64,000 nucleotides of DNA, from the NCBI GenBank assembly GCA_965645705.1, contig CBFFWQ010000011.1, forward strand, positions 1 through 64,000, written 5' to 3'. Under the pieces are notes generated by a model. The model did no database searches. It saw only the letters and a program-made list of their open reading frames with translations, and was not told the DNA's origin. The DNA is from an uncultured Lachnospiraceae bacterium (GTDB lineage: Bacteria; Bacillota; Clostridia; Lachnospirales; Lachnospiraceae). Below are positions 1 to 64,000 of this stretch, piece by piece (position 1 is the stretch's first letter; each line of letters begins with the position of its first letter). Both the position numbers and the translations under genes were made by a program.

Positions 1-608
1 CTTTTCAAAAATTTGTAGTTCGGATTGTAGTGGCTGGTTTGATTCTTGTGGTATTGGTTAAACTTTTATTAGATTGCTATAAATAGGACTGACCGATAAA
101 GCAAGGTTTTTCAAATTTTCTATTTGTTTAGAGCGTTATAAAAATAACACAAATCAATGGATAAAATGATGCCTATGTTAAGTAGATTCCTACCAAACCT
201 ACTCTAAAAGCTGGTTTCAGTTGAGCTAATGCATAAGGGATTGTTCTTCACTTTTAAAATTACTAAAGATAATGAAATTGTATTAATGGTCATAATAAAA
301 ATAATTATTGTTCTTACTGAAACTTTTTACTCTGTTGTTATACTCACGAGTGGTAAATTTTACAGCTAACCTAAAAGTATACCAACTATAACAAATGTCT
401 TGCTGACGAATCTAAAGGCTCGTGAGTATAAATTCTTTCTAAATTAATAATATGAGTTCTGTTTAGCAGAAAGAAGTATACTACAAAACTAGTCACCAAA
501 TCGAAAATACCTCAAGAGCAGAACTAAAGGCTTATGGATACTTAGCATGGAAAAGGTTTTCTATCTTTTTCATCATAAATCCGCAGCAAGTAGATTAAGA
601 ACAACAAT

Positions 609-629
609 AAAAGGACGTTGCCTTTTCAG
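609..629 (-). terminator. Conserved hairpin+U-tract repeat (minus-sense GAAAAGGCAACGTCCTTTT), copy 1 of 5, about 100 nt downstream of the MVP stop
   Basis: Stem AAAAGGAC/GTCTTTT around a 3-nt loop followed by a T-run in gene sense. The same 20-28-mer recurs at 3442, 4858, 5998 and 10451. Confidence 0.45.
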
Positions 630-736
630 TACAACGCCCCAATAATTACACCAACAAGCTCTATAGCTACAATGACCATGCCACCTAATAAATCTAAAGG
701 CTCGTGAATCCAATACACCAGAATCTAAAGGAACTC

Positions 737-3259
737 TTAATCCTCGTCAACAGAAGGAGCAACAATAGAAGGGAGCTTTTCAACAAACTCCTCTAAAGAA
801 GTTCCATGAAGCAAACGGGTAGTTACATCAACAACAGACTCACCACTATCCGCAGCTAAAGCATAAGGACTCATCGCCTCCGCCAAAGTCTTCAATAACT
901 CGGCATTCGAAGTAGCAGTCATAGAGGCAATAAGGTCAGGACTAATCGCTTTCATTACATCCCGAATTGCTTCTGTTACAGATTCCCGTTTAGATACTTC
1001 AAGTTCTTCTAAAGCTTCTTTATATGCAATCTCTGCATCCTCGGACTTCTTCTTCCTCTTTAATTCTGCTTCTTGAATAGCATCCAGCACAGGCTGCAAA
1101 TTTTTCTCGGTTTCCTTTGCAGTCCTTATAGCAGTTTCTTCTAAACGCTTGATAACTTCTTCTTTTGCAATCTTTGCGGTAGCCAATGCTTTCTCCAACT
1201 CAAGTTCATGCTGTTTGTTATCATATTCAAGTTCAGCTTCACGTTCTTCTGCCTTAATCATCTGTTCCAGAATTTCGACTTCACGCTCTTTACTCGACCA
1301 TTCCAGCTGCCTACGAACCATAGTATACTGATGTCTATCAATCATATTCTGAATACTGTCTTCGACATGAATGCTCAATACATCAACATCGTGAACAAAC
1401 ATACCATTCTCACTAAAAAGCATTCCTGCTTTTCCACTCTCCATGTTTGTTACAATACCAGACTCTGGAATACCTAAAGCCACCCTTCTCACAATATCAG
1501 AAGCATTCTGATAAAAATCCTGAATTGTGTGTTTCTTTACTTCTCTCTTTAATAAAGAACGCTGCCTATCGCACAGATACTTCACATAGTTTTCTACATC
1601 AAACCATTTACTCTTAAACCTTTCTAGAAAATCAACACAGTAAGATACTTTCACATCTACATTAACAAAATCTTTCGTTTGCACATGAATGATATCAGCA
1701 ATCTTATTATTAGCCACACGCAAATAAACTGTCTTAAATAATTCATCTGTAGTTTTTGGTTTCCCTGTTGACAGTTCTAAAACTTCTAATGTCTGATCAT
1801 ATTCAAGCAGACAAGTCTGCGGACCACACACTACTTTTCTAGTACCATCCTTAGAAATTAGATTCACAGCATATCCCGTGAAAATTTCAATGGAAACAAC
1901 ACCAGCATACTTATTATCAATAAGAATTGTACGTGGTTCGCTGTAGGTATTCCCACGTGAAAATCCAGATTCTTCTACGACTGCATTTACCTGACCGTAG
2001 AAACCATTATCTAAAGGCTGAGCACTAAAATCATTAAACCTTTCAAAGGAACTCTGCTTAACTCTATTAGCACTTTTCATACTATTTCCAAGACTTCTAT
2101 TATACTCTAAAGCTTTTTCATTACCAGGAAACCATAATCTACACTGTTTATCTGTAAGCTTCCTTTTTACAACGACCTCATTCCTTGGGTCAGGCAAATA
2201 CATCGCTGGTCCTTTCACCATCTTTACATTGCCATTCATTCTATCAAGCACATAACGCCCTTCTCCAGCAGGAATAGCGATTGCATGATGCAATACCTTA
2301 TCTTCATACTTAATAATAGAATGTTCTGCCCTTGGATAATAAATCATCTGATCCTTACCTGTAATAAAAAGTTCTTCCCCAGTCTTGTAGCTCTTACCAG
2401 TATGCTCATCCACATAATCAGCAATAACCTTTAAATAAATCCCACTAATCTCAGACAATTCGATTGCCTTAAACTTATAGCCGCCAGTAGCTGTATTTTT
2501 TACGAAAATCTCATCAGGCTCTGGAAATACAACCGCTGAACCATGAATATACTTCTTTTCACCTTGCTCATTTTTTAGAATACAGTACTCTAACCTTTCC
2601 AGAGTAACAGCGTCCCTTACATACTTGTCACCTTTCCCACCAATAGGAAGAACTTCAATGCCTGTCGGCGGGATATAAAAAGGAACTTCTGTGCCTTTAA
2701 TTACAAGAATCTGTCCTACAGTATAACTAGCAGGAACTACCTCCGTAACAGAAGAATCTAAAGGAATGTCATCCTCACTACTCTCGTCTGCAACACCCTG
2801 AGTTTTCGGCAAGCCGACATCTGCTAAAGCATCTGCATCATAAACACGAGCCAATAAATACTGATTGGAATGCAACCTGTGACCTTGAATTACCTTAGCC
2901 ATCTGCCCTGGATACAATGCAAAAGAAATATTTCCCTTGATATTTACTTTCTTTCCAACCTGTAATTTCGGTGTTGTGTTTGGAGAATTCGGTGCTGGAT
3001 AGGAGCCATCTACAGTAGGATTCTTTAATGCAACATACCAATTCTCTGGTACTGCAACAAAAGTTGTAATAGCCGTGTCGAAGTTTGCTTCCTCAAACTT
3101 CTTTGTTTCTTCATTAAATACAACTAAAGCATCGGAATTGGACAGGCTCATTTTGCTGGAACCTACGACGCAGGAAATTAAACCTTTTGTCTTATCCAGC
3201 ACATAAGCGTACTCATTAGGATTTAATACCAAATCCCTTTCCCTTTGTAAATCTGACAT
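737..3259 (-). CDS. Major vault protein (MVP) homolog, about 840 aa: N-terminal vault repeats, SPFH-like shoulder, long cap-helix coiled coil and cap-ring
   Basis: Translation aligns by eye along its whole length with eukaryotic MVP. FALYPGQ matches FPLYPGE, TGEELFITG matches TGEEWLVT, VVCGPQTCLLEYDQTLEVLELSTGKPK matches [27 protein letters not shown], and a roughly 150-aa E/A/K-rich coiled coil is followed by AISPDLIASM...LLKTLAEAM, matching AIGPSTIRDL...LLQSLGL. Start trimmed to ATG at 3259 (MSDLQ), preceded by AAAGGTGG 9 nt upstream. Confidence 0.8.
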   Translation of the reverse strand: MSDLQRERDLVLNPNEYAYVLDKTKGLISCVVGSSKMSLSNSDALVVFNEETKKFEEANFDTAITTFVAVPENWYVALKNPTVDGSYPAPNSPNTTPKLQVGKKVNIKGNISFALYPGQMAKVIQGHRLHSNQYLLARVYDADALADVGLPKTQGVADESSEDDIPLDSSVTEVVPASYTVGQILVIKGTEVPFYIPPTGIEVLPIGGKGDKYVRDAVTLERLEYCILKNEQGEKKYIHGSAVVFPEPDEIFVKNTATGGYKFKAIELSEISGIYLKVIADYVDEHTGKSYKTGEELFITGKDQMIYYPRAEHSIIKYEDKVLHHAIAIPAGEGRYVLDRMNGNVKMVKGPAMYLPDPRNEVVVKRKLTDKQCRLWFPGNEKALEYNRSLGNSMKSANRVKQSSFERFNDFSAQPLDNGFYGQVNAVVEESGFSRGNTYSEPRTILIDNKYAGVVSIEIFTGYAVNLISKDGTRKVVCGPQTCLLEYDQTLEVLELSTGKPKTTDELFKTVYLRVANNKIADIIHVQTKDFVNVDVKVSYCVDFLERFKSKWFDVENYVKYLCDRQRSLLKREVKKHTIQDFYQNASDIVRRVALGIPESGIVTNMESGKAGMLFSENGMFVHDVDVLSIHVEDSIQNMIDRHQYTMVRRQLEWSSKEREVEILEQMIKAEEREAELEYDNKQHELELEKALATAKIAKEEVIKRLEETAIRTAKETEKNLQPVLDAIQEAELKRKKKSEDAEIAYKEALEELEVSKRESVTEAIRDVMKAISPDLIASMTATSNAELLKTLAEAMSPYALAADSGESVVDVTTRLLHGTSLEEFVEKLPSIVAPSVDED

Positions 3260-3441
3260 AATAGTAACCACCTTTCTTAATGTTAATAGAATTAGAATTG
3301 TACGGAAAACACAAGAATACCGAACAAATCTAATCAAGTGAGTTTAAGTAAAGATAAGGGAACAATTAATCTTTACCAACTGTTGCGGAGTAACAATACT
3401 GCTCTAAAGGCTACCACTCACAGGCATTTATAGGCAACAGA

Positions 3442-3460
3442 AAAAGGACGCTGTCTTTTC
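3442..3460 (-). terminator. Conserved hairpin+U-tract repeat, copy 2 (AAAAGGACGCTGTCTTTTC), flanked by two TCTAAAG motif copies upstream of the MVP gene
   Basis: Same hairpin as 609-629. Gene-sense reading is GAAAAGACAGCGTCCTTTTT. Confidence 0.45.
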
Positions 3461-3573
3461 AGAACAATATCCTTGTTGATCTAAAGAATTATTAAAGTGA
3501 ATTAGAATACAAGAATCAATTATTACACAAACGATAGATAGTTCCAAAAGTCTTTCGTTATCACATACTATAT

Positions 3574-3936
3574 TTATTCCAATAAATCTTTATTTTTCAT
3601 AAACAATAATCGCAAAAGTTCCGTTTTACCAGTAGCAGAATCACCAATAATCCTTGTAATTTTTTTAATGCTTAAGTTAGAACTATCAATATTCTTCATA
3701 ATCAACTCCTCCATACCACATGCAGACCCCCACAGTTTTATCGCAGGTAATTCATATAATATAATTAAAGTTTTTACGCTACCACTTAATCGGTCTGAGG
3801 ATATAATTCCTAATACGGGGCTTTGAAACGCACCATTTCCAAGCACTTCCGTTTTATCAATTTCTTGTATCATTTGACACACAAACGGATCTTCAAACCA
3901 TTCGTGCCTGAGAACGGACATAAAATAAATCATCAA
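3574..3936 (-). CDS. Hypothetical protein with a Walker-A-like GDSATGKT near its C-terminus (possible truncated ATPase remnant)
   Basis: ORF only. The P-loop sits about 20 aa before the stop, which is atypical. Confidence 0.3.
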   Translation of the reverse strand: MMIYFMSVLRHEWFEDPFVCQMIQEIDKTEVLGNGAFQSPVLGIISSDRLSGSVKTLIILYELPAIKLWGSACGMEELIMKNIDSSNLSIKKITRIIGDSATGKTELLRLLFMKNKDLLE

Positions 3937-4290
3937 TATTTATATCTCGATTATTTACACTACCAACCTCTAATTTTAACATAAACCAACACCACTCCTA
4001 CAAAATAATTTTTATACATTAAGTATACTACTTCTAGCAATAAATTAATATTTAATGAAAAGAATGCTACCTTTTTAAGATAGTGTTCTTAATGTTCTAA
4101 AGGATTCAATAGAAATTGATTATGCTCACTAACTGTGAAATTTACCACTAATTAAAAAAACATATACCAACTACAACAAGTGATTTTCTGGCAAATCTAA
4201 AGGCTAATGGGTATAACGTGAGAAACAAAAATTTCCTGCTTCTTAAGAAAAGACTACAATATTATGTTACGTTGGAATTAATACCTTTCT

Positions 4291-4710
4291 TTAATTTTCT
4301 TTATAAATTATTTTTCTCATACCACTGCCACAGAAATCATGTGGTATCTTTTTGAAACCAAAAGTTTCGTAAAAAGATTCTTTTCCTTTTTCTGAAATAA
4401 GCTGGATACTTGACCTACCTCCGTCAGGCGTATGTTCTTCTACATAATCCAATAACATACTAATGATAGAAGTACCAATCTTTTGATTTTGAAAATCAGG
4501 GTGTACAATTACATCTACAATCATATAGTATTGTCCATCACCAAGCAGTCTACCCATAGCAATTGTTTTCTTATTTTCAACAACTGTGATTACATATAAA
4601 CTATTACTGATGGCAGTTTCTGCTTGTATTTTAGAAAAATTTTTCCAATTAACACTTTCTCTTAATCTATAATAATCTCCGTAAGATAAAATATTTTCTT
4701 TATACTCCAT
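4291..4710 (-). CDS. GNAT-family N-acetyltransferase
   Basis: VHPDFQNQKIGTSII matches the acetyl-CoA-binding motif A. Size 139 aa. AGAGGA SD 8 nt upstream of the ATG. Confidence 0.7.
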   Translation of the reverse strand: MEYKENILSYGDYYRLRESVNWKNFSKIQAETAISNSLYVITVVENKKTIAMGRLLGDGQYYMIVDVIVHPDFQNQKIGTSIISMLLDYVEEHTPDGGRSSIQLISEKGKESFYETFGFKKIPHDFCGSGMRKIIYKEN

Positions 4711-4857
4711 AAGAATTATCCTCTTATAAAATTAACAATAGTGTCTATGATTTTACTTTACTATGCCATATTGAAACACACTTATGTATGAAAAATAAAA
4801 TCCTTTTACATTTTAAGCTTAACCATAAATTAGCTTTACAAGAAATTTAATAACAAC

Positions 4858-4878
4858 AAAAGGATATTGTCTTTTCAG
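4858..4878 (-). terminator. Conserved hairpin+U-tract repeat, copy 3 (AAAAGGATATTGTCTTTTCAG)
   Basis: Sequence family match to 609 and 3442. Sits downstream of the Fic locus. Confidence 0.4.
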
Positions 4879-5050
4879 AATGACACCCTTAATGAACTAA
4901 ACTACTTGATCGATAAAATGACTAACTATTACACGAATGCATAGCTCTATATAAAGCTTCTAAACCAAAAAGCAAAAAAGGTGTGCAGTCTAAAATTTCA
5001 TTTTCAGAGTCAATGAAAGCTACATCATACCTTGCACGTTCTTTATCAAA

Positions 5051-5865
5051 TTAGGATGTGAAACTTACAGCTCTTATTTTATCCAAACCAGAATCAATTA
5101 AAAACTTATTCATAATCATTCTTCCAGTTCTACCATTACAATCAGAAAAAGGGTGTACATACTCAAAAGCAAAATGCAATAATAAAGCTTTCAACCATGC
5201 ATTCTCCGAAAAAATTGGCTTGTTGTAAAAATCAATAAAAGTTGTTATTGCAGCAGGAACCTGCTCAAATGGAATAGCCTCGTATTCACCAATATAAACA
5301 GGAGCTGTTCTCCATTTTTTACCCATAAGCCATCGCAAACACCATTTGCAAGAATTCGCCATAATTCTAAGAGAATTTCCTCATTAAATTTTCCAGTATA
5401 TAAGTTTAAATATTTGACAGCATCAAACCCATTTTTTATCATTGTTTCACTATATTCATTATTTTTATCAATAGGAGCACCATTTCTAAGTACGTGCGTC
5501 CTAGCTAAAGTAGTTTTTGCACCCTCTATTTTCATTGTATAAAAAATTTCTTCTTCTATCTTTACTGAATGCTCAACTACTTTAAGCTTATCATACTCTT
5601 TCTGTACTAACTCCTCTAAAGAAGCTATCTGACTATTATACAAAAATTTTAATGTTGTTACACCCAATTGCAATCTAGTATCAAAAAGATTTTTCTTTTG
5701 CTTTTCTAATTCCTCTTGTGTGCTTAATAAGCTTGTATAGGATACCCACGGAAAGTCTACTTCATCATCAAAATAAAGTCCTTTAGGATGTGTAAAAATA
5801 CTTATAGTTTTTGTTTCATCAATAGGAGGAGTTTTAAAAGCAAAAAATTTTTTAGCATCCAACAT
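5051..5865 (-). pseudogene. Fic (filamentation induced by cAMP) family protein, split by a frameshift into 5245..5865 (N-terminal part) and 5051..5362 (C-terminal part carrying the Fic motif)
   Basis: HPFSDCNGRTGR is the canonical Fic motif HPFx(D/E)GNGRxxR. The two ORFs overlap by 118 nt in different frames. Confidence 0.55.
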
Positions 5866-5997
5866 TATTAATAATTCCTTTCATTCTAATTTTTAAATCC
5901 AAAACCAATGATACTATTCTATCATAACTATAATGTATACACAAGATAGAAATACAAGGATTTCAATTAAAATCATTTTCTATTTTATTAATAAAAA

Positions 5998-6025
5998 CAA
6001 AAGGACGCTGTCTTTTCAGAACAAC
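5998..6025 (-). terminator. Conserved hairpin+U-tract repeat, copy 4 (AAAAGGACGCTGTCTTTTCAGAACAACG)
   Basis: Sequence family match. A GACCTAAAGG motif copy lies immediately adjacent. Confidence 0.45.
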
Positions 6026-6060
6026 GTACTTGATGACCTAAAGGAATCAAATTAAAAATA

Positions 6061-6500
6061 CTACTCAGAATCAGAATCTGAAGAATCCTGTTTTTCTTCA
6101 GCACCATTACGAACATAATCTGGAACATGATAAAACCTCTGCTGTCTAGGCTTCGGCGGATGCTTCTTATGATAAACCTTATGACACTTACGTACAATAA
6201 TAATCACTAAGCTAAAGAGGATTGCATACAGAAATAAATGAATAATAACCATTCAAGAAATTCTGCAAAATTCTGCACTGTCTCAACTAAAGTATTACGC
6301 AATCTCTTTAAGAAAGTATCATTTGTCTTCGGTTTATCTTTATAGTGAGAAACCTCATTAATACTTATATTCAAATAGGAATAAGCAACATCTGCTTCTA
6401 TCATCATACGTGATTTTAGTTGCTCAATCTGAACCTGAACTTCTGTTAAGTAACTTTCTATTTGTAGCATTTCCTGCGTATTAAAAGACTTTTCAAGCAT
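6061..6500 (-). CDS. Hypothetical protein(s): two overlapping ORFs (6207..6500 and 6061..6252, the latter with a TM helix). May be one frameshifted gene.
   Basis: ORFs only. Confidence 0.2.
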
Positions 6501-6836
6501 TTTAACATATGCTTTTCTTTTGCTTAAAGAATTTCCATACGAACACCAGCGTCTTTATACTCTTGACTTACATTCTCTACGATGGACTCTTTACTTCTTA
6601 TGTCACCTAAAGAATTAATGAGAGTGTCATACTTTGTACTCGGAACTCTTACAGTTGCTGTATAATGTTGTTGCTTTTGAGATTCATCCATCACATAATC
6701 ATAGTGTCCTGCACCATCGCTATAATACTCTTACTCAACAAAACCACCTAAATCTTGCAGCAGACTCTTGAAAGAAGTTGCAGAAGTGTCAATGGAAACT
6801 TCGCACCTATAAATCAACATCTCTTTATCAATAATG

Positions 6837-7067
6837 TTATTTTGAGCAGAGGGAGAAATCTATGGAGGAGGTGAAGGACTTGGGTGAATCGTGAGAGGAA
6901 ACAGAGGAATCATAGGCGGAAGAAGAAAAACCTAAAGAATCCTCGTTGCCTGAACTAAAACCTTTATAACTGTCAGTACTGCTACCATCGTAAAAATTAT
7001 CACCACCAGTACAGCCAACGATAACCATACAAGAAACAAATAATCCAATGAAAAAAATCTTTTTCAT
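6837..7067 (-). CDS. Putative lipoprotein (signal peptide with a VGC lipobox, S/D-rich). Short and possibly truncated; no ORF follows over about 300 nt.
   Basis: MKKIFFIGLFVSCMVIVGC N-terminus. Confidence 0.3.
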   Translation of the reverse strand: MKKIFFIGLFVSCMVIVGCTGGDNFYDGSSTDSYKGFSSGNEDSLGFSSSAYDSSVSSHDSPKSFTSSIDFSLCSK

Positions 7068-7150
7068 AACGTACCTACCTAACTAAGAAATTATCTTCTA
7101 AGTACAACCACATAAAATTAAATGGTATCTCATCAAAATTGTCTAAGGTG

Positions 7151-7618
7151 CTAATTTATCAAATCACGAAGCTCAGTATAATAAACAGAATTTAACCAAA
7201 ATACAAAAATAGGATAAGGAACTCTGTAAATACCTTGTTCATCATCTGTTAGCACTATTTTTGTTTTCTTTTTACCTATAAGAATCTTTGTAAAGTAATC
7301 GTATTCTTGGAAAACATGAAAATGCGTAGCTGAAATCGACTTATCTGAAATACTCATCTCATACATAATCTGTCGCTTAAAATCAATAAGATCTACTTCA
7401 GCATCACCCTGCTCAGGCTTATGCAATTCTGTAATACAGTAATGTGCTTGTGCATCACAATAAGCACCCTTCAAAAAAGTCTCAATAAAACTTCCTAACA
7501 AAGCACCTGTTAAAACATCAGACAGAACTAAAGAAATACCACCAACATTTTTCAGATCCATCAATAAATCTTTAAGCAATCCCACAAAGGGTAATGGTGA
7601 AATCACTAAAACATTCAC
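7151..7618 (-). CDS. Hypothetical protein, 4-nt overlap with the upstream ORF (same operon)
   Basis: ORF only. Confidence 0.3.
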   Translation of the reverse strand: MNVLVISPLPFVGLLKDLLMDLKNVGGISLVLSDVLTGALLGSFIETFLKGAYCDAQAHYCITELHKPEQGDAEVDLIDFKRQIMYEMSISDKSISATHFHVFQEYDYFTKILIGKKKTKIVLTDDEQGIYRVPYPIFVFWLNSVYYTELRDLIN

Positions 7619-8088
7619 AAGTTTAAAAAAAAACTTGTAATATTTACAATTCTTTTTCCAGCTAAATACTCATTCCCTGAAAACCAATCCAATAATTCAT
7701 CACTATTTAGCATATTATTTATAGACTGAAAGCACACTAATCTACAATTGTATAATAATTTTAGAGCTGCTTTTACATCAGTAAAATTATACTTCCCAAC
7801 ATTTCGAGCATAATGACTAATAAGGTTATGTTCCAAAACTAAATTAAATATTTCCTGTTGTTCTTTTGAAATAGTCTTTAATGTTTTATTTAGGATATTT
7901 TGAATACTTTTTAAAGTTCTTGCACCTGAACACATTGCATCCCAGCCTGAATTATTATGCAAATGATACAAACATAAACATAAAATACAAATTGTAAATT
8001 CCGTGTCACGTACATTAGATGCAGGATTTCTAGTCTCATAAACTCGATTAGTATTTGATACAACATTTTCTTCAATACAAGAAGCCAA
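7615..8088 (-). CDS. Hypothetical protein
   Basis: ORF only. Confidence 0.3.
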   Translation of the reverse strand: MASCIEENVVSNTNRVYETRNPASNVRDTEFTICILCLCLYHLHNNSGWDAMCSGARTLKSIQNILNKTLKTISKEQQEIFNLVLEHNLISHYARNVGKYNFTDVKAALKLLYNCRLVCFQSINNMLNSDELLDWFSGNEYLAGKRIVNITSFFLNL

Positions 8089-8121
8089 ATACTCTTTTAA
8101 AGAGCTAAAACCGGAAAACTT

Positions 8122-8772
8122 TCAAGCATTCTCAATATACTCATTAAAATTTTCAACAGTGACATCTTCAGAATACTTTGATACACAGGCTACAAGATCT
8201 TCCACTAAAAACATAAATTTGTCATAATTACTTCTTTTACCAGTATAAACCAAATACTCTACAAAATTTAAAAAAGTAGCTCTTACATAAACAATTTGAG
8301 TGGCTATACCACGCCTACAAGCTGCGTGTATCATAATCTCCGAAGATCCAGTAAAAATTATTTTTACTGACGAAAAACTTCTACGTGCGGTATCTCCAAT
8401 ATTAGAAATAAAATTATCATATTTAGGCACATAAGTAATCTCATCTAATAAAATAAAATCATAAGAATTATTAGAAATGCTGCTTAATACATGATTGAGT
8501 AAATCATCAATATAATAATCATGTTCAATTGTTGCAAAGTTTATTGATAGTACTTTATAACCTCTTTGCAACAATTCTTCCTGTAACTGACCTAAAGCTA
8601 TTGTCTTTCCAATTTTGCGTGGTCCTAATAATGCACAAAACCTTGTTTCTGAACTTAAAGCAAAATCTAATAAGCTATAGTAGAACATTCTCTTAAAACT
8701 TTTAGATTCTGGCACAGATTCAATTGTGTTAACATTATTATCAAAAGCAAAAACCGTTTTAGCAATCGACAT
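8122..8772 (-). CDS. P-loop ATPase (Walker A LLGPRKIGKT). May form one broken AAA/DUF4143-type gene with the two downstream ORFs.
   Basis: Walker A motif near the N-terminus, Walker B-like ILLDEI. Confidence 0.45.
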   Translation of the reverse strand: MSIAKTVFAFDNNVNTIESVPESKSFKRMFYYSLLDFALSSETRFCALLGPRKIGKTIALGQLQEELLQRGYKVLSINFATIEHDYYIDDLLNHVLSSISNNSYDFILLDEITYVPKYDNFISNIGDTARRSFSSVKIIFTGSSEIMIHAACRRGIATQIVYVRATFLNFVEYLVYTGKRSNYDKFMFLVEDLVACVSKYSEDVTVENFNEYIENA

Positions 8773-9035
8773 AATAAACCCTCCATTTGATTATAATAAC
8801 CAATTAATATGAATTCAACGAACAAAATTTATTGCAGAGTTTCCGATTCTAGATTTCCCTAATAGCATTATTAAAGAGAAATTTTATTACATATAGTTTT
8901 ACTTATTATATTTACAAACTATAAAATTTTACCATAAACTAATGGAAATGATAGTAACTTACAACGAGTATCCTATTTAACAAAATCTAGAGCTTGTAAG
9001 TATAAATAATATTATTTTATTTCATCAAATTCACA

Positions 9036-10226
9036 TTAATTATAAATACTTAGTTCTGTCTTACACAAAAATTCCACATACGATAATTCTTCCTTTGTAT
9101 TAGGAATAAACACACTTTCTTCTTTGAAAATAAAATTCTCCTGAAATAGTATTCCTGACAATCCTAAATAAGTTCCTTTTAAAAAATCTTCCAATTTTAA
9201 TGAGCATCTGACACCTATTCTTCTTTCAAGTATTCGTGCTGTAAATATGAAACTTCGTAGTGAACTAAAAAATATTCTAAAATTTTCAAATACCTTTTTC
9301 ACTGTATCAATAGTAATCAAATTTGGATACATCATTTTGCTGTTTGTAAACAAAAAACTATAAAGTTCTCCTTGAGCCACTTGTATACCTTTTGACTCAA
9401 AACCAATGAATCTTGTTAAAACTAATAGCTTTAATAATTCTTTAAACTTTGAAAATTCTAAAGAACAAATACGCTTGTACTGTTCGGAAGAATGATCTTC
9501 CGTAGCAATAGCATACAAAAGATCCAACATAGAGTTTGGTTTATAAAATGAAATAAAATCTATACCTCGCTGATCGCATTTATTTCGTTCCAAAATATAA
9601 TACTCACGCAACCAAAGTTCCAAGTAATCTAAAGCGTCTAATCTCAGCAATAAAGCCATGTATTCAAAATAACTATTAATATCTGCAAGACCTAAAGTAC
9701 ACAATACTTTAAGATCATTCACATCCTCAGGTGTGCTTAAATTTCTTTCACGAGCAATCCATTCTACAAAGTGCAAATCACGCATATAGAATATCTCACA
9801 CTCGCAACGCTCATAGCAAAAATACTCATGTAAATCTCTTCTATGAACACGTTCGAAATTAGATATGATAAGCAATTTTGTCTTGGAAATAAAAGGATTC
9901 TCTTCATCATAAATATCCGAAAAATATCCAAGACTCTGATCAAAAAAATACATAGCCCCAAAGTTATCTAAAATAACTAAATTTGGTTTGTCTGTTTTTT
10001 GAATATGGCAAACCTCAGAAAATAATTCGAGAGGCTTTTCCTCGCCTACATAATCTAAAGCATCATAATAGTAAATAGTGTAAGCACTATCCTTTAAATC
10101 ATGATACAATTGTTTTATCAAAGTAGTCTTACCAACACCATACGATCCTAATAAACCACAAGCTTGTTTATTCGATTTTAATACAAAGTCTCTTACCTTT
10201 TCATAAAGTAATCTTTTTGGATACAT
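9036..10226 (-). CDS. AAA-family ATPase (AAA_14-like N-terminus with Walker A GSYGVGKTT and Walker B LVILDNFG, long C-terminal domain)
   Basis: Motifs as stated. Architecture is typical of STAND/AAA-DUF4143-type proteins common in defence islands. Confidence 0.5.
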   Translation of the reverse strand: MYPKRLLYEKVRDFVLKSNKQACGLLGSYGVGKTTLIKQLYHDLKDSAYTIYYYDALDYVGEEKPLELFSEVCHIQKTDKPNLVILDNFGAMYFFDQSLGYFSDIYDEENPFISKTKLLIISNFERVHRRDLHEYFCYERCECEIFYMRDLHFVEWIARERNLSTPEDVNDLKVLCTLGLADINSYFEYMALLLRLDALDYLELWLREYYILERNKCDQRGIDFISFYKPNSMLDLLYAIATEDHSSEQYKRICSLEFSKFKELLKLLVLTRFIGFESKGIQVAQGELYSFLFTNSKMMYPNLITIDTVKKVFENFRIFFSSLRSFIFTARILERRIGVRCSLKLEDFLKGTYLGLSGILFQENFIFKEESVFIPNTKEELSYVEFLCKTELSIYN

Positions 10227-10450
10227 ACAATCACCCCTAAGCCTATCGTGAACTTAAAATAACTGTCTACGATTAATACACCTTAATTGTAATTACCATT
10301 TTATCAGACAAAAAACAAAATATCAAGCAATTTAAAAAATTCACTATTACATAATTTCAGAAATTGTACAAAATAAATTTACGATCTTAATGAAACAAAT
10401 ACCAAAATAGACAATATTTGCTCTGCAATCAATTATAATTCCTTAATAAT

Positions 10451-10480
10451 AAAAAGACATTGCCTTCTCAGAACAACGCC
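10451..10480 (-). terminator. Conserved hairpin+U-tract repeat, copy 5 (AAAAAGACATTGCCTTCTCAGAACAACGCC)
   Basis: Sequence family match. Lies 3' of the ATCCTACTTGGCAAATCTAAAGGCTCATG element. Confidence 0.4.
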
Positions 10481-10574
10481 TTTGATACAAACGAACTATG
10501 AAATTTACCGTTAACTAAAAATAATATCCTGCTTGGCAAATCTAAAGGCTCATGTAATAACCTAATGTACCTGA

Positions 10575-11261
10575 CTAGGAGATAACCTTGTAACGTAACC
10601 GTACAAAGGAATCTTCCAAAGCAGACGCCTTCTCAAGCTGAAGCACACCTAACTTGTCCAACTCTCTAGGATTTGTTAATGACTGACCATCAATTAAAGT
10701 TGGAGTATCCCTGCCTCCTACTAAAACAGGAGCAATCACTACATCAACAAAATCAATCACTTTCTCACGTAATAGAAGTCCATTCAAAGTACCGCCAGAC
10801 TGCAGAGTAATTCGTTCACACCCATACAAGCTATACAAATCTCGGAGTACACCAGCTAAACAAAGGCTATCGTAAGAAAGAATTTCCAAATTTTCACACG
10901 CAACGGAACGTGCTGGGTGTCTATGATTAGTTGTAACAATGAATACACTGCTATACCTTGAGCACAAATACTCTACGCCATGCTTTGTTAAATTCCAGTT
11001 ATCGACAGCTACAAAATTAATACCAATTACTGTCGAATCTTCTAGCTGATTCTCGTTGACACCAATTTTAGCTTGTGTCTTTCCAGTACACAAAGACCAT
11101 AAATCAGTCGTTTGCTCGATCTCATAATACTGGTGCAAACCCTCTTTAATGCCGGAAATAATAGCAAAATCCTTATCTGCGTCAAGACTGTCACTTGAAC
11201 CTGTACTAATCTTTCCATCTACAGACTGCAATAAAAACAAAGTAGTTACTGGTCTTTCCAT
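10575..11261 (-). CDS. RibD C-terminal-domain / dihydrofolate-reductase-like reductase
   Basis: LLQSVDGKIS N-terminal motif and C-terminal ITLQSGGTLNGLLL...VIAPVLVGG. Start trimmed to ATG 11261 (MERPV), preceded by AAAGGGGTG. Confidence 0.65.
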   Translation of the reverse strand: MERPVTTLFLLQSVDGKISTGSSDSLDADKDFAIISGIKEGLHQYYEIEQTTDLWSLCTGKTQAKIGVNENQLEDSTVIGINFVAVDNWNLTKHGVEYLCSRYSSVFIVTTNHRHPARSVACENLEILSYDSLCLAGVLRDLYSLYGCERITLQSGGTLNGLLLREKVIDFVDVVIAPVLVGGRDTPTLIDGQSLTNPRELDKLGVLQLEKASALEDSFVRLRYKVIS

Positions 11262-11354
11262 AAAAAAACACCCCTTTTCATACTTACACAAAAAACGCAC
11301 CTAAGTAAGCCGAAAATCCGGCAGAACCTAAAGGAACTACCATACAACTATAAA

Positions 11355-11390
11355 GCAAAATGGCAGACGCTGTTACACGCCTGCCATTAA
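11355..11390 (-). terminator. Rho-independent terminator (ATGGCAG...CTGCCAT stem plus TTTT) after the SPFH gene. The 32-mer is identical to 54564-54595.
   Basis: 7-bp GC-rich stem with 14-nt loop GCGTGTAACAGCGT followed by a U-tract in gene sense. Confidence 0.6.
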
Positions 11391-11420
11391 AATGACTGTA
11401 CAAGTCAATCATCAAAAATC

Positions 11421-12419
11421 TTAGTCTTTCTTCTTCTCTTTTTTCTCTTCTTCAATAACCTCATCGCCACTGACCGTTATAACTGGATCTACTCCCTGCA
11501 TAACAATCCAACCATGCTCCATGCGAGCCTCAGCTTCTTTCATCTCAATCAAATTCTTATTAATACTTTCTGCAATCTTCTTGTTCGCCTTAGCTTCTGC
11601 TTCCGCCTCAATCAACTTTGCCTTTGCCTCTGCTTCTGCCTTAGCAATAATAACATCATTTTCATTTTGTTGTGTAACCAGTTTCTGCTCAGAAGAAAAC
11701 TTCTCATTGATAGATTCCTGAATCTTATCATCTTCGTACTGTAAACCGTCTTTCATTCCCAGTACAGTTATCGTAATTCCCTTGTCAGCAAAATACTTCT
11801 CTACATCTTCCCGCACTGTTTTCATAATCTTCTCTTTATCTGCAAGAATCTCATTCAGCGTTAGCTTTGCACACTGTTCTACAAACTTGCCCTCAACCCT
11901 TGCTCTAATCTCCGTATCCATAATTTCCTGCAAAGTCTTGTTATTGTAAGAATAAAGAAACTTTACAGCGTCGTCCTCTGTATAAATCTGAGCAGAGCAG
12001 TTCATACCAACAGAAAAACCAATATTCTCTTTCGACTCTGCATAAATTGCTTGATTCACTGTGGATGTACCAGAATCTTTCTGGCTATTCCATTCCCGTG
12101 TTTCTGGAGTACGCTCCACAATAATCAGCTTATGCGTTGGTCGCCACTCCCCTTGCCAGCCAAAGCGTCTTGTTTGTACCCAACGATGCGGAATTTGAAT
12201 CTCCTTGGTAGCAACTTTCGCTTCTGCAAGCAAAGCTTCAGATTCAAAAGAAGCCTGTTCTCCTGTGTCACCCAGCAATGGAATCAAAAACGCTGTTTGA
12301 CTTGCTTCAATCGTTACAAACTCTGGAGTGTCATAAGGACGAACAGAACCCGTTGTACTACTAGAAGAAACTATCAACAAACTTGCTAACAATAAACGCC
12401 TTACACTTGCACTTATCAT
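11421..12419 (-). CDS. SPFH/band-7 (flotillin/stomatin/HflK-like) protein with N-terminal signal/anchor and C-terminal AEAEAKAK coiled coil
   Basis: SPFH core plus EA-repeat C-terminus typical of YqiK/flotillin-like proteins. GGAGG SD 10 nt upstream. Confidence 0.7.
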   Translation of the reverse strand: MISASVRRLLLASLLIVSSSSTTGSVRPYDTPEFVTIEASQTAFLIPLLGDTGEQASFESEALLAEAKVATKEIQIPHRWVQTRRFGWQGEWRPTHKLIIVERTPETREWNSQKDSGTSTVNQAIYAESKENIGFSVGMNCSAQIYTEDDAVKFLYSYNNKTLQEIMDTEIRARVEGKFVEQCAKLTLNEILADKEKIMKTVREDVEKYFADKGITITVLGMKDGLQYEDDKIQESINEKFSSEQKLVTQQNENDVIIAKAEAEAKAKLIEAEAEAKANKKIAESINKNLIEMKEAEARMEHGWIVMQGVDPVITVSGDEVIEEEKKEKKKD

Positions 12420-12424
12420 AATAA

Positions 12425-12742
12425 TTAATCCTCCTTGTCCTTTTCTGTTCCCTTACTTGGAATTACAAGGCTAATACCAAGCCCTATACCAACTAAAGCG
12501 AAAGGAATCCATAAATGATTTCTTACGAAATAATACATTCGCAATGGTAAATCAGAGCCTGCTTCATTTTTAAGTTGATCTAAAGCAATGCTATTAATAA
12601 TCATTGTATCTAAATACTGCATCAATAAAGACACCGCAATTAACACACCAAAATAAATACCAACTGCTATTAACTTTTTACGCACCAAAATCACCTGCCT
12701 TTCATGACCTAAAGGAGAATACCTACGAAACTTGCCTTGCAT
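12425..12742 (-). CDS. Small two-TM membrane protein, translationally coupled to the SPFH gene (NfeD-like partner position)
   Basis: Two hydrophobic helices. Its stop lies 6 nt before the SPFH start. Confidence 0.4.
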   Translation of the reverse strand: MQGKFRRYSPLGHERQVILVRKKLIAVGIYFGVLIAVSLLMQYLDTMIINSIALDQLKNEAGSDLPLRMYYFVRNHLWIPFALVGIGLGISLVIPSKGTEKDKED

Positions 12743-12923
12743 AAACCACGATGAAAGAATCTAAAGTTTACACGCTGGTACTAATAATAGAAAAATCCCC
12801 TGCACCTAACTAAAGATACTGGGATACAGTACTAAACAATTAAAGGATAAGGTAGCAACAAACTATTCAATTGGCAAACCTAAAGCTTGGTCACAATACT
12901 AAGCAAAGATTCTGAACAAAAAC

Positions 12924-13370
12924 CTACAGGAAAGCATTAACAGTCCTTGCACATGTTGAATCATCAGAGGTTCTGGAAGAACTAGAGGTTTCAGCATTGG
13001 CAGAATTATGATTTTTATACGAATCGAATTGTTGCTGAAATACATCTTCAACATATTGACTTTTAAGGTCATCAGGAATCCCCATCACACCCATACTCAT
13101 TAAATCCTCAACTGAATAATCAGGAAGAATTCCGTACTTCACAAATGGCATAATCCATTCCTCAATCGCCTCTTGTTTTGTCAAGTTAAATCTTTTTAGG
13201 GAATATGGTGACATCCGATCTAAAGCCTCCGATAATAAAATAGGTATAAAATAATGTTTAAGTAAACCTGTACAATTAGTGAATGTTTTACCTAAAGCTA
13301 AAGGATTTACAGAACTAAGTTCAGCAACTTGCTCATCACTAAGACTTAAATTAAAACAAGAAGTATACAT
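12924..13370 (-). CDS. Hypothetical protein ending ...CARTVNAFL (member of the VNAF-tail set)
   Basis: ORF with the shared C-terminal motif. Confidence 0.4.
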   Translation of the reverse strand: MYTSCFNLSLSDEQVAELSSVNPLALGKTFTNCTGLLKHYFIPILLSEALDRMSPYSLKRFNLTKQEAIEEWIMPFVKYGILPDYSVEDLMSMGVMGIPDDLKSQYVEDVFQQQFDSYKNHNSANAETSSSSRTSDDSTCARTVNAFL

Positions 13371-13412
13371 ATCCTCGGTCTGTTCCGTACACTCAATATC
13401 GTAAACCTTTTT

Positions 13413-13850
13413 TTAACTTATACAACAATAATACATTAACTGACGACTGCACTCTGGTACAGGATCAAAAATAGCACCTTCTTCCAACACACTGCAACCA
13501 GAGAACATTTCGTCACAATTAACTACAGTTGATGGAATACTACCAGCATTTACTAAACTCTTACAACCATGATACATATTACTTGTATCCAACACACCAT
13601 TTGGTAATTCTGCTGCTTGTGTTAAAAAACAACTAGAGTAAAAAGTGCAATTGCAATAAACTACACTGTCGGGAATAAAAGGTGGCATTACTAATTTAGA
13701 ACCCCTGAAAGTATCTGATAAATCAATAACACCGTTTGGAATAACAATCTTAGAACCATCTGTTTCATTACCGATATAAACAGATTTTTGCAACCATAAA
13801 AATTTTGAATTGAGTTTCATCATAATCAAAAACTCCCAATTCACCTTCAT
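13413..13850 (-). CDS. BspA-type leucine-rich-repeat protein (short)
   Basis: Repeats of IPNGVxxLxxxFxGCxSL type. Confidence 0.45.
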   Translation of the reverse strand: MKVNWEFLIMMKLNSKFLWLQKSVYIGNETDGSKIVIPNGVIDLSDTFRGSKLVMPPFIPDSVVYCNCTFYSSCFLTQAAELPNGVLDTSNMYHGCKSLVNAGSIPSTVVNCDEMFSGCSVLEEGAIFDPVPECSRQLMYYCCIS

Positions 13851-14278
13851 AATGTTTCATAATAAATTACCTACCTTTCTCAAAATACAATTAATAATAG
13901 ATACTTGATACACATGAGGTTTCAGTACCTGCAACTCGTGAGCATAATGTGATTGCCTACATACAAGCAGTCTTCCAAACCCACTAAACAAAATAAATTA
14001 GACCTGTTTAGAAACTTGCTTCTACTAATCTAAAGGGTACAAATTCCGAATACGCCAGCAAAACAAGAATTACCAAACACACCTATTACCTTACGTTCCA
14101 CCCAACAATAAGTTACTGAATTAAATACAACAACCATTCTTTGAAACTAAAGGAATAGTTGACGAGCTATTAAACTCAATCAACTAAGAATTTCCTAATA
14201 ACTGCAAACTGCAGTATCAGACCTAAAGACTGCAAAAGAAATCCCAGCACCTACTTGAAAGATGCTGGGGATACAATA

Positions 14279-14983
14279 CTATAGACAACTGGCACAAAAT
14301 ACACCAAAATTCTGGAACATTAACTCCAACCGATCAATAATCTTCTCTGTATGATAATGACCACAATACCACTTCTTATAATCAAGCTTTTCTTCTATCC
14401 GATCTAACCATTCTTCGGTAGATTTATCAACTTTACTTTGGTCTATTCCTTGCAAGAATACTTCTACAGGCTCATACTTTAATGGAGTTGTATGCGACAA
14501 GACAACATCTATTTTCCAATCACAAACATCTAATTGCTGTTCTACAACTCTCTTAATTTCTTTGGAGGGTTGTTCATCTTCCCACCACGGATACCCATAA
14601 GCAAGCCTCAGCGACTTATCTACACTGTAAGCACCACCGATAACAATAGTCTTTAAACCATTAAAATCAAAAATTTCTCCGTCTTTACCAAACAGTATAT
14701 TAGGATACTCTTTCTCCACATAAACTTTACCACCACGCCAATCCATCTCTTTATAAGAAGGAATAGTAGCGGGTCGTTGCTCATGATTACCATGAATGCA
14801 AAACAATATTATAGGCATGGCAGCTATAAAACGTTTTGTAGCCTCATCTCGGAAACCGCCACTAAAATTAATACCTGCATCACCGAGAATAATCAGAACA
14901 TCATCAATAGAAGTTCCAACTTTTCTACAAAAATTAAATACACGACCAAAATCGCCGTGTGTATCTCCCGTTATATAAATCAT
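14279..14983 (-). CDS. Calcineurin-like metallophosphoesterase
   Basis: MIYITGDTHGDF, ILGDAG, GNHE and GHYH motifs. Confidence 0.65.
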   Translation of the reverse strand: MIYITGDTHGDFGRVFNFCRKVGTSIDDVLIILGDAGINFSGGFRDEATKRFIAAMPIILFCIHGNHEQRPATIPSYKEMDWRGGKVYVEKEYPNILFGKDGEIFDFNGLKTIVIGGAYSVDKSLRLAYGYPWWEDEQPSKEIKRVVEQQLDVCDWKIDVVLSHTTPLKYEPVEVFLQGIDQSKVDKSTEEWLDRIEEKLDYKKWYCGHYHTEKIIDRLELMFQNFGVFCASCL

Positions 14984-15285
14984 CCAATCACCTACTTTCT
15001 ACAGAACAATAGAAAAGAATCCTGTCGTAAATACCTCATTACAATAATCACAATTTACGATTTTCGTAAATGCTATAAACTTCGAACTCCTCTTCTGGAA
15101 AACTAGCAAATCTAAAGACTCAGGAAAACTCATCTTGCTCAAATGTTCTACAATTCCTTACAGCACTACTTCTAATTTCCCCAAATCAGAAGCTTTATCC
15201 TTTTACGAAACTAAAGTCACTCATGCTAAAGTAGTCGGTATACAGAAACAACGCAACGCTCATCCAAAACTAAAGGACGCACCAT

Positions 15286-15322
15286 AAAAGAAAACGGGTA
15301 GCCGCTGTTACACGACTACCCG
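15286..15322 (-). terminator. Rho-independent terminator (CGGGTAG...CTACCCG stem with the same GCTGTTACACG loop as the 11355 and 54564 terminators) just downstream of the tRNA
   Basis: Hairpin followed by TTTTCTTTT in gene sense. Confidence 0.5.
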
Positions 15323-15602
15323 ATACACGATTAATTTAGAAAACTATAGCCTACAATACAGCCATGTGGAAACTCAAGACTATACGGTTCTAGCACAACC
15401 ATACTCATGGATTTCGATACCAATACGATATCTACAAAACAATTTACAAATCACGAAAAACTATTGAAGACAAAACAAAAAACAAAGAACAGAAAACCGA
15501 AAACAATTGACGAAAAACAAAAAATTATCCAAATGCACGAATAAGAACATCCTACTTGCCAAGCAAGTCTCATGCTTACACTGTACATTAATCACTATTC
15601 GG

Positions 15603-15677
15603 CTTTGAAAAAGGGATTTGAACCCTCGACCTTTTGATTAACCATCAAACGCTCCAACCAGACTGAGCTATTTCGAA
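15603..15677 (-). tRNA. tRNA-like gene with anticodon GUU (Asn) if the loop is read canonically. It has an atypical G at position 33 and a C-A mismatch in the acceptor stem.
   Basis: Reverse complement folds as acceptor TTCGAAA/TTTCAAA, D-arm GCTC-AGTCTGGTTG-GAGC, anticodon stem TTTGA/TCAAA with loop TGGTTAA, T-arm GAGGG-TTCAAAT-CCCTT. 75 nt; no encoded CCA. Confidence 0.5.
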
Positions 15678-15748
15678 AAAAAAACTGTGGAATAATCCCT
15701 CCACAAGGGAGAACCGAATTTAGAGTTTTCGTATTGCAGGCAAATTAA

Positions 15749-16399
15749 TTAAAATTCAATCATTGTTGTAGCATTAGAAACCTTGATCTTAGTATCTAAT
15801 TCTTGTAATAAACTATCTCTGCTATCAACTAAAGACTCAATCTTTTTCTTCAAATCTAAAGGATCAACGAACTCAAAGCTATTCTCCCGTACATACACTT
15901 CCACAGGCTCCAAAAGAGAATTATCTTCTTTCACTTTAGAATCCTTGCCAAGAATACTATTTCGCATTACTTCTGCAGAAGACTGTACTCTCTGATTCTC
16001 ATTATTCACAATTCTAACTGCATTATCATAAGCCTCTGTCATCTTCTTGATAAGAAGTGAATCAAAATCCGTAACAACAGAAGTTTCTTTTAACCTCGTT
16101 CTTAAGGCAATCGCTGCTGCTATACTGCATCTACCAGACGAAAGTTCGATAAAAGTATTAGCATTAGAATTAATAATAGCAGCATCAAGTCGTTGATACC
16201 TCTCAATCAAATCCTGTATCTGTTGAAGCTGCGAAATGGCATTTTGCTCGAATTCTTTGCGAGGAATAAGGTTTGTTGATACCTTTTCCTCATTATGACG
16301 AATAGTACCAATAAAATTTGCACCCTTAATCTTGTTTGAAATCTTCTTCACAAGCAAATCTCTTTCATCAAGGGCTTGCGTTACTAACATCTGTTCCAT
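15749..16399 (-). CDS. Hypothetical coiled-coil-rich protein
   Basis: ORF only. Confidence 0.35.
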   Translation of the reverse strand: MEQMLVTQALDERDLLVKKISNKIKGANFIGTIRHNEEKVSTNLIPRKEFEQNAISQLQQIQDLIERYQRLDAAIINSNANTFIELSSGRCSIAAAIALRTRLKETSVVTDFDSLLIKKMTEAYDNAVRIVNNENQRVQSSAEVMRNSILGKDSKVKEDNSLLEPVEVYVRENSFEFVDPLDLKKKIESLVDSRDSLLQELDTKIKVSNATTMIEF

Positions 16400-16690
16400 C
16401 TTTTTACCACCTTTCTACTATCGAAAAATAAATGCACTTTTCCAAAATCAATAATTTATTTGCACATAAATTAAAAATACTTTTTTTATTGTTTTCACGC
16501 CGTTGATTTTAATTAAAAATTTTATGTTTTTTTCAAAAATTTTGTATTTTCTTCAAAAAAAAAAAGATTTCGTTATACTTACGAAATCTCCGAGTCACGA
16601 CACAAAGGTAAGAACCTAAGCACAAAACCCTATCATAAACAACAATACTGCAACTTACAAATGCACAGAATCTAAAAGTAATCAAGTCTG

Positions 16691-16888
16691 CTAATCAACA
16701 GACTTTTCACCTAAATGAGCTAAAGTATCATGCAATGTCTGCTGAGCATTAACTTCCTTCGTTTCTACTGTATCGAAAATAGAAAATACAAATACGCAAA
16801 CAAAAATAACGAAAATGATAAGAATATCTAAAACTACCTTACTGCTTTTGCTACTTTTTTTCATAATAATCACCTCTAATGCTTTCAA
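16691..16888 (-). CDS. Small single-TM membrane protein
   Basis: Begins MKKSSKSSK followed by a 25-aa hydrophobic helix. Confidence 0.25.
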   Translation of the reverse strand: MKALEVIIMKKSSKSSKVVLDILIIFVIFVCVFVFSIFDTVETKEVNAQQTLHDTLAHLGEKSVD

Positions 16889-17798
16889 AAATTACGGAAC
16901 TTTCTAGATTGTGTATTCACAGTATGCGTGAAGTTAGGAAATTCTTGCAAGAAAGAGAAATTGCAGATCTTTTCGTAATAAAAATGTAATATGATTTCAA
17001 AACTAAAGATATCGAAGAGAAAATCTGAACAGAGTCGGAAAAACATAAATACTACACACAATAGATTACTGATATGATAAAAGACATGATTTTAATCCAT
17101 AGGTGAGAATCTAAAGAGAGTCTTTATACAAAATAGGGTAAGAATCTAAAGCCTATAATATGGTTTTAATCATAATACTTTATTCTCTTCCTATACAAGA
17201 ATAGTAATTACTGCGAACTATCCGTTACCTAAAGTAAAGGTAATGGGCTTCTAAGAGGCTAACAACTCTATTTAAGAAGTTTGATATTTATGTTTACATC
17301 TGATAAGTCAGACAATCCTTATTCTCAGAGAAGTGTCCACTTCTCATCTACCGTATAATATGTAGTACTTTCCATGAAGGAAAAGTATCCCAAGCACAAC
17401 GCTACTTTTTCTTGTAAGCTGTATGACTATTTTTTACAGAAGGCTAACTGACATTTAAAATTTTACGTACTGTACGGCTAGACAGTACAAACACCCATTT
17501 TAACTTGCCAAAGTACAATAGAATGTGCTTATATTTGTATCACGCCATATAATTCTCAGAAAAATAAATTTTTTGTAATGCCATTCAAGCCATGATCTAA
17601 AGACATGGCTTTCTGACTGAAACTTTATAAAATTAAAGAAATAAAATTTCCTGAAAATAATAATGTAAAGAAATGTATATCAACGATAAGATTTAAAGAT
17701 GATACAGAATAAAACTTACTTTTCTTCAAAGACAGTTTTGGAGTAAAATAAATCTAAAGAAGGGCATTAATTCCATTGGCTCTATTAGAATTTGTAAA

Positions 17799-18002
17799 TT
17801 ATTGAGATTCCTCTGTTATTTCCATTAAAAGATTAAGGTTATATGGTTCTTTTCCTCTACCTATAATTAGCTCCTGATACTTTTGCTCATATAAATCCTC
17901 ATCAAATTGTGTAAAAGTTTCATCAGATGCAACATGGGACTGTCTTTCACAACAGGAAATAAAATCAGTACCAAGAAGACAAGAAAGCTCGTCTGCTTTC
18001 AT
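17799..18002 (-). pseudogene. Fragment of the retropepsin-like protein family (LLGTDFISCCERQSHVASD matches LLGADFISCCQWQCNIASD of the 34190 ORF)
   Basis: Local similarity to the C-terminal half of 34190..34774. Lies in an otherwise ORF-poor region. Confidence 0.35.
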
Positions 18003-18423
18003 TTCATAGTGCGGTCGTGCACATCACTTTATACTAAGCGGTTATGTTTTTCGACCGCTAGTATAGTAACATTAAATTTATGATTACTATCATCTATTTC
18101 GTAGATCAATTCTTTTAACATAGTAGCACTTAGAATCATACTAAATGAAACTGCTGTATCACTATTAGATATCACAGGTAAACTTGGAAACATTAAATCA
18201 CCAAGTTCAAACATAATTCGATATAAATTTCTCGTAGCTATGCCACTGAAGCCTGTAAAAGAAACATTTTTTACCAATTTAGCATTAAATTTTTCTAATA
18301 ATATCCTTTCATTTGCTGTCCAAACTGGGAAATAAGCTACAGTATCTAAAAGAACTCTTAGCCCATCTTATAATTTTATTACAGGACGTTGTTGCGTAGC
18401 ATCCAAATTTAATGTAAATTGCT

Positions 18424-18660
18424 TCATCCATGTACCCTCACCATACCTAATTGAAAGACATTATCTGGAGTAGTATACACAGCATCAACCTCTCCTTCGA
18501 TTGCCATTACTGTCAATTCATCTTTTGATTTTTCCGTGTACTTTACAACAGCAGATTCTACAGAAACTACATCATCATTTACATACCTCACATCAACCAA
18601 ACCTACCCACCTGTCAGGGTACTTTTCCTGAATTTGTTTCCATGTTAATCTTTCTTCCAT
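18424..18660 (-). CDS. Hypothetical small protein
   Basis: ORF only. Confidence 0.25.
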   Translation of the reverse strand: MEERLTWKQIQEKYPDRWVGLVDVRYVNDDVVSVESAVVKYTEKSKDELTVMAIEGEVDAVYTTPDNVFQLGMVRVHG

Positions 18661-19280
18661 AAATTACCTCCATTCTAAATAGTACGTTATCGGCTTCTCA
18701 TTCATTCTATCACAGTATTGTATTAAATTCCATAAAAAAATTACAAATTATTTTTGCTTTCAAAATGAAAAGAGAATCCAATACAATTAGCGTGTATGCC
18801 TTTTAATGACTAAATTTAAAATAGAGGAACGTTGACTATTACTTTTATGTAAAATTACAGTCTAAACTTCGGATACCTTTTGAATACAAGAAAAAGAATT
18901 ATTAAAGGTACTGTTAGCTACATCAAAATCATATTTCTTATAGCAATCCAATAAAAGTATAGCGTATTGCTAAATGCAAATTATATTATTTTCAATTTGT
19001 ATAATGCTGTTTAAATTTTTATTTGATTGCTATAAAAGCAATGAAAAACTGACCTAAAGAGCCAAGCAGAATATCGCAATCATCACTACTCATACACAAT
19101 TCACTATAATGAATTTTTAAATACTTTTCATTCTTATGATTTTATCTATCAACTTTTCTACATCTTTAGAGTCGATTTTTACCCACTGAGGTGCAGACTT
19201 AAAGGATTCCACTTGATGATTTTGTAAAAATACCATACACTGTTTTGCATTATGCTGAATCATCATTGCGTTTTTCCAAT

Positions 19281-19460
19281 ACCAGAACCACTGACTACTC
19301 CCACAGGCAAACTTGTGGTGTTCTCACTACCAAGCATAGTTCGTAATCGTACATCATTTTCAGACGTTGGAAGTACAAATATAAATCTATTTGAGTGAAA
19401 ACTTTTATTATCAAGCAGTCCAACGACCACATATTCAGAATAAACGCATAAACGGAAACA
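19281..19460. repeat. Direct repeat copy A (about 150 bp, roughly 85% identical to 20262-20420). Has a conserved small hairpin with a compensatory substitution.
   Basis: By-eye alignment. Hairpins are CCACAGG...CTTGTGG (A) and CCACAGG...CTGTGG (B). Confidence 0.6.
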
Positions 19461-19630
19461 ATTGCACAAAAAGACATTTTTGTTTATTTTACTAAAATTG
19501 AGTTAAAGTTTAACTATAACTTAAATTACAATATTCCCTACCATATTATCGCAGAAATTTCACGAAAATTACCAAAAAAATATGTAATAATATGCTTCTA
19601 TTTTCAGCAAACATTTTTCGCAAAAATGCC

Positions 19631-19660
19631 TTGACATGGGCGTTGGTAGCAAGGTATAAT
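19631..19660 (+). promoter_or_regulatory. Consensus sigma-A-type promoter (TTGACA, 18 nt, TATAAT) driving the plus-strand small ORF
   Basis: TTGACA at 19631-19636, TATAAT at 19655-19660, then AGGGAGG SD 8 nt before the ATG at 19691. Confidence 0.6.
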
Positions 19661-19690
19661 GAAAACAGTTAATGAAGGGAGGCGACAATT

Positions 19691-19900
19691 ATGAAATCAA
19701 AAAGTTTTATCGTTGGAATTGTACTATTTTTATTAGAAGTTATAGATATAATAATTTTAAATTCTATATGCTTAGAGATTGCCGCTGGAACGACAAGCTT
19801 ACTCACCATCCTTGCATCAATGCTTTTATGGATTCCTGCCTTTGTTTTTATATACATCTCGGCAGTATACCTTATAAGAAAATTATTCTGTAATTGCTAA
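19691..19900 (+). CDS. Small (69 aa) two-TM hydrophobic protein (holin-like or type-I-toxin-like)
   Basis: Strong promoter and SD. Two predicted TM helices. Bracketed by the direct repeats. Confidence 0.5.
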   Translation: MKSKSFIVGIVLFLLEVIDIIILNSICLEIAAGTTSLLTILASMLLWIPAFVFIYISAVYLIRKLFCNC

Positions 19901-20261
19901 GCCCTAATGAAATGTACTAGAGTGACTACTGCTTTAAAAAATAAAATTCATAAAACAGTAGTCACTTTTGCACGCACTCATTGTTGTGCATTCATTCTGT
20001 AACTAATCTTCTATTCTCTATTTTATATGATAGTGATTGCATAAAAGCTTCGTTACAAAACTAAAGAAATAAAATTCCCTATAAGCAATAGACTTAACAT
20101 CACTTGGTGTTAATGCCTACCTTACAAGGAAATAAATTATTCTGTTGTACCAGAAAATAATCTTTAATTTAAAAAGTTTTTCTTGCGATCTTGAATAACA
20201 GAATCTAAAGGTTTATAAAACTTCTCCAACCATCTACAACAGAAAACATTTTATTTATGAA

Positions 20262-20420
20262 TTGACCACTCCCACAGGCTAGTCTGTGGTGTTCTCACTA
20301 CAAAGCGTAGCTCGTAATCGTACATCATTTTCAAATTTTGAAAATACAAGTGTAAATCTATTTTGAATGAAAACTTTCATTACCAAGCAGTCCAATAACC
20401 ACATTAACAGTAACTTTCTG
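20262..20420. repeat. Direct repeat copy B (partner of 19281-19460)
   Basis: See copy A. Confidence 0.6.
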
Positions 20421-20614
20421 CCTTTCGACAAAGAAGTATAGTCAACCTCCATGAATATTTAAGCTGTTTTAGATTATGTGTTTATTCTAATTGTTAATTA
20501 AAAGTGGCTTTCGCCCAATACGCAAGCATGAGAGTTTTTCTCCACGAAATTATAATAACAACCAAAAAACTCAAACTTTCTGCAATACTCATAAATTTAC
20601 TTTGTAGCAATTCC

Positions 20615-21364
20615 TTAAAAGGCATTTACTCCATGAGCCTTGCCATCCTGACTATTCGCTACAGCTCTGGTATAAGATTTATAATTGTATCGTGTTACAA
20701 TAGACTCTATCTCTGCCAATGAAGACTCTAGTGCTAACTGCACAAATCTAGGCATAGCATTGTTAAGGAAACCTTGCTCTAATGCATTCCTTGCACTTTC
20801 TGTACAGTAAGATAAATTATAACCTAAAGAATCAATAGTTTCCAGCATTACTTCAAACATATTCATAGGCATAGTGATGTTTAACAAGCTAATCTTTTCT
20901 TGAATTAAAGACTTTAAGACTGGACGCACTTCACACAACCTGCTACGCATTTCTCTTACTTCCTCACTTGATGGAATTACTATAGTAACAGATTTTGCAA
21001 ATAATACTTGAGACACATACAAAACTGCAGCAGGTATTAAACCATTGCTACCATCACAATTGAAAGTAACATCACGCTGCAAAAAAGTGTCAAAATCTTC
21101 CGCTACAGGTGCTTTGTTCACAGCACGTTGAGCTCTCTTTGGCATCTGTTCTCGACCAAAATCATCGTCAGAATCAACTCCTACATCATCTAAAGTATGA
21201 TCCCAATACAACTGCTGAATCTCACACTTCTTCACTAATTCTACAAACTGAGCATACGATACGAAGAATGGATCAGCGTTATCCATAACACCGCCCTCTT
21301 TAATAAAGAAACCTACTACCTGACCGTCTTCTTTTACAGTTCCAACTTCATGATACCTTTTCAT
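20615..21364 (-). CDS. Hypothetical protein ending ...DGKAHGVNAF (VNAF-tail set)
   Basis: ORF with the shared C-terminal motif. Confidence 0.4.
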   Translation of the reverse strand: MKRYHEVGTVKEDGQVVGFFIKEGGVMDNADPFFVSYAQFVELVKKCEIQQLYWDHTLDDVGVDSDDDFGREQMPKRAQRAVNKAPVAEDFDTFLQRDVTFNCDGSNGLIPAAVLYVSQVLFAKSVTIVIPSSEEVREMRSRLCEVRPVLKSLIQEKISLLNITMPMNMFEVMLETIDSLGYNLSYCTESARNALEQGFLNNAMPRFVQLALESSLAEIESIVTRYNYKSYTRAVANSQDGKAHGVNAF

Positions 21365-21448
21365 AAAAACCTACCTTTCATAATCACGATTTCTAAATTA
21401 ACCTATCAATGCTAATATACAGAACGAACCTAAAGGTTAATGCTATGA

Positions 21449-22030
21449 CTATAAAGGATTCTCTGAATCCTTTTGCACATAACACTGCTCGCACTTACGA
21501 ATCAATTTGTTTCCTTCAAAATCCAATTCTATGATATAAGGCATCCAATTAAGAATTCTTAAAAAATCCGCACAACCAAAGTTGTTATCATAAAAATTCA
21601 ATATTGAACTAAGAGCAGTACCATGCGTTCCAACAACAATTTCTTTCTCTGGATTCTCTAATAAAATCTTATGCAATACTTCTATACTACGTTTCTGAAC
21701 CATAGCAATAGACTCTCCACCATCTTCATGATAATCATGATTAGCCCATCGTTTTTGATACATTCCAGGCTTATGACCATTAGAACCCCCTTCTCGTTCT
21801 CTTAAATGTTCCCCTATGATAATCTCTTTTTCAAAAAATGCTGCAGTACTTGCAATAGTATCTATGCTCCGTCTATAAGGACTACAATAAAAAACATCTA
21901 CAGTTCTATCTTTGAAAAATTCAAGTACCATAGCAGAATCCTTTTTACCTTCTTCCGTCAATGGTCTTGTCCTTGTTTCTCTCCAAGAACATTCTGGTTG
22001 TGCATGACGCACAAAAAACACTTTTGTCAT
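21449..22030 (-). CDS. Histidine phosphatase superfamily (phosphoglycerate-mutase-like) protein
   Basis: VFFVRHAQ (RHG-type motif), CSPYRRSIDT and GTHGTAL. Start trimmed to ATG 22030 with GGAGG SD. Confidence 0.65.
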   Translation of the reverse strand: MTKVFFVRHAQPECSWRETRTRPLTEEGKKDSAMVLEFFKDRTVDVFYCSPYRRSIDTIASTAAFFEKEIIIGEHLREREGGSNGHKPGMYQKRWANHDYHEDGGESIAMVQKRSIEVLHKILLENPEKEIVVGTHGTALSSILNFYDNNFGCADFLRILNWMPYIIELDFEGNKLIRKCEQCYVQKDSENPL

Positions 22031-22144
22031 AGCATCCTCCAAAACTACCTATAAAAGCAAAAGCCACGACAAATGAAATCCCCCAATGAATACACTGAAA
22101 AAATTTCATTTGTCGTGGCTTCTACCACAAAAACTGCCTAAAAA

Positions 22145-23074
22145 CTACCGAACACTGCCATTCATCATCATCGCATACTCGGTAGGGCTGTAACACTGCA
22201 TATACCCATTTTCGTCAAGTCTACAAACCATAAAGCCAGATGCATTAACAACATTCATTAAATACTCCAAATTATAATTTGCCTGAGCAAGTGGTGCTTC
22301 CAAAGAAGCCTTATACTCTTCCAAGGACTGCTGGTAAGCTGTTAAATTTGCTGAATCCTGTGCAAGTTTCAACTCACGCTCATACAAATTCTGATTGTAC
22401 TCCGCAATACCCTGTTCCTGCTGAACTACGCTCTGCTCTCTTGCAATAACACTCTGTTCACGATAAGCTACCTCTTGCTCTCTTTGCATAATCGCATACA
22501 AGGCACTATTTGGATCAACACCTTCCATACTATCGGCTACTGGCGGAGCAACTGGTGGTGCAGCAGACGGAGCAGGAACTCCTTCGGTACTCTCAACAAA
22601 AGCTTCTACAGGTTCCGCAAGAGTTTCAGCACCAACAGACGCTGGAACTTCCTCAGTAGAGGCTTCTTCAACTGGAATTTCCTCATTAGGAACTTCAACT
22701 TTGCCATCGTCAACAGGAGCAGTCTCCTCTGCTTCACCTAAAGGTTCAACTTCTGCAATCGTAGGGATTTCTGCAACAGGAGGAACAATGCTCTCGCTAC
22801 TTTTCTCCTCAACAGCCTCCTCTGCTTCCTTTGCAGGTTCTGGAACACTGACAGGTGCAACAGGTGGTTTTGGAATACCATTAGGAACAACGGGTACTTT
22901 CGGTACACCCATAGGTGATTTCGGTACACCGACTGGAGGCTTAGGTAATGCACCAGCTGGAGCTATTGGTGGCTTTGGAACACCCATAGGCGGTTTTGGC
23001 ATACCGTTAGGAGCAACTGGTGGCACACTACTACCAGAAACAACACTATTTTCTACAATCACTTTTTCATCCAT
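22145..23074 (-). CDS. Proline-rich repeat protein (several G(V/M)PKPP repeats, acidic linker, Q/E-rich coiled-coil C-terminus)
   Basis: Repeat structure in the translation. Confidence 0.4.
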   Translation of the reverse strand: MDEKVIVENSVVSGSSVPPVAPNGMPKPPMGVPKPPIAPAGALPKPPVGVPKSPMGVPKVPVVPNGIPKPPVAPVSVPEPAKEAEEAVEEKSSESIVPPVAEIPTIAEVEPLGEAEETAPVDDGKVEVPNEEIPVEEASTEEVPASVGAETLAEPVEAFVESTEGVPAPSAAPPVAPPVADSMEGVDPNSALYAIMQREQEVAYREQSVIAREQSVVQQEQGIAEYNQNLYERELKLAQDSANLTAYQQSLEEYKASLEAPLAQANYNLEYLMNVVNASGFMVCRLDENGYMQCYSPTEYAMMMNGSVR

Positions 23075-23725
23075 CTTTACTTAATCTCCTTTCAAGGATA
23101 CTGAATTTTTATTATCGGCATAGTATTGTTTATTACATAAAAATTTATTGTTTTCATGCTATTAAAAACAACAGAATTTTTAAGCAATAAATGCAATAAA
23201 AAAGCAGTGATTTAATAACTGCCTAAAATAACTAGTCCAATCAAGCACTAATTACTACCATACACCACTGTATACGCTCTAATGTAAAACTGATACAATT
23301 TTTTACTGCTTTCAAAAATCTAGCTAAAAGTGCTAAAAACTAGCACCATGAATTACACCATACGGAAAAGTCTGATCTAAAGGGTGAAAGCTTAAGTACA
23401 AAATACTAACTTGCTATACCACTCTAATACTTACCAAAATTATATAAAAATGAAGATGCTCTACATCACTACTGTATACGAAATAAAATTGCTATCCAAA
23501 TTTAGAAAAATTCCTGATTCAGAAAAAAAATTTCACCTATAATACGTACAAGCTTAGAAATAAGTTGATAAATCCATAAACAACACTCGAATAAATACAC
23601 CAAGCTGTAACAAATCTAAAGTGATGCAGATGCTTCATTTTCTAAAGAGTTTCATTCTTACTAAATCTAAAAAATAAATAAGATGCTGTAAAGTAACAAA
23701 TAATATCACTTTACAACATCTTATT

Positions 23726-24322
23726 TTAATTTAGTTCTCTCTTTGTCATATTATTAAATTCTGTCAATGCCAGAATATCTTCAAACTTCCAATCTGCACA
23801 TTCATCGTAAAAAGCTTGTTCCTTTCGCTTCTTAAAAATACGAAATGGTTTACGACTTGAGTTATCATAGATATGACAAACATCACAAATCTTTACAAGA
23901 ACTTTTATCAAGTCTAATGCTTTATCGTATCTTGCAATTATCTTTTCATCAGGTACATCATGACCGCCAGACGCAACCCTTGATTTCACACGCAAAACAT
24001 TAATCATAGGGTCTACTGTCAAAATATAGTAACAACGCACAAAGTATCCTTTTTCTTTTGCCTTTTCTAACAACTTCAAATTTCGTTCCGTGGATAATAC
24101 TGTTTCAAAACAAAACTCATACATTTGCTCAACGTGATTTTCTCGTTGTTCTTCTGCAAGCTGAGCTGCTTCTAAATCAGAACACTTTAAATTCTTCTTA
24201 ATTTCATCAGCATTAATATAATCCATCATTGAAGGCTTTAATAATTCAGTGAATGTGCTTTTCCCAGAACCATTAGGACCAGCAAAAACAACAATTTCAG
24301 GTTTTTTTTGCAATCCGTTCAC
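23726..24322 (-). CDS. Zeta-toxin-like / COG4185 P-loop kinase
   Basis: VVFAGPNGSGKSTF Walker A. Size and layout resemble zeta/PezT-family kinases. Confidence 0.5.
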   Translation of the reverse strand: MNGLQKKPEIVVFAGPNGSGKSTFTELLKPSMMDYINADEIKKNLKCSDLEAAQLAEEQRENHVEQMYEFCFETVLSTERNLKLLEKAKEKGYFVRCYYILTVDPMINVLRVKSRVASGGHDVPDEKIIARYDKALDLIKVLVKICDVCHIYDNSSRKPFRIFKKRKEQAFYDECADWKFEDILALTEFNNMTKRELN

Positions 24323-24515
24323 TGTAACGCCCCTTTCGCATCCTCTCTACAATCACTTGTGTTCCGTCACTATTTTTCTGATATATCTTTTTTGTTTTCC
24401 TATTATATACATAAACTGGAGCATCTAAAGCTTCTTTTTTCTCTAATTCTATCTTTACTGCCTTATTCGCAAGTTTTACTACCATTTCGTCAGGAATATA
24501 GTCCTCTCGTTTCAT
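24297..24515 (-). CDS. Small protein overlapping the zeta-like gene start by 26 nt (candidate antitoxin)
   Basis: Translational coupling. 72 aa. Confidence 0.3.
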   Translation of the reverse strand: MKREDYIPDEMVVKLANKAVKIELEKKEALDAPVYVYNRKTKKIYQKNSDGTQVIVERMRKGRYSERIAKKT

Positions 24516-24745
24516 ACTACAGATATACCTCCTTTCTAATAATCACAAGAATTCAAATTTCATCATTTATTCTATCACAAGAGTATACTAAATTTCAATA
24601 GCAAATTATGTACCAAAAACATAGTGGCTATTACACCACTATGTCAACACTAAGGAGAACACACTATACGTTCTATCCCATGAGGATTACAAAAGTAATA
24701 CTGACCTAAAGAGCTGTACAAAAATTCATACTTTTGATAAATCAA

Positions 24746-25105
24746 TTAATACAATTCTTTCTTTCGTATCTTCTTCAATTCGTCTTTCTTCCTATTTAAA
24801 TGGCGTTCACGTACACGTGGACGATACTTGTCGCACTTTTGACAATAGTGAGCATGATCGGCTTCTCTACCTTTTTTACAAGTACCAGCACATACATAAA
24901 ACAAACACGGAGTTATACGATCCTTAGCCATAATAAAATCACCATCCTTAAACAACCCTGCCCTAAAGGCATTCAGTTCACCATTACGAGCAAAATACAA
25001 AGATAACTTCTCTATCAACCACTTGCTACAAAGTTTGGCACTCTGCATCGCACTCGGATCACAAACAATTGAGGAAATGAAACAAATCCAAAAGGAGCAA
25101 AACAA
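24746..25105 (-). CDS. Cys/His-rich hypothetical protein (CxxC...HxxC)
   Basis: ORF only. Confidence 0.3.
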   Translation of the reverse strand: MFCSFWICFISSIVCDPSAMQSAKLCSKWLIEKLSLYFARNGELNAFRAGLFKDGDFIMAKDRITPCLFYVCAGTCKKGREADHAHYCQKCDKYRPRVRERHLNRKKDELKKIRKKELY

Positions 25106-25700
25106 TCAACAACCGCACGAGCATGACTCAAATGCTCATAGTTCAGCACGCCTTCATCAAATAACCACACATCCCTACCTTTAAAATCTGCTGCCCTAAC
25201 ACTGGATAACGATTCCGCATCAAGCAAATTAAAATCTAACTGATCTAAAGAAAGGTCGTACCTTGCTCACACACTGCAATTAAACCATCATCTACAACAA
25301 TAGACGAAGTATAATGCTCTAGATCTTGTAAATCATCAAAAGTCAACTTTATCATAATACAATGACACCTACCTTTTTATCTACAGACACCAATACTCCG
25401 TACCACCTACTGCACGCTGGACTTCAGAAGAAGATAAATCAAATAATGTAGCTACAAAATCTATTTGATCGTCTATAAACTGCTGTGAATAAATACCACT
25501 TTCCTTACTACTCCTTAATTGCTTAATACAATCATCTAAGGTTTTGGTTTGTTTTAATAACTCTGGCTGCTTCTTTTCAGCATATCGTTCATAATTACTC
25601 ATAAATACCTGCCTTTCTTTCTATGACCTAAAGGAATCCGTGGAAACAGATTTCGTTTATCTTAAAGTATCCTGTAACCAATACTGCCATAGCAGTACCA

Positions 25701-26198
25701 TTAATCGACTGCCCACCAATAATCAAATACCTTCTTGTACTGGCTACCATTATGCAATCCTCGCTTGTACCGTCTGACAGACTTATTTGCTACACGCTTA
25801 TAATACTGATACGCATTACCGTCATGATTCCCACGATACAAACGAACATAGCGTGGATTACGCAAAGGAATACGCTTACGACACCAAAAATCAAGAAAGA
25901 TTTCTTCTTTATAATAAGCTGGTGATGGATACCGATGAACATTATCTGCCAAAAACCTAAGATGCCTTCTATACGCAAAAAGACGTTCCCTTTTCGTTCG
26001 TTTGCTTGGCTTTGAATGCGGCTTAATCTGCGTTGCTTCCTTAGTCGCATCGGAACACTGACCCATCTGCCACAATGCTCCACCTACTTTTTCACACCAA
26101 CAAGACTGCTCACACGCAAGTAAAATAATCTCGTCTGCAATACCATTTGTTTTGCATTCAAATTCTTTTCGAATAAAAGAACACTCACGACACTGCAT
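25701..26198 (-). CDS. Basic, Cys-rich hypothetical protein (putative Zn-binding)
   Basis: ORF only. Confidence 0.3.
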   Translation of the reverse strand: MQCRECSFIRKEFECKTNGIADEIILLACEQSCWCEKVGGALWQMGQCSDATKEATQIKPHSKPSKRTKRERLFAYRRHLRFLADNVHRYPSPAYYKEEIFLDFWCRKRIPLRNPRYVRLYRGNHDGNAYQYYKRVANKSVRRYKRGLHNGSQYKKVFDYWWAVD

Positions 26199-26295
26199 AA
26201 CAACGCCCCTTTCTTAATGGAATAAATAAAGCTATTGCTGACTTTCATCAATAATAGCTAACACTTATTACGCAATACAAATTTACATACAAAAC

Positions 26296-26907
26296 CTATT
26301 TCTTTAAAAAAGCAAAGCAGGATTCCGCACCATTTTCAACTGACGAATTGTCTGATCCTATCTTATCAAGCAATGAACACAAATCTAAAGATTGGTGCTC
26401 TAAATCATAATTTGTTATCCTTTTGAAATATGCTTCATAGGATTCAGAATTAAAGGATTCTATTACTATATCACCATTAGTATGATGAGCATAATTACAA
26501 TGATGTAAAAAATCATTGCCAAGTAAAGAATCTTGCGACTTTTCATTTGGCACAAGAAAAAAATAAAATCATTTGATAATCTTTTTGTCTAATAGAACAT
26601 TATTTAAATGACATAGGTATCCAGTAATCTGATCACCAGAAGCTGATCTTGGTTCTACTCTTAAACAAGAAGAATTCTTTAATTGATTAATAATCTCATC
26701 TTTATGTTTCATATATTCATGATGACGTAAAAACTCTTTTAAAGTAATGATAGTTTTGCTCGCACCTGTATCAAAAAACATTTGTACATCATTAAAATTT
26801 TCCTGAAATGATAACAAAACATCATAAGCATTATAAGGTTTATTGTATTTTACAATACACTGTTGCAATGAATTCACCACCTTTCGACAGAATACAAGCC
26901 TTACCAC
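26296..26907 (-). pseudogene. Retropepsin-like (clan AA) aspartic peptidase paralog split into two ORFs (26569..26907 with FFDTGAS and 26296..26553 with LLGNDFL)
   Basis: D(T/S)GA active-site motif and downstream GRD-like motif lie in separate frames 16 nt apart. Paralog of 34190..34774. Confidence 0.4.
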
Positions 26908-27251
26908 ACAAGAAGTGATCGTGGCGATAATCCATAAGTCATATTACAATCCTTTTCTCTATAATTTTTTTCATCGAATGCTTTATCAAGTGCAGAATAA
27001 GAACTCTCAGTAGTGTTAAGAGATACCGCATAAACCAGACAATCACCATTCTCATCATCACGAGTTAATATACAAAGTCTCTTTTTAATTGCACAAACCC
27101 AATCACTACGATTAACTTTAAGTGGAATCTTAAAAAATACTACCTCATTCTTTATTAAGCAATTTTCTTTTGGAATATCAAATACGCCGTCTTCTCCCAT
27201 TTCTAAATATAAATAATCCATAGCTATATCACCTTCCTTTAAATTTTGCAA
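26901..27251 (-). CDS. Hypothetical protein
   Basis: ORF only. Confidence 0.3.
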   Translation of the reverse strand: MQNLKEGDIAMDYLYLEMGEDGVFDIPKENCLIKNEVVFFKIPLKVNRSDWVCAIKKRLCILTRDDENGDCLVYAVSLNTTESSYSALDKAFDEKNYREKDCNMTYGLSPRSLLVW

Positions 27252-27465
27252 TCAAGCATAAAGTAACAATACTATCTCGATTTGCTTATAAATACAAATA
27301 GTACAAAATTTTAACAATAATAGTATAACAAAATCTAAAGCGAAAATCAATTAAATTTACTTAAGAAATCTGACAACTTTAATCATAACCTATAATAAAG
27401 CTATTACTGACTTTCATCAATAATAGCTAAACAGAAAACAATAAACACATAATAAGCACTCATTA

Positions 27466-28095
27466 CTATTTAATAAAGTTTCGTATTTCTTCCACACAAA
27501 TCTCTAAATCCTGATTTTTAAACTTCCGTATAATTTCAGCACGATTCAGATTCTCTAAAGAAAAAGCTTCTTCATCTGCTAAAAATCTACGGCATACCTC
27601 AGCATAAGCAGGCTGTCGCTGTAGTCGTTCCCTCTGTATTGCACGTTCCAAGCGTGCACCATCTTCTATTTCAATATAAATAGGTATAACACACTGCTTA
27701 AGCCAATTCTCTATACATACAACTGATGAAGCACTAATAAGCTTTTTACGGTAATACGCCTTGATGCTTTCGTAAACTTCCAATGTTCCAATTAACAAAT
27801 ACTTCTCGTCACCATTCATAATAATTTGCCCATCATCAGCAGTAAAATACGTCCAATCACCATGAATAGTATGATACACACGTGACTCAATAATTCTTTT
27901 TTCTTTCTGCATCTCAATAAACTTTTCTTGCGATACAAAGTAATACTGCTCACCGTTCACTTCGCCCTCTCTTTTTGGACGTGTAGTATAAGGTATTACC
28001 GTTTTGAATCTAAAGGAACTATCCTGTTTTAATCTTTGAAAAATAGTATCCTTACCACTTGCACTTTTCCCCATAACAAGATATAATACTGACAT
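27466..28095 (-). CDS. gmk: Guanylate kinase-like protein (divergent C-terminal half)
   Basis: GKSASGKDT P-loop and TTRPKREGEVNGEQYYFVSQEKFIEM, matching E. coli Gmk [26 protein letters not shown]. Start trimmed to ATG 28095 with GGGAG SD. Confidence 0.65.
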   Translation of the reverse strand: MSVLYLVMGKSASGKDTIFQRLKQDSSFRFKTVIPYTTRPKREGEVNGEQYYFVSQEKFIEMQKEKRIIESRVYHTIHGDWTYFTADDGQIIMNGDEKYLLIGTLEVYESIKAYYRKKLISASSVVCIENWLKQCVIPIYIEIEDGARLERAIQRERLQRQPAYAEVCRRFLADEEAFSLENLNRAEIIRKFKNQDLEICVEEIRNFIK

Positions 28096-28173
28096 AAACA
28101 TCTCCCTTTCATTGTACTCACAAACTTTAACCTGCAACGCTAACTAACTCGCTAATAATACACAAAATAGGTT

Positions 28174-28698
28174 TTACCACACACTTACCAATCTCAAAAA
28201 ACTTGCTCTATTTAAGGCATGATCTAAAGGAACATTAAAGAATGAGGCAACCTTTTTCATTGCAACCTTACCATCAACTGTATTTTCTTCCACAATACTT
28301 TTAAACTTTTCCTCTGGCATTAATAATTCATACGTAAAGTCCTTTAAAATTTTCTCATTAGGAGAAGTATCCATCATAAGTTTGACTAGATCGCCAGAGA
28401 AAACATTAATTAAAGATACATGCTCGATATAATTTGTATACAAAAACAAATGAGATAATTCATACCCTACACAATAGGTTAATTTGTTTTCAACATCATA
28501 AACAGACATTGGTAGCTTAATTGTAAAAATAGAATTATCTGTTAACACAAGTTCGCTATTTCCAATTGAAATCTCGCATTCAAGTGTACCACCTAATTTC
28601 TTTACTAAACTTTTCACATCACTTATCGGTCGAATTATTTCGTAGATTTTTGCAATCCTATCTACAACCTCTTTTAATTCATCCGTATACCTGCACAT
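28174..28698 (-). CDS. ImmA/IrrE-family metallopeptidase-like protein
   Basis: GYELSHLFLY (HExxH-like) and LLMPEEKF helix typical of the family. Confidence 0.5.
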   Translation of the reverse strand: MCRYTDELKEVVDRIAKIYEIIRPISDVKSLVKKLGGTLECEISIGNSELVLTDNSIFTIKLPMSVYDVENKLTYCVGYELSHLFLYTNYIEHVSLINVFSGDLVKLMMDTSPNEKILKDFTYELLMPEEKFKSIVEENTVDGKVAMKKVASFFNVPLDHALNRASFLRLVSVW

Positions 28699-28889
28699 AA
28701 TAGTCCCTGCCTTTCATAATAAGGAATAGCGATCACAACTTGTATTTTAATCTACTAAATAAAATTAAACACCACTAGGAATCCGCAACCAGAACGAACC
28801 TAAAGAATCTATTACTTGCATCTCTGCAAGTAATAGAACACACTAACATAACCTCTACTTGACTGAATAATCAACACTATCTTCTACTA

Positions 28890-30420
28890 CCAAATCTAAA
28901 GTTTGCACACTGGACAAACTTTGATACAACTGTCTCATGTCCATCTACTCTATCTTTGCCTACTCTGATTCTGATACCAGTACCATTTGCCCACAACCAT
29001 AAAGTACGATCATTCTTCCCTTCAAGCAGAAGCACACTCTTCTTGTTTCTTTTATTCACGTTGGCTTGTCACACTCTGCAATACCTCTCAGGAACTGTCA
29101 AAAATTAACTTTTAAATTTGAGGTTTGATAACATAGTTCCATTTTCCAAGTGTTTCACAGGGAAAAATGTTAATTCTAGCTAATTCGTCATCCGATATCT
29201 TGTGCCCGGTTTCATATACTTTCTCATCAAGCTGGCAGGTAATGGACAATCCTTTTTCTGTTGTTGTATTTGATATTAAACTGATTATTGTTTCAATATC
29301 AATCAATGGATGCCCCTGCCAATTTTTTGAAATATAACAGAACATCCTGTGTTCTATTTTGTTCCATTTTGATGTGCCGGGCGGATAATGGGAAACCATG
29401 ATCTCAAGTCCTGTATCATTGACCAACTGCTGTAATTCGTATTTCCAGTTGCGGCTATCGGAACCGTTGCTCCCACTACCATCACACGTGATATAAATTC
29501 GTTTTGCCGCAGGAAATGTATTTTTTCCAACAGCATTCCACCAACACGAAATACTGGTTACCGCAAATTCCGATGTGTCATGGCTGGTTCCGAGGTTCAC
29601 AAAACCAGTATTGTTATTGAGGACATAGACCCCGTAAGGTGCCACCTTTCCTAATTCAGGTATCGGGAAATCATGATCCAGTACTTTGCGAGGATTTTTT
29701 TCTTCTCTGTATTCTGCACCAGCGTTCTTGAAATTGCCAATGTTCTCTTTTTTCTTTGTGTCAACAGAAATAACTGGCTCCCCGTTCTCCAGATACTCGT
29801 GGGCAGTATGGTCAATCAATTCAAACTGTTTATTACGGTCTGGACTCGGTATGCCGACTTGTTCCATTTTTTGGTTCACCTGTTTGCTGTAGCCCATTTC
29901 TGCCAAAAGCTGTGATATCTTTTCATGACTTACCGTTATGGAATAATCCTCTTCGAGGATATCCCTGATTTGGCGGAGGCTGAGAGTAGATGCAACCCAG
30001 TGCAGTTCTCTGGAAGGATCGCCATATGTGCTGCCATCAATTATTTTTTCGATGGTCTCTGTGATGTTTGGATAGGTCTCCGTGATTGGTTTACGACCAG
30101 CACCTTCTTTGCGGATTCTGCTATCCGAAATAACCTCATCATTCTCGGAATCAGCCTTTCCAACAGTCAGGGTTGGATATGAGATGCCGGTTAATTCAAC
30201 AATGTGAGCCTTTCCACCGCTGCCATATACATCCGCAGCTTTACTCAAAAGGATCCGCTTACTTTTTTCATCTGATAACTTATTTATTAGCGAAACAAGT
30301 TCGTCAAATGAAGCTATATTTATAATATTCATGGCATACTGCTCCTTATCTAATCTATAAAAAGAGTATACTATAATATGCCATGATTTAAAAGTTATTT
30401 ATTGACAATTCCTCAGTAGC
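28890..30420 (-). mobile_element. ISAzo13-family insertion sequence, about 1.5 kb, visibly higher GC than its flanks
   Basis: Contains the transposase ORF. The compositional shift starts near 28890 and ends near 30400. Terminal IRs not resolved by eye. Confidence 0.55.
29112..30332 (-). CDS. ISAzo13-family DDE transposase
   Basis: 406 aa. Matches the Rhodopirellula-type DDE transposase layout (YPPGTSKWNKIEHRMF and other motifs). Confidence 0.75.
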   Translation of the reverse strand: MNIINIASFDELVSLINKLSDEKSKRILLSKAADVYGSGGKAHIVELTGISYPTLTVGKADSENDEVISDSRIRKEGAGRKPITETYPNITETIEKIIDGSTYGDPSRELHWVASTLSLRQIRDILEEDYSITVSHEKISQLLAEMGYSKQVNQKMEQVGIPSPDRNKQFELIDHTAHEYLENGEPVISVDTKKKENIGNFKNAGAEYREEKNPRKVLDHDFPIPELGKVAPYGVYVLNNNTGFVNLGTSHDTSEFAVTSISCWWNAVGKNTFPAAKRIYITCDGSGSNGSDSRNWKYELQQLVNDTGLEIMVSHYPPGTSKWNKIEHRMFCYISKNWQGHPLIDIETIISLISNTTTEKGLSITCQLDEKVYETGHKISDDELARINIFPCETLGKWNYVIKPQI

Positions 30421-30581
30421 ACTAAAATTTTTATAGCAGTTCACTCTTTTTAATAAAAAGAACACCAGCTTCTACACTGATGTTCTGTATCCACTTCAAC
30501 TTTCAGCTTCATAAGTACATGGAATTTTACTCCATGCAAGTACTTGCTTACCATGATTTAATTTTATAAGATTCATTACTA

Positions 30582-30842
30582 CTAAAATCCGATAATACAA
30601 TAGCCTGACATTAATCCCCACTCAGGAGCATCTCGAATTATATACCTAGCAATTCTTCGTGCCTTCCTGCCTGTATAATAACCGCTACCATTATTATCAG
30701 GAATCCATTCTTCGAGAATAAGAACATCGCCAACTTCTACACCATCCTCATCTTTTCGAAGTTCGAAATTCTTCTCACCAGCTGCTACCTTTTCGAAATA
30801 TTCTGACCAAGTCTTCTTTCTAATTTCCTTCATCACTATCAT
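30582..30842 (-). CDS. DUF3850 / ASCH-like small protein
   Basis: KTWSEYFEKVAAGEKNFELRKDEDGVEVGDVLILEEW...YTGR matches the DUF3850 signature. Confidence 0.6.
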   Translation of the reverse strand: MIVMKEIRKKTWSEYFEKVAAGEKNFELRKDEDGVEVGDVLILEEWIPDNNGSGYYTGRKARRIARYIIRDAPEWGLMSGYCIIGF

Positions 30843-31000
30843 CTACCTTTTATTTGTTCAGAAACTAAAGTACAATACTTCACCGCACCTGTAATACCAA
30901 ATTGTGATATTTTGCTCTGCACTATTTTACGAATTTTCTGCCTCACATACAAAGCAAACCTAAAGGCTAGTGAATACAACTAAGCACTCGCTTTTATCCA

Positions 31001-31396
31001 CTACGTAATAACTTCTTCTAACTTTCCTGTACAAGCAAAACAGGTCTTACACGTAATAGCGTGACCGCACGCATTGTTTTTTCTAAATGCACATTTCCCA
31101 ATTCGCTCTAACTCCAAGGGTGTTATTTTAGAAATATGCAAGCCCATAAAATACGCATCATCATGCTTGGATTTATAAATCCAAACAAATTCTTTATTGA
31201 TAGGACTCTCTTTATAATAATAAATCTTTTTTGAATCACACAACTCATCTACAACTCGACAAGCCTTTCTTTCAGCTTTGTAAGTTCCATCTTTCTCTAA
31301 TTCAAGAACAGTCAATTTAGTACCACACAAAGGACAAAATTTGAAATTCTTTTTTCCTGTCTTATAGCCACAATTACATAATTTCTGCATTAGCAA
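31001..31396 (-). CDS. Zn-ribbon hypothetical protein
   Basis: CxxC...CxxC at both ends. Confidence 0.3.
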   Translation of the reverse strand: MLMQKLCNCGYKTGKKNFKFCPLCGTKLTVLELEKDGTYKAERKACRVVDELCDSKKIYYYKESPINKEFVWIYKSKHDDAYFMGLHISKITPLELERIGKCAFRKNNACGHAITCKTCFACTGKLEEVIT

Positions 31397-32897
31397 TCAC
31401 AGTCCTCCTTATTCTTTGCCTTCTTTTAAATCTTTCTACCAAAGTATAACCTGGCTCTAAAATCATACAATACTTCCGAGCTAAAGTTCTTGCATTCTCT
31501 GATGCCTGTTGTCCTTGTGGCAATCTTCTGGAATAAGTGCCAACGTTAATAATTTTTGTTAGCTCTATCGTTCTTGGGGTAAATTTTGATTTTACCTGAT
31601 CATAATTCCACCAAATAGGCTCACTATAGTAAAGATTTTCATCTTCAAAATAAGTAGAAATCCTTTCTATCATAGTTGCTATTTCTGCTTTAAGAACATC
31701 CTCTCCACTCAATAACGCAACACGCTCCAGTCCAGCAATCATTCTTTCTTTCAAGCCGAGCCAACACAAAAGACCTAAAGTTAATGAAAAATCAATCTCG
31801 TACATAAATGTCATGAAACTTGTCTCTAAGTCCTCTATGTTTAAAACTAAATCACGATAGCATTGTCCTCGCAAACAATACCTAACAATTATATAATGCA
31901 ATCCTTCCCTATGAACTTCTCGTAACGCAACTTCTGTGATTTTGTCAAAAGGCTTTTGAAAGTGTAATATAACACCTTCCTCTCTCACAAATAACTTCCG
32001 ATACTTTAAAACATCTACTCCAGTCCCCTGCACAATTACATTCACTGCACCATTGATGATACTCTCTTCTAAGCGATTCTCTCTTTCTATACTTAAAAAA
32101 TGCAAACATACATTAGCCTGCATTCCTGGGTTAAAAAGATTCTCTATAGCACTATAAACACTAGCGGTCATTATCGTGTTAAAATCTATAACTTTTACAT
32201 TTTCCTTCATTGTTTTTACAAGATCTTCCACAAAACCCTCAGAATTCAAAATACTAAGAACATTCCGTACTGCTCTGACATCTTTCTGACGAACAGGATA
32301 ATAATTTCTTGGAGTTTTGAAATCTAATTCAGATAATAGCACAATCATTTCCAACAGAGTCACATCTGCTTGCTGAAATAAAGAAACTCGATCACCCTGC
32401 CAACCTCCTGACTGCATCCCACGTTGATACCACTCTACAATAAGTAAGTGTAAAATTGCACAATTGGAATACAACGCACTATTATGTGAACAATACTTCA
32501 AGCAAAACCTACGAAGCATTCTACAATAAACTTCTTCTGACACTTCTGTGCAAAAATTATCTAAAGCAGTCATCAACGAACCTGTTAAATCAGGTACTTT
32601 TTGCTTACTTAAAAAAACCAAAAAGGTGCTTACCAAATCGTAATACTTCGTAGCACTTTTTCCACACAATAATATTTGCCCCATATCTTCCCAAATTTTT
32701 TCAGAATTAGAGGAGCAAATAGCATACAAGGGTAATAAAACTGCTCGCAATTTTGCATCCATTTCTTTTCTATAAAGATCACTTGGTAACTCTGAACCAC
32801 TTTGTGCTTCCTTTACGCTTGTAGTAAGCACACTGCCAAAGAACTCATACAAAGTCATAATAATCAACCTCCTGTCACTAAAATAGAGCAATGGCAT
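31374..32897 (-). CDS. Hypothetical 507-aa protein
   Basis: ORF only. Confidence 0.35.
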   Translation of the reverse strand: MPLLYFSDRRLIIMTLYEFFGSVLTTSVKEAQSGSELPSDLYRKEMDAKLRAVLLPLYAICSSNSEKIWEDMGQILLCGKSATKYYDLVSTFLVFLSKQKVPDLTGSLMTALDNFCTEVSEEVYCRMLRRFCLKYCSHNSALYSNCAILHLLIVEWYQRGMQSGGWQGDRVSLFQQADVTLLEMIVLLSELDFKTPRNYYPVRQKDVRAVRNVLSILNSEGFVEDLVKTMKENVKVIDFNTIMTASVYSAIENLFNPGMQANVCLHFLSIERENRLEESIINGAVNVIVQGTGVDVLKYRKLFVREEGVILHFQKPFDKITEVALREVHREGLHYIIVRYCLRGQCYRDLVLNIEDLETSFMTFMYEIDFSLTLGLLCWLGLKERMIAGLERVALLSGEDVLKAEIATMIERISTYFEDENLYYSEPIWWNYDQVKSKFTPRTIELTKIINVGTYSRRLPQGQQASENARTLARKYCMILEPGYTLVERFKRRQRIRRTVIANAEIM

Positions 32898-32946
32898 TCT
32901 CTACCATTGCTCTATACAATAATCTTTTTATTATGCTACTATCTCT

Positions 32947-33396
32947 TTAATCGTCTAACTTACAAACAAGAATCTCCACGCTTGTCTCTTGGAACACCTG
33001 CTGAATCTGCTCCGAAACCTTATCCCATGGCAGCTTATCCAAGCCAGCTCCAATAGTAGGCATTGCAATTTTCTTGATTCCATTCTCTTTACAAATACTT
33101 TTCATTTTCTGTAAAGCAAGTCTCATAGTAATAATACTTGGTTTTTCATAATACCGTTCTTTTGTAATTAAATTTAAAACCCTGCCTTCAAGGATACAAT
33201 CGCCACCAATACGACACCTATTATAATAACTATGATAATCTGGATACTTTTCCAACAGGCAGTTTTTCATATCAAACCTCTTGTTAAACTCTACAACGAT
33301 TCCCTTGCCCATACCAAAATCTGCACTGATGCAATGTGCCAAAAAATAATCTTCACTGACACTAAACAAGTTACACTTTCTTTCTTCGTACTGCAT
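32947..33396 (-). CDS. Macro-domain protein (ADP-ribose binding/hydrolase)
   Basis: HCISADFGMGKGIV and IAMPTIGAGLDKLPW match macro-domain signature regions. Confidence 0.7.
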   Translation of the reverse strand: MQYEERKCNLFSVSEDYFLAHCISADFGMGKGIVVEFNKRFDMKNCLLEKYPDYHSYYNRCRIGGDCILEGRVLNLITKERYYEKPSIITMRLALQKMKSICKENGIKKIAMPTIGAGLDKLPWDKVSEQIQQVFQETSVEILVCKLDD

Positions 33397-33400
33397 AACA

Positions 33401-33856
33401 CTATCCCTTCTTTCTTACAGGAATCCAAATCTCACAAGAATCCTTTGATGGATAATACTCGAGATCCCAACCTTTCACAACTTCGTATTCTTTATCATCA
33501 CAAGACAGAAATTCCCTTTTGATACAATCCCATGCATTCTGTACTGCAACAGAAGTAGAAGCTTCAAAACGAAATACAGCCCATGTCTGCTCTGGCAAGC
33601 AGAATTCCTGGAAACCTTCTGGCACATCATCAGCATCCTCTGCATACAAACCAATACCGTACTTAAACACTTCTTCGCCATTGTTTGCACAAACACCAAA
33701 ATAACAAGACACCTCTTTACCAATCTGCTTTTTGTGATGTGCATCCCACAATGCTGGAATTCCCTCCTTGCGAGTTTCCTCATTAAAATCCTCAAAATAA
33801 ACGAACAATTTTAATTCATCTTTGTTCTCAATACGACAATCCATGATAAATACCAC
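33401..33856 (-). CDS. GyrI-like (AraC effector-binding-type) small-molecule-binding domain protein, co-transcribed with the macro gene (5-nt gap)
   Basis: YFGVC...GIGLY...WAVFRF...EIWIPV pattern. Confidence 0.55.
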   Translation of the reverse strand: MVFIMDCRIENKDELKLFVYFEDFNEETRKEGIPALWDAHHKKQIGKEVSCYFGVCANNGEEVFKYGIGLYAEDADDVPEGFQEFCLPEQTWAVFRFEASTSVAVQNAWDCIKREFLSCDDKEYEVVKGWDLEYYPSKDSCEIWIPVRKKG

Positions 33857-34189
33857 CTTTCACTAAAAAGAGCAAATGTTAAAATACACTGCCTAACTAC
33901 TGGCACGATAATGAACTAAAGGACTTTTCAAGTACAGACACTGCAATCCACTAACTGCCAAAACAATACTGAAACAACGCCAAATAAAACAGTGACGATT
34001 AAATCACTGTTTTCATGAAATACAATTTTATAAATAATACGCAGAATTTCTATCTGTAAGTTCAGTATTACTCTGTTTCAATCTTTTAACTGCAAAATAA
34101 TTCTAATTTAAAGGAACTTCATTAAATAGTATCAGTCAAATCATTATTTTCTTTTAAATAAAATAATAGTACAACAATGTAAATCGCCA

Positions 34190-34774
34190 TCAATTATTAT
34201 CTTTTGTATTTCCGAAAGCATTCACTCCTGATGCATAATTATTATGATCACTAAAAATAGTATTTTGAAATGGTAAATCTAAAGAATTGAGGCTACAGAT
34301 TTGTTCTTCACTGGTATGTTGAAAAGGATTATTATAACGATAGTCATCAAATGCTGTAACTATAATATCACTTGCAATATTACACTGCCACTGACAACAC
34401 GAAATGAAATCTGCTCCCAACAATGCAGAAGGATTTACTCCGTCAGGAGTAAGATAGAAATAAAATTTTTGAATATAATAATTCCCTATTTTAGCATCTT
34501 TTATGTAACAAAGAGTTCCTATTCTTTCTTGACCAAAAACTGCTTTAAACTTTTGTTTTAAAAAGGAGCTATTATCTAAAATATTTTCCAATTCTTTTCT
34601 TTCTTTAGATGTCCAATATTCAAAATTAAGTAAAGCTGCATAGGAAATCATAGTAAGTTTCGCTCCTGTGTCAAATTTAAGTAATAACTGATTATATGAT
34701 TTATGAAAGGCATTTGTTTGTACAGCATAAGAATTTTGCTTTTCATAATACTTAGCTCTAAATAACTCATTCAA
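34190..34774 (-). CDS. Retropepsin-like aspartic peptidase (FDTGAK plus LLGADFI) ending ...SGVNAFGNTKDNN (VNAF-tail set)
   Basis: DTGA motif, downstream GxDF motif and the shared C-terminal tail. TTG start in the ORF track. Confidence 0.5.
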   Translation of the reverse strand: MNELFRAKYYEKQNSYAVQTNAFHKSYNQLLLKFDTGAKLTMISYAALLNFEYWTSKERKELENILDNSSFLKQKFKAVFGQERIGTLCYIKDAKIGNYYIQKFYFYLTPDGVNPSALLGADFISCCQWQCNIASDIIVTAFDDYRYNNPFQHTSEEQICSLNSLDLPFQNTIFSDHNNYASGVNAFGNTKDNN

Positions 34775-35144
34775 CAGATGTCACCTCCACATCGGGATAT
34801 CCAGGTAAATAAGAATAACCTTTGTCAGAACTTTGTTCATTTCGACACAAATGTACAAGTCTATTATTAAACTCTTTACTTACTGACATGGCAAAAACAT
34901 ACGCATAATCAGAACCACCAGAATATATCAAGCTATTACGATCATTAAGAAAAAAAGCCCAAAGTCCAAAATCAATTTTTAAAGGGTGCTTAAAAATTCG
35001 CAAACCTTGCTCTTCGTAATAATTATTGGAATCAAAAATCACATCCCCTTTATCATCAAAAACAGCATCCACACTCATAGAATCTACTTCATCTAAAGTA
35101 ACACTACTTAAATCATCTAACATAATAATCATCTCTTTCTTCAA
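34767..35144 (-). CDS. Hypothetical protein
   Basis: ORF only. Confidence 0.3.
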   Translation of the reverse strand: MKKEMIIMLDDLSSVTLDEVDSMSVDAVFDDKGDVIFDSNNYYEEQGLRIFKHPLKIDFGLWAFFLNDRNSLIYSGGSDYAYVFAMSVSKEFNNRLVHLCRNEQSSDKGYSYLPGYPDVEVTSVE

Positions 35145-35283
35145 TAATTATTCTTAATTAACAATTAATGTCTTGTGAAACTTCTTACAGTTTACAACTA
35201 TTATATCTTAATGTCAAGATTCAATACACTATGAATAAAATATCAACAAACCAAAATTCAACAATGACCAATTCCCATCACTA

Positions 35284-36021
35284 TTACCCCATATGCCTAC
35301 AACCATAAACGCAACCTGAGACACTCTCTAATACATCTGCAAAAACGGAATTTACCCCATAATCCTTGTAGAAAATATACTCACAATCAAAAAATTCCTG
35401 AAATAATTCAATACAACTGGAAGAGAATTCCTCAAAGAATCTTATCCCTTTTTCGTAATTGTTTAAAAATACTTGATAAACAACCCTTTCAGGAAAATAA
35501 TAACTATCCATAGGTTCACAAAGATAAGATGTAATTACGTTTTCCATCTCTTTATAAGTAAGTACTCTAGTTAAAGGTTGATCTTTAGAAGAATCGTAAG
35601 TACTGTAAATTCTATGCAGAATAAGATCTAAAGCCAAGCAGGAAAAAAGCTTATGAAGTTGCTCATCAGTACAGTTCGCAATTAATTCTTCTATCATCTG
35701 TTCTTCCTTTTTTGTAAAATCTATTATCGAATTTCCATCGTATTCTTTACCTAAAGTTTTATCTACAAGTTCTTCATAATACCATTCAAAAATTTCGTCC
35801 ATGGTTTTGATATCGAGCTCTTTTACAGGAATCCAAAGATCTTCTAATTCTTTCAACATCTGAGTCCCTTGTTCATAATAATCTTCCCATAAATCATACT
35901 TATCTCTATCAAGTCTCTTTATTTCTTCCTTAATTTCTTTTTGCAGTTCTCCCATGGAAATAGACTTTTTAAAAATAAAAGAAGAACTACTGGAATTCGT
36001 AACAAAATCTGTCCTATACTT
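35284..36021 (-). CDS. Hypothetical protein (start trimmed to MKYRTDF, AAAGGAGAAGG SD 9 nt upstream), 8-nt overlap with the upstream gene
   Basis: Strong SD. The ORF-track extension into the upstream gene is an artefact. Confidence 0.4.
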   Translation of the reverse strand, partial: KYRTDFVTNSSSSSFIFKKSISMGELQKEIKEEIKRLDRDKYDLWEDYYEQGTQMLKELEDLWIPVKELDIKTMDEIFEWYYEELVDKTLGKEYDGNSIIDFTKKEEQMIEELIANCTDEQLHKLFSCLALDLILHRIYSTYDSSKDQPLTRVLTYKEMENVITSYLCEPMDSYYFPERVVYQVFLNNYEKGIRFFEEFSSSCIELFQEFFDCEYIFYKDYGVNSVFADVLESVSGCVYGCRHMG

Positions 36022-37099
36022 CATACAGAACCTTCTCCTTTCTATTGCACAAAACAATCTGTCTTCGAATAGGACAACCACCCATACACAAGACTCTATC
36101 TTTACACAAAGGGCAAGATTGCTTGAAGAATGATCTAAAGGGACAAAACTGAGGACTGTCCCATGCTTCTTTAATAGAATGATTGTGTAAGTCAAATCCC
36201 CACCGCAGCTCCTGATTATCAAAAGAACATGGCATGGCAATCAAATCAGCACTTACATACATAGACCATCTTCCGCCTTCACAAGTATCAATACTAACTG
36301 ACTCTACCTTTCGACAACAATTCACAATTCCAGGAACACTGCAACTGTCGAATCCTATTTTAAAAGGAAAATTCCCCCTATCTACCAGATGAAAAAACTC
36401 CCTAACTTTTACATCATGAAGTTTCAATACATTCTCTTCCATACCTAAACCTATTGGTTTATGAAGAAGAAAAATAACTGCATTAATCCCCTCTGGGAAA
36501 TCTTTCTTCTTCAGCCTATCTAAAGCTTCGTCAATAGAATTGTTTCCCAGTACATAATGAATATTTGTCTTAACACCCGCCTTGATAAGTGCCTGAATCG
36601 CATCTAAAATGTGCTGCTGCCGATACCAACTAATTGCTACTGCACCACAATACTGCTTACACAATTCTACAATTTTCTCAGTAAAACCAATGCCAGAGGA
36701 AGTGAAATTAGGTACAATATGATTCTTTTTACAACACTCTAATATTTCTTTGAAGTTTTCATGCTGGTCAACGTCACCCCTCCCACCTAAAGCAAACTGA
36801 AAAGTTTTGCCTCTGCATTCCCTTGCAAGTCTTTGGAACTCACTCAAAGACATATTAGGCTTTTGTACGTGTAAGCCGTCCTGATAACACTGCACTCCTG
36901 CCTTCATGCACAATACACTCTTACCATGCATACAGTGTCCCATGACACCAACATCAATAAGTTCTGGAAAAGATGCCATGAAAGGATCTTCTCCTGTATC
37001 TTTCCCATCTCTAATGATACCTATCCTGCAATACTCCCCTGTCTTTGTATTAAAAATAGAGACAAAATGATTCTCTTCATCCACTTTTCTGATAACCAA
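36014..37099 (-). CDS. Cys-rich protein with a C-terminal CxxCx5Cx3C (SPASM/twitch-like) cluster. Possible non-canonical radical-SAM/Fe-S enzyme.
   Basis: C-terminal CPLCKDRVLCMGGCP. No canonical CxxxCxxC found. Confidence 0.3.
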   Translation of the reverse strand: MVIRKVDEENHFVSIFNTKTGEYCRIGIIRDGKDTGEDPFMASFPELIDVGVMGHCMHGKSVLCMKAGVQCYQDGLHVQKPNMSLSEFQRLARECRGKTFQFALGGRGDVDQHENFKEILECCKKNHIVPNFTSSGIGFTEKIVELCKQYCGAVAISWYRQQHILDAIQALIKAGVKTNIHYVLGNNSIDEALDRLKKKDFPEGINAVIFLLHKPIGLGMEENVLKLHDVKVREFFHLVDRGNFPFKIGFDSCSVPGIVNCCRKVESVSIDTCEGGRWSMYVSADLIAMPCSFDNQELRWGFDLHNHSIKEAWDSPQFCPFRSFFKQSCPLCKDRVLCMGGCPIRRQIVLCNRKEKVLYEV

Positions 37100-37288
37100 A
37101 ATAACACACCCTCTCTATTACTTTTTAAGCTTGTTCTTTTGCTTCTTCAATGAGTACCTCTACTTAGCAAATCTAAAGGCTCATAAGTGTAATAGAATTC
37201 TTGTGACGTGCAACTACCATAGCCTAACACCAAACATCTCACCAGAGGCATTTCGTGTTTTAAATACCTCTGGCAGATAACTCACACA

Positions 37289-38743
37289 CTATTTCTGCAA
37301 TCTACGTAACAAATCCATCTTCACGGCATAATAGTCTGGAGTGAAATCTAAATAATGCTGATGTGGATTTTCAAAACGTAACTCTTCCTTCCACACTTCA
37401 TGCTGTAATTGATGCTGTACTTGTGCCCTAATTTCTTTCAAAGAAGGTGACCTATACACTAATTCACCATTTCTAAAAATCGGAACCTGTAATTTTCTTA
37501 CGGTGTAGTTCTCAAAAAACCTCTGTTTCCATGGCATAGCTGGATCCACATACCGAAAAGGCTTCGTAAAATTAAGACATTCACTCTGTTTTCCAATTAA
37601 ATCAGCGATGGATCTACCATACTCATCGTAAATTCTGTAAACACTTTTTAAACCCGGATTCGTAATCTTTTCCACATTCTCTGAAATTTTAATACGTGGA
37701 ATAAAAGTAAGTCCATGTTTTGCCACTGCTGCCAGCTTATACACTGCACCAAAAACGGAATCACTCTTAGCAGTAATCAAACGTTCTCCAACACCAAAAA
37801 CATCAATAGCCGCATTTTGATTAACTAAAGAAGCAATTGTAAATTCATCCAGACTATTGGAAACAATCACCTTGCAATCAGACATACCAGCGTCCATTAA
37901 CATCATAGTGGCTTTCTTTGATAAATAAGCTAAATCTCCACTATCGATACGAATCCCCTTGAGCCTCTTACCTTGTGGTTCCAATACTTCTTTTGCTACT
38001 TTAATTGCATTCGGTATACCACTTTTTAACACATCATAAGTATCTACCAATAAAACACAAGCATCTGGATAAATTTCTGCATACTTCTTAAATGCGGTAT
38101 ACTCATCTTCAAAATACATTACCCAACTATGTGCCATTGTACCCGATACAGGAATCCCAAAAGTCTTTCCTGCCAGTACAGTCGCAGTACTATCTACGCC
38201 ACCAATATAAGCAGCTCTTGCACCATAGACAGCTGCATCTGCATTGTGAGCACGCCTTGCACCAAAATCAGAGACTATTCTTCCCTGAGCTGCACGAACA
38301 ATACGGCTTGCTTTTGTAGCAATTAAAGACTGATGATTTACCTGTAACAAAATTGCTGTTTCAATTAACTGAGCGTCAATCAAAGGAGCGACTACCGTAA
38401 TCACTGGCTCATTTGGATACATCACGGTTCCCTCTGGAAAAGCGTACACATCGCCGCTAAATCTAAAGTTCTGCAAATAACTTAAAAACTCTTCCTTGAA
38501 AATTTTCTGCTCACAAAGATACTCAATATCATCTTCCTCGAAATGAAGTTCCTGTATATACTCAATTATTTGTTGTAACCCAGCAAAGATAGCATAACCA
38601 CCGCCATCGGGATTCTTTCTATAAAATACATCAAAAGCCACACGCTGCTCACTTTTTGCTTGACTGCTATTAAAATAGCCATTACTCATGGTTAATTCAT
38701 AAAAATCCATGAGCATAGATAAATTCCTTTCGTTGTTTTTCAT
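37289..38743 (-). CDS. pncB: Nicotinate phosphoribosyltransferase
   Basis: LMDFYELTMSNGYF N-terminus, FGARRA, SGTMAHSW, 484 aa. AGGGGA SD. 11-nt gap from pncA. Confidence 0.85.
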   Translation of the reverse strand: MKNNERNLSMLMDFYELTMSNGYFNSSQAKSEQRVAFDVFYRKNPDGGGYAIFAGLQQIIEYIQELHFEEDDIEYLCEQKIFKEEFLSYLQNFRFSGDVYAFPEGTVMYPNEPVITVVAPLIDAQLIETAILLQVNHQSLIATKASRIVRAAQGRIVSDFGARRAHNADAAVYGARAAYIGGVDSTATVLAGKTFGIPVSGTMAHSWVMYFEDEYTAFKKYAEIYPDACVLLVDTYDVLKSGIPNAIKVAKEVLEPQGKRLKGIRIDSGDLAYLSKKATMMLMDAGMSDCKVIVSNSLDEFTIASLVNQNAAIDVFGVGERLITAKSDSVFGAVYKLAAVAKHGLTFIPRIKISENVEKITNPGLKSVYRIYDEYGRSIADLIGKQSECLNFTKPFRYVDPAMPWKQRFFENYTVRKLQVPIFRNGELVYRSPSLKEIRAQVQHQLQHEVWKEELRFENPHQHYLDFTPDYYAVKMDLLRRLQK

Positions 38744-38754
38744 CTTGATATCCC

Positions 38755-39285
38755 CTATGCAATTTTAATCTGGCAAGATGCCATTGTTTCTAAAGCTGCT
38801 TTATGTTTTTCTGGCGTTACACCTGCACAGCACTTGCTATCAACACTAATAGGAACTTCTGGAAGAAATGCTTTCAACAGAAGAGCATTAGAAACTACAC
38901 AAATATCTGTACATAATCCAATCAGCTCCACACTCTCTGGGTTCAAGCTTTTTACATCTAAAGCCAGATTCGTGCTACCAAAAGTTTCTTTCTTGTAAAT
39001 AGGACAATCTGCCAAAAGATCTCTTACTACTGGGTGCAGTTGCCAGCCTTCTTCTCCTTCTTTGCAATGCTCTACAGGTAACAATTTTCCTTCTTGAGTG
39101 AATTTATAATTCTCATGATGTGTATCCATTGTTACATAAATTTGATAATCTTCTGCTTTGCACTTCTTAATCTTTTCTACTACTGCCTGAACAATGCCCT
39201 CTGCTTCCTTAGAACCTAAAGAGCCTGTGATGAAATCATTTTGAAAATCCACTACGATGAGTACTTTGTTTCCTTTCTTTTTCAT
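38755..39285 (-). CDS. pncA: Nicotinamidase / isochorismatase-family hydrolase
   Basis: VLIVVDFQNDFITGSL, catalytic Cys context GLCTDICV, 176 aa. Confidence 0.75.
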   Translation of the reverse strand: MKKKGNKVLIVVDFQNDFITGSLGSKEAEGIVQAVVEKIKKCKAEDYQIYVTMDTHHENYKFTQEGKLLPVEHCKEGEEGWQLHPVVRDLLADCPIYKKETFGSTNLALDVKSLNPESVELIGLCTDICVVSNALLLKAFLPEVPISVDSKCCAGVTPEKHKAALETMASCQIKIA

Positions 39286-39341
39286 AATTTTTACAATTAA
39301 AAACTGATAACCACCAAGCAGCTATCAGTCTAAATATTATA

Positions 39342-39863
39342 TTATTTAATTTTCTTATCTCCAAATGCATTTACTGTATTCGCTTTTTCAAATGAGGAGG
39401 ATTTATCATTCGTATCTTTGATTTCGAAATCATCAGAAACATCTTCATCTATATCCAACATTTCAAAATCATCAAGAAATTCTATAATTTCAGAATATAA
39501 ATCATACCTTTCTTCAAAACATAATTCATAAACTTGATTAAAAGCATCTTTACTGTAGCTAATCAAGTAAGTTTTAATAAATTTATCAAAATCTCCTATA
39601 TTTTTCATTTCATGAACCAAAGAATTTCTCATATCTGTAAATGCAGTAGGTACTTTCGCTGAAATACGATTTTTCACACATTTATAATTTGCACATTTAT
39701 TTTCTTTATAACTGCAAACGAGCTGTATTGTTTCAAATAAGCGTATGATTAACAAAGTTAAAGTTGCCTCACAAGGAAAATCCCTAAAATCTCTTAAAGT
39801 TCTCGCAAGGACACGTTTAGCCTCAGAAACCTCCTCAAAAGCAACAACTTGCTTATTAGGCAT
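39342..39863 (-). CDS. HEPN-domain protein (Rx4H motif in MRNSLVHE) ending ...NTVNAFGDKKIK (VNAF-tail set)
   Basis: Rx4-6H motif in a predicted helical context, plus the shared tail. Confidence 0.45.
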   Translation of the reverse strand: MPNKQVVAFEEVSEAKRVLARTLRDFRDFPCEATLTLLIIRLFETIQLVCSYKENKCANYKCVKNRISAKVPTAFTDMRNSLVHEMKNIGDFDKFIKTYLISYSKDAFNQVYELCFEERYDLYSEIIEFLDDFEMLDIDEDVSDDFEIKDTNDKSSSFEKANTVNAFGDKKIK

Positions 39864-40182
39864 TTAACCACCGCCCATCTCTGTAAACACACGTTAAATT
39901 ACGAATACCTGTTTGCTTTGGGTCAAAATCTTTTACTTTCTCTCGTACAACACCATGCCAATAATTTGTTTCTTCATCAGAATATAATTCTTCAAACTCC
40001 TCTACATCAATTACAGTAATATCATTTGAATCAATAATTAGCCATAATAATGAATGATACGTAGGATCATCAAAATTTTTTGGCTCTGTTACCCACAATT
40101 CCTTAGCTAAAGGATTTTCCATTAAATCTTCCCATTTCTTTCTTACAATTTCTCTATTCAATTCCATGATTAACACCTCCAT
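39856..40182 (-). CDS. Small acidic protein, tandem paralog B (about 75% aa identity to 40311..40619). Its stop overlaps the HEPN start, making it a candidate immunity/antitoxin partner.
   Basis: 8-nt overlap with the HEPN gene. Paralogy extends to the nucleotide level. Confidence 0.45.
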   Translation of the reverse strand: MEVLIMELNREIVRKKWEDLMENPLAKELWVTEPKNFDDPTYHSLLWLIIDSNDITVIDVEEFEELYSDEETNYWHGVVREKVKDFDPKQTGIRNLTCVYRDGRWLNA

Positions 40183-40310
40183 ATTTTAATAAAAACTATA
40201 AGTACCTTCATAAATATTTTATCACATTATAAAATAAATGTCCAACTATTATTCTACAATTAACTTTTACTTCTTTCGCATAATCAATTATTTTCTCTAT
40301 AATACTATAG

Positions 40311-40619
40311 CTAGTGCAACCACCGCCCATCTCTATAAACACACGTTAAATTATGAATACCTGTCTGTTTTGGATCAAAATCTTTCGTTTTTTCTCGCAC
40401 AATACCATACCAGTAATTTGCTTCTTTATCGGAATAAAGTTCTTCAAACGCATCTACATCAATCACCGTTACATCATCAGAATCAACAACAAGATGTAAT
40501 GACGGATGACACGTAGGATCATCAAAATTCGCTGCTTCTGTCACCCACAATTCCATAGCTAAAGGGTTCTTCATTAACTCTTCCCAGCGTTTTCTTATAA
40601 ATTCTCTATTAGTCACCAT
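40311..40619 (-). CDS. Small acidic protein, tandem paralog A
   Basis: Same family as 39856..40182. Confidence 0.45.
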   Translation of the reverse strand: MVTNREFIRKRWEELMKNPLAMELWVTEAANFDDPTCHPSLHLVVDSDDVTVIDVDAFEELYSDKEANYWYGIVREKTKDFDPKQTGIHNLTCVYRDGRWLH

Positions 40620-40634
40620 GTCACAATCACCTGC

Positions 40635-41696
40635 CTAAACATCTGATAATGCCTTAATAATACCACACGCCTTATAATGTTGCAATGGATAATACTCTAT
40701 GGAAACTTCTTTTTCTTTCGCCAATTGTTTGATACTATTCAAACAAGGGTCAACAGCAGACGCTTCGCTCACTAACACTTTCCACGGAACTCTCCTTAAT
40801 AGCACTCTTGTAGTTTCTCCAATTCCTGGCTTAATAAGGTTCACGTCCTTAATTTTAAATTTTTCCGCCAATTTCCTGACTTCGTCAATGCCATGACCTA
40901 AAGGGACAGAATCTTGTACCATAGAATTTTCTTGAAACTCCGACTCAATGGCATTAATGAATTCATACGACAAATCAGAATCTTTCAATTCTTCATAATA
41001 AACAGCACCATGAAAATCATTAACTCCAATAACATCATCACGTAAAAAAGTTCTGCTAATTAAACCTGAAACAGTACTGTTTAAACAAGAACTTGGTATT
41101 AATAAATCTTCATGAGTACCGCATAATTCCGTTACATTCGCTGGGTCAGCTACAACAGCAAGTTCTGGATTAACACCAGGGTAATCAACTAAAGCTTTCT
41201 GCAATGTATTCTGGATTGCACCTTTACCAATCCAACCATCGACAAACAGAAGATCACCTGCATCATACTGCCCCAACAACCATTTCATTGCATTGTGATC
41301 GATACCCTTACCACGAATAATAGAAATGGAATAGTGCGGAACTTCTATTTGCCACTTCCACTTTAAATACCGTTTCAGCAAAATCCCAATCGGAGTACCT
41401 GCACGAGCTAAAGAAACCAGCACAACATTCTTTCCACGAGCCTGCACAATCTTCTCTGCAAGCACTCCAAGGGCAACAGCTACTGGCTTTGCATAGTCCC
41501 TAAGAGCTGCTTGATATACTTCTAAATATCTTTGACTTGGTACATACTCAATAGGCAACATCTCACAATAATGCTTACCACTCTGAATTAGCTTTTCTCT
41601 TTCTTCCGTTGACTGAGGCTTTACCAGTCCAGTAATATCCTTTAACAATAAAACTACATCATCCTCTGAATACGAACTTCTCAACTCTAACACCAC
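40635..41696 (-). CDS. StiP-like protein (the family usually paired with an atypical PRTase in Ter-associated metabolite modules). Overlaps the PRTase gene by 10 nt.
   Basis: Size, operon partner and recalled family resemblance only. Confidence 0.35.
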   Translation of the reverse strand: MVLELRSSYSEDDVVLLLKDITGLVKPQSTEEREKLIQSGKHYCEMLPIEYVPSQRYLEVYQAALRDYAKPVAVALGVLAEKIVQARGKNVVLVSLARAGTPIGILLKRYLKWKWQIEVPHYSISIIRGKGIDHNAMKWLLGQYDAGDLLFVDGWIGKGAIQNTLQKALVDYPGVNPELAVVADPANVTELCGTHEDLLIPSSCLNSTVSGLISRTFLRDDVIGVNDFHGAVYYEELKDSDLSYEFINAIESEFQENSMVQDSVPLGHGIDEVRKLAEKFKIKDVNLIKPGIGETTRVLLRRVPWKVLVSEASAVDPCLNSIKQLAKEKEVSIEYYPLQHYKACGIIKALSDV

Positions 41697-42817
41697 CTAA
41701 CTAATGTAATACTCTTATTACCACACGAAACTAAAGCATTCACTAAAGAATAAACCCCAGTAGCTACTAACTCTTCGGCATCGGTCAAAATAAATACTTG
41801 ATCGTACTTGGTCAAATTATACACAAAAGTCTTCCTGCCTTTTTCATACAAGCTGACTAATTCCCATCGCTCGTGTAATGGATACTCTTTCTCTGTACTG
41901 ACTGCAATAGGACTACGTGTTGTAGCATGGAACTTAACGGTAACTCCTGCCAAATCTTCTATTTTCTTCGCTACGTACAAAACTGGATACATAAATTCTT
42001 CTGTACCCAAAACTAAAGTACTGCTGTCAGGTAATACTCTACTTTTCATACTATTCCAGAAAAAATTACACACTGCCTGATAATCTGCTGGTGAAGACAA
42101 CTTGCGGGTATCAATGCCACACTGCACGTTAATGCACTCTATGGGACAAACATCACAATCCAAATCATGATAATAACCATCTTCTCTATAACCATTCGCA
42201 ATCGCTTCATAGCCTCTATGGTCTGTCTTAACGAGATAATGCACTTGAATTCCACGATTTTCAAAATGGGCAAGAGCTTCCCTGTCCATACCATTTAAAA
42301 GAGAAGCAACAGAATACTGAAGTCTGTCAGACCATTCTTTCTCCATAGCACCAATCAAATCGAGAATCGTATTCCCTGTTGTTACTTCATCTTCTACAAA
42401 AACAATACGCTTAATCTTACCATGTAGAATGGTTTCTTTCATGCCGTCTTTCACTAACTTCTGTTCTGTAGCATGGCTATGTGATTCTGTAAAAAAAAGA
42501 TAATCTGCCTGATACAAGCACTCTCTTGTGGTCTGCACATACTGCATTCCAAGTTTCATTGCTACGCACGCACCAATTGCCGTAGCTGTCCCAGCGAACC
42601 CAATAACTAAAGTAGAATCTTTATCATACTGATTTGCAAGCAAATTACTAAGTTGACTGAATAAAGAAAATGTTTCTGTCGGAGAAACTGGTACGTGCTT
42701 TCCTTGCAATGGGTTAACTACAAGATACTTTCTTTTATTATTATTTTCTCTTTTGGCAATCTTTACCAAATCACTTTCACTGTACAAAATAAAAACTCCT
42801 TCCTTAATCATACTCAC
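41687..42817 (-). CDS. Phosphoribosyltransferase-domain protein (large atypical PRTase)
   Basis: PRPP-binding motif IVFVEDEVTTGNT. Confidence 0.65.
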   Translation of the reverse strand: MSMIKEGVFILYSESDLVKIAKRENNNKRKYLVVNPLQGKHVPVSPTETFSLFSQLSNLLANQYDKDSTLVIGFAGTATAIGACVAMKLGMQYVQTTRECLYQADYLFFTESHSHATEQKLVKDGMKETILHGKIKRIVFVEDEVTTGNTILDLIGAMEKEWSDRLQYSVASLLNGMDREALAHFENRGIQVHYLVKTDHRGYEAIANGYREDGYYHDLDCDVCPIECINVQCGIDTRKLSSPADYQAVCNFFWNSMKSRVLPDSSTLVLGTEEFMYPVLYVAKKIEDLAGVTVKFHATTRSPIAVSTEKEYPLHERWELVSLYEKGRKTFVYNLTKYDQVFILTDAEELVATGVYSLVNALVSCGNKSITLVRWC

Positions 42818-42941
42818 TAGTTGTAAAATTTACACCTAACTGAAAAGATACACCAAACGCAATAAATCTAAAGGCTCGTAAGTGTAATAAAAACTTTTCC
42901 ACTAACAATTTTCAATCATTAATGAAACAGCTTCTTATTAT

Positions 42942-43517
42942 TTAAATTAATATGTATGCTGATACAAATGTCTTGGGTAATGTTTTTCCGTTGTAGCCTT
43001 CCATATGACATTTTGCAAAATCATCTCTGTAATCTTCTATTGTTAATTGCTTAGACCAATCACCATCAGCATAACAATTTTCAAAATCACATCGAAATTT
43101 ATCACCATAACATTTTATAAAAAATCTCGCTACAAAATAATACTGCCAAGGCTCTTCCATCAAATCCCCAATTGGTTCTTCAAATGCTTTCGCCCTGATA
43201 TTAACAACTTCCATTGGAGATTTGCATTTTTTAAATAAATTGTAATAATCATTAACATCTCTATACGGATACGGAAGAATAACACTATTTCTTAATTCCA
43301 TTAAAAGTCTTGCATTCATACCAACTTCGATATAACCTTCATAATTAGCGAGTTTATACTCATAATCATAGCACAAAATTTCACAAATTTCATATAAAGG
43401 ATTATCATCTTCATCAGTACCGATATTTGTAATCTTATACTTATTAAGAATTTCGTTCTCAATTTCTTGATACGTCTTTTCTTTCGTGAAATCTTTCAAT
43501 AGACTTAGATCGATCAT
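42942..43517 (-). CDS. Hypothetical protein, paralog of 60374..60949 (for example LLMELRNSVILPYPY vs LMELRKSCILRLP, and EEPWQYYFVARFFI vs DENWQYWWATRLFI)
   Basis: Intra-window paralogy. Confidence 0.35.
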   Translation of the reverse strand: MIDLSLLKDFTKEKTYQEIENEILNKYKITNIGTDEDDNPLYEICEILCYDYEYKLANYEGYIEVGMNARLLMELRNSVILPYPYRDVNDYYNLFKKCKSPMEVVNIRAKAFEEPIGDLMEEPWQYYFVARFFIKCYGDKFRCDFENCYADGDWSKQLTIEDYRDDFAKCHMEGYNGKTLPKTFVSAYILI

Positions 43518-43794
43518 TACAAAAACGCTCCTTTCTTCCTTACCGTTGTTGCAAAATTATTTTCCTCAGCTGTAATTTTTCGTCTACCATTTTCATCTTA
43601 AATCAAATGAGAAACTACATTACCGTAAACATAAATTTATCCTCTAACTAAAGGCAGGAAGAACTTGGAATGAGCAGAATACTGAATAATAATAATAATA
43701 ATAATATATTCAATTCTACTATTCAAGGTTAAGCACCTTGCCTGCCTTAACAGCTCATTGTAGCTTAATCTCTACACAATCTAAAGCGAAGCAA

Positions 43795-44622
43795 TTAGGA
43801 TACTACTAAATCATAAAGTTCTTTCGGTAAATAATTCCTTAAGAGCTCATCTGCATTTGGAACAGTCTCATGATAAAATTCCTCTGCAATGCCACCACCG
43901 ATTGCACATAGTGTATCCGTGTCGCAACGAATGCTCAGCACATTCCTGAGAAAACTCTCATAATCTTCAGAATCTAAAAAGCATCGAATTGCTACAGGAA
44001 TACTTCCTTGACAAGTTGTATCCCAACCACACTCTCTCCGCATCTCATCTAAAGTCATAGATACTGGATACAAACATGAACTATCTGGATACTGCTTAAG
44101 AGCATACTCCCCAATCTCCTTTTTAGATGCACCTGTCTTTGCCATGAAACCACATACTGCCGTAACCACAGCACCTTTAATACCTTCTGCATGATTATGC
44201 GTACACGCAGCAGAACTTTCTGCATACTGAGATACTGATCCTAATGTATCAAAGAAATCTACAACAGGAGAGACTCTCATGGCAGAACCATTACCGCAAC
44301 TATTGTAAGGTTGCCTGTCACAAGATTTTAACCATTTACTAAAACCGCCGCCATAACTACAATCAGGATACTTAATCCCAAATTCGTAATAAGCATCTGC
44401 AAACGATACGTTATTTTGCAACGCATACTTTGTTGCAATTGTTAAAACGGTATCATCAGTATAAAAACAATCTTTTGCAAATAATTCTACACCTTTCCAA
44501 TCAAGATTCCATGGTCGATTAAATTCCCATTTAGAACCTGTAATGTCACCTAAAATTACACCTATTATTGCCAATGGCAAACACTCCTCTCTGTTCTGAC
44601 CTAAAGGGAAGTCGTAAATCAA
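43795..44622 (-). CDS. ADP-ribosylglycohydrolase (ARH/DraG family)
   Basis: GDITGS, YTDDT, GNGSAMR, HNHAEG and GGGIAEE motifs. Confidence 0.75.
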   Translation of the reverse strand: MIYDFPLGQNREECLPLAIIGVILGDITGSKWEFNRPWNLDWKGVELFAKDCFYTDDTVLTIATKYALQNNVSFADAYYEFGIKYPDCSYGGGFSKWLKSCDRQPYNSCGNGSAMRVSPVVDFFDTLGSVSQYAESSAACTHNHAEGIKGAVVTAVCGFMAKTGASKKEIGEYALKQYPDSSCLYPVSMTLDEMRRECGWDTTCQGSIPVAIRCFLDSEDYESFLRNVLSIRCDTDTLCAIGGGIAEEFYHETVPNADELLRNYLPKELYDLVVS

Positions 44623-45013
44623 AAAATCCTTACTGTCTACGCTCTTCCAGTACTTGGAATAAACTTTCTTTTACATTTGCTATATCACTATACAACGCAT
44701 TTTCTGAATCCATACAATCTTTTCAATAGGTGCTAAATTCAAAATTGCATCTATTTCGTGATATAACTTTTCTAAACGCTCGTATACGCTACTTACCACC
44801 TTTCTTATTTTGGAAACACTATAATAACAGTTTCATTTTATACCTGTTTTCACAAGTAGAATAACAACCAAAAATTCTATGCATAAGCTATAAAATTTTG
44901 CACAAACTAAGTATGCAACAATCTACTTTAAAAAACAATGTGGCAGTTGTGGATCTCACAAAAACTCTCAACCACCCGAGAATAAGATTGCAAATTTTAA
45001 GCCCAACATTAAA

Positions 45014-46333
45014 TTATAACGATTTTACCACCATTGCATTATTGTTTGGCATAATTTTGACTAAAGGAACATTACAATAGGAAGCAAGATGAATAGCCAT
45101 ATCTTTATCTTGTTTTTCTGCATCATACCTAAAGAAAGTACCGACTGGTTCTATTGGATACGTTAATACAATCTCATTACAACGCAATTGAGTACAATTT
45201 AACATAAAAACGTTAAATGGAAAATAACCATCATCATACTCCTCTTCAATAGCCATCAACTCTACAACAGTATCCACGTAAGAATACGCAAAGATAGTAT
45301 TCAAAATACTTTTCGGATCAACTACTGACTGAATTTTTGTATTGGAATCTGTTGCTGTCATCAACTTTACATTATGTGCTTTTGGTAAATAAATAAAACC
45401 CACCTTACGATTATTGTAAGTATACAGATGTGATTCTGTAATAACACTAGTAGAAAATACAGGGTGCTGCGTGGTAATAAAAGGATTGAAATGATCGAAA
45501 GCTTGGATAATAAAAGCATATTTCTCAAGTATCTGAATTTCAGAAATACTTGAATGAAACGATGTTAAATGTTGATACCAATCTTTCATACATAAAGTTT
45601 TTACTTCTCTTTCAAACGATTCAAATTCATTTAGATTTCCTTCTAATTCTTGACACAATACAATAAACTCTTTTACATCAATAACTAAAGTAGGCTTCGA
45701 AAAATCTATTGCATTCTTTATAGTAATTAATGAATTGTGATTAATTTTATCAATAAAATCTGTATACTGCTTTTCTGCAATAGCCATTTTCTTTACAGAA
45801 TAGTCATAATCCGCAAACAAACTTTTATCATAGTATTTTAAAGAATTTCTTATACGTTTAAAGCGAATAGGAAAACTCTTTATTTCTGATTGTAAAACAG
45901 AAAAGTCGTTATCAAAAATCAAATACTCTGTTGCCTGCCTCTGAAGATAAAGTAGCATATCCGCTTTATTTGATTCCATTACAATAGATTTATCTGAAAA
46001 ATTTTCACCACCAACATCAAATGGTACATAGGATTCTAAGTAAATCTTAATATAACCTAAAGGAAGCCATCCAGCGGTATTGGCAACATAATCAGAATAC
46101 CTAACTGCCTTATACAACTTTTCATTATATGTACGAACTTCTGTACGTTCTTCCATTACTTCTTCCTGATCACTAGAAAACTTTCTAACAATAAATGCAA
46201 CAGGAAAATCATTAATAGTTACCTCTTTGACCTCAATTGATGTGCTATCGTACACATTTCTACTGCATAACTTACGATGCCTTTTTGTCGGAAAATACTT
46301 CTCTTCATACCAGTAATTAATTTCAAATACCAT
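45014..46333 (-). CDS. Hypothetical 439-aa protein
   Basis: ORF only. Confidence 0.35.
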   Translation of the reverse strand: MVFEINYWYEEKYFPTKRHRKLCSRNVYDSTSIEVKEVTINDFPVAFIVRKFSSDQEEVMEERTEVRTYNEKLYKAVRYSDYVANTAGWLPLGYIKIYLESYVPFDVGGENFSDKSIVMESNKADMLLYLQRQATEYLIFDNDFSVLQSEIKSFPIRFKRIRNSLKYYDKSLFADYDYSVKKMAIAEKQYTDFIDKINHNSLITIKNAIDFSKPTLVIDVKEFIVLCQELEGNLNEFESFEREVKTLCMKDWYQHLTSFHSSISEIQILEKYAFIIQAFDHFNPFITTQHPVFSTSVITESHLYTYNNRKVGFIYLPKAHNVKLMTATDSNTKIQSVVDPKSILNTIFAYSYVDTVVELMAIEEEYDDGYFPFNVFMLNCTQLRCNEIVLTYPIEPVGTFFRYDAEKQDKDMAIHLASYCNVPLVKIMPNNNAMVVKSL

Positions 46334-46790
46334 AATACGCCTCCTTACTCTAAACCGATTGTATTATTTACAGTTTCATTATTACTTCGATAATTAAAAT
46401 GAGTATAACCTAAAGGACTAACATATCTACTGCCTAAAGGACTTATACTATAATTTTAATTACTGAATAATAGATAAATAACTAACAGACCGCAGAGCTA
46501 TAAATACAGTTTTAATCAAAGGAGACAGAGAAAGAATTTACTCGGGAATTACATTTCTACCAACATAAAAGAAGATGAAATTATAATTATGCTTAAAATC
46601 AAGGACAAGAATTCAGAGCAAAAATTAATGGTTATCAGATTCAGAATACTTCTTATTACTATTATAGCATTAAATGAATTTATACCTATGAGTTATAAGT
46701 CTGCCATTAACTAAAAGACATGATGACTTATTTTAAATGATTGCTCTAAAAATATCAAATAAAGTCTTGCAATTTAAACTTAATTATTGT

Positions 46791-46817
46791 ACTATTATTT
46801 GAGTTTCCCCATTTTTT
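46791..46817. repeat. Left arm of an inverted repeat (22 bp perfect core AAAAAATGGGGAAACTCAAATA in reverse complement) bounding a 1.47-kb non-coding segment
   Basis: Reverse complement matches 48243-48264. Confidence 0.6.
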
Positions 46818-48242
46818 AGGTTTAGGTATCATCAAGCCCCATTTTTAATATGGTTAACAGGAAATTGGCAGCATAAACAGCTTGTTTTCTAAAATAAATC
46901 ATTATCCAAACTTGTTTAGAAAAAAATCTGTTTTAAAAGCATATCCCATTGCAAAAAAAACAAATTTGGAATTTTATAATCCTTTTTGAACATTCAAAAA
47001 TTTGGTCCATTAAACGGCTCCATTATTCAGAAAAAATATTCCCAGATAACCACTCCCAGTGTTGCAAAAAAATTCAGGTTACGTATGATTTAATGACATG
47101 ACACTAAACTTCAAAATAAACTGCTGTTTTAAAAACGGAAGTATCTTCTATCCTCCATCTCATAAGATAAACTTTTGTAACAAAAACACAGCTTTTTCTT
47201 CTGTATGTTCCTGTATTTCCAGTGTAAGCAGCACATTGATTTTTCCCAAAACCATACACTACAACAAGACAAGGCTTTGGGGAATGCACATAATCTTTAC
47301 GTATATAAATTATTTTACAACCTGGATTTTTTTGCCATTTCTGTCTGTAAAACCCCATACAAATTCCCTTTATATTTTTTTTCCACTCCATTATGTTACA
47401 GTTTATTTTTTAAATAATGTTCTGTTTTCCTTACACGTATATAAATTTCCTCCCTTTCAAGAAATACCTTAATAATCTTTTGCATCAAAGCCCCTGTCAA
47501 AGTCCTACGCAGTTTTTTTGAAATTTGCAGACATGTAATCAGCATTTTAAAATTTTCATCTGTTTCACTTAAAAAACCCTTTTCTGCCACTGAAAAACCA
47601 CTTTCATAAACAGCAGTGATTTACTTCCATATAAAACAGCAGCTTCAAATAGAAGGTATCCCTTTTTTATTCACCAGTACTGCCATCCCTTTACACAGAA
47701 AGGGCTTCCATTTTTTTACTGTTATGTTTCCTAAATCAGAAATTACAATTATGATAACAAACTTTTTTCATTAATCTAACAAATTTTTTACAAGCTAATG
47801 GTAAATTTTCTGTTGCCTATATTTTCTTTTGCCATTAAAACAAAGAAAGATTCCTTCATAAAGCCTGTCAACGCGTTTTTTTCCCAGACTCTGTTTTCTT
47901 CAATTGAACGTGCGATTTCACTCAGATTGCACTGCATGCTTCCAGTATTCCATAAACCATATCGGAGAGTATAAATTTTTTGCCGGTATTTCATCCCTTT
48001 TGAAAATTTTTTGCCTGAAATATAAACTCTAGTTTAAAAAACCCTTCTTTTAATTCCCTGCCACCTGTTTATAACTTAAATCCATGCAACCAAAACATCC
48101 TTATTTCCCACACCCTCGTGATTAAATATAACATAAATTGTTTGGCCACGCTAATAATGTTCTAAGCCTTTTTAATATGAAAAATTTTTATTAATAAAAG
48201 TTATATACTACTTATGTCCTTGCTTAAATTACATTTGTAATC

Positions 48243-48272
48243 AAAAAATGGGGAAACTCAAATACTATTATT
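48243..48272. repeat. Right arm of the inverted repeat, followed by the palindrome TTGACTGGACAGTCAA
   Basis: Direct reading matches the reverse complement of the left arm. The palindrome recurs at about 60335. Confidence 0.6.
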
Positions 48273-48347
48273 ATTGACTGGACAGTCAAAAATTCTGAGT
48301 TTGACTCTTCAGTTAATGACAAAAACGTATAAATGAGGTTTACAAAA

Positions 48348-48812
48348 ATGCCTAGAGGAAAAAGAAAATCTAAAGAAGAGGAAGAAAATGTTTCAACTGA
48401 TAAAACTACACCCGTAGAAAAAAGAACTGCAAAACAAATCAAAACTAAAGAGGAATCCCTGCAAGTCGTAGAAGAATCTCTGCAAGTTGCTGATGCTGCA
48501 AGTCATGATAAGCAAATAAACGCAGAAGTAACTAAAGAAACAAAACCAACAAAACCAAAAATGCACAAAAATAGAAAGAAAATAACAACGGAAGACATTT
48601 TATCTGACATAGCAATACAATACGGTGATAACGAGACTTCCGTTTTAGAAATCGTTGAAAAGGTGAAACAAGATTGTAAGAATAAGGGTTACAGAAAACA
48701 AGTTCGTAGAGTTTCTATGTACGTTAAACCAGAAGATGGCAAAGTTTATTATGCCTTAGACGACACTACAGACAGCGTAGAATTATTTGACGAGTCTAAC
48801 CAATCTGAATAA
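48348..48812 (+). CDS. Highly charged K/E-rich protein (MPRGKRKSKEEEE...). The only sizeable plus-strand gene.
   Basis: Start taken at the second ATG, preceded by a GAGG SD. Confidence 0.45.
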   Translation: MPRGKRKSKEEEENVSTDKTTPVEKRTAKQIKTKEESLQVVEESLQVADAASHDKQINAEVTKETKPTKPKMHKNRKKITTEDILSDIAIQYGDNETSVLEIVEKVKQDCKNKGYRKQVRRVSMYVKPEDGKVYYALDDTTDSVELFDESNQSE

Positions 48813-48951
48813 AATGCCTCTAAAACAAAAGGGTAGAGTCAGTAATCAATACCAACTCTACCCCATAGAATGCAACCCTTTTTTCACAATCCTACTTTTA
48901 CTAAAATCAAAGAATGTACCACCGTTAAGTGGAACGTCCTACTGCATAATA

Positions 48952-49671
48952 CTAACTCTTTACGATAGTAACAACTTCTGTAGCACTCCCTAATAATCTC
49001 TGAGAATCTAAATTATAAGCAGATACCGTAATGCTGACGGTATTCTCTCCTTTAGCTAAAGTTACATAAGCATCCCAATACGCAAGATCTCCTGGTTTAA
49101 TAAAAATACTGTTACAAAGTACTTTCTCCCCAGCTGAAAGAGAATACTGTAAATAAAAATCATTCTCTATTGGATTACTTAATTCAATTAGCTTAGACTT
49201 TTTCGACACTTCCAAATTGTTGTAATCAGGTAGCACAATATCCAGCACATCATCACCATCAACCAATTCCGCAATCTTAGCCTTTGTTTTAGAATCCGTA
49301 TCTAAAGTGTAATAATTTTTAGAATCTTTAAATACTACGATCAATACAATAACAAGGCACAAAAGCAATGTTACTGGTACGATTGCTTTCGTTGAATACG
49401 AATAATAATACGAACTTAGTATCGGAACTAGGACTGGATAGCTTCTATAATTTGAAGAACCACCATCTGAAATCGACTTTAGAGCGTGTTCCATCATACC
49501 AACATTCTTACGAATTTCTTCTTTTCTGTCAGTTCTGGTACAATAAAGAAATTCATACTCTGCATTCTTAATACACTCCATTATGACTTCCATTTGCTGT
49601 TCTGCATCCATCACAAGAAATTTTTTAGTCGAAAGAAATTTTTTAACTTTCACAAAACCACCTCTCTGCAA
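48952..49671 (-). CDS. Membrane-anchored hypothetical protein (central TM helix)
   Basis: ORF with hydrophobic segment LLLCLVIVLIVV. Confidence 0.35.
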   Translation of the reverse strand: MQRGGFVKVKKFLSTKKFLVMDAEQQMEVIMECIKNAEYEFLYCTRTDRKEEIRKNVGMMEHALKSISDGGSSNYRSYPVLVPILSSYYYSYSTKAIVPVTLLLCLVIVLIVVFKDSKNYYTLDTDSKTKAKIAELVDGDDVLDIVLPDYNNLEVSKKSKLIELSNPIENDFYLQYSLSAGEKVLCNSIFIKPGDLAYWDAYVTLAKGENTVSITVSAYNLDSQRLLGSATEVVTIVKS

Positions 49672-49909
49672 ATTCTATACTCACTTACTGTTGTAATAAA
49701 AATTGTGCAAAGTACACCTACAAGCTAAAGGGCAGAATAACTTTACTAAGAAAATCCTACTTGGCAAAACTAAAGGCTCGTAGATGCAATTTACACCTTT
49801 GCGTAGCAATTCTGTAATAATTAGCTACCTTATAAATAAGGTATTGATTTTACCTTGTTTCTACACGCTGTAATTTTACAGTTATTAACAACAAAACTAA
49901 AGGGAGAGC

Positions 49910-50551
49910 TTAAACAGTTTCTTCTGGCAATTTCGCCATCTTCTTAAATTCTAAAGATAATCCGTCATTACAATGCTGTAACTCGCACCAGTCTAATTTA
50001 TTAATAATTTCATGCAATCGAATATACTTTCTATCTAATAATTTCTCATGCTTTAAACGTAGTGTCTCTGCTTTACCTTTTAAATCTTCTGCGATTGCAT
50101 TCATTCTTTCATTAAAAATACTCGTTGCAGGAACGCAAATTTCCTCCAAATACGTGTTGATCGTGGTTGATACCTCTGCAGCACTATTCAAACTTTCCAC
50201 TTCCTCGTTATACTTTTGCGTCAAAGAAGCACAATCTTGAAAAACTTTTAAACTGTCGTCTTTAAGTAACTGCTCATAAACAGACAAACTTAGATTATCT
50301 TCTAAGTACACACTGGCTTTTTCTTTAACAAAATAAGTAGTCAGGATACTACTTAATTCATTGAGCCGAATAATTTGCTTAAACTCAAACAACATTGATT
50401 CAACATTCTCATCCAATGAAACTTTGTGACTAAAGATAAATTCTGCTTGTTCAATCCTTTTGTCGATAAAAGAATTCAGATAATCTATCAACCGCTCTAA
50501 ATCTCGCAATGAAATTTCTTTTGTAAATGATGTTTTTAAAATTACTAACAT
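49910..50551 (-). CDS. Hypothetical protein
   Basis: ORF only. Confidence 0.3.
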   Translation of the reverse strand: MLVILKTSFTKEISLRDLERLIDYLNSFIDKRIEQAEFIFSHKVSLDENVESMLFEFKQIIRLNELSSILTTYFVKEKASVYLEDNLSLSVYEQLLKDDSLKVFQDCASLTQKYNEEVESLNSAAEVSTTINTYLEEICVPATSIFNERMNAIAEDLKGKAETLRLKHEKLLDRKYIRLHEIINKLDWCELQHCNDGLSLEFKKMAKLPEETV

Positions 50552-50631
50552 AACAAAAACTCCTTTCTATAAGAATCTAAAGAAATGGTATCAGGAAATG
50601 CCTCTATCCATTTTCACATTGATATCCTTAT

Positions 50632-51117
50632 TTAATTCGCCTTCGCTAATACCGTAACACTGACACAAATTAATAGACTGCAAAGCGTACTTAACATCTG
50701 AGACCTGCCAATCCATTCTGTATAACACCTAGAAAATATATGTAATATTTCAATAACTTCTTTCATAAAGGCAAGAAGATTATCGCTTGCATCGGAATCT
50801 TGCTTCTGTTCTGATACAAAACGTTTTGCACACTGGAATGCCTTATTGAGTTCTTCTTCAATGCCGTAAAACTGACGCATACTTTCCACGCAAATTAACT
50901 GATCACCAAGTTCTTCAATTAAATTTAAAACATCTCCCTTTTGGCGATAATACTTTGAAAGAATTTGAAACAATTCTGATAGCTCTTCCATACAAACTAC
51001 CAGCTTTGTTTCTTTACCAAGTTTCTCGTTTGACTGTTTTATCTTCTCCTTAAATAAAGGATCTCTGATTGTACTTGCTTCCTGATACTCCTTCTTAAAC
51101 AATTCTTTTTCCATCAC
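50632..51117 (-). CDS. MazG-like nucleotide pyrophosphohydrolase-fold protein (putative)
   Basis: EELSELFQ...K...EELGDQLICV resembles the EExxE/ExxD MazG/HisE motifs. Paralog at 52012. Confidence 0.4.
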   Translation of the reverse strand: MMEKELFKKEYQEASTIRDPLFKEKIKQSNEKLGKETKLVVCMEELSELFQILSKYYRQKGDVLNLIEELGDQLICVESMRQFYGIEEELNKAFQCAKRFVSEQKQDSDASDNLLAFMKEVIEILHIFSRCYTEWIGRSQMLSTLCSLLICVSVTVLAKAN

Positions 51118-51259
51118 TAAACACCTGCCTTTCTACACACTCTCAGTAAATTTTAAAACCCTACTTAAAGGAACTAAAGACTGATAGAAATACCAGACTA
51201 TAAACGAAATCCCTTAACACAATAAAAAGACTTCCGCACACTGCTTACAAAAGCAGAAA

Positions 51260-51844
51260 TTACATACACAATACATCTTTGTCCTTTTCCCAAAAATCTC
51301 TTTTTTGCTGCAACAATCGAAAAATTTCATCTTCTGAAAATAAGAAGAAATGATTTAGGTCACACCCAACATTGAGACCAAACGGTTTGAATAATCCTGT
51401 AATGCGATGCGTATGACCAAATAAATTGACATACTCATCTTTGTGATTCGATGGATAATGATTCAGATAAAATGGCTGTGTACGAAGAGTTAAATACAAT
51501 TCTTTGTATACTTCTTTAAATCCAGCACTAACTGCAAATTCTCTAAAATAGGAGAAATTTCCAGCAAAAACCTTGGAAAGAATCCGTTCTTCATTATTCC
51601 CGAGAATTAAGATGGAATTACACTTTATCTGTTTTACGAGATGGATATTTTCCCAAAAAGCGGTCTTTTCCCATTCATTGTAATTAATAAAATCGCCAAC
51701 GTGATAAATTGTATCTGTATCACTTACTTGACAATTAAAATTTTCTATAACACTACTGGCAAATTCTTTTGCCGAACGAAAAGGTCGATGCTCCCTTGCC
51801 AGTATATACTCTCCACCAAAATGGGTATCCGCAATAAAATAATT
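51260..51844 (-). CDS. Metallophosphoesterase (paralog 1)
   Basis: FIADTHFG, GNNE, GHTH. Start trimmed to MNYFIADTHFG with AAAGGA SD. Confidence 0.6.
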   Translation of the reverse strand, partial: NYFIADTHFGGEYILAREHRPFRSAKEFASSVIENFNCQVSDTDTIYHVGDFINYNEWEKTAFWENIHLVKQIKCNSILILGNNEERILSKVFAGNFSYFREFAVSAGFKEVYKELYLTLRTQPFYLNHYPSNHKDEYVNLFGHTHRITGLFKPFGLNVGCDLNHFFLFSEDEIFRLLQQKRDFWEKDKDVLCM

Positions 51845-52011
51845 CATAAAATTCCTTTCTACACTCAAACTATAGAAACTATAATAGAAGATTTTGCTGA
51901 CACTTGAAGATTGCAAATCTAAAGGATTGTATAGAAATAAAATTAGGAACTGTTACAGGACTCCGTCCTGCAGCAATCCCTACAAAAAATACTGTACGCT
52001 ATAAAAATGGA

Positions 52012-52335
52012 TTATTTTACTTTTGTATTAAAAGCTTTATTTAATTCACCATCAATAATGTCATAAAATTGGCACAAACTGTCTATACAAACCAATAAAC
52101 TACTACGCACAAATACCATCTGTTCTTTACTAAATTCTTCTATAAAATGCTCGGAAAGGTCATTCACTATTTCCGATACTTCTCTTATATGCAATACAAG
52201 ACTTTTCTCCGAATTCTGTAATTGTTGTGCTGGTACAACAGAACGTTTTGCACTTTGGAATGCTTTCTCAATCTTTTCTTCTGAAATACTATAATGTTGT
52301 CTTAAAATTTCAATACAAACTAAAGAATCGCACAA
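52012..52335 (-). CDS. MazG-like paralog (shorter)
   Basis: ILRQHYSISEEKIEKAFQSAKR matches MRQFYGIEEELNKAFQCAKR of 50632. Confidence 0.35.
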   Translation of the reverse strand: MCDSLVCIEILRQHYSISEEKIEKAFQSAKRSVVPAQQLQNSEKSLVLHIREVSEIVNDLSEHFIEEFSKEQMVFVRSSLLVCIDSLCQFYDIIDGELNKAFNTKVK

Positions 52336-52479
52336 TTCTTCTATGCACGCAACTAATTTTATTTCTGTATCAAACCGTGCATAAGATTGTTGTATCTTCT
52401 TTTGAACAAAGGATCTCTGATCTCACTTGCCTCTTGATACTGTTTTTTAAATAATTCTCTTTCCATAATCTAAAGTCTC

Positions 52480-53053
52480 CTATAACTCAATTTTTTCTAT
52501 ACTTTGCTTAAATACAAAGTTATTTTTCTCTAATTCCTTCAAAGTTACAGGTGCATAACCATTAATAACCACACCACAATTTAGAGCCTTATCTAAAGTC
52601 CTCATAAACTGAAATGTAACATTTGTGCTATTATGAATATGTCCATACACATGATAAGTTCCATGATACATCCATTCCACTCAGCTAAAGGATAATGACA
52701 AACGCAAATATTTCTACCGTCATCTCTTACATGACACATCTTGTCCACGCCTTCAAAACAACTCATAGCAGCAGCATCTTCTAAAAGCTTACCATCGTGA
52801 TTACCGATAATAAGATACTTTTACCTTTTAACTGTTTTAAGTACCATTCAAAAGGTTTCGTGTTTCTGTAAACAAAATCGCCTACTACATACACCGAATC
52901 CTTATTATTTACTTTCTTATCCCATAATTCAATAAGTATACGATCCATCTCTTCTACGGAACTAGAGGGTCTATTATCAAACTTAATTACACTCTGATGA
53001 CCAAAATGAAGATCTGCAACATAATAAATCATATCCATGAATCTACCTTTCAC
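52480..53053 (-). pseudogene. Metallophosphoesterase paralog decayed into two ORFs (52781..53053 with DLHFGH and 52480..52680 with GHIHN)
   Basis: N- and C-terminal MPE motifs lie in different frames. Confidence 0.45.
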
Positions 53054-53369
53054 AAAAGCTGTACTGCTTCATACAAGACTGTATGCTTACTGTCCAAATT
53101 TTCATTAAAATGATAATGCCCAAAATACCAATGATTATACTGCAATCTCTGCTCTAGCCATGAAAATAATTCGTCAATCTATCTGGAACATTATGGTAAG
53201 AAATACTTCCACGACTATACAGTATTCCCACAATCAAGTTTTGTGCTTCACTGGAAGCACAATGCGTAATTACATAATCTACACAATAATCAACTTTCTC
53301 CAGATTCTTCCTACCTTCCTGCATTTTCCTCCTCTGTCGGTAATTCCTCTTTCCACCAAGAGAAATGCT

Positions 53370-53822
53370 TCACTCGATACGGTAGTCTTTCCTATTTGCT
53401 TTCTTAACAAGATCAAAGTAATTCGGATCATCTCTATCCAGAATACCACCTTGCACGTCACCACTTTTAGCACCGCCAAATGTAAAGAAAGTCTTTCCGT
53501 CAATCGAAAAAACTTGACCTCTTTCCAACAAAATAATATTAGGAAGAATTTTTCGCACCTTTTCACCATTCCATTCTTCTACTGGATACTCTGCAATTAA
53601 ATCATAATTCTCATGATTTCCTTGCACCCACAAAATAGTGAAAGGAAGTCTTGACATCCAATCCAAATTATATTCTAATTCTTTATCCTTTACCCAAAGT
53701 AAACTAAAGTCACCACAGACAATTATAAAATCTCCTTTGTCTGACTCTGCCTGTACTCTCCATCGGCTCTTCTTTGTAAAGCGACTAAAACTGCCATGTG
53801 TGTCACCTGTAACATAAATCAT
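53370..53822 (-). CDS. Metallophosphoesterase (paralog 3, 150 aa)
   Basis: YVTGDTHG, CGDF, GNHE. Confidence 0.5.
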   Translation of the reverse strand: MIYVTGDTHGSFSRFTKKSRWRVQAESDKGDFIIVCGDFSLLWVKDKELEYNLDWMSRLPFTILWVQGNHENYDLIAEYPVEEWNGEKVRKILPNIILLERGQVFSIDGKTFFTFGGAKSGDVQGGILDRDDPNYFDLVKKANRKDYRIE

Positions 53823-53915
53823 AAAACCGCCTTCCTTCCTTAAATTTATTCAGCAAAGAAACTGAATCTCAATACAAAACTCTACTGTCGTAGACGAATC
53901 TAAAGGCTTGTGAAC

Positions 53916-54467
53916 TCAAATTAAATTCATGCCGTTAAAAGCATTTAGCATTCCTGTCACAATAAAATCTGCTATCTGCATAACTAAACGCATCCGTACC
54001 GAGTGAATGAATTCCTCAAAAGCAATATCAGATTGAGTCACTATACCAGTGATGCTAATATTCCCCACTTTTGGTAAAGTTTTACCAAAAGCAATTCCTG
54101 GAGAAATTTCTCCTTCACGCAAAGTAACACTACCAATAGCATTGCATTCCCCCATAAAACTATCAATAACAATAATGAATGGATTACAATACTTGTTATT
54201 CATAGTATCAATCATTTCTTTAAGATTACCCGCATGAACGCTAGACTCTAATGTACCATACACAATTATACCATCATAATGGTTAGAAGCAAGCCTATGT
54301 CCAACTATCGAACCAAGACAATCCCCAATAAAATAATCTGAACCAATACATAGAACAATAATTCTCTGATAACCATTTAATTTGCTTCTTAGCATTGTTT
54401 GCAACTTGTACTCAAATTGCCGTCTGTTGTTTTTCTCTGCAGTATTAAAATTACAATAAATACTCAC
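53916..54467 (-). CDS. yyaC: YyaC-like putative sporulation/germination-protease-family protein
   Basis: IIVLCIGSDYFIGDCLGSIVGHRL resembles the YyaC/GPR-type signature. Confidence 0.45.
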   Translation of the reverse strand: MSIYCNFNTAEKNNRRQFEYKLQTMLRSKLNGYQRIIVLCIGSDYFIGDCLGSIVGHRLASNHYDGIIVYGTLESSVHAGNLKEMIDTMNNKYCNPFIIVIDSFMGECNAIGSVTLREGEISPGIAFGKTLPKVGNISITGIVTQSDIAFEEFIHSVRMRLVMQIADFIVTGMLNAFNGMNLI

Positions 54468-54563
54468 TGTTAAAACACCCTCCGTTACGCTAATAAATTT
54501 TAGGACTGTATCATCGGAGCTATTAAGAGTGCTTAAACTATAATGTAAGCACCTTATAAAACA

Positions 54564-54595
54564 AAATGGCAGACGCTGTTACACGCCTGCCATTA
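54564..54595 (-). terminator. Rho-independent terminator, 32-mer identical to 11357-11388
   Basis: Exact repeat of the hairpin plus U-tract, downstream of 54627..55412. Confidence 0.6.
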
Positions 54596-54626
54596 AACAA
54601 AATTTTCCTGACCTAAAGGTTTATGA

Positions 54627-55412
54627 TTACTTTATAGAAACTTCTTGCCAACCCTCTGGCTTGCTATAAACTATTCTACGCCGAGAATTTTTCGCATGAG
54701 CTTCAATAAAATCTACGCTCTCAGGACTGTACTCATCTACGCAATCATCCCTAATTACTAATAAACGGTCGTTCGCTCCAATAAAGAAATTTCCCTTTGA
54801 TAAATCAAGCTGAATAATACTATCAAACTTACGACCACTTAATGCAGAAGAATCCGCACCTAAAGGTTTTAAAAATACCTTAAAACTACGTGGACCAAAT
54901 ACTCCTGGAGTTCTATCTTTCAAATCAAAATAATCAAACTCTGCTACCAGCCTACAAAGCCTAAACAACAACTTACCAATACGATCCGACACAATAGACA
55001 AGAGAAGCTTTGATACAAAAACTAACAAAAAATAATAACCAGCAGTCAACCCTGCATGAACTAAAGCTACATCAACTGCAACGAAAACAGCAACAACCAG
55101 AAACGCTGGCAATTCAACCCGACACCACGATTGTTGTCTATCAACATTCACAATGATAGACAGTCGCACACTGAACACCAATGCTACAACTCCCACAATC
55201 AGAATAAAAGCCTGCTTTAAATCAATGGACAAATGCTTACCCATCGCAGTAAATACAATATTCAACAAAAATAAAATCCCATCCAATAGCCAAGTTGTCT
55301 TGTATAATACTTCTTGCTGCATTAAATGCAACAGCTCTTTTGTTCGAAACTTAATCTTTCTAATCGTTCTATAAGGTTTAATGCTGTACTTCTTTCCTAA
55401 TACTTGTTTCAT
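54627..55412 (-). CDS. Membrane protein (N-terminal TM helices and a C-terminal soluble domain, possibly bacterial PH-like)
   Basis: Hydrophobicity pattern only. Confidence 0.35.
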   Translation of the reverse strand: MKQVLGKKYSIKPYRTIRKIKFRTKELLHLMQQEVLYKTTWLLDGILFLLNIVFTAMGKHLSIDLKQAFILIVGVVALVFSVRLSIIVNVDRQQSWCRVELPAFLVVAVFVAVDVALVHAGLTAGYYFLLVFVSKLLLSIVSDRIGKLLFRLCRLVAEFDYFDLKDRTPGVFGPRSFKVFLKPLGADSSALSGRKFDSIIQLDLSKGNFFIGANDRLLVIRDDCVDEYSPESVDFIEAHAKNSRRRIVYSKPEGWQEVSIK

Positions 55413-56799
55413 TTGACCTTTCCCACCTTTCCAAAGTGTCTATTTCATTTTTAATACCAGAACGGAAATCCACAATCGTATCTGGTGCAATTGGAATACA
55501 ATGCAATTTAGAAGAATCGTCAAACATCCTATAATAAGATTTTATTCCATACGGGATTACAACACTGCCATAACCATCGCCACGATACTTCAAATAAGCT
55601 TCACCATCCCAATACCTAAAGGTGAATTGCCGATAATCGAAAACAAACTCTCCCAGAAATCCTTTGTAGTAAATCTCCCAACCACCAACCCACTTTACAC
55701 GAAAATTAGTGTACTCTACGGATTGACAACCTTGATAAACGCAATTGCCCCTTTCACCATAAAAATTTTCTTTTAAACAAAAACAATTGCTGAATGCACA
55801 ATCACAAGAATCCACTGCCCAATGCACGAACGGTTGCGACTGCAAAAAGAAACAATTCTCGAATGCATAATCCATACGGCGAACACTTTCTGGCAATTCA
55901 GGAGGTTCTAAAACCCAATAGCAATCCTGAAAAACACGACTGGCATCAACCAATCCTTCTGGCAATACAATTCCTCTTGAAGCCCCTCCACAGTAATGCA
56001 AATAAGAAAATTCCTCACAATACTCTATACAATACTCTCTCGTGTCATACTCAAACGAACCTAAAGAACCATCATACGAAATCACAAAAGAATTTTTTTC
56101 TACTTCATTTAATACCGATGCCTTGAGCGAACCGTAAACTCTTTCCAAAGTAGTACACCCTTCATAAATAGAATCTTCGTACTCCTCTGGTTTTCCATCT
56201 AAAGGAAGAACTGCAGGTAATTCTAAAGCAACGCAACCTTTAAAAATACCGTCAAAATACAAAATAGTACCTGCAATAAGAGGCGGTTTCTTTAGCGATA
56301 CACAACCATCTAACGCATGATTCAGACACACAACACTAGAAGGAAATTTAGGAGGCTCTTTCAATTCACGACAATCTCGAAATGCACTACTGCAATCAGT
56401 AACTCCATAGGGAATTTGTGGTGGATACACTATACCACAACCACAAAACAATCTATAAGCAGATTTCAATCCAACCGGTATTTTAATACAAGAGCCATCT
56501 GTCTCAGAGCCAATATAATGCAAATAAATTCTTCGCTGACCTAAAACTACTTCAAATTGAGTAGGATCATACTTAAACGTACCTAAAGTATCAGAACTAC
56601 AAATTGCACTCAGCAAATGTATCACCCTTTCTAACGCACTACAGAGCAATACTCTATAGGCTATACTGCAACAAAACAGTACAATCATTGCATAAGCAAT
56701 AAAATGTCTGGAATCTCTCGACTCCAGACACAAATAAAAAAGGTAATACAAAACACAAATCACCGAAGAGACAAACCTAAAGCTATAATAAAGAAACAA
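55378..56799 (-). CDS. BspA-type leucine-rich-repeat protein (about 470 aa) with N-terminal hydrophobic segment
   Basis: Multiple IPxGV...FxxCxxL repeats. Confidence 0.5.
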   Translation of the reverse strand: MFLYYSFRFVSSVICVLYYLFYLCLESRDSRHFIAYAMIVLFCCSIAYRVLLCSALERVIHLLSAICSSDTLGTFKYDPTQFEVVLGQRRIYLHYIGSETDGSCIKIPVGLKSAYRLFCGCGIVYPPQIPYGVTDCSSAFRDCRELKEPPKFPSSVVCLNHALDGCVSLKKPPLIAGTILYFDGIFKGCVALELPAVLPLDGKPEEYEDSIYEGCTTLERVYGSLKASVLNEVEKNSFVISYDGSLGSFEYDTREYCIEYCEEFSYLHYCGGASRGIVLPEGLVDASRVFQDCYWVLEPPELPESVRRMDYAFENCFFLQSQPFVHWAVDSCDCAFSNCFCLKENFYGERGNCVYQGCQSVEYTNFRVKWVGGWEIYYKGFLGEFVFDYRQFTFRYWDGEAYLKYRGDGYGSVVIPYGIKSYYRMFDDSSKLHCIPIAPDTIVDFRSGIKNEIDTLERWERSNETSIRKEVQH

Positions 56800-56817
56800 A
56801 GCTAATCAACTAAAAAC

Positions 56818-57177
56818 TCAGTGCAATAAAGGTTCTACCTTGCTTACTAGAAACTTCCTTGTTTCTTCTATAATAATACTATTATTTTTTTCCAACACCT
56901 TGAAGGCATCTGTACCGTTACACACACCATTCTCCTGTAAAATACTCACAGCCGCAGACAAACACGCACTAGCATAAGGATTGATAATACGGTCAAAAAT
57001 TGACCGTTCACCCTCAATTTGTCCATAATAAAATCCATCTTTGTAACCATCTGAATAAGCATCTGAAAACTGCTCATCACACTGACAGTCTAAAGCACCT
57101 ACAGACAAAAAATTCCTCTCTTCTTCCTTGAAACTCTTTACTGCTACAATTTTAGAATTTTTCTTTTTACCCTTCAT
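56818..57177 (-). CDS. Hypothetical protein
   Basis: ORF only. Confidence 0.3.
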   Translation of the reverse strand: MKGKKKNSKIVAVKSFKEEERNFLSVGALDCQCDEQFSDAYSDGYKDGFYYGQIEGERSIFDRIINPYASACLSAAVSILQENGVCNGTDAFKVLEKNNSIIIEETRKFLVSKVEPLLH

Positions 57178-57503
57178 TACACTAAATCCTCCTAATAATT
57201 TTATAGTTTTTGCTATAGTAATACAAGTTTACTACCGACAACTCATAAAATTAGGAGCGAATTTTATCTGTTTTCATTAAAATTATAAATTTATGCTAAC
57301 GAAATGCTATTGTATTCACTAACACGTTAAAATACAACAGCATTTCCCAACAAAAGAAATGTTTCAGAAATCGAAAAGAAATCTAAAAAGCTTTACTAAG
57401 CTAAAGGTTTTATGACTACTATGCCATAAAACCTGCAAACTACAAAAAATAGTACACGGTAATTTAATCATGTATTGAAAATACAATAATGAACTGCATT
57501 ACA

Positions 57504-58304
57504 CTATCTACGACGATTTCTTCCCCTTAATACAATAAGACTCACCAACGAACGAGGTAATGGTTCAATACTATAACTCGTGTAAGCTTTACCAAACTCT
57601 TCCTGTGCTTTTGTTAATACTTTCTCAGCTGCCCCCATACTCTCATACACACGAGCGCCACGAATAACATCCGTCACACCTAAAGTACCTTTACTATCTT
57701 CTGCGACAAACATTGGAGTCCTTGTGAAACTATTCTTTGCAGTAACTATAAAAACAAAATCCTTAATTGGTAAATTGTTCTCTTGCTTAGAAGTTTCACT
57801 TTCAGAACCTGTAGATTCTATAAGTGATTTCTCTGGTTCAATACTAATCACCTTATGCACATACTCCAAAGGACGCAGTTTACTTAAACGTTCGATCTGT
57901 GCATCTGTAAAAGAAAGTTCTTTCGTACTCAATTGACCATGAGTACGTAATACTCTACCTTTCACTTTCCCCTCTGCACGTCTTCCTACTGCAATAAACG
58001 TAACAATACTTGATTCAGCACTTTCTCTTTCTGTAGTTACAGAACCAATCAGCTGTCCCTCAAAGTCTTTCTGAAAAAAATACTCTGGAAAATCAATAGA
58101 CAAAACTTTTGCATCAGTTGGGACAAAGAACGTCTTTTTTCCGAAACCGTCAATCTCAAATCTAAGATTCATTCCAATATGTTTGCAATCAGGGCACACT
58201 GCCTCCTGATGAGCAACACCTAAACACTTCTCTAAATCTTTAAATCCATAGCCTAATGTAATAATCTTCGAACACTCAGAGCATTCATGCTTAATTTCAA
58301 TCAT
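57504..58304 (-). CDS. Hypothetical protein with N-terminal Zn-ribbon (CxxC...CxxC)
   Basis: ORF only. Confidence 0.3.
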   Translation of the reverse strand: MIEIKHECSECSKIITLGYGFKDLEKCLGVAHQEAVCPDCKHIGMNLRFEIDGFGKKTFFVPTDAKVLSIDFPEYFFQKDFEGQLIGSVTTERESAESSIVTFIAVGRRAEGKVKGRVLRTHGQLSTKELSFTDAQIERLSKLRPLEYVHKVISIEPEKSLIESTGSESETSKQENNLPIKDFVFIVTAKNSFTRTPMFVAEDSKGTLGVTDVIRGARVYESMGAAEKVLTKAQEEFGKAYTSYSIEPLPRSLVSLIVLRGRNRRR

Positions 58305-58407
58305 CTTTTATCTCCTCCATACTTTTATTTCACGGACTTATCGCCGTAAACTCACTGCACTACCTAAAATGACAGTGAGATAATCCAAATCTATAAAAAA
58401 CAATCTT

Positions 58408-59862
58408 TCACACCAATACAATCTCTATTGAAATACTCTTAAGCAGGAAAGACTGAATTCCTCTCTGCAACAAACTCTTATTTGTTTGATTACACAAAAA
58501 TCTATAATCCTCACGAGAGTGACAGCATACAAGCAATACACAATCTTTATCCACAAACACAGAAGTTCTGCCAAGCACAGAATCTAAAGGAGATGGTAAG
58601 ACAATCTCCTTCACACACTCAATCACTGTCAAAGCATCCAAATAACAAGCTCTACTCTCAAACTCGACGGAACACTCTGGAACACTAAACTCCGTGACAC
58701 TCTTCTGCAACTTCTCTACCTGCTTTTCTAATTCCTGAATACGAATTAGCAAAGATTCTGAATCGGATTCAGAATCAAACCGAACTTCACACAACTTAAT
58801 AAAATAAATCTCTGCAATACTTGTCTTCTGCGTATTAGAACGAAATTTTTCCTGCAGCTCAGACAGAACTCGTATCACACGAATAAGAAATTTAGAATCA
58901 ACCATACCGAGAGCAGACTCTACCATTCCTTGTTCTGTTTCACCAAAATCTGTCATATCCCATACACTACGAGAAGAAGACAATAATAGTAAATCTCTAT
59001 TGAATTTTATAAATCCAGAAACAACTGATTCAATACTATTGCCAGCAGATAAAGTGTCCTGCAGTAACAGCAGAATTGGTTCAACACTACCATCCCGAAT
59101 ACACTTTAATAAACTAAAATATGTTTCAGTCGGCGGCACTCCTAATACAGAACGTACACCTGCATAATCTAAAGAGGAGACTGAAGCAATGCACCTATCA
59201 AGCAGACTAATCGCATCACGCAGAGAACCATCAGAAGCAGAAGCTATAAAACGAAGTGCGGCAGAATCTGTCACAGCACCCTCTGCCTCCGCAATAACAA
59301 CTAATCGTTCCACAATGGAATCTAACGGAATCCTCTTGAAGTCGTATCTTTGACATCTCGATGCCACTGTTGGTATCACCTTATGCACATCCGTAGTTGC
59401 AAGAATAAAAATCACATACGGCGGAGGCTCTTCCAGTGATTTAAGCAAAGCATTGAATGCACCCGTAGACAGCATATGTACTTCGTCTACAATCATTACC
59501 TTATACTTACAATCAGTAGGCGGATACCGTAACTCTTCAATCATAGTACGAACAGAATCAACACCATTATTAGAAGCGGCATCAATTTCTTGTACACTAA
59601 AAGTAGTACCTGCAGAAATAGATTCACAAACTCTGCATTCACCGCAAGGATTACCATCAACTGGAGATAAGCAATTAACAGCTTTTGCCATGATTTTGGC
59701 AATCGTTGTTTTACCTGTCCCCCTAGTTCCAGTAAATAAATAGGCGTGACTAATGCGACCATTTTTAACCTGATTGCGTAAAGTTGTCACAATCGCATCT
59801 TGCCCCTTTACACTATTGAAGTCTTGGGGACGGTATTTCCGATACATAACTTGATAAGCCAC
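58408..59862 (-). CDS. dnaX: DNA polymerase III gamma/tau subunit (clamp loader)
   Basis: AYQVMYRKYRPQDF matches E. coli SYQVLARKWRPQTF. GTRGTGKTT, CxxCxxC zinc module, DEVHMLS, SRCQRYDF. GTG start at 59862 with GGAGGT SD 9 nt upstream. Confidence 0.85.
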   Translation of the reverse strand: MAYQVMYRKYRPQDFNSVKGQDAIVTTLRNQVKNGRISHAYLFTGTRGTGKTTIAKIMAKAVNCLSPVDGNPCGECRVCESISAGTTFSVQEIDAASNNGVDSVRTMIEELRYPPTDCKYKVMIVDEVHMLSTGAFNALLKSLEEPPPYVIFILATTDVHKVIPTVASRCQRYDFKRIPLDSIVERLVVIAEAEGAVTDSAALRFIASASDGSLRDAISLLDRCIASVSSLDYAGVRSVLGVPPTETYFSLLKCIRDGSVEPILLLLQDTLSAGNSIESVVSGFIKFNRDLLLLSSSRSVWDMTDFGETEQGMVESALGMVDSKFLIRVIRVLSELQEKFRSNTQKTSIAEIYFIKLCEVRFDSESDSESLLIRIQELEKQVEKLQKSVTEFSVPECSVEFESRACYLDALTVIECVKEIVLPSPLDSVLGRTSVFVDKDCVLLVCCHSREDYRFLCNQTNKSLLQRGIQSFLLKSISIEIVLV

Positions 59863-60373
59863 TAGGTCAACACCTCCTGATACTATAAAAATTGCAACAC
59901 CCAATGAAATAATAAATTCAACCACGTTAAAAAGAGTAGTTCATTGACTACTCTTTCGCATACGCACAAACAAGAATGCTAAATTAAAAGAAGTCATGCT
60001 TTTTCAGTATGCTCCCCTATAAAACTTGAATACTAACCGTTTTAACAAAATAGCTTGTTTTAATAATTTTCACTAACAATGAAACTCTCTTCTGCAATGT
60101 CAGAATTATTTTTAGAATGAATAATGATTATATCAATTTACTTAGATACATCTTTATCTATATTCATGAACTGTGAAATTTAACATGACCTAAAGGATCG
60201 ATAACTACAACAATTATCCTACTTGGCAAAACTAAAAATTCATAAATATAACAGTAATATTAGAAACAATCATTACAATCCATCATACATTTTCTAATTA
60301 GGAAAACCTATGAAATAAAACACTTATTGCAAGTTACTGGACAGTCAAAAATTCTTGCATACAGATAAATATA

Positions 60374-60949
60374 TCATGGACTGAATTTATCCCTGTCATT
60401 ATAAACAATTCTTTTAGCTAAAGCTTTTGCAGGATTTTCAAAATCATCTAATTCTGGCACGCCGTCCTTAAGCATAAATTCATAAGTAAATTCAAAAGAC
60501 TCTCTATTCTTTTCTGGAATAAATAATCTAGTTGCCCACCAATATTGCCAATTTTCATCATTATAATCTTCAAGAAATAATCTCAAATATGCTGATCTAT
60601 ACTCTCTTATTCTCTCATGGTTACTATCTGGATGTGACTGGAAAAAATCAATAGGTAATCTTAAAATGCAGCTTTTTCTTAATTCCATTAAAGTTCTGGC
60701 ATCATACTGTTTATTAAGATACGCAAAAGCATTACATCTTAAATCTTCGTAATCATAATATAACATTAATGCTGCCTCAAAAATCGCATTATCATCTACA
60801 AATCCTTGGTTACAAACGCTATTTATCAATGCCTGAAAATCATTAACTGTATAATCTAAAGTGAAATCGTACAACATTTTTAAATTAATCATCACTATAA
60901 TCTCCAATCTCAGATTTCTGTAATTGCAATAAGCTAGTAAAATCAACAT
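60374..60949 (-). CDS. Hypothetical protein, paralog of 42942..43517
   Basis: Intra-window paralogy. Confidence 0.35.
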   Translation of the reverse strand: MLILLAYCNYRNLRLEIIVMINLKMLYDFTLDYTVNDFQALINSVCNQGFVDDNAIFEAALMLYYDYEDLRCNAFAYLNKQYDARTLMELRKSCILRLPIDFFQSHPDSNHERIREYRSAYLRLFLEDYNDENWQYWWATRLFIPEKNRESFEFTYEFMLKDGVPELDDFENPAKALAKRIVYNDRDKFSP

Positions 60950-61820
60950 TAGAGTAATTTTTGTATTTATTAATCAAATCCTCAACAATTTCTGGATAGT
61001 TTGGTAATTTTGATAATTCCTGTAATTTAATAAACAATACCGCTGAAATATCTGGAGACACAGTATCTGCAAATAAATCTAATAACAGTGAAACATCATT
61101 ATATAACTTATCACCATAAGACGTAAATGACAATTGCTTAATCCTTTGGAATTCTGGAAAATAAGAACTATTAACTGCTATACTTTCTATAATTTCTGCT
61201 AAATTATCATTACATTGTCTTAACAATTCTCGCTCATATTCTGCTGTCTTTACACGAATACAATTTTCACTAACTCTTCGACCATATACTCTTAATAAAA
61301 AAGACTTAAATCCTTTTAATACAGAAATCTCGAAAGTACCTTTTTCTCCTTCTTCTACAATATTGGGATCATTGGGGATACATAATAAATCATGTTTCCT
61401 TAAATAATAATTATCATACTTCTTTGTATACCAATTTAGTTCATGAAAAGATATCACTCGTTCATTAAATTGTTTCGTTACTACTTCTATCCAAAGTGGC
61501 ATACGATAGGAAGCGTCTATAATACAAGAAAACTTATCCTGTTTAACACTCCTCTCTTTATCCAAATTAATCATAAAAGGATGTAATTGTCTTAAATAAG
61601 AACGTATAAAAGTTTCAGGATCAATATCACATGACCTTAAAAATTTTATTATACCCAAATTAGAACTCTTGGAATGAGGCTCGAAATCAAAAGTCGTATT
61701 TTTAGACAAAGATAAACAATACAATTCATTTTTTATATTTATTGTCTGTCTCTCTTCGCCAGTTAGTGCTATATCAGCATTATCATTAGTAAATGTATTT
61801 ATAATTTGTGCACGTTTCAT
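60885..61820 (-). CDS. Hypothetical protein
   Basis: ORF only. Confidence 0.3.
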   Translation of the reverse strand: MKRAQIINTFTNDNADIALTGEERQTINIKNELYCLSLSKNTTFDFEPHSKSSNLGIIKFLRSCDIDPETFIRSYLRQLHPFMINLDKERSVKQDKFSCIIDASYRMPLWIEVVTKQFNERVISFHELNWYTKKYDNYYLRKHDLLCIPNDPNIVEEGEKGTFEISVLKGFKSFLLRVYGRRVSENCIRVKTAEYERELLRQCNDNLAEIIESIAVNSSYFPEFQRIKQLSFTSYGDKLYNDVSLLLDLFADTVSPDISAVLFIKLQELSKLPNYPEIVEDLINKYKNYSNVDFTSLLQLQKSEIGDYSDD

Positions 61821-62052
61821 AATTAACTCTCCAAGCTATCTAATATTAAAAATTTGTTTTTAATCAATATCAACGCTACAAACATCTGCAGCCGCAATAA
61901 AAATAGTTTAACACACAATTAACTTAAATGCAAGTTTACAGCAAAAATTTCTAAATAAAACCATTTGAAAAACTATCGTAATCAATAATCAATGTATTAT
62001 TTTCTATTTTTGCTGTAAAACCATTTCTATCATTTCAGAATTACTATTTTTC

Positions 62053-62493
62053 TCATTCAACAATTTTGTAATCGAAATCTTCTTCTGACAATTCTTTCTT
62101 CCCTAACAAATCCGCTAATTCTCTTTGCGTTAATTCAATTGCAAGCCCTCTCACATCCACAAACTTAGGGTCAAAGTCTTCTGCATCCACTTCAAATTCC
62201 CAAATAGCCCGCACTTTAATTTTTGTTGCCTTTTCTTTTAGCACTGGGTATTCTTCCAGCAATTCCTCTTTACTTTTCTTAATTAAGTCTAAAACTGTTT
62301 TGTTTTCTTTGTACTTGTTTTCTCGCCAATCAATTACCATCTCACCTTGCTTTGTCAGCTTAACTTCTGCTATTACCTTTCCTTCCTCATCTGGGTTTTG
62401 TGGAAACCAATCAATAGTAATCGAAGCTAAGAATTCATGATTTTCTTGCGGTTTAAAATATTGTTTAAAATTGTTCTTGAAACTGTCTTGCAT
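62053..62493 (-). CDS. Hypothetical protein
   Basis: ORF only. Confidence 0.3.
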   Translation of the reverse strand: MQDSFKNNFKQYFKPQENHEFLASITIDWFPQNPDEEGKVIAEVKLTKQGEMVIDWRENKYKENKTVLDLIKKSKEELLEEYPVLKEKATKIKVRAIWEFEVDAEDFDPKFVDVRGLAIELTQRELADLLGKKELSEEDFDYKIVE

Positions 62494-62586
62494 TCTTTTT
62501 CCTTCCTTTCTATACTATCTACTAAAAACACGACCACTGTTAATTCCTATATAGTTTTACTTCATTCATTTGGTTAGAACCCTTTG

Positions 62587-63237
62587 TTACTTCATGGACA
62601 TACTAAGAATCTGATCTACATTTTTATCTTGATAACACCTTATTAACTTCTCAATATGCTTATTAACATTTAAAACTACATTAGTTACTGGAATTAGGGA
62701 AACTTCATAAACTGACGAATTATGAGTACTCGTTGCAATTTTTTGCATTCCAACATACTCACAAAGTTTTACACCATCCGAAGTCGCAGCATCGGCAATA
62801 AACTTACCAAAATAAATACTTCGTTCTATAGCTAACTTTATTAAGAAATCAATAAAAGCCCTGTAAATAATTACAAAAGTACTAGTTACTTTATAAGCAG
62901 GATGAATACAAAAAGAGCATAAATAAAGATTATAAATTCCTTGTGCATTGTATTGGCAGATATCTTTTGTTTCAAATTTGGTATCATCAAAATCACCACT
63001 ACTAATTTCTTTATACAAAAAATCATTAATAGGCAATGTATTAAAAAATCCTACCAATTTTCCTGTTTCTGTATCACGTACTGCTATGATTGTCGAGGGA
63101 TTGTGCTGAAACCATTTCTTATCTGTTTCAAAACTTGCTATGACTTCAGGCGGTAGCACTAATTTCTCAATCTCATACAAATCTAAAAGATCTTTATCAT
63201 CAAATTTCTCTAATGCAATAACAACAAATTTCTTCAT
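62587..63237 (-). CDS. Hypothetical protein (weakly acyltransferase-like)
   Basis: ORF only. Confidence 0.25.
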   Translation of the reverse strand: MKKFVVIALEKFDDKDLLDLYEIEKLVLPPEVIASFETDKKWFQHNPSTIIAVRDTETGKLVGFFNTLPINDFLYKEISSGDFDDTKFETKDICQYNAQGIYNLYLCSFCIHPAYKVTSTFVIIYRAFIDFLIKLAIERSIYFGKFIADAATSDGVKLCEYVGMQKIATSTHNSSVYEVSLIPVTNVVLNVNKHIEKLIRCYQDKNVDQILSMSMK

Positions 63238-63435
63238 AATAACACCCCTTTTTTAAACACGATTATACGTATAAATTATAAAGTTTATTCTCAACTAAAA
63301 GACAAAGAGATTTATAGTAAATAAATATTTCACTAACAAACTAAATGTTAGATACCAAATACATAATAAAGCAATACTACGTAAAAGGAGTCGCACTCTT
63401 CAATACGACTCCCTGTATAAAAATCTACAAACTTA

Positions 63436-63969
63436 TTATCCAAAACTCAACTGGCTATTTACATAACTAAGACGCTCTTGCAACTTCATTAACTCTTCTT
63501 CCTGCTCGAATGGCTTGTTATACTCAATCTTAGCAGATTCAAGTTGTGCTTTCAAGTTTGTAATCTTCCTCTCTGTATTTAGAATCAGTTTATCAAAATC
63601 AGAGAAGATACGTTGGAATTTCCCTATATAACCAGCTAATGTAGTACCTTGCTCTAATGTATACTCTAAAGTATGAACTAAAGATACATGTACTCTCTCA
63701 TCTACACGAATACGAATACTGAAGCCACAATACTCTCCAAACGTGTAATCCATACCAACGCCAAGATAACTAGAATAAACCTGCTTAAAGTAATGCTCTG
63801 CTGCATCCATATCATTGAATTCTTGGTCAGCAATTTTAATATGAAAAAGAGCTTCCCCTTGCTCTCGATTTTCTAAATAGAATGCTTTATCTTTCTTAAG
63901 ATTTCCAAGTCTACGTTCTGCAGCATCTAAAGCTTGAGGAATTTCTACATTAATACTTTCACCTAACAT
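63436..63969 (-). CDS. Hypothetical protein with C-terminal coiled coil
   Basis: ORF only. Confidence 0.3.
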   Translation of the reverse strand: MLGESINVEIPQALDAAERRLGNLKKDKAFYLENREQGEALFHIKIADQEFNDMDAAEHYFKQVYSSYLGVGMDYTFGEYCGFSIRIRVDERVHVSLVHTLEYTLEQGTTLAGYIGKFQRIFSDFDKLILNTERKITNLKAQLESAKIEYNKPFEQEEELMKLQERLSYVNSQLSFG

Positions 63970-64000
63970 ATACCGCTGCGTAATAACATTAGAACGTGCA

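Follow-up and report, generated by a model that had tools for sequence, protein, structure and literature searches.

We analyzed a 64,000-nt stretch of DNA (hereafter, the window) and found that its minus-strand genes for NAD+, ADP-ribose, and phosphoribosyl enzymes are best read as an accessory island on a probable huge phage. According to this explanation, to which we give somewhat better than even chances, the island consists of exchangeable cassettes that share an NAD+/ADP-ribose arms-race theme rather than one pathway, and it would act as a modular NAD+/ADP-ribose counter-defense and takeover set. Most pieces of the island are already known from other large phages, including Ter-type phosphoribosyltransferases (PRTases) in jumbo phage ME3. 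What is new here is a bare PRTase_2-StiP pair, unaccompanied by C-C lyase, ATP-grasp, HAD, or TerD/TelA, which phage variants place beside differing NAD/ADP-ribose enzymes; this minimal pair of transferases offers a useful new lead. A first-pass annotation had assigned ARH, PRTase, StiP-like, PncA, PncB, GyrI-like, and Macro domains to these genes, and profile searches recovered each of them at the coordinates given below, all on the minus strand.

The region divides into predicted cassettes

The genes had been described as a tightly packed single operon serving one pathway, a description that did not hold. We found a 14-bp terminator-like hairpin (39301..39331; 14 pairs, then a T-run) splitting the HEPN-like gene from PncA, a promoter-like site (40244-40216) that has an extended -10 and precedes the second small gene, and gaps of 277, 124, 143, and 189 nt dividing the units. 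L005, a related element, has the order PRTase_2-StiP-small-HEPN...PncA with no PncB, and L026 has PRTase_2-StiP-NUDIX-small. In L023 and L025, an ADP-ribosylglycohydrolase (ARH) 91% identical to that of the window lies immediately upstream of PRTase_2-StiP. Because related elements carry these units independently, we regard the region as separable cassettes, which on sequence and gene order are the ARH; an inserted 191-aa ORF; PRTase_2-StiP; the small protein (twice) with the HEPN-like protein; PncA(-PncB); a radical-SAM-like pair; and GyrI-like-Macro. The 191-aa ORF (42942..43517) is a strain-specific insertion at the ARH/PRTase_2 junction; it is missing from L023 and L025, whose order is otherwise syntenic, has a GC content of 0.297 compared to ~0.38 in its neighbors, and had no match in Pfam, NCBIfam, PHROG, or PADLOC.

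PncA and PncB may form an abbreviated Preiss-Handler route

The PncA-like nicotinamidase-type isochorismatase (38755..39285; PF00857, 3e-28) has nicotinamidases as its best solved relatives (1ILW, 7.2e-11). When aligned to 1ILW, its Asp (VVDFQ), Asp/His (MDTHH), His (VEHC), Lys region (IYKKET), and Cys (TDICV) match their counterparts, which we take to be the catalytic triad and metal ligands, and the PncA of L005 is 86% identical to it. Across an 11-nt gap, as noted previously, lies nicotinate phosphoribosyltransferase PncB (37289..38743), which holds all three domains (NAPRTase_N, NAPRTase, and NAPRTase_C) and the motif GTMAHS at residue 201, and is 49% identical to gp277 of Bacillus phage G. 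With 659.9 bits on the NF006695 equivalog (cutoff, 469 bits), PncB is by this score a bona fide, standard NAPRTase. Together, these profile and motif matches establish the enzyme identities of both proteins, for which we propose a counter-defense role. PncA would convert nicotinamide, supplied by host NADase defenses or by the element's own NAD-consuming enzymes, to nicotinate, and PncB would join nicotinate and PRPP into NaMN, to be passed to NadD and NadE of the host or encoded elsewhere. Since NadD and NadE were not found within the 64-kb window, completion of NAD+ needs genes outside it, and the pair would amount to phage NAD+ replenishment by an abbreviated Preiss-Handler route.

The first-pass annotation considered an extra pncA-pncB pair beside ADP-ribose hydrolases unusual, but such sets were already known from Bacillus phage G and from gut jumbo phages. 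In phage G (gp273-gp283; Nudix-PncA-PncB-KptA-NadD-NadE), as in the window, an isochorismatase-type PncA adjoins a NAPRTase in a very large genome, phage-like in the window's case. Phage G and the gut jumbo phage 'Kuafu_71', with pncB-nadD-nadE (PMC11662467), also resemble the window in having ADP-ribose/NAD-processing genes close by. On the other hand, the window has PncA and PncB only, with no Nudix, KptA, NadD, or NadE found, and the absence of PncB from its close relative L005 sets it further apart from phage Preiss-Handler clusters. The NARP1, NARP2, and NARP3 pathways (bioRxiv 10.1101/2024.02.11.579819; PMC13464706) share with the window a presumed purpose, restoring NAD+ from the breakdown products of NADase defenses, and one enzyme that is a type II PRTase. 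However, no Adps+Namat, Nampt+Nmnat, or PnuC+NadR pair was present among the window ORFs scanned, and the window's route would run via nicotinate and NaMN, with NadD and NadE required from elsewhere.

An ARH3-like protein and a macrodomain may remove ADP-ribose

The ARH (43795..44622; PF03747, 6.6e-24; phrog_6572, 7.3e-37) keeps its metal-binding motifs, YTDDT at residue 54 and CDTDT at residue 233, and its nearest solved structure is ARH3 (3.5e-10); its start codon is uncertain, with gene calls in relatives of 259 aa. Both domains of the Macro and GyrI-like pair reported downstream were recovered, with a GyrI-like/Cass2 small-molecule-binding protein (33401..33856; PF14526, 1.6e-16; PF06445, 2.7e-13) followed 4 nt downstream by a stand-alone macrodomain of TARG1/DarG type (32947..33396; PF01661, 1.6e-6; PADLOC DarG, 2.8e-16). 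Matches of the macrodomain include TARG1/OARD1 (3.4e-22) and 5m31, a macro entry of DarG type (2e-5). As a lone macrodomain near NAD salvage genes on a phage-like element, it recalls the TARG1/DarG macrodomains and Adpp, the phage Macro phosphatase of NARP1-AP, and extended NARP1 operons include a Macro phosphatase (bioRxiv 10.64898/2026.01.28.702374). Its closest sequences, however, are TARG1/OARD1 and DarG and not Poa1p/Adpp, and in contrast to DarG systems it has no DarT partner, its mate being the GyrI-like ligand-binding protein. Judging from family membership, the ARH3-like hydrolase and the macrodomain may strip ADP-ribose off macromolecules or hydrolyze ADP-ribose-derived metabolites. 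NAD+ replenishment and ADP-ribose removal had both been put forward as plausible roles, and both agree with the enzyme assignments and with published phage biology.

A bare PRTase_2-StiP pair has changing neighbors

PRTase_2, a Ter-type phosphoribosyltransferase with a C-terminal TRSP domain (41687..42817; PF15609, 8.5e-41; PF12500, 6.5e-22), and StiP (former PRTase_1) with a C-terminal PELOTA_1 domain (40635..41696; PF11202, 1.5e-103; PF15608, 3.3e-29) have genes that overlap by 10 nt. PRTase_2 has the PRPP loop VEDEVTTGNT at residue 141 and a TTRSP motif at residue 299, with F140, E142, and DEVTTG-T (143-148, 150) invariant among 20 homologs. StiP has the motif FVDGWIGKG at residue 151, and both proteins retain a recognizable PRPP-binding-type loop. 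Lachnospiraceae chromosomal copies are 52-56% identical for PRTase_2 and ~67% for StiP; no PRTase_2 above 56% identity was found in 185,579 bacterial species-representative genomes, and our searches turned up no solved structure and no characterized homolog of the pair.

All 80 bacterial PRTase_2 loci examined contained StiP; 65 also had a C-C lyase, 47 had YceG, and 40 had TelA, but none of the 80 had ARH, PncA, PncB, or Macro nearby. The same two proteins, adjacent and overlapping in the window, occur in the Ter-associated biosynthetic module (Anantharaman, Iyer and Aravind 2012, as cited in PMC11994780 and PMC7824862), as in Anaeromicropila populeti (L008), and in the Ter system described for Acinetobacter phage ME3 (PMC7824862). 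Unlike the bacterial module, the window pair is not accompanied by C-C lyase, ATP-grasp, HAD phosphatase, TerD, TelA, or YceG, none of which was found in the window, nor was TerC; its neighbors are ARH, PncA, and PncB instead. ME3 (NadE...Macro...TerD-PRTase-HAD-PRTase) also differs from the window, as HAD, TerD, and vWA accompany its PRTase pair. Among the variants, the NAD/ADP-ribose neighbors of PRTase_2-StiP are ARH (window and L023), NUDIX (L026), PncA (window and L005), and NADAR (L005).

A constant PRTase_2-StiP core with such varying neighbors, the presence of NadE and Macro close to the two PRTases of the unrelated ME3, and the loops retained in both PRTases would fit a single pathway in which ARH, PRTase_2, StiP, PncA, and PncB, with or without Macro, (re)build an NAD/ADP-ribose/PRPP-derived nucleotide. 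This could be a new NAD+ reconstitution, with type I PRTases using either a pyrophosphate derived from ADP-ribose or a base resembling nicotinamide or nicotinate, or the synthesis of a signaling or toxic nucleotide. We consider one pathway unlikely, however, given the absence of these neighbors from all 80 bacterial loci, the hairpin and unrelated small+HEPN cassette standing between the PRTases and PncA, the dispensability of PncB in L005 and its standard NAPRTase score, and the failure to find PRPP-synthetase/Adps-like, NMNAT, or NadE genes in the window. The recurrence of NAD/ADP-ribose enzymes around PRTase_2-StiP could be chance in genomes rich in such genes. Within our preferred reading of exchangeable cassettes, the pair may have been captured from a host-type Ter biosynthetic module with its partners left behind, and it would probably yield a phosphoribosylated base that feeds or jams host Ter signaling, or alternatively act on an NAD/ADP-ribose-derived substrate; this is the weakest step of the explanation.

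Small acidic proteins and a probable HEPN protein may form a separate module

The duplicated small acidic proteins reported earlier (copy 1, 102 aa, 40311..40619; copy 2, 103 aa, 39856..40167) are 73% identical in amino acids and 79% in nucleotides, with a pI of 4.6-4.8. They belong to a narrow family (mean column identity, 83%), and AF2 gave no fold for copy 1 (pLDDT <50). These proteins are the partner of a 173-aa HEPN-like protein (39342..39863) with a disordered acidic tail ending in VNAF, and the stop of copy 2 overlaps the start of its gene by 8 nt. The earlier HEPN call on this protein is only probable; the R-[ND]-x3-H motif is present, but Pfam, PHROG, and PADLOC gave no match, and none of the Pfam HEPN models reached threshold. 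Among close homologs, N80 and H84 never vary and R79 almost never does, and the motif is still present in relatives at 15-37% identity. As in HEPN-MNT (HepT-MntA), a small all-alpha protein with a conserved R-x4-H motif, weakly similar in structure to HEPN toxins, is translationally coupled to, and at times fused with, its upstream partner; the small protein and the HEPN-like domain are fused in both orders, one order represented by P0132, P0133, and P0146 and the other by P0170. In contrast to HEPN-MNT, this partner is a ~100-aa acidic protein and not an MNT nucleotidyltransferase, and the family is tiny (36 representatives among 1.84 billion). The pair is found alone in L012 and L019-L022, beside DUF4325-PIN pairs and AAA-ATPase_like/PDDEXK_9 genes. 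A functional tie to the NAD/ADP-ribose enzymes had been suggested, but the pair is widespread without them, and it may be a self-contained two-component module of toxin-antitoxin or exclusion type that is merely located here.

The occurrence of this pair among TA-like pairs in relatives would also suit a cluster whose main role is offense or exclusion rather than counter-defense. The PRTase pair would then make a Ter signal precursor that turns on the host Ter membrane response, the HEPN module would counter superinfecting phages as an abortive or exclusion toxin, and ARH and Macro would shield the element from ADP-ribosyltransferases, whether its own or those of competitors. Jumbo-phage Ter genes have been proposed to act against superinfecting phages (PMC7824862), and the probable Lachnospiraceae hosts carry TelA, YceG, and C-C lyase, which could complete the pathway. 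Nevertheless, we find such a device quite unlikely, as the window is without TerD, TelA, and TerC, PADLOC defense models gave no match beyond the DarG-like macrodomain, and PncA-PncB is left unexplained.

The host element is probably a huge phage

All window genes lie on one strand, with many ORFans and most ORFs lacking a family match. A protein resembling major vault protein (MVP-like) shares 39% identity with proteins from uncultured phages of 462-735 kb and had no match in a plasmid search, a clamp-loader PHROG was found, 369 phage records contain homologs of a 216-aa ORF, and the contigs that carry relatives reach 219 kb. The 64-kb window yielded no virion, terminase, or portal genes. In IMG/VR, the small protein has no relatives and PRTase_2 no close ones (a single one, just 38% identical), so we describe the element as no more than a probable huge (jumbo) phage, whose hosts would be gut Clostridia or Lachnospiraceae. 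A bacterial chromosome or plasmid with ordinary NAD salvage and Ter stress metabolism is very improbable, for although the close bacterial-type homologs of PncB, PncA, PRTase_2, and StiP, the DnaX-like, guanylate kinase-like, and spore-protease-like genes in the window, and the sparse IMG/VR relatives fit it, the best bacterial PRTase_2 match is only 56% identical, the Ter partners are absent, most ORFs match no family, the MVP-like protein matches huge phages only, and strains differ in gene content. This variation among the close relatives L005, L023, and L026 bears out the earlier view of the genes as accessory rather than housekeeping. The first-pass annotation's concern that these might be core metabolic genes does not apply because the cluster lies on an accessory, mobile, phage-like element and not in a bacterial core locus.

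Flanking ORFs

Three ORFs within the interval covered earlier had been passed over, namely the 191-aa ORF and those at 36014-37099 and 35284-36024. The first of the latter two encodes a non-canonical radical-SAM/SPASM-like protein (36014..37099; SPASM, 1.6e-4, and Radical_SAM, 5e-3, both weak; phrog_7293, 1.3e-17), which is probably unrelated to the NAD theme and has shrunk to a 50-aa remnant in L005. Its gene overlaps by 11 nt that of a 246-aa protein (35284..36024), which starts at MKYRTDFVTNSSSSSF and had no family match in the databases searched, PADLOC among them; in L001 and L016 the gene call is likewise 246 aa long.

The island is made up of separate cassettes

Profile searches from position 44622 down to 32947 showed that the coordinates and domain guesses of the first-pass annotation were essentially right, and the observation it made is real and well described. 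The window has ~34% GC and a strongly negative GC skew, and its minus strand bears nearly every ORF, including all of the genes discussed between these two positions. Since removing each stop codon in turn brought no clear gain in ORF length, we retained the standard genetic code. A search at E values up to 1 found no riboswitches or other Rfam RNAs within or near the cluster, and the DarG-like macrodomain was the sole real match of the cluster's proteins to the PADLOC defence models, apart from a negligible PRTase_III-A match.

The genes had been taken to form a single NAD/ADP-ribose/PRPP operon or pathway at 36014-44622, a view that is not supported by the local signals or by the gene content of related loci. 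A terminator-like hairpin of 14 pairs lies between the HEPN-like gene and PncA, and upstream of the second of two small genes is a promoter-like site that has an extended -10. More telling on this question are the comparative data from related elements. In locus L005 (PRTase_2 60%, StiP 78%, and PncA 86% identical to those of the window), the order is PRTase_2-StiP-small-HEPN with PncA farther on, and PncB has been lost together with most of the radical-SAM pair. In loci L023/L025 (PRTase_2 85%, ARH 91%), the ARH gene is directly upstream of PRTase_2-StiP, and the 191-aa ORF that stands between them in the window (42942-43517, no family match) is absent. In locus L026 (PRTase_2 63%), a gene for a NUDIX protein separates StiP from the small gene.

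The radical-SAM/SPASM-like ORF (36014-37099) is a weak family match, has no canonical CxxxCxxC motif, and hits phrog_7293. With an 11-nt overlap, it is coupled to a 246-aa ORF (35284-36024) whose protein starts MKYRTDFVTNSSSSSF, and both ORFs are present only as short remnants in L005.

ADP-ribose hydrolases and an abbreviated NAD salvage pair

The ADP-ribosylglycohydrolase (ARH; 43795-44622) matched PF03747 with 85.5 bits against a gathering cut-off of 26.2 (6.6e-24), as well as phrog_6572, and its nearest solved relative is ARH3. The match and the two acidic metal-binding motifs that it keeps, YTDDT and CDTDT, place it in the ARH/DraG family of ADP-ribosylglycohydrolases. The macrodomain protein (32947-33396), whose gene is 4 nt from that of a GyrI-like/Cass2 protein (33401-33856), falls in the TARG1/DarG clade (TARG1/OARD1, 3.4e-22; PADLOC DarG, 2.8e-16; 5m31, 2e-5). 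Unlike DarTG toxin-antitoxin systems, in which DarT is adjacent, the window has no DarT ADP-ribosyltransferase beside the macrodomain, its neighbors being the GyrI-like protein and a 507-aa ORF without a Pfam domain. We propose that the ARH and the TARG1/DarG-like macrodomain may remove ADP-ribose marks or break down molecules derived from ADP-ribose. Large phages commonly carry ARH, Macro, and NADAR genes (PMC7824862, PMC9503650), and a Macro phosphatase belongs to extended NARP1 operons.

PncB (37289-38743), which follows PncA after an 11-nt gap, scored 659.9 bits with the curated NCBIfam equivalog NF006695, above its cut-off of 469, and has the complete three-domain architecture of NAPRTase_N, NAPRTase, and NAPRTase_C (PF17767, PF04095, and PF17956). 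It also carries the conserved GTMAHS motif at residue 201, which we take to be the phospho-histidine site. By sequence, PncB is a nicotinate phosphoribosyltransferase, which would carry out ATP-coupled synthesis of NaMN from nicotinate and PRPP. For PncA, an isochorismatase-fold protein (38755-39285), the best alignment among solved proteins was to nicotinamidases (P. horikoshii 1ILW, 7.2e-11). In the alignment with 1ILW, the Asp of VVDFQ, the Asp/His of MDTHH, the His of VEHC, the Lys region of IYKKET, and the Cys of TDICV stand opposite their counterparts, and we presume these to be the Asp-Lys-Cys catalytic triad and the Asp/His/His metal ligands of 1ILW. PncA scored below the NCBIfam equivalog PRK11609 (38.4 bits against a cut-off of 174), a shortfall that weakens the nicotinamidase assignment only slightly because that model is of the enterobacterial type.

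No NadD, NadE, NMNAT, Nudix, or PRPP-synthetase-like genes were found in the window, and its six-frame translation contained no Prs, HIGH-NMNAT, or NadE motifs. PncA and PncB would recycle nicotinamide to NaMN, with NadD and NadE of the host finishing the route, and such recycling could sustain NAD+ levels during attack by host NADases or while NAD-consuming enzymes of the element itself are active. The placement of pncA-pncB beside ADP-ribose enzymes had been called unusual, but phage-borne PncA-PncB is already on record. Bacillus phage G has one cluster of Nudix-isochorismatase-NAPRTase-KptA-NadD-NadE, the NAPRTase of which is 49% identical to that of the window, and gut jumbo phages carry pncB-nadD-nadE clusters (PMC11662467). 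In contrast to these clusters with NadD and NadE, the version in the window is abbreviated to PncA-PncB; when the phage G proteins were searched against the window, NadD, NadE, Nudix, and KptA were absent, and PncA was the only match of that search. Among the ORFs scanned, namely those of the interval and most of the larger ones in the window, we found none of the NARP1, NARP2, or NARP3 pairs (Adps+Namat, Nampt+Nmnat, and PnuC+NadR), and the island is none of these three systems. NAD+ depletion is central in antiphage defense, and the phage countermeasures NARP1-3, a rapidly advancing area of research, have been worked out mainly in phages of Proteobacteria; here, in gut Firmicutes, a huge phage-like element carries the Preiss-Handler entry steps (PncA-PncB) beside putative ADP-ribose erasers.

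A Ter PRTase pair stripped of its usual partners

The core pair of the Ter module is present as a PRTase_2+TRSP gene (41687-42817, identified by profile search) adjacent to a StiP/PRTase_1+PELOTA_1 gene (40635-41696), the two overlapping by 10 nt. In PRTase_2, both the canonical PRPP loop (VEDEVTTGNT) and the TRSP motif are intact, as is the FVDGWIGKG loop in StiP. We found no solved structure, characterized homolog, or biochemical paper for either protein. The substrate and product of the pair are only predicted, according to the passages in PMC11994780 and PMC7824862 that cite the prediction, which dates from 2012.

Queries from the bacterial Ter locus of Anaeromicropila populeti gave no match in the window for C-C lyase or ATPgrasp_Ter (tblastn) and no homologs of TelA or YceG, and the window ORFs scanned had no C-C lyase, ATP-grasp, or HAD phosphatase Pfam domains. 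Within the window, the pair is thus without the sensor and membrane components of Ter systems (TerD, TelA, TerC, or YceG); the rest of the element's genome lies beyond the window. As a contrast, we used 80 bacterial loci, where PRTase_2 was always beside StiP, accompanied by C-C lyase in 65, YceG in 47, TelA in 40, and ATP-grasp in 13, and where none of the 80 had ARH, PncA, PncB, or Macro within 10 kb of PRTase_2. In the lineage of the window, PRTase_2-StiP is stripped of its Ter partners, and each variant is flanked by a different NAD/ADP-ribose enzyme (ARH, NUDIX, PncA, or NADAR). These neighbors are at most suggestive, as guilt by association, and genes of this kind abound in huge phages in general.

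Ter-type PRTases are also on record in a jumbo phage, Acinetobacter phage ME3 (PMC7824862). The ME3 PRTases sit with HAD, TerD, and vWA genes, plus NadE and Macro a few kb away, whereas the pair in the window is without Ter partners. ME3 is an unrelated jumbo phage, and in its record (209142-219173) a Ter PRTase-HAD-PRTase arrangement lies no more than ~8 kb from NAD synthetase and Appr-1-p (Macro) genes, paralleling the neighbors seen in the window.

We propose that the product of the PRTase pair may be a phosphoribosylated base that connects with the host Ter system or with the NAD/PRPP pool. A bolder reading, which we consider unlikely, is that the stripped PRTase_2-TRSP/StiP-PELOTA pair is a new two-enzyme counter-defense device on the NAD+/ADP-ribose/PRPP axis, which would either restore a nucleotide derived from a pyridine or from ADP-ribose or produce a decoy to jam Ter signaling in the host, with ARH, NUDIX, NADAR, Macro, and PncA as interchangeable feeders. 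If true, this would make the long-uncharacterized "nucleoside-like metabolite" pathway of Ter accessible to biochemistry for the first time. A natural minimal Ter PRTase pair, free of the usual five-gene context and repeatedly beside NAD/ADP-ribose enzymes, lends itself to a biochemical test with only two proteins.

When 185,579 bacterial species genomes were searched for PRTase_2, the top match was only 56% identical and came from Lachnospiraceae, which suggests the host range and shows that the locus is not bacterial core; the earlier view of an accessory module, as opposed to a conserved housekeeping locus, thus holds. In IMG/VR, a single PRTase_2 protein as query found no close relatives, and the PRTase_2 alignment as query found one relative, 38% identical, bearing a full Ter module. 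One candidate phage relative, the virome record MT836648.1 ('UNVERIFIED: Bacteriophage sp.'), has a StiP with 68% identity, yet it shows the bacterial Ter arrangement, with TelA, YceG, C-C lyase, StiP, and PRTase_2, and we rejected it as most likely bacterial DNA. Separately, independent metagenome assemblies (L001, L003, L016, and L017, position 1-66) all break inside the PRTase_2 gene at about window position 42440, leaving a 251-aa C-terminal fragment. This shared break points to an upstream junction that varies among strains, close to where the 191-aa ORF is inserted.

A two-gene module of small and HEPN-like proteins

Downstream of StiP are two small acidic paralogs (40311-40619 and 39856-40167) that are 73% identical to each other, the second of which overlaps by 8 nt the gene for a HEPN-like, all-alpha protein of 173 aa (39342-39863). 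In close homologs of the HEPN-like protein, N80 and H84 are invariant and R79 is nearly so, and most relatives of 15-37% identity keep an R-[ND]-x3-H pattern, in line with the R-x4-6-H signature. While HEPN-MNT toxin-antitoxin systems are marked by their MNT partner, we found no MNT nucleotidyltransferase here, and the HEPN-like protein pairs instead with the small acidic protein of 102-103 aa, which has no family match or confident fold; when a naturally occurring small+HEPN fusion was modeled with AF2, the small domain stayed at a pLDDT of <50. Natural fusions of the two occur in both orders. The small and HEPN-like genes clearly work together, independently of the enzymes. In other large elements, the pair is found without any PRTase, whether duplicated, intact, or frameshifted, and adjoins DUF4325-PIN and AAA-ATPase_like/PDDEXK_9 genes; one variant was seen in >900 assembly blocks. 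IMG/VR held no relatives of the small protein. Narrow in its family yet sampled widely, this two-gene module has no described relatives, and it may act as an independent toxin-antitoxin-like or exclusion module.

The window also encodes five minus-strand proteins with a [VILM]N[AV]F motif no more than 15 residues from the C-terminus (12924-13370, 20615-21364, 34190-34774, 39342-39863, and 53916-54467), against a shuffling expectation of 0.076. The motif is VNAF in four of the five and is mostly preceded by a polar or acidic low-complexity linker, and HEPN-like homologs in other elements likewise tend toward an NAF or NVF ending. The proteins may share this motif as a signal for docking, targeting, or cleavage.

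The element is probably a huge phage

Identical contigs were present in several ENA gut-metagenome assemblies (ERZ128028xx), and contigs of relatives reach 219 kb. A major-vault-protein-like (MVP-like) protein of 866 aa (737-3337 (-); MVP_shoulder, 6.7e-22; Vault_3) shares 39% identity across 92-96% of its length with proteins of two huge phages, both uncultured, LR756500 (462 kb) and LR756501 (735 kb), and had no match in the plasmid collection. The window further encodes a DnaX-like clamp loader that matches phrog_5846 and a 216-aa ORF whose homologs occur in 369 phage records, and it contains one tRNA. These signs point to a huge phage; against them stand the IMG/VR results given above and the absence of capsid, portal, and terminase genes from the 64-kb window. 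A search of the phage and plasmid collections found no near-identical DNA. On balance, the element is probably a huge phage, and it is almost certainly a mobile accessory element.

Most components of the island are known from large phages; what is new is a Ter PRTase pair in minimal form, with NAD/ADP-ribose genes as neighbors, and the undescribed small/HEPN-like module. From the established enzyme identities, we infer all of the physiological roles, and on balance we lean toward reading the island as modular equipment for counter-defense and takeover.

Other genes of the window include an SPFH/band-7 protein (11421-12419) and an ISAZ013-family DDE transposase (29112-30332 (-); PF07592, 3.2e-115) that has inserted into the element in the orientation of all its neighbors. 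A retropepsin-like family, recognized by weak aspartyl-protease Pfam matches and a DTG-type motif, has an intact copy at 34190-34774 and copies that are apparently split (26569-26907 with 26296-26553, and 18029-18277 with 17799-18002). The intact gene overlaps an upstream 125-aa ORF (34767-35144), four tandem paralogs of which are followed by one protease-like gene in the related locus L012 (15556-20460). Several calcineurin-like metallophosphoesterase genes, one apparently split, and a histidine phosphatase are found at 14279-14983, 51260-51916, 52480-53053, 53370-53822, and 21449-22042 (-), and these could be phosphoesterases of nucleotide signals or ADP-ribose phosphates, fitting the conflict theme.

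Follow-up and report, generated by a model that had tools for sequence, protein, structure and literature searches.

The DNA analysed here, referred to as the window, is a stretch of 64,000 nucleotides from an uncultured Lachnospiraceae bacterium (GCA_965645705.1, CBFFWQ010000011.1:1-64000). A minus-strand gene for a DUF8359 protein and a plus-strand gene for a DUF6465 protein point away from each other in this window, and the region between them holds a segment of about 1.4 kb enclosed by inverted repeats. The features of the locus, in window coordinates, are as follows.

45014..46333, minus strand: DUF8359 gene, 439 aa, the divergent neighbour; the insertion sequence lies 457 bp upstream of its start
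46790..46797, no strand: left copy of the target-site duplication TACTATTA; single copy in the empty-site contigs L001-L010, boundary taken from partner ends
46798..46817, plus strand: TTTGAGTTTCCCCATTTTTT as left terminal inverted repeat, located downstream of the transposase gene; an identical 20-mer terminates at least 120 elements in Clostridia genomes
46798..48262, minus strand: IS4-family insertion sequence, full-length, with an assembled length of 1,465 bp; missing in 10 related contigs and collinear with the P0001 insertion sequence, its closest active copy
46832..48085, minus strand: transposase reading frame (DDE_Tnp_1, YREK), from alignment to the transposases of L017, L038 and L095, with ends mapped from the P0001 insertion sequence
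46877..48182, no strand: interior stretch holding all 192 differences from the P0001 insertion sequence in a unit-cost alignment; probably a noisy-read fill
48243..48262, minus strand: right terminal inverted repeat, located upstream of the transposase gene; the right junction is also found in contig L011
48263..48270, no strand: right copy of the target-site duplication TACTATTA
48274..48296, plus strand: near-palindrome TTGACTGGACAGTCAA overlapping the 20-nt repeat ACTGGACAGTCAAAAATTCT; native flank, present in the empty sites
48348..48812, plus strand: DUF6465 gene, 154 aa (Pfam DUF6465, E=2.3e-13)

The first-pass annotation, made from the sequence alone, had described the segment as ORF-poor and bounded by perfect inverted repeats, next to a plus-strand gene for a protein of 155 aa. 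That gene is real, and it is called as 154 aa in related contigs. The scarcity of open reading frames was likewise borne out, as the enclosed ~1.4 kb contains no long ORF and only minus-strand fragments of 95, 64 and 68 aa. The annotation had also remarked on the absence of the motif TCTAAAG from the segment. The absence is true, but it is uninformative: TCTAAAG occurs 74 times in the 64 kb (15.3 expected; 69 on the plus strand), and because this amounts to about one per 865 bp, a gap of 1.46 kb is expected ~18% of the time and carries no weight. The motif-free gap in fact extends from 44054 to 48369, well into native sequence.

A repeat search of the window recovered the two arms (46790-46817 and 48243-48270) as a 28-nt inverted repeat with 93% complementarity and a 22-nt perfect core. 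The core is present in exactly two copies, compared with none in 100 shuffles, and the repeats bounding the segment are therefore real. Their length was overstated in the first reading, as the true terminal inverted repeat is 20 bp (46798-46817 and 48243-48262) and not 22 bp. The two extra perfect bases and the extension to 28 nt arise because the target-site duplication TACTATTA, whose copies form an 8-bp direct repeat on either side of the terminal repeats, is nearly palindromic. Support for this boundary comes from the partner ends of related elements: among those not selected by the search pattern, 24 of 27 start with TTTGAG, which places the beginning of the terminal repeat in the window at 46798 and leaves the 8-bp TACTATTA as the target-site duplication.

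Empty sites and the transposed insertion

A search for exact matches to the 439-aa protein of the neighbouring gene led to 10 contigs from different ENA and Logan samples that carry the same locus without the segment. In BLAST comparisons, these contigs are 100% identical to window positions 46000-46799 and 48263-49000, with an overlap of 10 bp between the two matches, and 46800-48262 is missing. Consequently, the spacing to the DUF6465 gene is ~540 bp in the empty-site contigs and ~2,015 bp in the window. In the junction alignment, the empty sites have a single TACTATTATT, and the window has one to the left and one to the right of the segment. The insertion also splits a predicted 40-aa ORF of the empty site, called there by gene finders. 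One more contig, the eleventh (L011, sample SRR32673442), begins within the segment, 29 nt from its right end (window position 48234), and runs into the flank, making it an independent short-read witness of the right junction. Of the 11 related contigs, 10 thus have the empty site and one has the right junction of the window.

Because terminal repeats, a target-site duplication and precise empty sites occur together, the segment at 46798-48262 is a real transposed insertion, whatever the origin of its interior. The earlier suggestion of a mobile element or foreign insertion was thus right in kind. That the insertion might be an assembly chimera, in which an IS copy of a co-occurring bacterium was wrongly joined into the replicon contig, is very improbable. 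Such an error might be imagined from the technically compromised appearance of the element's interior and from the abundance of IS copies in the likely host community. However, both junctions lie in clean sequence of short-read quality and together form a perfect 8-bp target-site duplication typical of the IS family, which a chimera would not create, and the right junction recurs in the independent short-read contig L011.

An insertion sequence of the IS4 family

The terminal 20-mer TTTGAGTTTCCCCATTTTTT has at least 120 exact matches in GTDB species genomes, and among the matches listed nearly all are from Lachnospiraceae or other Clostridia. Many of these listed matches are less than 100 bp from contig ends, as expected for a multi-copy IS, and only one match was found in 2.9 million IMG/VR viral contigs. 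Where the ends are paired, they delimit two kinds of elements, namely full-length ones of 1,423-1,560 bp and MITE-like derivatives that measure 86-350 bp, among which a length of ~195 bp recurs. Direct duplications of 8-10 bp flank most of the paired-end elements; such duplications were found in 23 other elements of the family and in all six P0001 copies. Intact family members encode a transposase of 410-433 aa in a single ORF, and the relatives that have this ORF are 1,423-1,474 bp long.

The transposase of the intact relative L038 scores 32.8 bits against Pfam DDE_Tnp_1 (cut-off 23), and PF01609 is present in P0001 and in most of the 120 homologues listed. Intact transposases keep the motifs VIDxSD and DRGF/YD as well as YLMRWRIEEYFKFKK, which corresponds to Y-(2)-R-(3)-E-(6)-K. 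The stretch YL[LM]RW[RK]IEEY[FY][KR]FKK is conserved in L017, L095, L038 and L092, and the window copy retains VYLMRWRIED.

The IS4 family is defined by a complete YREK, a single-ORF transposase and target-site duplications close to one helix turn in length (7-13 bp), whereas IS701, ISH3 and IS1634 have duplications of 4-6 bp and an incomplete YREK (De Palmenaer et al. 2008, PMC2266710). The element described here combines a DDE_Tnp_1-type transposase and a complete YREK with an 8-bp duplication in the window. Its 20-bp perfect terminal repeats bound an element within the range of 1.15-1.8 kb, the window copy being 1,465 bp long with its ORF broken as assembled. Among NCBIfam models, those for IS4 gave the best matches, yet these were below the curated cut-offs (59.6 bits versus 160 for transpos_IS4_3); the IS701 models scored lower than transpos_IS4_3. 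This shortfall marks the lineage as divergent and is compatible with the assignment by motifs and duplication length.

The element is therefore a further member of the known IS4 family, which it resembles in its single-ORF DDE transposase, its YREK, its size of 1.42-1.47 kb, its 20-bp terminal repeats, its duplications of 8-10 bp and its MITE-like derivatives with the same ends. It differs from the subgroups IS231, ISH8, IS4Sa, IS10 and IS50 in its ends, which are TTTGAG and not the tabulated CAT, CA, CT or CW. The end TTTGAGTTTCCCCA matches the ISPepr1 consensus (YT-AA-YTT) only in part, and no tabulated subgroup end is matched fully. Judged from these ends and from its distribution, the lineage is a divergent, Clostridia-restricted one that lies outside a full match to any tabulated IS4 subgroup end.

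On the basis of family knowledge, the DDE transposase would bind the 20-bp terminal inverted repeats and cut the element out. Insertion would then take place through cuts staggered by 8 bp, and repair of the stagger would give rise to the TACTATTA duplication.

Invertons are invertible promoters located between inverted repeats and flipped by a nearby recombinase. The first-pass annotation had suggested a phase-variable switch of this kind, in which a site-specific recombinase would flip the 1.4-kb segment and turn the DUF6465 gene on or off. The locus does resemble an inverton insofar as inverted repeats bracket DNA next to a gene, here the only sizeable plus-strand gene, and weak promoter-like matches are found inside the segment. 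However, the number of these matches is near the shuffle expectation (19 versus 12.5 ± 3.5), the interior is a transposase gene, and the repeats are generic IS ends that occur at no fewer than 120 unrelated sites and are common to hundreds of elements. An 8-bp target duplication in direct orientation also flanks them, and the polymorphism of the segment is one of presence or absence, not of orientation, as all of it is missing from the 10 related contigs. The search for a nearby site-specific recombinase that the annotation had recommended returned none: Phage_integrase, Resolvase and Recombinase had no match among the 55 window ORFs of at least 100 aa, and no tyrosine or serine recombinase was found among the 32 genes within ~10 kb (window ~35.0-57.8 kb, in L001). 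The only other recombinase-type gene in the window encodes an ISAzo13-type DDE transposase (29112-30332). We therefore reject the invertible switch.

Origin of the broken reading frame

In contrast to its intact relatives, the window copy has no intact transposase ORF as assembled. A frameshift-aware protein-to-DNA alignment gave homology over residues ~21-398, with at least 14 frameshifts and at least 8 stops. A search with the frame-corrected translation returned 670 homologues and no near-identical fragments, the best being P0001 (425 aa) with 57% identity. The insertion sequence that carries P0001 is 1,474 bp long and occupies no fewer than six sites in GCA_964018415.1; it is also present in GCA_964018235.1. 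Since it occurs at several sites with terminal repeats identical to those of the window copy and with duplications of 8-10 bp, it is an active element. The two sequences are collinear from the first to the last base, with ~86% overall nucleotide identity, and share the 20-bp terminal repeats and the range of duplication lengths.

The differences between the two are confined to the interior. The unit-cost alignment contains 192 edits, comprising 78 deletions, 69 insertions and 45 substitutions, so that single-base indels (147) account for 77%. None lies outside positions 81-1395 of the P0001 insertion sequence, which served as the reference. The interior rate is 14.6% per nt, whereas the outermost 80 nt on the right (48183-48262) and 79 nt on the left (46798-46876) are perfect (P ~1e-11 under a uniform rate). 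In a MAFFT alignment with the same reference, substitutions are spread evenly over the codon positions (51/57/50) and transversions outnumber transitions. Deleted bases are not enriched in homopolymers (56% versus a background of 59%). The density of edits is raised at reference positions 100-300, where the window copy probably has some true divergence from the P0001 insertion sequence.

This spectrum was compared with several controls. The rest of the window is 99.9-100% identical, without gaps, to short-read contigs, among them L146 (16,750 bp, 100%, no gaps), L135 (12,525 bp, 100%) and L001 (9,544 bp, 2 mismatches, no gaps). Natural variants of the replicon at 85-88% identity (L145 and L147) show 177-194 mismatches against 10-12 gap openings, and members of the IS family at 68-72% identity, compared over more than 1,100 nt, have only 13-19 gap columns. 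Because the indel-rich interior far exceeds the natural divergence in the same replicon and IS family, the interior differences are probably technical and would represent an uncorrected noisy-read fill of a repeat; by the spectrum and the location of the differences, this origin is the most likely one. The homopolymer figures are closer to PacBio-CLR-type noise, or to a noisy read in general, than to typical nanopore error, and they indicate no specific platform. If the assembly was hybrid or gap-filled, its short-read part would cover about one k-mer (~77-80 nt) at either end of the repeat, and uncorrected single-molecule reads, one or a few in number, would supply the interior. The real element would probably be an intact autonomous copy with a predicted transposase of ~425 aa.

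Searches for other copies of the broken interior are also relevant here. The 95-aa and 68-aa ORF fragments had no exact match in the protein look-up, and there was no significant match when the fragments inside the segment were scanned against Pfam and PHROG. A 30-mer from the left end and one from the interior had no exact match in JGI metagenomes or IMG/VR. For the region as a whole, there was no megablast or blastn match in INPHARED, and both the 22-mer arm and the neighbouring protein were absent from IMG/VR. The intact family member L017 had no match in PLSDB. Two further candidates for the lack of an ORF were set aside. Stop-codon recoding was rejected, as TAA, TAG and TGA occur in all three minus frames and no single reassignment restores an ORF. 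A structured RNA or intron was likewise dismissed, with no Rfam hit at gathering score in 46300-49000, only chance-level matches of E ≥ ~1, and no tRNA.

An old pseudogene mobilised in trans had been the first reading of these data, and it was downgraded in view of the indel-dominated, interior-only spectrum and the substitution-dominated controls. It holds that a dead full-length IS kept its perfect ends through trans-mobilisation by intact relatives in the host and hopped into the replicon recently. The frameshifts and stops beside perfect terminal repeats and a perfect duplication agree with this scenario, and so does the existence of intact active relatives with identical repeats. The family does yield trans-mobilised non-autonomous derivatives, the MITE-like elements of 86-350 bp, and conserved ends around a degraded interior would be the outcome of selection for mobility; the perfect ends of the window copy could in principle reflect such selection. 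When the copy is tested as a non-autonomous element, its ends are those common to active copies and its ORF is broken as assembled, but the spectrum of its lesions suggests sequencing noise. True decay is nevertheless unlikely, as single-base indels dominate the interior and natural divergence in the replicon and the IS family consists of more than 90% substitutions. In addition, the two error-free ends are symmetric in length (80 and 79 nt), stop abruptly and extend far beyond the 20-bp repeat. A propagating decayed lineage should also leave copies, and no second copy or ORF fragment of it was found in any collection searched. The decayed, non-autonomous element of the first-pass annotation is thus probably the wrong description of a full-length copy that is collinear with an active IS. 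Somewhat less likely still is a real interior, in which a dead, trans-mobilised IS with ~80 nt perfect at each end would have been degraded by an unusual, indel-dominated mutational process. If the interior were real in this sense, it would possibly point to an activity, encoded by the replicon or the host, by which invading transposons are scrambled.

Taken together, we consider it probable (about 0.8) that the segment is a single full-length IS4-family insertion sequence that arrived by recent transposition and whose interior, as assembled, is a technical fill.

Flanking DNA, replicon and significance

Three base pairs past the right duplication lies the near-palindrome TTGACTGGACAGTCAA (48274-48289), of which a 14/16 copy is found at 60333, in agreement with the recurrence noted at about 60335 in the first reading. 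It is native to the intergenic region and not part of the element, because it is present in all empty sites. Its proposed role as an operator for a dimeric regulator, common to the promoter region of DUF6465 and the sequence around 60335, is not supported and appears improbable. The arguments in its favour are the perfect 6+4+6 palindrome at 48274, the related site TTGACTCTTCAGTTAA 27 bp downstream (48301), and the 20-nt exact direct repeat ACTGGACAGTCAAAAATTCT at 48277 and 60336 (60336-60355), which occurs in two copies against 0.02 expected and has an alignment score of 40 against a shuffle maximum of 29. However, the pattern TTGACT-N4-AGTCAA with up to 2 mismatches is not enriched in the window (4 found, 5.4 expected). 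The copy near 60335 is without the left half-site (GTTACT) and is thus not palindromic, so that the conserved part is an asymmetric 20-mer. Moreover, there are only two copies, and the related contigs are all 100% identical here.

The insertion is located in the divergent intergenic region of the DUF8359 and DUF6465 genes, 76 bp upstream of the DUF6465 start codon, and from this position it may alter expression of the DUF6465 gene. In two related strains, the DUF6465 gene is independently disrupted. These disruptions may hint that loss or alteration of the gene is tolerated or favoured.

The replicon reaches at least 172-275 kb in related assemblies and is almost entirely transcribed from one strand. 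Its genes include a clamp loader, a tail-fibre PHROG match, a DarB-like match and many accessory genes. It is probably a large phage-like or extrachromosomal replicon whose host belongs to the gut Clostridia, probably the Lachnospiraceae. IS elements are reported to be scarce in phages and poorly tolerated by them (about one per 346 kb; PMC3429520), and the presence of two IS in 64 kb would be mildly notable if the replicon is a phage.

The locus also serves as a cautionary case, as a repeat filled from noisy reads can mimic a decayed pseudogene or an ORF-poor regulatory cassette, and annotations of this kind call for a comparison with accurate reads. The biological weight of the finding is small, as it adds one more IS4-family insertion, in a large phage-like replicon. 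Since the IS family is near-exclusive to Lachnospiraceae and other Clostridia, the element is nonetheless a useful marker of the host of this replicon.

Derivatives sharing the IS4-family ends

The terminal repeats of the IS4-family insertion sequence in the window also delimit a MITE-like element of about 195 bp that recurs in many Lachnospiraceae genomes, with duplications of 8-10 bp (GTDB loci L015, L027, L047, L064, L076-L079, L093, and L127, among others). At a further GTDB locus, L020, the same repeats are carried by a 2.2-kb derivative whose ORFs are non-transposase. Therefore, this IS family yields cargo-bearing and miniature derivatives as well.

Gene content and strain variation of the replicon

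The features of the replicon considered here are as follows.

Features of the replicon (window coordinates)
737-3337: 866-aa protein with Major Vault Protein shoulder and repeat domains (MVP_shoulder, E=7e-22; Vault_3)
11421-12419: Band-7/SPFH protein
29087-30416: second insertion sequence, ISAzo13-type, with intact DDE transposase and inverted repeats
37289-38743: NAPRTase
40635-41696: StiP + PELOTA
41687-42817: PRTase_2 + TRSP
43795-44622: ADP-ribosylglycohydrolase

The occurrence of Major Vault Protein domains in a bacterial or phage replicon is unusual. The last four entries belong to a cluster of NAD, ADP-ribose, and nucleotide-salvage genes (37289-44622), to which macro-domain, HipA-like, and endonuclease V-like genes are added in related contigs, and which may represent a counter-defence or NAD-reconstitution module.

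The ISAzo13-type transposase is intact (406 aa; Pfam DDE_Tnp_ISAZ013, E=3e-115) and is enclosed by 31-nt inverted repeats of 87% complementarity, with a local GC content of 0.41 versus about 0.33 on either side. The element is also carried by the related contigs L133-L137 and L146. In the region adjacent to it, L145 and L147 have a 735-aa AAA_33/RNA-ligase gene instead, and identity there is only 85-88%.

Between 16400 and 20600 lies a 4-kb stretch with small ORFs only (no longer than 82 aa). As related contigs share its organisation at 99.5-100% identity, this stretch is a native feature rather than an artefact of assembly. Two short patches (36447-37015 and 39853-40609) are 85-96% identical to L001, a contig with an empty insertion site, and to related contigs, while the flanking sequence is 99-100% identical. 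All of the differences within the patches are substitution-dominated, a pattern that suggests mosaic recombination between strains.

Repeated motifs

The heptamer TCTAAAG occurs 74 times across the whole window versus 15.3 expected (e.g., at 411, 693, 724, and 63926), in spacers and gene interiors alike. Of the 74 copies, 69 are on the plus strand, so that the motif reads CTTTAGA on the coding strand. This strongly strand-biased heptamer may act as a promoter element or else signal polarity or packaging. Two intergenic regions share a direct repeat of 20 nt without mismatch, ACTGGACAGTCAAAAATTCT (two copies versus 0.02 expected); one copy lies upstream of the DUF6465 gene (48277-48296) and the other between a 191-aa gene and a dnaX-like clamp-loader gene (60336-60355).

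The DUF6465 locus and the insertion site

The DUF6465 gene (48348-48812) is broken in two of the ten related contigs with an empty site. In L004 (8429-8897), four extra nucleotides (AGCA) inserted at window position 48610 split it into 49 and 94 aa, and in L008 (2880-3363) a different sequence replaces its segment 48381-48514. Together with the IS lying 76 bp upstream in the window, these disruptions make the locus appear to have been repeatedly altered.

In every empty-site contig, gene callers predict a small plus-strand ORF across the insertion site, together with a second small ORF just upstream.

Small ORFs predicted by gene callers
46589-46714: 41-aa ORF, just upstream of the 40-aa ORF
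46737-46799 joined to 48273-48331 (L001 9475-9597), plus strand: 40-aa ORF of the empty site

If these predicted ORFs are real, the small gene that the IS interrupts would form part of a plus-strand unit that also includes DUF6465.
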